DNA of 26,459 nucleotides from Bdellovibrionales bacterium (GCA_050250255.1 JBFWOZ010000043.1:1-26459), one strand, 5' to 3'; shown: positions 1 through 26,459, counted from the first letter of the stretch. Translations and numbers: made by a program. The notes: generated by a model from the sequence alone, not told the origin.

Positions 1-705
1 TCGTTAATTGAAACTCAAAGAGCTCTTAGCGATGCGACAGATCGTCTAGCGCAGAATAAAGCCAAATCTCTGGTCGCCGATAGTTACAAAAGACTTATAC
101 ATGATCTCTATACGCCGATCGCGGCTCTTAGAGAAACTATAAAAGATGTTGACCATACTCAGCTCGACTCTTCAGCTCTAGAAAAGAGCGCTTCAAAAAT
201 TTCCCGTCTTGCTGAACAAATTCTAAATCAGGTCAGTGCCGGAAAAGAAAATCTTTCTGTTGAGCCAAGTATTTTTACCGAAGAAGACATTAGAAGCTGC
301 GTTCTAGAGGCTAGTGAGCAGGCACTCCTTGCGTTCAAAAACCGAGATCAAGTTAGTTTCACTGGAAAACTTCCTGATCTTCCCATTGTTGTTCCGCACG
401 ATCCTGAAATTTTAAGAAGGGCAATTACAAATTTAGTGAGCAACGCTTTGAGAGCTTGTAAATCAGTAGTTGAAGTTGAACTTCTTGTAAAAGAAAACTC
501 AGTCTCAGTTAAAGTTTCAGACGATGGTAGTGGCATCGAGCAATCGGATGTTGGGTTACTTCTTCAAGGCCGCACTACATCACCTGGTAGCAGCAGACCA
601 GGCTTTGGACTACCTTCCGCGAATCATATCGCTCGACTGCATGGCGGACGAATTGTTTATAGCAAATCGCCACTCGGCGGTGCGTGTTTTGAGATCAGGA
701 TTTAG
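1..705 (+). CDS. Sensor histidine kinase, C-terminal part (5' truncated by window edge)
   Basis: Frame 1 is open from base 1. It has an H-box IHDLYTPIAAL, N-box AITNLVSNA, G1 DDGSGI and G2 GFGL, and ends at TAG 703-705, 2 nt before the response regulator. Confidence 0.93.
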   Translation, partial: SLIETQRALSDATDRLAQNKAKSLVADSYKRLIHDLYTPIAALRETIKDVDHTQLDSSALEKSASKISRLAEQILNQVSAGKENLSVEPSIFTEEDIRSCVLEASEQALLAFKNRDQVSFTGKLPDLPIVVPHDPEILRRAITNLVSNALRACKSVVEVELLVKENSVSVKVSDDGSGIEQSDVGLLLQGRTTSPGSSRPGFGLPSANHIARLHGGRIVYSKSPLGGACFEIRI

Positions 706-707
706 CT

Positions 708-2093
708 ATGTCAATGGAGTCAAGAATACTAATTGTAGATGATGATCTAGAGCTTCTTGAAAGCGCCGAATCACTTTTATCTAAAATGTATTCTGTCAAA
801 GCCACTAATACAGTCGAGAATGCAAAATCTATTTTGCTTCAAAACGATTTTGACGTTGCGATTATTGATCTTAACTTTGAAGGACAAGACGAAGATGGTT
901 TAGTTCTTCTAGACTTTATCAACGACCGCGTATCAGATGTTGAAGTCGTTGTCTTAAGTGGTGACCAGGTAACAACTCGTGTGGTGAGCGCTATGAAACG
1001 AACACTGGTTGATTTTATTCCGAAATCTGGAGATTACGGCAATACGCTTAAATTCGCCGTTGCAAAAGGCTTGGAAAAGAAGAGAGTAAGAACAGCCAAA
1101 TCTAGTGAGCATAACTTTTTAACGAATTCTCCTAAAATGAACGCACTCCTTAGAACGGCTCAAAAAATTGCTGTGAGCTCTGGACACTTTCCTGTGTTAA
1201 TCACCGGAGAAACTGGTACAGGCAAAGAAGTTTTAGCTCAATACCTTGCTAAGATTCTTTCCAAGAAATTAGTAGCCGCAAATATGGCAAGTATCCCGCG
1301 CGAAACAGCCGAATCCGAACTATTCGGTCACGTTAAAGGCGCGTTTACGGGTGCCGTTTCTAACAAGCCAGGTCTCATTGAGCAAGCTCACGGTGGTATC
1401 TTCTTTCTTGATGAGTTGGGAGAATGCACCTTGGCAATACAAGCGAAACTCTTACGTGTTCTTCAGGAGCGAGAGCTTCAGCCAGTGGGAAGTGTGAAAC
1501 CTAAAAAAATAGAAACTCGATTCTTCGCCGCTACAAATAAAGACCTTGATGCCATGGTTGAAGAAAAAACGTTTAGGTTAGATTTGCTACAAAGGTTAAA
1601 TACGATAATACTGCACATTCCGGCTCTACGAGAACGTCCAGAGGATATTGTACTTTACGCAAATCACTTTCTCTCAGAATTTTCGGCTAAAAAAATGATT
1701 ACTCTGACAAGTTCAGGTATGGACGCTTTGTTGGCTCATACATGGCGAGGAAATGTTCGAGAACTAAGAAACGCTATGGAGCGGTTGGTTGTGTTTAATG
1801 ACCGAGGTGTCATTGAGTCTGAGGATGTTGTTAGAGCATTGGATGTTCCACTAAATCAGACTCAGTTGGTTAAAAATAGCGCTCCTGATTTAAAGCGCGC
1901 AGAAATTCTCGGAGCTTTGGAATTAGAGCAAGGAAACAGAACTAGGGCCGCCGCGAGGCTCGGAATTCACACTGTTACTCTTCAACGATGGTTAAAAAAA
2001 CTTGGCATCGGTGAAGTATTTGAATCTCAACCAGGTAGACCAAGTCTGTTTAAAAATGCGGAATCAACAGCAAGTAGTGAGGTTGACGCATGA
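708..2093 (+). CDS. Sigma-54-dependent response regulator (NtrC/AtoC family: REC + AAA+ + Fis HTH)
   Basis: ILIVDDD receiver domain, GETGTGKE Walker A, ESELFGHVKGAFTGA, FLDELGE, WRGNVREL, C-terminal GNRTRAAARLGI HTH. Confidence 0.96.
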   Translation: MSMESRILIVDDDLELLESAESLLSKMYSVKATNTVENAKSILLQNDFDVAIIDLNFEGQDEDGLVLLDFINDRVSDVEVVVLSGDQVTTRVVSAMKRTLVDFIPKSGDYGNTLKFAVAKGLEKKRVRTAKSSEHNFLTNSPKMNALLRTAQKIAVSSGHFPVLITGETGTGKEVLAQYLAKILSKKLVAANMASIPRETAESELFGHVKGAFTGAVSNKPGLIEQAHGGIFFLDELGECTLAIQAKLLRVLQERELQPVGSVKPKKIETRFFAATNKDLDAMVEEKTFRLDLLQRLNTIILHIPALRERPEDIVLYANHFLSEFSAKKMITLTSSGMDALLAHTWRGNVRELRNAMERLVVFNDRGVIESEDVVRALDVPLNQTQLVKNSAPDLKRAEILGALELEQGNRTRAAARLGIHTVTLQRWLKKLGIGEVFESQPGRPSLFKNAESTASSEVDA

Positions 2094-2950
2094 ATAAAAA
2101 GATAATTTCTATTTCAGATGGACAAAGATGCGTACACACAACCCCAACAAGGGGTTTGCCGCAGCTTTTTTGTATCCATGGCGGTATGGGGCTTGGCTCA
2201 GATTCGATATTTGGTATTGAATCCCTATCTGAGCATTTTGATTTGATATGGATAGACCTAAGAGGGTCTGGGCAATCCGACATTTCAAAAAACGGAAGTT
2301 ATTCTCTTAACGATTTTGCAGAAGATATAAATGAAATTGTGAGCCAGCTTAAAAATGACAAACCAAAAGGAATTTTTGGACATTCGCTAGGCGGAATGGT
2401 GGCGGTCAAGACTTTAGCAAAATATCCAAGTCTCTTTGATTTTGCGATCCTATCTAACACTGCAATGGATGATAAATGGCGATCTTCGTCTCAAGAGGCC
2501 GTTCAGAAAATTAAAAATCCACAGCTTGATAATGCCCTTGCAAAATATCAGAAAAATCCAAAGTCATACGAAGCAGTTCAAGAGCTTGCCATTCAGTATG
2601 GCCCAATTTATTTTCCTGAATTGTCACCACAAGATGCAAAATCACAAATGGAGAAGTTTTCTTATCGAGCAGAAACAATGGAGTACACTAGCAACAAAGT
2701 TTATCCTGGAATGGATCTTAAAAACGACTCTGGTACAATTCAGGTCCCTACATTAATTCTTTCGGGTGAGTTAGATGAAGTTGTACCATCAAAATGTCAA
2801 AAAACTCTTGCAGACACCATCCCAATTTCCACATTGGTGACTTTACGTGGCTGTGGCCATTTTCCTTTCGTAACAAAAAAAGATGATTTTAAAAATGCGA
2901 TTTCACAATGGTGGAAATCAGTTAAGTCTCAAACAGAGGAGAAGAAATGA
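2090..2950 (+). CDS. Alpha/beta hydrolase, proline iminopeptidase (S33)-like
   Basis: HGGMG (cf. HGGPG), DLRGSGQS, nucleophile GHSLGG, GELDEVVP Asp, CGHFPF His; ATGA overlap with the upstream gene. Confidence 0.88.
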   Translation: MNKKIISISDGQRCVHTTPTRGLPQLFCIHGGMGLGSDSIFGIESLSEHFDLIWIDLRGSGQSDISKNGSYSLNDFAEDINEIVSQLKNDKPKGIFGHSLGGMVAVKTLAKYPSLFDFAILSNTAMDDKWRSSSQEAVQKIKNPQLDNALAKYQKNPKSYEAVQELAIQYGPIYFPELSPQDAKSQMEKFSYRAETMEYTSNKVYPGMDLKNDSGTIQVPTLILSGELDEVVPSKCQKTLADTIPISTLVTLRGCGHFPFVTKKDDFKNAISQWWKSVKSQTEEKK

Positions 2951-3096
2951 AAAAGATAATCAGATTACTTGTGGTGATACTGGCCGCAGGAGCAACATTA
3001 CAAGCGATAGTCGCTTTTGCAAAACCAGAGGGTATTCTTAAAAAATTTTCCGACTCAGGACAGAGAGGAAAAAAAGCTGGTGATCCAGGTCCATAA
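2947..3096 (+). CDS. Small 49-aa secreted peptide (not in ORF track): MKKIIRLLVVILAAGATLQAIVAFA-KPEGILKKFSDSGQRGKKAGDPGP
   Basis: ATG 2947 overlaps the hydrolase TGA (ATGA), with RBS GAGGAG upstream. It has a typical Sec signal ending in A-F-A, and its TAA (3094-3096) lies 2 nt before the next ATG. Confidence 0.8.
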   Translation: MKKIIRLLVVILAAGATLQAIVAFAKPEGILKKFSDSGQRGKKAGDPGP

Positions 3097-3098
3097 TA

Positions 3099-3653
3099 AT
3101 GAACGAAAAATTATTGAATAATTTTTTGCCATCGGCCATTTGGATTGGTTATCACTTAGCCATTCCTCAATGGAGCTTCAGCGCACTAAGCCTACTTATG
3201 CTTGTACGCGCTTTCGTTATACTTTGGCTGTTTGTAAACCGTGAATTACCAATTCTGAGGGCATCATATTATCAGATCGTGATTGCGTGGATCTCGACTT
3301 TTTTGCCTGTCCTCATGATATGGGACTCGCAGGACTCGGCTCAAGCTCTATTGGGGCAGTTGACGGCTATTGGCGGTATGGTTTTATTTATATTTTCGGC
3401 ACTTGATCTCGGCAAGTCATTTGGCGTTTCTCCTGCAGTTCGTTCACCTATTCAAAGCGGTATATACAAATATCTAAGTCATCCGATATATTTTGCGCAT
3501 ATAGTTGTTGAAGTCGGCATTTTAATTGCGAGCCCCACTATGTGGAATGCGTGCATAGTTGTAGTGGCCTGGTCACTTTATATTTTGCGTGCACGCTGGG
3601 AGTCTCAAATTTTGCGACGATATCTTAACGAAAGCATTAAAATAAGTCTTTAA
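3099..3653 (+). CDS. Isoprenylcysteine carboxyl methyltransferase (ICMT/PEMT)-like membrane protein
   Basis: Several hydrophobic segments; LGKSFGVSPAVR..GIYKYLSHPIY resembles the family GxYxxxRHPxY motif, with Arg replaced by Ser. Confidence 0.75.
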   Translation: MNEKLLNNFLPSAIWIGYHLAIPQWSFSALSLLMLVRAFVILWLFVNRELPILRASYYQIVIAWISTFLPVLMIWDSQDSAQALLGQLTAIGGMVLFIFSALDLGKSFGVSPAVRSPIQSGIYKYLSHPIYFAHIVVEVGILIASPTMWNACIVVVAWSLYILRARWESQILRRYLNESIKISL

Positions 3654-3840
3654 TATCAACAGAAAGTGCTTCAGCAAGTTTCGCGAGCATCCTCAGGCTT
3701 GGTAGCCTCTTGCCACTTTCAATATCTGAAAGATAACCTTTAGAAACATCGTTTTCATATGCAAGTTTTTCGGATGTCATACCTCGTTTTTTTCGCACTG
3801 TTGTAATACGTTTTCCTAAGCGTTTAGCTAAATCATCCAT
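3637..3840 (-). CDS. XRE-family HTH transcriptional regulator (67 aa)
   Basis: LGKRITTVRKKRGMTSEKLA..SKGYLSDIESGKRLPSL is a Cro/C1-type HTH. Confidence 0.9.
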   Translation of the reverse strand: MDDLAKRLGKRITTVRKKRGMTSEKLAYENDVSKGYLSDIESGKRLPSLRMLAKLAEALSVDIKDLF

Positions 3841-3843
3841 TTG

Positions 3844-3917
3844 AGTTCTCCCACAGCGAACCTTCTTTATGGACAGTAGCGGAATTCTATGTTTTCATAG
3901 TTCTCTGACAGCGAACT
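3844..3917. promoter_or_regulatory. Two operator-like GTTC-N9-GAAC palindromes between the divergent XRE genes
   Basis: AGTTCTCCCACAGCGAAC (3844-3861) and AGTTCTCTGACAGCGAAC (3899-3916): 16/18 identical, 55 bp apart. Confidence 0.65.
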
Positions 3918-3952
3918 TTTGGTTTTATTGCTTTCAGCAAGGAGGCTAGACT

Positions 3953-4216
3953 TTGGTGGGGTATGACAGAAAAAAATTGGGGCGTTATTTGAAGCAAAGC
4001 CGTCAAAAAGCAGGTTTATCGCAAAAAATTGTATCCGAGAGGCTTGGACTCCAAACCGCTCAGTACATTTCCAATATTGAGCGAGGATTATGTGCAGTAC
4101 CAATAGATACATTAAAAAAGCTTATTCAGCTTTACAGTGAAGATTCGCTTCAAGTAATAAAAATGATGGCTTCCACCTATTCCAAGTCATTGAAGGCCTA
4201 TTTCTTGAGACGGTAA
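3953..4216 (+). CDS. XRE-family HTH transcriptional regulator (87 aa)
   Basis: RBS AAGGAGG and TTG start; LGRYLKQSRQKAGLSQKIVSERLGLQTAQYISNIERG HTH. Confidence 0.88.
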   Translation: MVGYDRKKLGRYLKQSRQKAGLSQKIVSERLGLQTAQYISNIERGLCAVPIDTLKKLIQLYSEDSLQVIKMMASTYSKSLKAYFLRR

Positions 4217-4319
4217 AGCCGCTAATCGAATGAAGTGAATCAACTTTACTTGGCTCTCAAATGATTGGCAGCACTCCCGCGTACTAGCTAAACTATTGAT
4301 GTTACAAAGAAATAGCATG

Positions 4320-4382
4320 TCATTTAACCGAATGGTTGACTAATTTCTAAAGCTCATATATCATTTAACTATATGGTTAAAT
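4320..4382. promoter_or_regulatory. Two imperfect palindromes, likely autoregulatory operators of the ArsR-family gene
   Basis: TCATTTAACCGAATGGTTGACT (4320-4341) and TCATTTAACTATATGGTTAAAT (4361-4382); the second overlaps the ATG. Confidence 0.7.
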
Positions 4383-4708
4383 CATCTGCAGCACTCAAAT
4401 TAGATTTAATTTTTCATGCGCTTTCGGACTCCACTAGAAGAGCCATTCTGTATGACGTTTCAAAGCACGAAAAAACGGTCAGTGAGATTGCTAGGCCCTA
4501 CAGGATGTCACTTGCTGCAGTTTCAAAGCACCTCACGGTCCTTGAGAAAGCGCGACTCATAGAACGAAAAAAGCATGGTAGTTTTCAGATAGTGAGTCTA
4601 CACGCGGAATCTCTTAAAACTGCCGAAGAATGGATTTTATATTATCAACAGTTTTGGGGGCCTCGTCTCGACGCTCTTAAAGATTTTTTAGAAAAGGAGC
4701 GAAAATGA
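4373..4708 (+). CDS. ArsR/SmtB-family winged-helix regulator (Cys-free, SRPBCC-associated type)
   Basis: FHALSDSTRRAIL..TVSEIA..MSLAAVSKHLTVLEKARLI..FWGPRLDAL; contains no cysteines. Confidence 0.92.
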   Translation: MVKSSAALKLDLIFHALSDSTRRAILYDVSKHEKTVSEIARPYRMSLAAVSKHLTVLEKARLIERKKHGSFQIVSLHAESLKTAEEWILYYQQFWGPRLDALKDFLEKERK

Positions 4709-5145
4709 GCGAGAACATAAAGCTACAATTGAAACAAATTATCAAAGCTAAGCGTAGTCAGGTTTTCGATGCGTGGACAAAACCAGAGCTGATGAAACAA
4801 TGGTATCATCCAGGAGCTATGACAAATCCGTCTGCCAGCTCAGATCTCAAAATTGGTGGCAAGTACCACATTGAAATGAAAGGCGAAATGGATGGTAAGC
4901 CCGTCAATCCCACAGCGTCAGGTGAGTACACAAAAATCATTCCGAACGAACTTATTAGTTTTACCTGGGGCTGGGAGGGTGATCTTTCTCCAAAGACTTT
5001 GGTAACAATTGAATTAAGAGATGTTGATTCCGGAACCGAAGTTACTCTCACTCACGAACGATTTGAAAATACCGGCAAACGCGATCATCACCAAAAAGGT
5101 TGGGTCGGTTGTCTGGAAAATCTTAAGATATTTTATAACAACTAA
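4705..5145 (+). CDS. SRPBCC / AHSA1-like domain protein
   Basis: VFDAWTKPELMKQW, DLKIGGKY, ISFTWGW, GTEVTLTHE..HQKGW; ATGA coupling to the ArsR gene. Confidence 0.92.
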   Translation: MSENIKLQLKQIIKAKRSQVFDAWTKPELMKQWYHPGAMTNPSASSDLKIGGKYHIEMKGEMDGKPVNPTASGEYTKIIPNELISFTWGWEGDLSPKTLVTIELRDVDSGTEVTLTHERFENTGKRDHHQKGWVGCLENLKIFYNN

Positions 5146-5164
5146 CAAAATTAGGAAGTCATCA

Positions 5165-5548
5165 ATGGAATATCCAATCATCATTATTTTACTCGCGTCT
5201 ATTCAATATTTACTATTTGGTCTTAGGACTGGTGTAGCACGAACCAAGTTTGGAATAGATGCGCCGAGAGTTTCTGGCAATGAAACATGGGAGCGTTACA
5301 ATCGTGTACACTTAAACACACTTGAGCAACTTATTGTTTTTATTCCTGCTCTTCTTGTTTTTTCCTACTATATCAGTCCGAAATGGGCACTCGTACCAGG
5401 AATCGCATTTCTCGTTGCTCGTCAAACATACTCCTACTTATACATTAAGAATCCAAAAGGGCGTGGTTTTCCGCCAACGTTCTTCGTAAATGTTATTTTA
5501 GTAATTGGCAGCTTGGTTGGCGTAGTTATTTCATTACTTAAGCAGTAA
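5165..5548 (+). CDS. MAPEG family membrane protein
   Basis: ARTKFGIDAPRVSGNETWERYNRVHLNTLEQL MAPEG motif. Start moved to ATG 5165 (RBS TAGGAAG) because the ORF-track start overlaps the SRPBCC gene. Confidence 0.88.
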   Translation: MEYPIIIILLASIQYLLFGLRTGVARTKFGIDAPRVSGNETWERYNRVHLNTLEQLIVFIPALLVFSYYISPKWALVPGIAFLVARQTYSYLYIKNPKGRGFPPTFFVNVILVIGSLVGVVISLLKQ

Positions 5549-5555
5549 CAAATTT

Positions 5556-6014
5556 ATGAATGTAGATGTTTTAACTGAAATCAAGATTCATTGTCCTCGG
5601 GACCTAGTGGCTAACTACGCTTCTGATCCCAACAATGCTCCTAAGTGGTACGTCAATATTAAGGCTGTGGAGTTGAAGACGCCAGGACCTTTAAAGATAG
5701 GTTCACAAATGACTTTTATAGCTCACTTCCTGGGAAGGCGATTGGAATATACATACGAGGTTACTGAGTTTTTGTCAGGTTCGAAATTCCAGATGAAAAC
5801 TGCGGAAGGCCCCTTTCCGATGGAAACAACTTATGAATGGAAAGAAATCGACTCCAATACGACCCAAATGACATTGAGGAATCGCGGTACGCCCACGGGA
5901 TTTTCAGCACTATTGGCACCTTTTATGTCCGCTGCAATGCGGAGAGCCAATCGGAAGGATCTGACCCTCCTCAAAAGGATGTTAGAATCCTCCGCTGGGC
6001 ACATAAGCAAGTAG
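5556..6014 (+). CDS. SRPBCC (polyketide cyclase-like) family protein
   Basis: YASDPNNAPKWYVNIK..FLGRRLEYTYEV..GPFPMETTYEW..MRRANRKDL. Confidence 0.9.
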   Translation: MNVDVLTEIKIHCPRDLVANYASDPNNAPKWYVNIKAVELKTPGPLKIGSQMTFIAHFLGRRLEYTYEVTEFLSGSKFQMKTAEGPFPMETTYEWKEIDSNTTQMTLRNRGTPTGFSALLAPFMSAAMRRANRKDLTLLKRMLESSAGHISK

Positions 6015-6015
6015 G

Positions 6016-6432
6016 TTAGGTCCTTGAAGTAGTTTCTCGACTCAATTGCTGAATTAAACTTTTGATTTCATCCCGCGTATTTCTAAATGCATCCAGTCTT
6101 TTTGCCTCATCATATTCTGGGTTTGCAGGATCTGAGAGATTCCAATTCAATTTTTTAGCCTTTGAGCTCACAACAGGACAACTCTCTTCGGCACATAAAG
6201 TAATAATTAAATCAAATGACTCCAAATTTAAATCATAAACTAATTTAGGATTTTGCTTGGAGATATCTATGCCGATCTCATTCATTACCTGTATCGCAAG
6301 TGAATGGGTCTGTGTTCCTGGTTTTGAGCCCGCGCTTTGAATGTTCGCACTACCAGCCAAAATTTGTTTCGCAAGTCCTTCTGCTATTTGGCTCCGAGCA
6401 GAATTTGCAACGCATAAAAATAGAATGTTCAT
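6016..6432 (-). CDS. arsC: Arsenate reductase, LMW-PTPase fold
   Basis: P-loop LFLCVANSARSQIAE, SAGS, TLCAEESCP resolving Cys pair, W.L.DP..F...RD.I; last gene of the ars-related operon. Confidence 0.88.
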   Translation of the reverse strand: MNILFLCVANSARSQIAEGLAKQILAGSANIQSAGSKPGTQTHSLAIQVMNEIGIDISKQNPKLVYDLNLESFDLIITLCAEESCPVVSSKAKKLNWNLSDPANPEYDEAKRLDAFRNTRDEIKSLIQQLSRETTSRT

Positions 6433-7112
6433 GGATTGTTTTGTCTAAGGTTGATGCTTTTAATCATAACTTCATATTGAGACTTTGAATCATCGCCGTC
6501 AACACTCAGCCACAGTGCAACGACATTAAGTGGAGTGTCGAATTTGATATCCATTTTAAAAAGCCCCTCGAGTTGCACTAGAGAGACTATTTTTTCATGG
6601 ATGAGGTCGGATTGGGGAGACACTCGTGACTTATTCAACAGATCCGGTCTATTTGTCACATTATAAAAAAATATCTTATTAATACCTTTATTGGGGGGCG
6701 CAAGTGAAAAAAGTTTTTTTACCCATGCTGGGGCAAACATTTTTTTTAACCCGGATAACGTTTGCTCCCCAGAAGTTACAAAACCTAGCCTAAGGATGGA
6801 ATCTTCGTCGAATGGAGTTATCTCAAGTTTTTTTATCCCATTAATTTCGGCGGACAATATGAAACCATAATTGTTTTGAGAAGACTCCAATTTATAAATA
6901 AGTGGGCCAGCAGATTTATTTACTTTTATATTGAGCCCTTTCATATCAAAGGCGACTTCATTCGACGGAATCTTTGAAAATGTGAGCGATGTCCATTTCG
7001 AGCTTTCTAAAAGTATACTCTCTCCAAAGGCTTCCCCAGGCATTAGCATCATCAGAAAAAGAGCTAAGTAAATAGACGATTCTTTTTTATTAAAAAAAAT
7101 GTTGAACACCAA
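6429..7112 (-). CDS. Hypothetical exported protein (possibly DUF3047-like); start uncertain
   Basis: Long ORF coupled to both neighbours, hydrophobic N-terminus, C-terminal WLSVDGDDS motif. The family call is tentative. Confidence 0.55.
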   Translation of the reverse strand: MVFNIFFNKKESSIYLALFLMMLMPGEAFGESILLESSKWTSLTFSKIPSNEVAFDMKGLNIKVNKSAGPLIYKLESSQNNYGFILSAEINGIKKLEITPFDEDSILRLGFVTSGEQTLSGLKKMFAPAWVKKLFSLAPPNKGINKIFFYNVTNRPDLLNKSRVSPQSDLIHEKIVSLVQLEGLFKMDIKFDTPLNVVALWLSVDGDDSKSQYEVMIKSINLRQNNP

Positions 7113-8391
7113 AACTCCAATTCATAGAATCAGTTTTAACAAGAGGCTTTGCAAAATCTAATCTCAATACAAAACGATAAAAATGAGGTAGAATAAGTCT
7201 TATTCCAGCTCCTAAACTTGCCGCTCTAACCATAAATAAATAGTGAGCATGCTCCCCAAAACCAGCAAAATCTATAAATGAAACCCCTTGGGTGATGATC
7301 GATGGTTGCTGAGAAATTACAAAACGAAATTCTGAATTGCTTAATGAGTAAAACCGGCCTGAAAATCTGTTATCAGAAAATCCTCTAAGGCGATCTAAAC
7401 CACCCAAATAGTATCTGTATTGAAAGATATCTGTAGATGTTGCACCTATCTGTATACGTTGTGCAAATTGTGTGCGAGTTGAAAGTGGGACATACAATAG
7501 ATATCCAATGTCACCTTGAGAGAAGTCACTGACTTCTCTCTTGAGGGGTAAAGCATAACCAATAGAGGTTGTGAGTTTATAACCAGATAACATATGCGAT
7601 TCGCCCTTAACTTGTCCGAATTCAATTCCTATTTTTGTAATCACCAGTTTTGTAGAAGGAGGCATCTCAAAGCCACTAGAATTTTTTTCTAATATGTTTT
7701 GAGGCAACTCTTCGGTTGAAAACTTGTCATAATTGTAATCCATGGAGACACGCCAAAGACTTGCGTCTTTAATCTCCTTAAAATAGTCGATATAAAATTT
7801 TTCTCGTTTGTGGAGAAAGCCAGCTTCAGGCACCGGATCATTTCTTTCAGAGTTGTAAATAGTGCGTATGCGACGAGTATTCCAATACTGAACATCAATG
7901 CCTTGCCTTTTTCCAAAGAGACGAGGGTTTTTGTACCAGATAACACCGGAGCTTATTCCAGCCAGATTTTCGTACTGAGTGCCAAGTTCAATAAATTTTC
8001 CCATTGCGTTGGGATCATAAACACCCAAAGTATATTGAGTTACACCGCCTCCAGAATTGATTTTAAATATTGGTATTGTTGTCCATTTTTCTTGAACCTT
8101 GATGGTAATATTAGTTTCTCTCAGGGAGTTGCTATTAACTACACTTTTGACATCCGTAAATAGACCCATACTACGGATTTTTTCAATTCCAGTCTCAATA
8201 TCTGTATTACAAGTATGAGTGCCCACTTTCAGATTAGACTCTCGAATAATCATTTCGCTTTGAGTTCTGTTATTGCCTTCAATACCTATGGCCTTAATAA
8301 AATGAGACTCTGAAGAAGGACAGTTCGCGTGACTCAATGTTGGGATTGCACAAACTATGCACAAAAAATATTTACAGAGCAAAGCCTTCAA
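7090..8391 (-). CDS. Omp85 (BamA/TamA-like) outer-membrane protein with one POTRA domain
   Basis: Signal peptide; POTRA IEGNNRTQ..IIRE..GLFTDV..VQEKW; barrel LGGLDRLRGF; terminal FGVQHFF. Confidence 0.85.
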   Translation of the reverse strand: MKALLCKYFLCIVCAIPTLSHANCPSSESHFIKAIGIEGNNRTQSEMIIRESNLKVGTHTCNTDIETGIEKIRSMGLFTDVKSVVNSNSLRETNITIKVQEKWTTIPIFKINSGGGVTQYTLGVYDPNAMGKFIELGTQYENLAGISSGVIWYKNPRLFGKRQGIDVQYWNTRRIRTIYNSERNDPVPEAGFLHKREKFYIDYFKEIKDASLWRVSMDYNYDKFSTEELPQNILEKNSSGFEMPPSTKLVITKIGIEFGQVKGESHMLSGYKLTTSIGYALPLKREVSDFSQGDIGYLLYVPLSTRTQFAQRIQIGATSTDIFQYRYYLGGLDRLRGFSDNRFSGRFYSLSNSEFRFVISQQPSIITQGVSFIDFAGFGEHAHYLFMVRAASLGAGIRLILPHFYRFVLRLDFAKPLVKTDSMNWSFGVQHFF

Positions 8392-9077
8392 GGTTCTGTT
8401 CCTCGTCTTTGTGCCTTAATCCAGTGTAAAAGTGCAATTTGTTTTTGGTTGGGGTTACTGAGTAGAGACAGAGACTCTTGAAGAGATTCGAGATCTTTAA
8501 TACTGTCCACATCAATTTGCGTGGGTAGGAATTTGACACTTCCGAAGTCTACGAGTTGAGAGGCAAGCTGAGAGCGTGTATCAGACAAGCTATACCGAAC
8601 GTTTGTCCAAACTTCTCTGGGCACTGACTTTTTTCCACCAAATAGATAAAAACCACCATCATCTGCTGGGCCAAGTACAAAATCGAATGTTCTAAGTCCT
8701 TCGAGAGCTTCTAAAAAAAGATTGGAAGTTAGTTGAGGTGAATCTGCGCCTACTACCAATACATTATTATAGCTTTCAAAGAGGGAATCATAAATATGAG
8801 ATAGGCGTTCACCTAGAGAACCCTCATTCTGGCTGATATTTCTAAATTCCTTCCACACGTTTACTTCTAATCCCTCTTTCTCTGCAATGGCCCAGTAGGG
8901 AGTAACGTTAGGTTTGGATTCACTCAATTGAGCGAGAGTTGATTGAATACATGAACAAGATATTAAATAAAACTGTTCTGCTAGACTTTTTCCAATTGAG
9001 TTTGCGAGGCGTGTTTTTATAGGAGAAAGCCCCGGCGTTTTTACAAACACAGCAATTGCAACTTTGGGTTGTTTCAT
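8388..9077 (-). CDS. TIGR04282 / DUF2064 family transferase (arsenosugar-cluster associated, CofC-like fold)
   Basis: VFVKTPG..KTRLA, Q.EGSLGERL, VGADSPQL, VLGPADDGGFYLFG, DVD..DL. Confidence 0.9.
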   Translation of the reverse strand: MKQPKVAIAVFVKTPGLSPIKTRLANSIGKSLAEQFYLISCSCIQSTLAQLSESKPNVTPYWAIAEKEGLEVNVWKEFRNISQNEGSLGERLSHIYDSLFESYNNVLVVGADSPQLTSNLFLEALEGLRTFDFVLGPADDGGFYLFGGKKSVPREVWTNVRYSLSDTRSQLASQLVDFGSVKFLPTQIDVDSIKDLESLQESLSLLSNPNQKQIALLHWIKAQRRGTEP

Positions 9078-9784
9078 TTTTCTTCCCGAGTCGTAATGTA
9101 TTTTAGCATTTCAGGCATGGCTTGCTTCAGAGTAAGATAACCATGAAGCAAAGTCGTTTTGCCCCAGCCATTGTCTCTATATTTTCTAGAGCTAGTTGAA
9201 ATTGTCGCTCCAGTGCAACGAAGTTTAAGGTTTGAATGCCTAACTTTCCAAACAAATAAATGATCTTCTCCATAGGGTGCTTTCTCACAAAATCCGCCAA
9301 CTAAATTAAAGCACTTTGTCGAAATACAAAACCCTTGATCACCAAAAGGTAAGCCTAATATATGTGATCTTATCCAAACTCCGAGTGAATTTAAGTTCAT
9401 TAATACAGGCCCATCATTTTGAAACAGTAGATTAAAATAAATCAACTCTTCGGGGTCGTCAGATAAAATATTTTGAAGTGAATCGATGGCTTTTTGACTC
9501 ACTCTAGAATCAGCGTGCAAAAACCACAAATAATCAGACTTCGAACTTCGGGCTCCGGCATTCATCTGATGTCCTCTGCCGATAGCTGATTGGACCCATT
9601 TGGTATTTTGTTTTTTATCGCACATCGTATCAAAATCTGTCGGTTTTTGTGGGCCTACAAAAATGATATTTGTTTCTTTTGGCAACACAGAGAGATCTTT
9701 AAATAAAATTCTCCACTGAGTTTCCTCAGGCGTGATTGGTATTATGACTGTGAGTTTGCGCATATTACTCAAAACCCGCTCCAT
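9074..9784 (-). CDS. TIGR04283 family GT2 glycosyltransferase
   Basis: VIIP, GRGHQMNAGA, LWFLHADS, LPFGDQG, ED, TSSRKY. The start may be ATG 9763. Confidence 0.9.
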   Translation of the reverse strand: MERVLSNMRKLTVIIPITPEETQWRILFKDLSVLPKETNIIFVGPQKPTDFDTMCDKKQNTKWVQSAIGRGHQMNAGARSSKSDYLWFLHADSRVSQKAIDSLQNILSDDPEELIYFNLLFQNDGPVLMNLNSLGVWIRSHILGLPFGDQGFCISTKCFNLVGGFCEKAPYGEDHLFVWKVRHSNLKLRCTGATISTSSRKYRDNGWGKTTLLHGYLTLKQAMPEMLKYITTREEK

Positions 9785-10630
9785 TTATTTTTTAAGCAGC
9801 GTAAGTAAGCTGAGTTTTTCGGGTGTTAGCGATGCTTTCTGCGTCAAAACGGATTGCCGAAGACTTGATCGGCAAGAGCATTGAGAATTATCGTTTAATT
9901 GCGAAATCGAGGATTTGATGACAGATTGAACACGTCCAATGTTTTTTCCGTAAAGCTCAAAGACTTTTTCAACACTCACATGTTGGGATGGATCATCAAG
10001 CCAGCAATCATAGTCAGTTGCCACAGCAATCGTGGCGTAACACATCTGTGCTTCTCGAGCTAAAAAGACCTCGGGCACGTTTGTCATTCCCACCAAATGC
10101 GCACCACTTTGCTTCAGAAATACACTTTCAGATTTAGTTCCGAGCCTTGGTCCTTCTACACACGCATAAGTTTTTTGGTCATGCAGATCGATGTCTATCG
10201 ACTTTGCAGACCTCATAATGACAGATCTTAGTCTTGGGCAAACCGGCTCAGCCGTAGAAATATGAGCGACCAAACCTTCACCAAAAAATGTTCTAGGTCG
10301 TATCCCTTTTGTAAAGTCGGTGTATTGGGATGGCAATGCGAGATCGCCGGGTTTTATTTCAAGCTCTAGACTTCCTACCGCAGAAACACTTAATATTTGC
10401 GTTACACCCATAGATTTTAAAGCCCAGATATTTGCACGAAAATTGATTTCGCTTGGCAAAAGCCCATGCTGAGAACCGTGTCTTGGAAGAAATGCCACCG
10501 TTCTATCTTGCAAGCGCCCTACAGTAATAGGTGCCGACGGCTCACCGAATGGTGTTTTGACATTCGACGTTTCAACGTGTTCGATACCATCCATTTTATA
10601 GAGACCAGTTCCGCCAATAATACCGATCAT
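9785..10630 (-). CDS. mtnP: S-methyl-5'-thioadenosine phosphorylase (MTAP) family nucleoside phosphorylase
   Basis: IGIIGGTG, TPFGEPS, FLPRHG..H, NFRANIWAL, EGPR, VGMTNVPE..LARE, TDYDCW. Confidence 0.93.
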   Translation of the reverse strand: MIGIIGGTGLYKMDGIEHVETSNVKTPFGEPSAPITVGRLQDRTVAFLPRHGSQHGLLPSEINFRANIWALKSMGVTQILSVSAVGSLELEIKPGDLALPSQYTDFTKGIRPRTFFGEGLVAHISTAEPVCPRLRSVIMRSAKSIDIDLHDQKTYACVEGPRLGTKSESVFLKQSGAHLVGMTNVPEVFLAREAQMCYATIAVATDYDCWLDDPSQHVSVEKVFELYGKNIGRVQSVIKSSISQLNDNSQCSCRSSLRQSVLTQKASLTPEKLSLLTLLKK

Positions 10631-10645
10631 AGACTTCCCCTTTTT

Positions 10646-11698
10646 TTAACAACAAGCGCCGAATGTATCAGACTTCACATTTTGGGTTATGGGACTTGCA
10701 CAGTCGAACAATCCAAAGTGCTGAGTGAGATCGCCAACAACTTTAAAATGAGAACTATATCTAGTATCTTTCAACATGGACGCTGTATTGCTGCAAACCA
10801 GATGTGCTTTGTTTTTCTCAAAAATGTGATGATCGTCCAAAGTAAATGCATTTGGATACTCTGGAATTGATCCTAAGTAGTAGGCGACTTGACCATAGTC
10901 TTCGCAGCGATCTTCAAGGTTAAGTTTGAATGCTCTGACGGTCATAGAATAAAAGTCAATTTTGCCGGCTTTTTTTTGTATGTCTTGGCTAATCAAGTCG
11001 ATCTTTGATGTTGAAATGGTTCTATAATCCGAACAGCCAAGTCGATTCAGCAATCTTCTAAAATCTTCGATATAAAGAGCTCCACCCAAGCACTCTCCGA
11101 TCAAGAGCTTATCCTCCGCGAGTTCCTTGGGAATACGACGACTTGAAAATACATCAGAAAAGTAGAGTTCTCCGCCAGGTTTTAGAACTCGAAAAATTTC
11201 AGAAAACACTCGTTCCTTACTTGGAGATAAGTTAATTACGCAATTTGATACGACAACATCAATTGAAGAAGACTTAATTCCAATTTCCTCAAGATCTTCA
11301 ATGTAGCCTTTTCTAAAAGTAATATTGGGTGCACTAAGTCCAAATCTCTGCGTGTGATAGTCGAGATGCTTTTTTGCCACGGCAATTTGTTCATCTGTCA
11401 TATCCACGCCAATAACATGTCCTCTTGGTCCGACAAGTTTAGACAATATAAAACAATCTCGTCCAGAACCGCTCCCGAGATCTAGTACGGTTTTACCCTC
11501 GAGTGATGATGGTATGGGTGAACCACAACCATAAAACTTATCTTTTACTTCATCGTGCACTTCTTTGAGGATATCTCTTAAGTGAACAGGCATGGATTCA
11601 GCTGTACAGCAGGCGCTTGTTTGCAGATCTTGATTCGTTTTTAAGGTCTTTCCGTAGTATTCTTTAACACTGTCAAGACCCTTTAAAGTTTGTTCCAT
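10646..11698 (-). CDS. arsM: Arsenite S-adenosylmethionine methyltransferase
   Basis: LQTSACC, FYGCG, LDLGSGSGRD, VSNCVINL and GECLGGAL (four conserved Cys motifs); AS3MT-like C-terminal domain ending GACC. Confidence 0.93.
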   Translation of the reverse strand: MEQTLKGLDSVKEYYGKTLKTNQDLQTSACCTAESMPVHLRDILKEVHDEVKDKFYGCGSPIPSSLEGKTVLDLGSGSGRDCFILSKLVGPRGHVIGVDMTDEQIAVAKKHLDYHTQRFGLSAPNITFRKGYIEDLEEIGIKSSSIDVVVSNCVINLSPSKERVFSEIFRVLKPGGELYFSDVFSSRRIPKELAEDKLLIGECLGGALYIEDFRRLLNRLGCSDYRTISTSKIDLISQDIQKKAGKIDFYSMTVRAFKLNLEDRCEDYGQVAYYLGSIPEYPNAFTLDDHHIFEKNKAHLVCSNTASMLKDTRYSSHFKVVGDLTQHFGLFDCASPITQNVKSDTFGACC

Positions 11699-11711
11699 AA
11701 AATTCTCCTAT

Positions 11712-12683
11712 TTAGTTTTTAGTTAAAGAGCCACCGCAGGAGCTACCAGCTCCCGCTGTACAAGCATAACAATGGTTTGCAAAAGTTATTTTGCCCTCAT
11801 TTAATTCGTTTAAAGAGGAAATATCCCAAATTGTTCTTCTTCCTGTACCGAGCGGAAGCTCAAGCATTTGATTAAAATCGCAGTCAAAAAGTTCGCCATT
11901 CCAAGCGACAGAAACAAGGGAGCGACACATAATTTCTTTCGCAGCTGCTGGATTAAAACTATTTGCCAGTAGATCCATGTATGTCTCAAGTTTTCCTGAG
12001 CGTTCAAGATCATGGAGAAACCGTTTAATTGGCATATTAGTAATTGTAAAGAGCTGATTAAATTCGATATCAAATAACTCTTTGAGTTCTTTTTTGTAAT
12101 CAGACTGAAGTTTGGATTGAGTCGGCGGAAGAAATGGGCCCGTTGGATTATAAACAAGATCAAGAGTTAGATCTGAGTTGACTTTTCCGTATCCAAGACC
12201 GTTTAGGACCTTTAGAGCCTCGATGCTTTTATTAAAGACATTGCGCCCTCGTTGTTTCTCAACATTCTCCTTTGAATAACAAGGAAGTGATGCCACGATG
12301 TGAACCTGATGGGCTTTTAAAAAATGTGCCGTCTCTTCTTGGCCTGGCTCAAAAAGTATCGTCAAGTTGCAGCGATCAATAACTTCCTTCCCAAGGGCTC
12401 GTGCGCTGGAAACCAGTTTGCGAAATCCAGGGTTGAGCTCGGGAGCTCCTCCGGTTACATCGACAGTTTTGATCGATGGTGAGTTTGCAAGGACTTCAAT
12501 AACTCTTGTGAGGGTTTCTTCGGTCATGTTTTCGGTGCGAATGGGGCTTGATTCAACATGACAGTGATGACATGCCTGATTGCACTTTCTGCCAATATTA
12601 ATTTGAAGTGTTTCCACTTTTTGACGTGTGAGTTGCAAACCGTTTCGCACGATCGTTTGATGAAATGGCATTATCCCCATCAT
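11712..12683 (-). CDS. arsS: Arsenosugar biosynthesis radical SAM protein (TIGR04167-type, DUF3641 C-terminus)
   Basis: CNQACHHCH CxxxCxxC, TGGAPELN, SLPCY, DCDFNQML, HCYACTAGAGSSCGG. Confidence 0.93.
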   Translation of the reverse strand: MMGIMPFHQTIVRNGLQLTRQKVETLQINIGRKCNQACHHCHVESSPIRTENMTEETLTRVIEVLANSPSIKTVDVTGGAPELNPGFRKLVSSARALGKEVIDRCNLTILFEPGQEETAHFLKAHQVHIVASLPCYSKENVEKQRGRNVFNKSIEALKVLNGLGYGKVNSDLTLDLVYNPTGPFLPPTQSKLQSDYKKELKELFDIEFNQLFTITNMPIKRFLHDLERSGKLETYMDLLANSFNPAAAKEIMCRSLVSVAWNGELFDCDFNQMLELPLGTGRRTIWDISSLNELNEGKITFANHCYACTAGAGSSCGGSLTKN

Positions 12684-13816
12684 ATGACTCCTCTTAAAAG
12701 TAAAAAACTAAGAAGGCCTAATAAGCTAGCAATCGGAAGTGTCACAACCCAAGCTAGAATAATTTTTAAAATAGAACCCCAGTGGGCCTGCTTAGTTACA
12801 GCTCCAATTCCAAATAGTGAACCGCAAGATACATGCGTCGTTGATACTGGAACTCCGATATGCGAGGCTCCTAGTACAATCGCGCTTGTCACAAGGTTTG
12901 CGGAAAAGGCCTGTCCGTCATTCATTTCTGTAATTTGAAAAGACATTGTGTCGGCTATTCGTCGGGACATGATAAGACCACCGATTCCAATAACAATACC
13001 TACGCCGCCAGTCGCGTTCATTCCACTGAAGTGTTGGCCTGCTAAAAGTAATGCCGCAATTTTTGGCGTGTCATTAAGGCCGCGAGCAAAACTGACAAGG
13101 CCTGAACTTATAAAATGGCCAAGATCTAAAACTTTCTTTGCATTGATTCCCCAGATTTTCCCGACATAGCGTTTTTCACAAGTGATTTGTGTGCCCACGG
13201 AAATCGTAGGAAAATTGGCAACACTTATCATGGCTGCTAAATTTCCATGGGGGACGTCAGCTGGAGCAGAAACAAGAACTTCGTTTCCAAGACACAGACA
13301 ACTTTCTCTTTCGACTTTAAAACGTTTCCGCATGCGACTTAATATCGGATAAATAGCTATTGCACCGGCTATGGCTAACAGTGGACTAATAATTAAGGGT
13401 AAAAAGAATGTTGAGACAAGTTGGCTAAAGTTAACTCCACTGGCTGAGGCAAATAGACCCGCGCCAACGAGCGCTCCAGTTATTGCGTGTGTGGTTGAAA
13501 TAGGAAATCCGAAACGAGTTGCAAGAAAAACGGTTGAAGCTGAAGCGAGGGCGACTGATGCTGTAAATGAACTTAATGCGACGACGTCCGCGGGCACGAG
13601 TCCTTTGCCTGAGAAATTGGCAATAAGTTTTTGTGCGAAGAAAAAGGCCACGGCAGAACCCAGAAGTGTTGTTATTGTGGCCCAGGAAAGAGCAATCTTA
13701 TAGGTAGTGGTTTTACTTCCTAGTAAAGTCGCGACTCCTTTGAAGTTATCGTTTGCTCCATTTGAAAAAGCAAGAAACAGAGCTGATAATAAAATTATCA
13801 TTGCTGCCAAACTCAT
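12680..13816 (-). CDS. Inorganic phosphate transporter (PiT family) with Cys-containing central loop
   Basis: NGANDNFKG, PISTTHAITG, ARGLNDTPK, PVSTTH. Start placed at ATG 13816 (GGAGG RBS, ATGA overlap). Confidence 0.9.
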   Translation of the reverse strand: MSLAAMIILLSALFLAFSNGANDNFKGVATLLGSKTTTYKIALSWATITTLLGSAVAFFFAQKLIANFSGKGLVPADVVALSSFTASVALASASTVFLATRFGFPISTTHAITGALVGAGLFASASGVNFSQLVSTFFLPLIISPLLAIAGAIAIYPILSRMRKRFKVERESCLCLGNEVLVSAPADVPHGNLAAMISVANFPTISVGTQITCEKRYVGKIWGINAKKVLDLGHFISSGLVSFARGLNDTPKIAALLLAGQHFSGMNATGGVGIVIGIGGLIMSRRIADTMSFQITEMNDGQAFSANLVTSAIVLGASHIGVPVSTTHVSCGSLFGIGAVTKQAHWGSILKIILAWVVTLPIASLLGLLSFLLLRGVI

Positions 13817-15954
13817 GACCTCCTCCATGCATGTAGTTTTTCAACAAATCTCAACAAATGAGCTGGTGCATTTGCTTTTTTCCAAATGCCAGCTGCATAT
13901 TTGTTCGCCTCTGAAAGAGTTGGATATATGTGTATCGTACTTAAAATTTTGTTCATACCAAAGCCGTGTTTCATTGCTGCGACGTACTCAGCGATGATAT
14001 CACCCGCATGGCTCCCAACAATGGTAACACCTAATATTTTGTCGCTGTTTTTTGGCGTTAGAACTTTTACAAAACCGTGATCCTCTTCGTCAGCAATTGC
14101 TCTATCAAGATCGTCAATGCCGTATTTTACGATTTGATAATCAATTTTTTTCTCGGTAGCTTCTTTTTCGTTGAGCCCGACACGGGCAACTTCTGGATCT
14201 GTGAACGTGCACCAAGGAATCACTCGATAATCAACTTTGAATTTTTTAAAAATACCAAAGAGGGCGTTGACTGATGCGAACCACGCTTGATGAGCTGCTG
14301 TGTGAGTGAATTGATAGGGGCCAGCAACATCACCGCAAACAAATATATTTGGGACATTTGTTCTTAAAAACGGATCATGTGCAATTGTTCCTCGAGATGA
14401 AATCTCAATGTTCAACTCCTCAAGCCCAAAACCCTTTACATTTGGTTTTCTTCCAAGCGCCAGCAAGACAGCATCAAATTCTACTTTTACTTCTCGACCT
14501 TCTTTTTCTAGGAGGATGTACTTTTGGTCATCTGATCTGTGAAAAGATTTTGCCTTGTGAGATGTAAGAACTTGAATGCCTTCTTTTTTAAATTTTTCGG
14601 TAACGATTTGAGAGACATCATCATCTTCTCGAATGAGTAACTGAGGGAGCATCTCGACAATGGTGACTTGCGAGCCAAATCTTTGAAAGCACTGTGCTAA
14701 CTCGCAACCGATAGGGCCTCCACCGAGTACAACCAATCTTTTTGGAAGTTCTCTAAGATTCCAGACAGTGTCGCTGGTGAGATAGCCAACATCATTTAAG
14801 CCTTGGATGGGCGGCACTAGCGGGCCTGCGCCCGTTGCCACTATAATTGACTTTGTCGTGAGGACTTTACCATTTACTTCAACGCGGTAGGGATCAACGA
14901 TTTTAGCAGCACCCGTTATGCATTCTACTCCAAGGCCTGAATAGCGTGAAATTGAGTCATGTGGTTCAATTTTTGTTATCACTCGTTGTACACGCTCCAT
15001 AACGTCCTTGAAATCAAAGTCCGCATGAGCGCTTTTAAAGCCAAATTCTTTTGCTCGATTAATATAAGAAAGCATTTTGGCTGAACGGATAAGTGCTTTG
15101 CTAGGCACACAGCCGGTGTTGAGACAATCTCCACCCATTTTGTGTTTTTCAATGAGAGCAACTTTAGCTTTTACGGCAGCCGCTATATAAGATGACACAA
15201 GCCCTGCTGAGCCACCACCAATGACAACTAAATTGTAATCAAATTTGTTTGGCTTTTTGTACTTTCGAAGAGCCTTTTGCTGCTTGAAATAGTTCACGAT
15301 AATTTTTGATATAAGAGGCAAAAAACCTATGATCGCAAATGAAATAAGAAGGCTTGGCGACAGAATGCCCTTGAGACTGGTGATCTGACTGAGTTGTGTG
15401 CCAGCATTTACAAATGCTGCTGTACCAGCAAGCATGCCCAATTGACTAACCCAAAAGAAATTGAGCGTGCTAATAGGTGTTAAGCCCATTACAAGGTTGA
15501 TAAGAAAAAATGGGAATACTGGCACTAGCCTCAACGTAAAAAGATAAAATACGCCATCTTTGCGAACGCCATCATCAAAGCTACGAAGTTTATCACCAAA
15601 TTTTGCTCTAACCGTATCGCGAAGAAGATAGCGAGATCCTAAGAAGGCGAGGGTGGCTCCGATAGTACTGGCAAAAGAAACAATAAGCGTTCCCCACCAA
15701 AAACCAAAAATAAGACCACCCGCAAGAGTGAGTATTGTAGCTCCTGGTACAGAAAATGCTGTTGCGGCCACATAAATCAAAAAATAGAGTCCAACAATTT
15801 GAATTGGATTTTCTAAAAAAACATTTTCAAGCAACTGCTGTTTTTCTTTTAGTGTTTCAAGTGTCAGATACTGGCCTAGATCATAGGACCTAAATATCAG
15901 TACTCCTATGACTAGGGCGGAAAGCACGAAAATCTTAGCTGAAATGCCCTTCAT
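13813..15954 (-). CDS. TVP38/DedA membrane domain fused to class-I pyridine nucleotide-disulfide oxidoreductase (MerA/Lpd-like)
   Basis: N-terminal SVPGATILTLAGGLIFG..LRLVPVFPFFLIN; then GGGSAG, GGDCLNTGCVPSK, GGGPIGCE, GDV. Confidence 0.93.
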   Translation of the reverse strand: MKGISAKIFVLSALVIGVLIFRSYDLGQYLTLETLKEKQQLLENVFLENPIQIVGLYFLIYVAATAFSVPGATILTLAGGLIFGFWWGTLIVSFASTIGATLAFLGSRYLLRDTVRAKFGDKLRSFDDGVRKDGVFYLFTLRLVPVFPFFLINLVMGLTPISTLNFFWVSQLGMLAGTAAFVNAGTQLSQITSLKGILSPSLLISFAIIGFLPLISKIIVNYFKQQKALRKYKKPNKFDYNLVVIGGGSAGLVSSYIAAAVKAKVALIEKHKMGGDCLNTGCVPSKALIRSAKMLSYINRAKEFGFKSAHADFDFKDVMERVQRVITKIEPHDSISRYSGLGVECITGAAKIVDPYRVEVNGKVLTTKSIIVATGAGPLVPPIQGLNDVGYLTSDTVWNLRELPKRLVVLGGGPIGCELAQCFQRFGSQVTIVEMLPQLLIREDDDVSQIVTEKFKKEGIQVLTSHKAKSFHRSDDQKYILLEKEGREVKVEFDAVLLALGRKPNVKGFGLEELNIEISSRGTIAHDPFLRTNVPNIFVCGDVAGPYQFTHTAAHQAWFASVNALFGIFKKFKVDYRVIPWCTFTDPEVARVGLNEKEATEKKIDYQIVKYGIDDLDRAIADEEDHGFVKVLTPKNSDKILGVTIVGSHAGDIIAEYVAAMKHGFGMNKILSTIHIYPTLSEANKYAAGIWKKANAPAHLLRFVEKLHAWRRS

Positions 15955-16221
15955 CTAGGCTCCCTTTTTCAATGAGTCTAATCCATCACGCTTGTTTAAA
16001 GCTGAGAGTTCCATATATCCGCCGATAAGCTCGTCGCCATTAAAGATTTGAGGCACAGTTCTCATTCCCGATCGGTGGCAGAGTTCTTTATACATCGCAT
16101 CGTCACCCTCACCTATAAGGATTTCCTCGTATGGGATTCCTCGCTGGTTAAGTAAAGATTTAGCTGCCTTACAGTAGGGGCAATAGTCTTTTGAATAGAT
16201 CACTACTTTTGCCACGGTCAC
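15955..16221 (-). CDS. grxC: Glutaredoxin 3
   Basis: CPYC active site, TVPQIF, IGG; RBS AGGAGG and GTG start. Confidence 0.9.
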   Translation of the reverse strand: MTVAKVVIYSKDYCPYCKAAKSLLNQRGIPYEEILIGEGDDAMYKELCHRSGMRTVPQIFNGDELIGGYMELSALNKRDGLDSLKKGA

Positions 16222-16236
16222 CTCCTAGCGACGCAA

Positions 16237-16266
16237 GTAAGTGATTATGCCTAACAAAACATTACA
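16237..16266 (-). promoter_or_regulatory. Putative ECF-sigma promoter driving the grxC..arsC operon
   Basis: Minus strand reads TGTAAT-gttttgttaggcataa(16)-TCACTTAC. Confidence 0.8.
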
Positions 16267-16295
16267 TACAAAATAGGATAATTTGTCGATTTTTC

Positions 16296-16325
16296 TGTAA
16301 TAAAGATGAAGCCAGTATCACTTAC
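16296..16325 (+). promoter_or_regulatory. Putative ECF-sigma promoter for the DUF547 gene
   Basis: TGTAAT-aaagatgaagccagta(16)-TCACTTAC. Confidence 0.8.
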
Positions 16326-16354
16326 CTCTAAATTATGTTTGAAGGAGGGATCTC

Positions 16355-17206
16355 TTGATAACTAGATCTAAGCACCTGACTAATTTCGGCTTCGCATTGT
16401 TCGCTATATTGCTTCAATTTGAGATTTGTTTGGGTAGCGGTACCGAAACTGAGCCGCCTTCCCCGCCTGTAACTCAGTTTCGGCATGACCATGCTCAATG
16501 GGACAAGTTTCTTAAAAAATATGTCACCGTCAATAATGGAGTAAGCTTAGTTGACTATGAAGCCATCAAAAAAAATAGGCGCGAGTTAGATTCATATACT
16601 GAAAGCCTACAAACAATAGCGGGAACAGAGTTTTCAGGGCTCAGTGAAAATGAAAGGCTGGCATTTCTCATCAATGCCTACAATGCGCTCACTATTCAGC
16701 TCATAATTGATAATTATCCCGGTATAAAATCTATTAAAGATATAAGGCCTTCGTTTTCTCTTTCTAATCCGACGCGTAGCCCATGGAAGATAAAGTTTTT
16801 TAAGCTCTTTATGGAGGAGCACAGTTTGGATGACATCGAGCATGAAATGATTCGAAAAAAATTCAAAGAGCCTCGCATTCACTTTGCGGTCGTTTGTGCG
16901 TCTAAGGGATGCCCTCCATTGCGTTTCGAGGCTTATTTAGCAGATAAACTTGATATGCAATTAACAGAGGCTACCAAAGCATTTTTGAAAAACGGAGTTT
17001 ATAATCGCTTTGATGCAAATGAAAACACACTTTATCTTTCGTCTATTTTCAAGTGGTATGGCGATGATTTTGTACGCACGCACGGTTCAGTAAAGTCGTT
17101 TGTGGCCCCTTACATTGCTAAAACTCCAGATGAGTCTAGGTTAATTCAAAACGACAAAGTAAAAATAAAATTTTTGGATTATGACTGGTCTTTGAACAGT
17201 AAGTGA
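16355..17206 (+). CDS. DUF547 domain exported protein
   Basis: VDY, LAFLINAYNALT, SLDDIEHEMIR, EPRIHFAVVCASKGCPPL, LSSIFKWYGDDF, YDWSLN; RBS AAGGAGG and TTG start. Confidence 0.92.
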   Translation: MITRSKHLTNFGFALFAILLQFEICLGSGTETEPPSPPVTQFRHDHAQWDKFLKKYVTVNNGVSLVDYEAIKKNRRELDSYTESLQTIAGTEFSGLSENERLAFLINAYNALTIQLIIDNYPGIKSIKDIRPSFSLSNPTRSPWKIKFFKLFMEEHSLDDIEHEMIRKKFKEPRIHFAVVCASKGCPPLRFEAYLADKLDMQLTEATKAFLKNGVYNRFDANENTLYLSSIFKWYGDDFVRTHGSVKSFVAPYIAKTPDESRLIQNDKVKIKFLDYDWSLNSK

Positions 17207-17307
17207 ATAACAGGGAAGAGCTAACGTCATGAAAATAAATAATCTAGAGAATAAATCGGGCTGGATGTAGGGAGCGGCACGTAGACCCTGACTGCAATAG
17301 ACGATAA

Positions 17308-18411
17308 TCAATCTAGAAATGAATTCATATAACGCTGATCGATCCAGTTTTTAATTTTCAATGACAGAGAGCTTTTAAAGTACACAGACCCAAAGATTAA
17401 AAGAGCTTGAGCACTGCCTGACACAAGAATATTGAGTTGTTTTTTGGAAGGTAGAAAGGGCAATATTTTATTTTTATTCAACACGGAGTCTAGATGTTTA
17501 GCCAAATACTGACCTTGGCGAACAGCGATAACCCCTGATTTTGCCAAATTAGGATACGATTTCATTTTGCTACAGTCCCCAGCAGCATAAATATTCGAAC
17601 TGCACCGAAGATAATCGTCCACAAGAAAATAGCCGTTGGAATCGACGTCAATTGATTGCTTAGAATTCCATTCGTGTGGTGTGATAGGGAGAGAGACAAA
17701 AACATAATCATACGAAAGTCGCTTACCATCTGTAAGTACAATCTCACTTTCGGGTATTGCCGTTAAATTTTCCTCATAGTGGATAACTATTCCGAGCGCT
17801 GCAGTCGCTCGCTCAAGTTCGGTCGATATTGCTGAAGTGTAATTTTCGCAAAGGCGATCCCCACGAGTTATAATGTGAACGCTGCTTCCTATCGAATTGT
17901 TATTTAGAAGTCTTAACTTAATGGCAATAGCAAGTTCCACTGATGCGGCCCCACCACCGACTATAACAAAATCTAAGCGTTGACATGAACTGCATATCCT
18001 TTGTACCTCACGCCACTGTTCAATAAAAGTCGGAAGTGGTTTTACGTATATCGTTCGAAAGGGAGCATTTGTTTGAAGACGTGTGGTCTCACCACCAGTA
18101 TTTATAATTAGATAATCGAATACAATTGAGTTGCCGTTTTGAAGATCAATTGCCTTCTTAGTAGGACTAATCGACTTGGCAGAGCTAATTATGAGATCTA
18201 CCCCTTTTGCTTTACAAAAAGTTGTCAGGTCTATAGTGAGTTCATCAATTTTGACTTCACCCATAATATGTCTGGGAAGAAGACCGGAATAGAATATTCT
18301 GTCGGATTCAGAAACAAGGACTATTCGGCATTTAGTTCTCGCGCTGGGACTTAGGTGTTTAATAACTTCGAGGTTTGCGTGCCCTGCGCCTAATAAGACA
18401 ATATTTTCCAC
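17308..18411 (-). CDS. FAD-dependent oxidoreductase (resembles the flavoprotein domain fused to SelD in some bacteria; NDH-2-like)
   Basis: LLGAGHAN, YSGLLP, VKP, VGGGAASVELA, IYAAGDC, KSGVIAVRQG, KNWIDQRYM. Confidence 0.82.
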   Translation of the reverse strand: MENIVLLGAGHANLEVIKHLSPSARTKCRIVLVSESDRIFYSGLLPRHIMGEVKIDELTIDLTTFCKAKGVDLIISSAKSISPTKKAIDLQNGNSIVFDYLIINTGGETTRLQTNAPFRTIYVKPLPTFIEQWREVQRICSSCQRLDFVIVGGGAASVELAIAIKLRLLNNNSIGSSVHIITRGDRLCENYTSAISTELERATAALGIVIHYEENLTAIPESEIVLTDGKRLSYDYVFVSLPITPHEWNSKQSIDVDSNGYFLVDDYLRCSSNIYAAGDCSKMKSYPNLAKSGVIAVRQGQYLAKHLDSVLNKNKILPFLPSKKQLNILVSGSAQALLIFGSVYFKSSLSLKIKNWIDQRYMNSFLD

Positions 18412-18481
18412 ATCAGCTCCAAGTTAAGCTCAGAAAAAATCATTATGATCCCATCACAATATACTGATGGCTGTGCATATG

Positions 18482-18511
18482 TATTGTGACTTGAATCATC
18501 GAATCATTACA
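18482..18511 (-). promoter_or_regulatory. Putative ECF-sigma promoter (variant) for the FAD oxidoreductase
   Basis: Minus strand reads TGTAAT-gattcgatgattcaag(16)-TCACAATA. Confidence 0.6.
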
Positions 18512-18531
18512 GATTTTTTTAAAATATTTTT

Positions 18532-18561
18532 TGTAATAATAATTCACTCATAGTCACTTAC
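18532..18561 (+). promoter_or_regulatory. Putative ECF-sigma promoter for the CMD/AhpD pair
   Basis: TGTAAT-aataattcactcatag(16)-TCACTTAC, followed by the RBS AAGGAG. Confidence 0.8.
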
Positions 18562-18579
18562 CTACAAAAGGAGTGATTT

Positions 18580-19119
18580 ATGTCAAAACAGTTCAAATTG
18601 CATAATATGGAATCCGCGCCCGAAGGATCTCGAAAAACATTGGAAGGAGTTAAGTTGGCATTTGGAATGGTGCCAAACCTTGCTGCAGTCATGGCAGAAA
18701 ATCCAGAAGTCGTGAACAGTTATTTTGCTCTTTCAGATGCATTTGGCAGAAGTGGTCTTACTCCAACTGAACAACAAGTTGTTCTGTTGACAGTTAGCTA
18801 TGAAAACAGATGTAACTACTGCGTCGCTGCTCACAACACAATTGCAAAAATGCAAAAAATTGACACAGGTATTATTGAGGCACTCAAAAGTTCACAACCT
18901 TTGAAGGACAGTAAGATTCAGGTACTTCGAGAGCTAGCTTCTGCGATGGTTAAAGAAAGAGGTTGGATATCCGAGGAAGTTCGAGAAAAGTTTTTTGGTG
19001 CGGGATATAACCAGTCTCATCTTCTTGCAGTCATTTTGGGAGTCACTCAAAAGACATTGAGCAATTATGTGAATCATATTGCTGAAACTCCAATTGATGA
19101 GGCTTTTGAAGGGACATAA
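18580..19119 (+). CDS. Carboxymuconolactone decarboxylase / AhpD-like peroxidase-related protein
   Basis: FGMVPNL, ENRCNYCVAAH CxxC motif, KTLSNYVNH. Confidence 0.9.
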   Translation: MSKQFKLHNMESAPEGSRKTLEGVKLAFGMVPNLAAVMAENPEVVNSYFALSDAFGRSGLTPTEQQVVLLTVSYENRCNYCVAAHNTIAKMQKIDTGIIEALKSSQPLKDSKIQVLRELASAMVKERGWISEEVREKFFGAGYNQSHLLAVILGVTQKTLSNYVNHIAETPIDEAFEGT

Positions 19120-19597
19120 TTTGGATTTTAGTTTTATATATGGACTAATACATAAAGAGCGTGGCGGAGTGGCCAAGATCCATTCCGCTTTCGAACTTTT
19201 CCCTCAAGGTATTATTGCTCACTACACCTTTTATAAGCAGATAATTCTAGATGATAAACTGCCATTGAATCGATTTGAGCGTGAATACTTGGCAGTGCAA
19301 ACCAGCAAAGAAAATCGTTGTCCCTATTGCATCAGTCATCATGAGGTTGCCTTAAAAAACAGTGATAAGTCACAAGCATCTACAGCCCGACAGAAGGCAA
19401 TGGACCAACTGAGTAGAGTGCTTACAAAGGAACCTTGGAAGACTAATCTGATTCATGATGTTTTTCTTGAGGCAGGGTTTACTGAGCCTCAATGGCAACA
19501 TGCCGTTATGGTCGTCTCGTATTTTAATTTTGTTAACCGTTGTGCCCATGCAATGGATGTACAGATCGAGGAAAACTACGAAGAAACGTGCAAGTGA
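19079..19597 (+). CDS. Second CMD/AhpD-like protein (start probably ATG 19097)
   Basis: LNRFEREYLAVQTSKENRCPYCISHH, YFNFVNR. Confidence 0.82.
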   Translation: MLKLQLMRLLKGHNLDFSFIYGLIHKERGGVAKIHSAFELFPQGIIAHYTFYKQIILDDKLPLNRFEREYLAVQTSKENRCPYCISHHEVALKNSDKSQASTARQKAMDQLSRVLTKEPWKTNLIHDVFLEAGFTEPQWQHAVMVVSYFNFVNRCAHAMDVQIEENYEETCK

Positions 19598-19599
19598 TG

Positions 19600-20088
19600 C
19601 TACCAAATGGCATGCCATCCAGGCGGCACCAGATTCCATTTTTGACCGTATACATGAACTGATTTGGTCTCTCCGATTTTGTTGATTAAGCCTCGCCCAC
19701 TCTGAATCCAAAGTAACACTCCTCCCTTGAGGTTGTATGCATCGAAACCATCTTTTTTAAGATCAGATGCAAAACTGCCACTTCGATATCCAATTGTACA
19801 GTAGACCAATACTTTTTTATTTTTATAATTGTCTTTCTGATGGGAAAATTCTGATTTGGAGATTGAATTCTTAATGAACGAAACATTGCGCTCTTTCGGT
19901 TCACGAACGTCAACAATAATATAGCTGCTTAGTTCAATTAATTTGTCGTTAGGATCAATGATTGGAACAGATTTAAATTCCTTCTGATAATCATCAAACA
20001 TTGAATTAATTTTTTCAAGATCAGTCGGTTTCGCGTGGCAAATTAAAGCCATAAATACCAGTGTGCTGATAACAATATATCGGATCAT
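19600..20088 (-). CDS. Exported rhodanese-like protein
   Basis: Signal-like N-terminus, IVDVRE, VYCTIGYRS, YNLKGGVLLW, VHVYGQKW. Confidence 0.88.
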   Translation of the reverse strand: MIRYIVISTLVFMALICHAKPTDLEKINSMFDDYQKEFKSVPIIDPNDKLIELSSYIIVDVREPKERNVSFIKNSISKSEFSHQKDNYKNKKVLVYCTIGYRSGSFASDLKKDGFDAYNLKGGVLLWIQSGRGLINKIGETKSVHVYGQKWNLVPPGWHAIW

Positions 20089-21452
20089 AAATGGGTCTCC
20101 AGTTTATTTTGCCTGTTATTCAGATGCCACCAACCTGTTAGCGCAAAGAAAATAGTATATTCAGCAATTTTAAAATAGGGAGCCCAATCTTTTGAGTAGA
20201 ACCATGAGTAGCTTGCCACAACTAGATATGAAAACACAATCCATGGCGTGTGTCGTGTTAGACAAGCAAGGGGTAGGACCCATAAAACATACCAGGCATC
20301 AACAACTGGCGAAAGAATGAGCATTGCTCCTATGATTTGTAGGGTGGCAAGTGGGAGTTGATGTGCGTGGTTTAAAGTCTTTGTTCGTCGATATAATATA
20401 ACTGAGAAAATCACACCAACAGCCATTTTAGTTGTAAGCGCATTATCACTAAATAATTGAAGGACTAAATCCAAAAGGTGAAACACCCCTGCGTTGAACT
20501 GCCAGTAAGTGGCATATGCCTTTGTTCCACCAAAGACCTGCAAGCCAGCACCGATGAACGGAATATAAAATAGTAAAACTACCAGAAAAAATACTGTTAG
20601 ATTTTTTTTCCAACGGTTATCAAGTTTGATAAATAGCGGTACTAATATAATTGGAAAAAGCTTAGTGAGAGTTGCAAGAGCTAAAGTTACCCACGCTCTT
20701 AAGAACATACGTTTTTGACTCAGGAGGTAAACACTCAGAAACGTAAAAAATACGACTATGGTATCTAGGTGAGCTGAGTTTGAGACCTCTTTAAGGACTA
20801 AGGGATTTAGAAAATACAGGAAGCTTAAATTTTTGTTGCGGTTCGTAGATTCTAGCCACCTTACTAAAATCCACCAAATGCCAAGGTCGAAAAAGATAAA
20901 AACAATTTTGAGCCCAAAGAGTGAGTCACCAAAAACAATGTGGGAGAAAGTAAAAAAAAGCTGAGCCACAGGTGGGTAGATCGTCGAAAACTCTGGCCAA
21001 CCTATTTGGTTCCGATACGGCGTATTCAAAAAATCAAGCGCTGAATCATTTGGAGCAAATGTAAACGGGTTTACGCCACTTGCCAGCACCCTCCCATCCC
21101 ATAGGTATCGCCAATAGTCATTTTCAAGAACAGGTGTACTTGGGAGCAGAATAAGCCTACAAATTATTCCTGCCGCAAAAAGGAGTATAAAGTAAAGCCT
21201 GTCTTGCTTAACCATAACCAGCTTTCGACTGATTATTATGTATAAGGCAAATTGAATTGAGTACACCACCAGCAGTCCTAGAAATTCATGAGGCCAAATA
21301 GAAAGAAAATAGTACCCTGCGCAAGAGGCACAGAGTAGCGCTAATGGCAAAATCGAAGTTATCAACGATAAAATGGTAAAGCTCCTGTAATAATATGTCC
21401 CTTGTACACACTCACTCCCAAAGGATGCCCTAGATGGGTGACAGATGACCAC
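20085..21452 (-). CDS. GT87/DUF2029-like multi-TM GT-C glycosyltransferase; true start probably downstream (~21365)
   Basis: LENDYWRYLWDGRV...GVNPF, TIYPP, NPL...E...AHLD, KLFP, SPVV.AWY; many TM segments; ATGA coupling to the rhodanese gene. Confidence 0.82.
   Translation of the reverse strand: MVICHPSRASFGSECVQGTYYYRSFTILSLITSILPLALLCASCAGYYFLSIWPHEFLGLLVVYSIQFALYIIISRKLVMVKQDRLYFILLFAAGIICRLILLPSTPVLENDYWRYLWDGRVLASGVNPFTFAPNDSALDFLNTPYRNQIGWPEFSTIYPPVAQLFFTFSHIVFGDSLFGLKIVFIFFDLGIWWILVRWLESTNRNKNLSFLYFLNPLVLKEVSNSAHLDTIVVFFTFLSVYLLSQKRMFLRAWVTLALATLTKLFPIILVPLFIKLDNRWKKNLTVFFLVVLLFYIPFIGAGLQVFGGTKAYATYWQFNAGVFHLLDLVLQLFSDNALTTKMAVGVIFSVILYRRTKTLNHAHQLPLATLQIIGAMLILSPVVDAWYVLWVLPLACLTRHTPWIVFSYLVVASYSWFYSKDWAPYFKIAEYTIFFALTGWWHLNNRQNKLETHL
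21386..21415 (+). promoter_or_regulatory. Putative ECF-sigma promoter (variant) for GT2-marR
   Basis: TGTAAT-aatatgtcccttgtac(16)-ACACTCAC. Confidence 0.55.
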
Positions 21453-21463
21453 GAATCATTACG
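21434..21463 (-). promoter_or_regulatory. Putative ECF-sigma promoter (degenerate) for GT87-rhodanese
   Basis: Minus strand reads CGTAAT-gattcgtggtcatctg(16)-TCACCCAT. Confidence 0.45.
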
Positions 21464-21509
21464 TGGTAATTGTCGAAATTTCGTACTTACGCATTTTGAA
21501 GGGATTGTA

Positions 21510-22232
21510 TTGAGAGTTTCGATTGTAGTTCCAATTTTAAATGAAGTTAATCTGGTAAGCACTTGCTTAGGCTATCTTCAATCAACTCTAGCCGACCTAA
21601 GTCGAAGAAAAATCGGTCAGTGGGAAGTTGTGGTTTCGGATGCTGGTAGCACAGATGGCACCGTTAAACTCATCAATAAATTTATGACGAAAGAGAACTG
21701 GAAATTTGAAAAATCAAATATATCTCATCCTTCAATCGGAAAAACCATTAAACAAGGAATTCACGTAGCGACAGGTGATTATATTTGGATACTGCCTGTC
21801 GATACACGACTTCAAATTGATGCATTTGTGGATTTATGGGAAATAGTAAGCCACGATCATGCTGACTATATTGCTTTTCCAAAACTATATGCGCCGTCCA
21901 CAACTCTATTAAAACTCTATCAGTTTCTTCAAAATACAATAAGATTAAAACTTCTAAAGCATGTTGTGTGGACCAATGGAATTGTTCTTTCTAAGAGAAT
22001 ATTTGAAAGTTATGATGTGCCCACCGTAGGTTTTATGGAAGATGTCATTTGGTCGGACCAATTACGAAAAAAAATCCCTTTATTGATTTTAACTCATCCA
22101 ATAGAAGTGTCCACGCGTAGATATCATCCAAGCGGCATTCTTCGACAAATTTTCGTGAATTTTATAGTCATGTTGTTATATAGAATTCGGCTTGTGAAGC
22201 CGCAGAATTTGAAGACAATTTATAATAGGTAG
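21510..22232 (+). CDS. GT2 glycosyltransferase, divergent TIGR04283-like paralog
   Basis: VSIVVPILNE, DAGSTDGT, ILPVDT, FMEDV, VSTRRY. Start placed at in-frame TTG 21510 after GAAGGGA. Confidence 0.8.
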   Translation: MRVSIVVPILNEVNLVSTCLGYLQSTLADLSRRKIGQWEVVVSDAGSTDGTVKLINKFMTKENWKFEKSNISHPSIGKTIKQGIHVATGDYIWILPVDTRLQIDAFVDLWEIVSHDHADYIAFPKLYAPSTTLLKLYQFLQNTIRLKLLKHVVWTNGIVLSKRIFESYDVPTVGFMEDVIWSDQLRKKIPLLILTHPIEVSTRRYHPSGILRQIFVNFIVMLLYRIRLVKPQNLKTIYNR

Positions 22233-22245
22233 TTGGTGTTTTTAT

Positions 22246-22734
22246 ATGTACGAAAACGAAGTTAAAAAGTTACGGGGCAAGAGTGCCCAGCCTAAAGAAG
22301 ATCTGGCTAGATCTCGTCTTAAGAAAGCTTACTGTGAGCCTGAAGTGAAAAGTTGGCGAGTGCTACTTAAGGCTTTTCAAACCATTTACACGCATCTTGA
22401 AAAAGGAATGTCCGCTGACGGGGTTACAATCTCTCGATTTCAGGTACTCCTCATGCTTTATTTCGATGGGCCATTATCGGCATCTGACATATCGCGGCGT
22501 TTATTAGTTTCTCGAGGTAATATGTCGATGTTTCTGAGGAGGCTAACTTCTGACCGTTTGGTGGAAGTTTCTGACGCATCCAAGTCAAAAACACGACCCC
22601 TTTATTGTCTTACTAAGGGCGGCGCTAAGCAATTTGAAGCCCTATTCCCTCGGCATGTTAAGAGAATTAAGGAATTAATGCCAAGTTTACCTAATTCCAT
22701 GATTCGAATTTTGTCTGATATTTCTTGGAATTAA
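22246..22734 (+). CDS. MarR-family transcriptional regulator
   Basis: GVTISRFQVLLML..GPLSASDISRRLLVSRGNMS..L..LV..LTKGG. Confidence 0.9.
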   Translation: MYENEVKKLRGKSAQPKEDLARSRLKKAYCEPEVKSWRVLLKAFQTIYTHLEKGMSADGVTISRFQVLLMLYFDGPLSASDISRRLLVSRGNMSMFLRRLTSDRLVEVSDASKSKTRPLYCLTKGGAKQFEALFPRHVKRIKELMPSLPNSMIRILSDISWN

Positions 22735-22769
22735 GTGTTGATTCAACCTTGCCTAGATTGAGTGAGGTC

Positions 22770-22795
22770 GCTAATGTTTACATGTTAACATTAGC
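22770..22795. promoter_or_regulatory. 26-bp near-perfect palindrome, candidate MarR operator upstream of the ECF sigma gene
   Basis: GCTAATGTTTACATGTTAACATTAGC matches its reverse complement at 24/26 positions. Confidence 0.65.
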
Positions 22796-22797
22796 CC

Positions 22798-23412
22798 ATG
22801 GGGTTCTATATGAGTCGTCAGTTTGAAGATAATTTTAGTTCGACCGATTTTTTAGAAAAGTTGATTAACAAGGATCATAAGACAGTCGAACTTGTTGTGA
22901 AAGCATATACCGAACAACTTTACCGTGGAGCTCTTGGACTTGGATTCGATCAGGTACATGCTGGAGAAGTGGTTCAGAGTGTTTGGGTAACGTTTTTTGA
23001 TGTTGTTTCAAGTTTTCAGGGACGGTCGCACATTCGTACTTTTATTTTTGGAATTCTTTATAATAAGGCCTCAGAACTTCGACGTGAAAATAAAAAATTT
23101 GACTCAAAAGATCCAGTTGAAGAGGTTCTTGATGATCGATTCGATTTAAGAGGAGCTTGGAAGAAGCCACCCATCGACCCAGAGCAGTTTTTGATGGCAA
23201 GTGAAACAATGGAGCTTATAGACAAGTGTCTAGAAAAATTGCCTGTGAATCAGAGAATGGCATTTTGTTTAAAAGAAATTGATGACCACGGTAGTTCAGA
23301 TATTTGTAATATTTTGAGCGTTACCACCACTAACCTTGGAGTGCTTTTATATCGAGCAAAAAATAGCCTACGTGAGTGTATTGAAGCTAAGGCCAAGATG
23401 AGGCGCATCTAG
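22798..23412 (+). CDS. ECF sigma-70 family RNA polymerase sigma factor
   Basis: Region 2 EVVQSVW..FQGRSHIRTFIFGILYNK; region 4 CLEKLPVNQRMAF.LKE..ICNIL.VT..NL.VLLYRAK..LRECI. Start is 22798 or 22810. Confidence 0.93.
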   Translation: MGFYMSRQFEDNFSSTDFLEKLINKDHKTVELVVKAYTEQLYRGALGLGFDQVHAGEVVQSVWVTFFDVVSSFQGRSHIRTFIFGILYNKASELRRENKKFDSKDPVEEVLDDRFDLRGAWKKPPIDPEQFLMASETMELIDKCLEKLPVNQRMAFCLKEIDDHGSSDICNILSVTTTNLGVLLYRAKNSLRECIEAKAKMRRI

Positions 23413-23439
23413 ATAAGGGATAAGATCAAAGGATAAAAA

Positions 23440-23679
23440 GTGACGCCCTGTAAAGACATCGTAAAAATGCTTAGTTCGGGAGAACAGATTTCGTTCGTGA
23501 AGCGAATGGAAATGCGAATGCATCTTGCTATGTGTGAACATTGTTCCACATATGCAAAACAACTGCGAATGATGAGGGACTCGTTTATAAAACTTTTTAA
23601 GCAAAAGACAGAGGTCAAATCTGACCAGTTGGAGGAGCTTGAAAGTTCTATTATAGAGAAGTTCACCAAGGTAAAGTGA
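23440..23679 (+). CDS. Soluble zinc-finger (zf-HC2/ZAS) anti-sigma factor
   Basis: C4..HLAMCEHC (C-Xn-H-x3-C-x2-C), no TM segment, directly downstream of the sigma gene. Confidence 0.88.
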   Translation: MTPCKDIVKMLSSGEQISFVKRMEMRMHLAMCEHCSTYAKQLRMMRDSFIKLFKQKTEVKSDQLEELESSIIEKFTKVK

Positions 23680-23740
23680 TGAGTGACATTTGATTTCAGA
23701 CGAGCTGTGTCACGACACAATAAAATAAATTTATATTCAC

Positions 23741-23770
23741 TGTAATTTTATAACTGTAACTTTCACTTAC
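23741..23770 (+). promoter_or_regulatory. Putative ECF-sigma promoter for the yceI-bufferin operon
   Basis: TGTAAT-tttataactgtaactt(16)-TCACTTAC. Confidence 0.8.
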
Positions 23771-23799
23771 TCGTAGACGAATTAGCAACTGGAGGATCT

Positions 23800-24393
23800 A
23801 TGAGGAGTTTTTTAATTTTATCAGCTTTGGTGTCTCTCTTTGGTACGACAGGTGTTCGCGCCGAAAACTATAAGTTAGACGAGTCTCACACTCAAGTAGG
23901 ATTTCGAATCAAGCACTTGGTTATTTCAACCGTATCTGGTCGATTCAATAAGTACTCAGGTAGTTTCGATTACGACTCAAAAACTGGTAAGGTTAGCGGA
24001 CTAAGCGCTACAATTGATACGGCCTCAATTGACACGAACGAACCAGACCGCGACAAACACCTAAAAAGCAAAGACTTTTTTGATGTAGAAAAATATCCCG
24101 CTCTCACCTTTGTTCAGAAAGATGTAACTATAAAAAACAAAAAACCAACCGAGATCAAAGGTGATCTCACAATCCACGGAGTCACCAAGCTTGTCACCTT
24201 GAGCGTAACTGTCAATGGCATGGCCACGGATCCATGGGGTAACGAACGTCTTGCTTTCGAGGCAAGTACTAAAGTGGATCGCAAAGACTTTGATTTAAAA
24301 TGGAACAAATCACTTGATAAGGGTGGAGTCATGATTGCCGATGATGTCAAAATCGTTATTGAGGGCGAAGCTATTCTGCAAAAGCCAAAGTAA
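23800..24393 (+). CDS. yceI: YceI family periplasmic polyisoprenoid-binding protein
   Basis: Signal peptide, LDESHTQVGF.IKHL, SIDTN..RDKHLKSKDFFDVEKYP, GDLTIHGVTK, DPWGN.R. Confidence 0.93.
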   Translation: MRSFLILSALVSLFGTTGVRAENYKLDESHTQVGFRIKHLVISTVSGRFNKYSGSFDYDSKTGKVSGLSATIDTASIDTNEPDRDKHLKSKDFFDVEKYPALTFVQKDVTIKNKKPTEIKGDLTIHGVTKLVTLSVTVNGMATDPWGNERLAFEASTKVDRKDFDLKWNKSLDKGGVMIADDVKIVIEGEAILQKPK

Positions 24394-24436
24394 TTACAAC
24401 ACAATGAAAGAAGTCTCAAAATTTTAAGGGGGAAAC

Positions 24437-24691
24437 ATGAATAAAACGATCTTAGTCACAGCGGCTATCGCAGGTCTTGTATCGATTTCAGGCTGTAGCA
24501 GTTCACAAAAAGCGCAAGGTGAAACCGCCATGGGTGAGTGTCACGGAATTAACGCCTGCAAAGGGCAAGGAGAGTGTGGCGGTGCGGGCTACTCATGTGC
24601 TGGCAAGAATTCTTGCAAGGGTCAGGGTTGGGTTAAGTTAAGCAAATCAGATTGTGAAAATAAAAACGGTAAATTTAAAGCGTCCATGTAA
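24437..24691 (+). CDS. BufA2-like Cys-rich MNIO RiPP (bufferin) precursor, lipoprotein type
   Basis: Lipobox ISG-C; core CHGINACKGQGECGG...CAGKNSCKGQGWV..DC with 6 Cys. Confidence 0.82.
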   Translation: MNKTILVTAAIAGLVSISGCSSSQKAQGETAMGECHGINACKGQGECGGAGYSCAGKNSCKGQGWVKLSKSDCENKNGKFKASM

Positions 24692-24713
24692 ACCATAAAA
24701 AGGAGAGAAAAAG

Positions 24714-24980
24714 ATGATCCCGAACAAATCGCTACTAATTGCTTCTGCAATAGCTGGCCTCATTATGAGTGCTGGTCAAGTTCAAGCCAGCGATAACGAA
24801 AAGCCGAAGGCCGCTGTCGGCGAGTGTCACGGTGCAAATGCCTGCAAGGGCCAAGGTGCCTGTGGTGGAGCCGACCATGAGTGTGCCGGTAAGAACTCAT
24901 GTAAAGGCAAAGGCTTTGTGAAATTGACTAAAAAAGACTGCGCCAAAAAAGGCGGAAAGTTTCAACAAGCGAAAATGTAA
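24714..24980 (+). CDS. BufA2-like Cys-rich MNIO RiPP (bufferin) precursor, SPI-signal type
   Basis: Signal ending VQA; core CHGANACKGQGACGG...CAGKNSCKGKGFV..DC with 6 Cys; RBS AAGGAG. Confidence 0.85.
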   Translation: MIPNKSLLIASAIAGLIMSAGQVQASDNEKPKAAVGECHGANACKGQGACGGADHECAGKNSCKGKGFVKLTKKDCAKKGGKFQQAKM

Positions 24981-24981
24981 A

Positions 24982-25824
24982 ATGAGTAAACCGTTAGTTG
25001 GAGTGGGGCTTCGCCCCACTCATTATCCTTATTTAGAAAACCAACCTCAGATTGCCTCCAATTTTTTTGAGGCCATTTCAGAAAACTATATGAATTCTGA
25101 AGGGCGACCTTTGGAAATGCTCTTAAAAGTACGATCTCAATACCCAGTCGCACTTCATGGCGTGGCGCTCTCGATAGGATCTGATCAAGGATTGAATCCA
25201 AGCTATTTGAAGAAGCTAAAAAAGCTCATAGATCGGGTCGATCCAATTATTGTTTCAGATCATCTTTGCTGGTCTTAGGCTCGAGGCGGAAGCTCACATG
25301 ATCTTTTGCCTATGCCACTGACGTATGAATCACTAAAACGAACTGTAGAAAATCTTGAAATTGTTCAGAGCTTTTTAGGTCGTACAATTTTATTAGAGAA
25401 TATTTCTTACTACTTTAATTACAAGAATAATGACTTCGATGAGGCCGAGTTTATTTTTGAAGTTTGTAAACGTTCCGGCTGCGATCTTCTCTTGGACGTA
25501 AACAATGTCTATGTCAATTCTGTGAACCACGGTTTTGATCCTGAGACATTTTTAAAGCAAATTCCTCATGAAAAAATCAAACAAATCCACCTGGCAGGAC
25601 CAACTCAAGAAGAAGGGTATCTTTTTGATACTCATTCCACCTCTGTACCAGATGAGGTGTGGCGACTTTTTTATCGCTTAGTAAAAGAAAATTTAAATGT
25701 TCCGGTGATTGTAGAGTGGGATCAAGACATTCCTAGTTTTCAAATTCTCGAAGCAGAAATTAAGAAGATACATCAATCCTTAGCGGAGCAAAAATATGAG
25801 AAATTCGCATCCCATGCTCCGTAG
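24982..25824 (+). pseudogene. DUF692 multinuclear non-heme iron oxidase (BufB-like) interrupted by in-frame TAG at 25276-25278
   Basis: GVGLR, EAISENY, HGVALSIG, SDHLCWS*ARGGSSHDLLP, LENISYY, LLDVNNVY, QIHLAG, DTH, VEWD. Both halves are in one frame (280 codons). Confidence 0.88.
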
Positions 25825-26459
25825 TAGTCAAGATAACTTTTATCAATATCTTAGGAAAGGTACTGATGTGATAAGCCAGTCCATCATACCGATGAAGTCG
25901 GTTGATGTAGACGGGTGTTTAGAAATATATCGCAAGGGATATTTTGCGAGGCTTACAGAAGCACTGGGTGAAACATTTGAAGCTACGTGGTGGGTTCTGG
26001 GTGATGAAGATTTTTTCAAAATTTGCCATGACTATATTTCTTCTTATGAGTCAAAAAGTTTTGACCTTTCTGATTACGGCATGGAATTTCCTGACTTCTT
26101 GGGGAGAACCCCACAAGCAACAGAAGCCCCATTTCTAAAAGACTTAGCAACTTTTGAATGGGCCTTTAAGGAAGTCTTTCATCAGACAAATCTCGCTGAA
26201 GAGCCTGGGCTTTTACAAAACGAAATCGCAAAGAACCCAGAGGTTAGATTTAAACTTTCGTCTTCAGCAAGATTGTTTGAAAGTGAGTATTCGATCTATG
26301 AGATTTGGAAGCTCCGGCGTGAGAAAATTGAGGAAATAACAGAGCTCAATTTTTCAAATTTAGAAAGTAGCGTGATATATAAGTCTCAATATCTAGTTTT
26401 TGTTAAGTATCATGGCATTAATGAATTTGCAGTTCTCAAAACCTTGGTGAGTGGTGTTA
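25796..26459 (+). CDS. DUF2063 / BufC(HvfC)-like MNIO partner protein (3' truncated by window edge)
   Basis: Own translation from ATG 25796: LEIYRKGYFARLTEALGETF..LGDEDF..DLSDYGMEFPDFL..FLKDLATFEWA; open to the end of the window. Confidence 0.88.
   Translation, partial: MRNSHPMLRSSQDNFYQYLRKGTDVISQSIIPMKSVDVDGCLEIYRKGYFARLTEALGETFEATWWVLGDEDFFKICHDYISSYESKSFDLSDYGMEFPDFLGRTPQATEAPFLKDLATFEWAFKEVFHQTNLAEEPGLLQNEIAKNPEVRFKLSSSARLFESEYSIYEIWKLRREKIEEITELNFSNLESSVIYKSQYLVFVKYHGINEFAVLKTLVSGV

Follow-up and report, generated by a model that had tools for sequence, protein, structure and literature searches.

An operon of a Bdellovibrionales bacterium that may carry arsenite through to arsenic ribosides

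Introduction

In algae and seafood, arsenosugars and arsenosugar lipids rank among the major forms of organic arsenic, according to the part of PMC10456119 covered here. An arsM-arsS arsenosugar pathway is known from Synechocystis sp. PCC 6803 (Xue et al. 2019 and Cheng et al. 2021, as cited in the parts covered of bioRxiv 2022.09.23.509062, PMC8552651, PMC12159101 and PMC13598754), and ArsS turns DMAs(III) into the arsenic-adenosine DDMAA, in which the adenosyl group is retained (PMC13598754, covered in part). Which enzymes would then lead from DDMAA to an arsenic riboside? This question is raised by a locus in the window, that is the whole stretch of 26,459 nucleotides from a Bdellovibrionales bacterium analysed here (GCA_050250255.1 JBFWOZ010000043.1:1-26459), where genes for an MTAP-family phosphorylase and two transferases follow arsS and arsM.

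An earlier note on this DNA had described the late steps as poorly defined. This holds insofar as the literature covered names enzymes for the ArsM and ArsS steps alone, and we found no paper in it assigning steps after ArsS; the primary ArsS papers (Xue 2019, Cheng 2021) and supplements, which lay outside that coverage, may discuss downstream genes. It does not hold for the link of the transferases to arsenosugars, since NCBIfam already curates their association with arsS and names both "arsenosugar biosynthesis". Three families of that NCBIfam set (TIGR04167, TIGR04282, TIGR04283) are common to the core of the operon, and the fourth, TIGR04169, was not found in the window by NCBIfam family search. 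The MTAP receives only the generic TIGR01694 name.

Results

Organization of the operon

The earlier note had placed a contiguous arsS-arsM-mtnP-TIGR04283-TIGR04282 cluster, with gaps of at most 15 nt or overlaps, at 8388..12683. ORF coordinates and family scores agree for these five minus-strand ORFs (Table 1), with spacings of 13 nt (arsS/arsM), 15 nt (arsM/mtnP) and 0 nt (mtnP/TIGR04283) and a 4-nt overlap (TIGR04283/TIGR04282). The cluster is only the core of a longer unit, however: the true run comprises 11 genes on the minus strand (6016-16221), of which six flank the core. The glutaredoxin, DedA/flavoprotein and Pit genes lie upstream and the Omp85-like, hypothetical and arsC genes downstream, with every junction abutting or overlapping.

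Table 1. Features of the operon in the window
Feature	Position	Strand	Evidence
Promoter-like motif TGTAAT-N18-ACTTAC, head of operon	16237..16266	-	motif read from sequence
Glutaredoxin, first gene	15955..16221	-	PF00462 67.4 bits; TIGR02181 87.1 (cut-off 90)
VTT/DedA membrane domain + FAD disulfide oxidoreductase fusion	13813..15954	-	PF09335 + PF07992 + PF02852
Pit/PHO4-family anion transporter	12680..13828	-	PF01384 203 bits
ArsS radical SAM enzyme	11712..12683	-	TIGR04167 454.5 (cut-off 300); PF12345 (DUF3641) 187 bits
ArsM arsenite methyltransferase	10646..11698	-	E 2e-106 to PDB 5EVJ; 9e-93 to 4KW7/4FR0
MTAP-family phosphorylase (mtnP), GPRLG clade	9785..10630	-	TIGR01694 299.8 (cut-off 274.85)
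TIGR04283 GT2 (GT-A) glycosyltransferase	9074..9784	-	TIGR04283 180.8 (cut-off 182); PF00535 27.2 (cut-off 23.3)
TIGR04282/DUF2064, CofC/FbiD-like	8388..9077	-	TIGR04282 132.4 (cut-off 134); DUF2064 75.4 (cut-off 25.8)
Omp85/POTRA outer-membrane protein	7090..8391	-	PF01103 + PF07244
Conserved hypothetical protein	6429..7112	-	no Pfam or NCBIfam match
ArsC-like arsenate reductase (LMWPc fold), last gene	6016..6432	-	TIGR02691 113.7 (cut-off 174.3); PF01451 76

Since the five-gene order recurs in other genomes, in some loci with one inserted ORF, it is not due to chance. The flanking genes are found less regularly around arsS: among 50 loci, a DedA-flavoprotein gene lies within 5 kb in 15, and the Pit, conserved hypothetical and arsC-like genes are nearby in 13, 7 and 6, respectively. 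The Omp85/POTRA protein is unconserved in related clusters, with no match in any related locus compared. The glutaredoxin is likely the reductant for ArsC/ArsM, and the Pit/PHO4 transporter would serve phosphate or arsenate uptake. The same window also encodes a look-alike of the SelD N-terminal domain family (17308-18411).

The motif heading the operon occurs in four exact copies in the window, each just upstream of an operon head, against a chance expectation of 0.13 even when one mismatch is allowed. Genome-wide there are seven copies, all with a spacer of 18 and none with 16, 17, 19 or 20. The motif is likely of the ECF type and read by the ECF sigma factor encoded at 22798-23412. A SigF-type promoter pattern gave one match against 0.52 by chance, and was dropped for this motif.

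ArsM and ArsS as the probable entry to the pathway

ArsS exceeds the curated TIGR04167 cut-off and has its cysteines C34/C38/C41 (CxxxCxxC) and C253/C268/C305/C308 invariant in 33 aligned sequences, C316 being nearly so; it is expected to adenosylate dimethylarsenite to DDMAA. ArsM matches the solved arsenite methyltransferase 5EVJ across residues 10-339, and it contains C30, C58, C153 and C203, which we take to bind As. It falls below the NCBIfam cut-offs of PRK11873 (195.5 < 263) and AsSugarArsM (110.3 < 400), and by the latter score is not of the cyanobacterial subtype. As in Synechocystis sp. PCC 6803, arsM and arsS are adjacent and ArsS keeps all conserved cysteines, so that the same first two steps are expected. 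In contrast to that system, the gene order is arsS-arsM, ArsM scores far below the cyanobacterial model, the operon adds a phosphorylase, two transferases, ArsC, Pit, Grx and a DedA-flavoprotein, and the host is, judging from its best relatives, an apparently non-photosynthetic member of the Bdellovibrionota.

The module could instead make another 5'-substituted riboside, carrying S, Se or Sb, with arsenic chemistry as a side activity. This would agree with the finding that only 24 of 50 arsS loci have arsM within 5 kb, with the NCBIfam name of ArsS as a (seleno)protein and with the SelD N-terminal-like protein. We consider it highly unlikely: the operon has both an ArsC-like gene and a full-length ArsM, the reaction of ArsS with DMAs(III) has been published (PMC13598754, part covered), and a second, sister family of ArsS-like radical SAM enzymes, which is also accompanied by the MTAP-TIGR04283-TIGR04282 trio, is found with arsM as well.

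A distinct MTAP clade linked to the cluster

All best Foldseek matches of the phosphorylase are MTAPs (TM 0.8-0.86). It shares with MtnP/MTAP (TIGR01694; PDB 1CB0, 1V4N, 2A8Y, 4GLF) the fold, the phosphate residues (R50/H51, which are invariant, and T183, equivalent to human T197) and the adenine-recognising pair D206/D208 (human D220/D222). It differs at four positions altered in linked MTAPs, which align to human I172, F177, S178 and I194 and read I172V, F177L, S178G and I194V; L163/G164 occupy the places of F177/S178, so that GPRLG replaces the canonical GPxFS. In the part of PMC5738077 covered, F177 and S178 of human MTAP are listed as active-site residues and I194 as a docking contact; PMC3561333 yielded nothing on these pocket residues. 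Compared with canonical MTAPs of the same phylum, the loop after the DYDCW motif is two residues longer.

Whether such MTAPs group apart had been put forward as a check in the earlier note, and they do: linked MTAPs form a separate clade, usually not beside mtnA, with an SH-aLRT of 99 in a tree on 73 of 198 rows (an earlier tree, rooted on a long branch, had modest support). By inspecting 88 MTAP-like sequences chosen independently of similarity to the query, we found 22 of 24 GPRLG-type sequences linked to the cluster versus 1 of 58 canonical ones, with six others. The cluster MTAP thus has neither the GPxFS of housekeeping MtnP nor its grouping with mtnA-linked MTAPs. Membership of the clade is not confined to arsenic clusters. 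Three of five Steroidobacteraceae-type genomes tested (mtnA present; genome completeness not given) and two further genomes, G129 and G137, have a GPRLG MTAP but no cluster, the G137 copy lying beside mtnA; the motif is therefore no proof of an arsenic-only enzyme. Bit score was also discarded as a marker of the linked type: within the host order 6/6 MTAPs above cut-off were cluster-linked, but across the phylum canonical MTAPs score higher, and the motif and the tree were therefore used instead. A role as SAH phosphorylase is not favoured, because the host encodes AhcY for SAH.

MTAP follows arsS and the transferases

The second check proposed, co-occurrence of arsS and mtnP, also came out in favour of a link. 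First, among 201 genomes of the host phylum, MTAP is present in 43/43 with arsS and in 64/158 without. Second, MTAP is retained when MtnA, the isomerase that acts next in salvage, is missing: in the 99 genomes without MtnA, it is kept in all 12 with arsS (9 families) against 3 of 87 without, and one of these three, G223, carries the MTAP-TIGR04283-TIGR04282 trio at the edge of a contig. As related genomes are not independent, Fisher p-values for the co-occurrence are overstated. Third, where MTAP loci lie away from arsS, the gene directly precedes both transferases in 7 of 20, and where the cluster is split it accompanies them and not the radical SAM gene. By this distribution, MTAP tracks the arsenosugar pathway more than salvage.

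MTAP might nevertheless only clear 5'-deoxyadenosine and MTA by-products and recover adenine, DDMAA losing its own adenine to a hydrolase or by direct GT2 transglycosylation. Several observations point that way: the GPRLG MTAPs outside clusters, one of them beside mtnA; the cluster copy being the host's only MTAP above the TIGR01694 cut-off; the enrichment of mtnA itself in genomes with arsS (31/43 versus 71/158); and 12 of the 27 arsS loci with a transferase gene in which MTAP is unlinked (it is linked in 15). We judge it unlikely in view of the MtnA-independent retention, where the 87 genomes without arsS presumably also run other radical SAM enzymes, and of the behaviour of split clusters. 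Moreover, the host has a separate locus in which a PNP-family gene overlaps mtnA and a class II aldolase gene is close by, and the ArsS product keeps its adenosyl group (PMC13598754, part covered).

A dedicated MTAP is optional by these genomic counts, as in many genomes with arsS the sole MTAP is a canonical one encoded away from the cluster. Only 17 of 50 arsS loci have an MTAP gene within 5 kb. Three genomes (G005, G036 and G179) combine the cluster copy with a second, canonical MTAP at another site, which in G036 and G179 is beside mtnA. In a sample of 301 Pseudomonadota genomes, 74/105 with arsS have an MTAP at E<=1e-45, five checked among the other 31 all have only more distant phosphorylases, and MTAP adjoins arsS in 1/50 arsS loci. 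The control genome of Synechococcus elongatus, the single data point for Cyanobacteria/Bacteroidota, has arsS, MTAP and TIGR04282 above cut-offs. Where the dedicated enzyme is absent, a housekeeping phosphorylase likely removes the adenine; where it is present, it probably still cleaves MTA and 5'-dA.

Nucleoside phosphorylases accept arsenate, and MTAP could conceivably aid arsenate reduction by arsenolysis, through ribose-1-arsenate and thiol reduction, with the arsenite passing to ArsM. The Pit transporter and glutaredoxin would suit such a scheme; the operon's own ArsC-like gene, and the pairing of MTAP with the transferases instead of arsC or arsM, make it extremely improbable.

Two candidate transferases for the late steps

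The TIGR04283 protein scores just below its family cut-off. Its profile search matches GT2 structures (best E 2e-14); the single-sequence PDB search was uninformative. D92, R139 and E173 are invariant and GDQG nearly so in 46 sequences, HAD takes the place of DXD, and hydropathy indicates no transmembrane segment. Such a GT2-like HAD/GDQG/ED signature normally requires an NDP-sugar donor.

The TIGR04282 protein is also just below its family cut-off and above that of Pfam DUF2064. The earlier note had ascribed to it a CofC/nucleotidyltransferase-like fold, which its predicted model (pLDDT 96.9) reproduces, with Z of 26.1 to the uncharacterised DUF2064 structure 3CGX, 21.8/19.8/18.7 to CofC/FbiD, 14.6 to the next family and 13.1 to the sugar-1-phosphate nucleotidyltransferase GlmU. 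With the CofC/FbiD guanylyltransferases (PDB 2I5E, 6BWG, 7P97) and 3CGX it shares a K-x-R-L motif and three metal-binding aspartates: D112, D189 and D191, invariant in 44 sequences, align to those of FbiD. Unlike CofC/FbiD proteins, it has only 13-21% identity to them, stays below the TIGR03552 (CofC) cut-off (27.7 < 105) and has no F420 genes in its operon; by these scores it works like CofC at most and is not a family member. NCBIfam calls TIGR04282 a glycosyltransferase, whereas the CofC/FbiD fold and three-aspartate site of the model make it look like a nucleotidyltransferase for a phosphorylated substrate, of which the MTAP product is one. In 16 loci a single open frame encodes both transferases, a natural fusion that links them, versus 52 where they are adjacent and separate, two loci being counted twice.

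The proposed route would then run as follows. ArsM and ArsS would make DDMAA, as in cyanobacteria; MTAP would cleave off its adenine with phosphate to give arsenoribose-1-phosphate; DUF2064 would convert this to an NDP-sugar, perhaps with GTP by likeness to CofC; and the GT2 would transfer arsenoribose from the NDP-sugar to an alcohol acceptor, for which glycerol, glycerol phosphate and the phosphatidylglycerol head group are guesses from natural arsenosugar structures. We regard the action of MTAP on DDMAA as quite likely, the use of an NDP-arsenoribose donor by the GT2 as fairly likely, and nucleotidylation of the sugar phosphate by DUF2064 as slightly favoured. The substrates known for CofC, PEP and 3-PG, are small acids and not sugar phosphates, which counts against this last step. 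The stereochemistry fits the proposed route: an alpha-ribose-1-phosphate from phosphorolysis, made into an alpha-NDP-sugar by nucleotidyl transfer and then used by an inverting GT2, would give a beta-riboside. This is the form of natural arsenosugars in Table 3 of PMC10456119 (source covered in part).

Alternatively, MTAP would remove the adenine while DUF2064 activates the acceptor (glycerol phosphate or a phospho-acid), the pair coupling it to arsenoribose-1-phosphate in a CofC/CofD-like way. The closest characterised folds are indeed CofC/FbiD, well above GlmU, and phosphate-type arsenosugars exist (PMC10456119, part covered). We find this decidedly unlikely, given that TIGR04283 has the signature of a donor-dependent GT2, that family searches revealed no CofD-like gene in the operon, and that no other source of NDP-arsenoribose is evident.

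Discussion

Gene order, families, folds, conserved catalytic residues, co-occurrence and the MTAP clade together support the earlier interpretation of this locus, and we put at roughly 0.55 the probability that the five genes are the core of an operon for all the steps that lead from arsenite to an arsenic riboside. In a broader and tentative reading, to which we give somewhat less than even odds, this would be a complete minimal arsenosugar/arseno-phospholipid pathway through a new NDP-5-dimethylarsinoyl-ribose, with an MTAP clade retuned for the arsenic nucleoside and DUF2064 as the first protein of the CofC fold to activate a sugar; the trio would also serve the large ArsS sister family, and heterotrophic and predatory bacteria would commonly make arsenosugars, the pathway being induced, along with bufferins, by a metal-stress sigma factor.

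Within one 4.3-kb stretch of the operon, every remaining step finds a candidate enzyme that makes chemical sense, and the enzymes of this stretch look cytoplasmic. Retention of MTAP independently of MtnA is a genomic reason to suspect DDMAA as its substrate. If the proposed route is true, DUF2064 gains a function and its glycosyltransferase label in databases needs correction, and the likely range of producers widens to Bdellovibrionota and to bacteria with the ArsS sister family.

Operon architecture and genomic setting

The earlier note described arsS, arsM, mtnP and the genes for a TIGR04283 GT2 protein and a TIGR04282 (DUF2064) protein as contiguous, and this layout held: the five ORFs share the minus strand, separated by 13, 15 and 0 nt before a 4-nt overlap. 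They form the centre of an 11-gene run in which every neighbour abuts or overlaps. In profile searches, ArsS (TIGR04167, 454.5 bits) and MTAP, the mtnP product (TIGR01694, 299.8 bits), scored above the curated cut-offs of 300 and 274.85, respectively, and the TIGR04283 (180.8 bits; cut-off 182) and TIGR04282 (132.4 bits; cut-off 134) proteins slightly below theirs. ArsM matched solved arsenite methyltransferases at E 2e-106, and the closest relatives of the MTAP protein are from Bdellovibrionales. The operon is genuine and of a known kind, with a phosphorylase that is conserved but optional. The run also holds a conserved hypothetical gene with no Pfam or NCBIfam match, which lies close to arsS at 7 of 50 loci and usually follows TIGR04282, and an Omp85-family gene with a single POTRA, of which none was seen in related clusters.

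With a GC fraction of 0.403 (median 0.439) the contig is GC-poor, and paralogues of several flanking genes turn up on three short contigs; together these features suggest a genomic island. On these host contigs (C77, C88 and C90), paralogues of the grx, DedA-flavoprotein, DUF547 and rhodanese/GT2 genes show 49-78% identity, and a second related island, unassembled, may lie behind them. The rhodanese-like gene, the gene for a 455-aa membrane protein and a second TIGR04283-like GT2 gene (101 bits) have paralogous copies on C77 and C90. The bufferin cluster encodes two BufA2 precursors, an MNIO maturase and an HvfC-like protein; its MNIO gene is split into 98-aa and 172-aa ORFs by one in-frame TAG, either a nonsense change or an assembly error.

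Four exact copies of the promoter-like motif TGTAAT-N18-ACTTAC lie in the window, upstream of grx, DUF547, the ahpD pair and the yceI-bufferin operon, where 0.13 would be expected by chance even allowing one mismatch. The host genome holds seven, with a spacer of 18 in every case and all upstream of these genes or their paralogues. Six further copies occur in 425 fetched loci: the motif heads the cluster in L059 (two copies), L178 and L187, and precedes arsS in genome G418, whose copy was counted from two overlapping loci. An ECF sigma factor and an anti-sigma-family protein are encoded in the window, and we infer that this sigma factor reads the motif.

Coordinates of the features discussed (in the window unless a locus is named)
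Feature	Position	Strand
11-gene run: grx, DedA-flavoprotein, Pit, arsS, arsM, mtnP, TIGR04283, TIGR04282, Omp85-like, hypothetical, arsC	16221 -> 6016	-
Hypothetical gene	6429-7112	-
Omp85-family gene, between TIGR04282 and hypothetical gene	7090-8391	-
Motif before arsenosugar operon (grx)	16237-16266	-
Motif before DUF547	16296-16325	+
Motif before ahpD pair	18532-18561	+
Motif before yceI-bufferin operon	23741-23770	+
Weaker motif copy	21386-21415	
Rhodanese-like, membrane protein and second GT2 genes	19600-22232	
ECF sigma gene	22798-23412	
Anti-sigma-family gene	23440-23679	
Bufferin cluster	24437-26459	
In-frame TAG of MNIO gene	25276-25278	
Host mtnA/PNP locus (L425)	G000:C22:25082-28222	
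ArsS sister, one member	L143:7053-7961	+

The transferases and a proposed route

For the two TRANSFERASES, the DUF2064 (TIGR04282) and TIGR04283 proteins, the NCBIfam label "arsenosugar biosynthesis glycosyltransferase" already names the association, and a genome paper repeats it (PMC13077682). In the parts of the mostly open literature covered, with Xue 2019 and Cheng 2021 outside that scope, we found no publication that gives an enzyme for adenine removal, activation or transfer.

The predicted DUF2064 model (pLDDT 96.9) bears out the CofC-like fold put forward earlier, matching three CofC/FbiD structures at Z 21.8, 19.8 and 18.7 (rmsd 2.2-2.8 over 186-196 residues). Its best match is the uncharacterised structure 3CGX (Z 26.1), and IspD, GlmU and true glycosyltransferases match at Z <=14.6. 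D112, D189 and D191, invariant in 44 sequences, align with the FbiD aspartates that grip the substrate phosphate via two Mg ions (PMC6450877). Given this fold and these aspartates, the modelled DUF2064 protein looks like a nucleotidyltransferase acting on a phosphorylated substrate, in contrast to the glycosyltransferase named by NCBIfam. The TIGR04283 protein fits the GT2 profile (best E 2e-14), with HAD in place of DXD and with GDQG and ED conserved. Both proteins share a single open frame at 16 loci (two counted twice), versus 52 adjacent separate pairs.

We propose that As(III), likely supplied by ArsC, Grx and the flavoprotein, would be methylated by ArsM and then converted by ArsS to the arsenic-adenosine DDMAA, the known ArsS product (PMC13598754). 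MTAP would cleave DDMAA to adenine and alpha-arsenoribose-1-P, DUF2064 would turn the latter into an alpha-NDP-sugar, and the GT2 (TIGR04283), if inverting, would yield a beta-riboside. By the stereochemical rules for such a series, a phosphorylase gives the alpha-1-P, activation retains the alpha form in the NDP-sugar, and inversion by a GT2 then leads to a beta-riboside. The arsenosugars found in nature are beta-D-ribofuranosides (PMC10456119, Table 3). The DedA domain hints, speculatively, at a lipid product. This proposed three-step completion of the pathway is well supported by sequence comparisons and predicted models, and we give the overall route, late MTAP, DUF2064 and GT2 steps included, a probability of about 0.55. 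Reading the nucleotidyltransferase-like features of DUF2064 as acceptor activation instead seems improbable.

Association of the phosphorylase with arsS

One set of 201 host-phylum genomes was searched for arsS (43 positive), MTAP (107), TIGR04282 (58) and mtnA (102). The suggested check of arsS/mtnP co-occurrence came out positive: MTAP was present in 43/43 arsS+ versus 64/158 arsS- genomes, and TIGR04282 in 39 of the 43. Because kin genomes are not independent, we give counts rather than p-values. That the MTAP serves salvage only is, in our view, unlikely. Genomes without MtnA, the salvage isomerase acting after MTAP, offer a sharper test, since sugar phosphate from MTA or 5'-deoxyadenosine is barred from salvage there. 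Among these 99 genomes, MTAP is kept in 12/12 arsS+ (9 families) versus 3/87 arsS-, one of the three carrying MTAP-TIGR04283-TIGR04282 at a contig edge. On the side of salvage, MtnA itself is commoner in arsS+ genomes (31/43 versus 71/158). A further result against the link is that 3 of the 12 use a canonical MTAP. In one of these mtnA-less genomes, G193 (L176, G193:C10), a canonical-type MTAP sits directly after arsS, the phosphorylase having apparently been recruited to the cluster independently.

Within 5 kb of arsS at 50 loci from 47 genomes (10 from one search and 40 of 42 further arsS places), TIGR04282 was found 27 times, TIGR04283 25, arsM 24 and MTAP 17; MTAP was this close in 15 of the 27 loci having a transferase gene. 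Some clusters are split, with MTAP staying beside the transferases in 7 of the 20 MTAP loci fetched apart from arsS. Linked and canonical MTAPs occur together in G005, G036 and G179, and in the last two of these genomes the canonical gene adjoins mtnA. In the host, a PNP-family gene overlaps mtnA, and the same contig carries a class II aldolase gene close by; this arrangement occupies the slot of the canonical MTAP in relatives, and may form a salvage route with PNP in place of MTAP.

A dedicated phosphorylase clade

Across 166 sequences, residues 158-164 of the linked MTAPs read V[ED]GPRLG (G164 in 106/106, L163 in about 98%), and canonical ones show GPxFS at the same position (59/59). As 80 loci had been chosen by query similarity, we recounted on 88 MTAP-like sequences not picked in this way: 22 GPRLG-type were linked and 2 unlinked, 1 canonical was linked and 57 unlinked, and 6 were others, many unlinked loci having flanks of only 1.5 kb. 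The tree used 73 of 198 rows, and in it the 36 GPRLG rows fell on one side of a branch (SH-aLRT 99), forming their own clade, a check that the earlier note had suggested. Two of the genomes used are flagged unpublished, G227 (L139; one cluster example and one tree row) and G533 (L113; one of five Steroidobacteraceae-type genomes and one tree row), and none of the conclusions rests on them.

The MTAP fold was confirmed on a predicted model. Clade-specific positions align to human MTAP I172, F177, S178 and I194, and D220/D222 and T197 are retained; in the human enzyme F177 and S178 are described as part of the active site, with F177 touching the purine (PMC5738077). All four substitutions are toward smaller residues, and we infer a roomier pocket that would fit AsMe2(O) instead of SMe. 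That this phosphorylase step is instead an arsenolysis has hardly any probability.

An ArsS sister family and the strength of the link

Another radical SAM enzyme, without a name and here called the ArsS sister, occurs in Neptuniibacter, Motiliproteus and others with the GPRLG MTAP and the transferases on either side. It shares 26% identity with ArsS across 143 residues, and a profile comparison aligns the two along 273 columns (probability 99.2), C-terminal cysteines included. It occurs in 21/301 Pseudomonadota genomes, arsS being absent from 21/21. Among 80 metagenome loci, 44 span 4 kb or more, and these had TIGR04283 (41), TIGR04282 (36), arsM (10) and MTAP (6) as neighbours. A protein search gave 3368 matches at E<=1e-20, with no ArsS or arsenic-function name among those shown for the best 120. 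The sister and its relatives form a large family in the arsS slot, by TIGR04283/TIGR04282/arsM. That the operon's substrate is non-arsenic appears very improbable.

Other results weigh against the link of MTAP to the pathway. In the 301 Pseudomonadota genomes, with MTAP called at E<=1e-45 using the window protein, 74/105 arsS+ genomes had one, and 5 of the other 31, when inspected, all had a more distant phosphorylase-family gene. MTAP adjoins arsS in 1/50 fetched loci there, and that MTAP is canonical. Three of five Steroidobacteraceae-type genomes tested, their completeness not being stated, have GPRLG MTAP and mtnA, and no arsS, ArsS sister or DUF2064. G129 and G137, which came to light after the 88-sequence tally, have GPRLG MTAP without arsS, beside mtnA in G137. 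Our reading of these comparisons is that a phosphorylase would be required wherever ArsS occurs, and that the dedicated clade would often provide it while still processing ordinary substrates.
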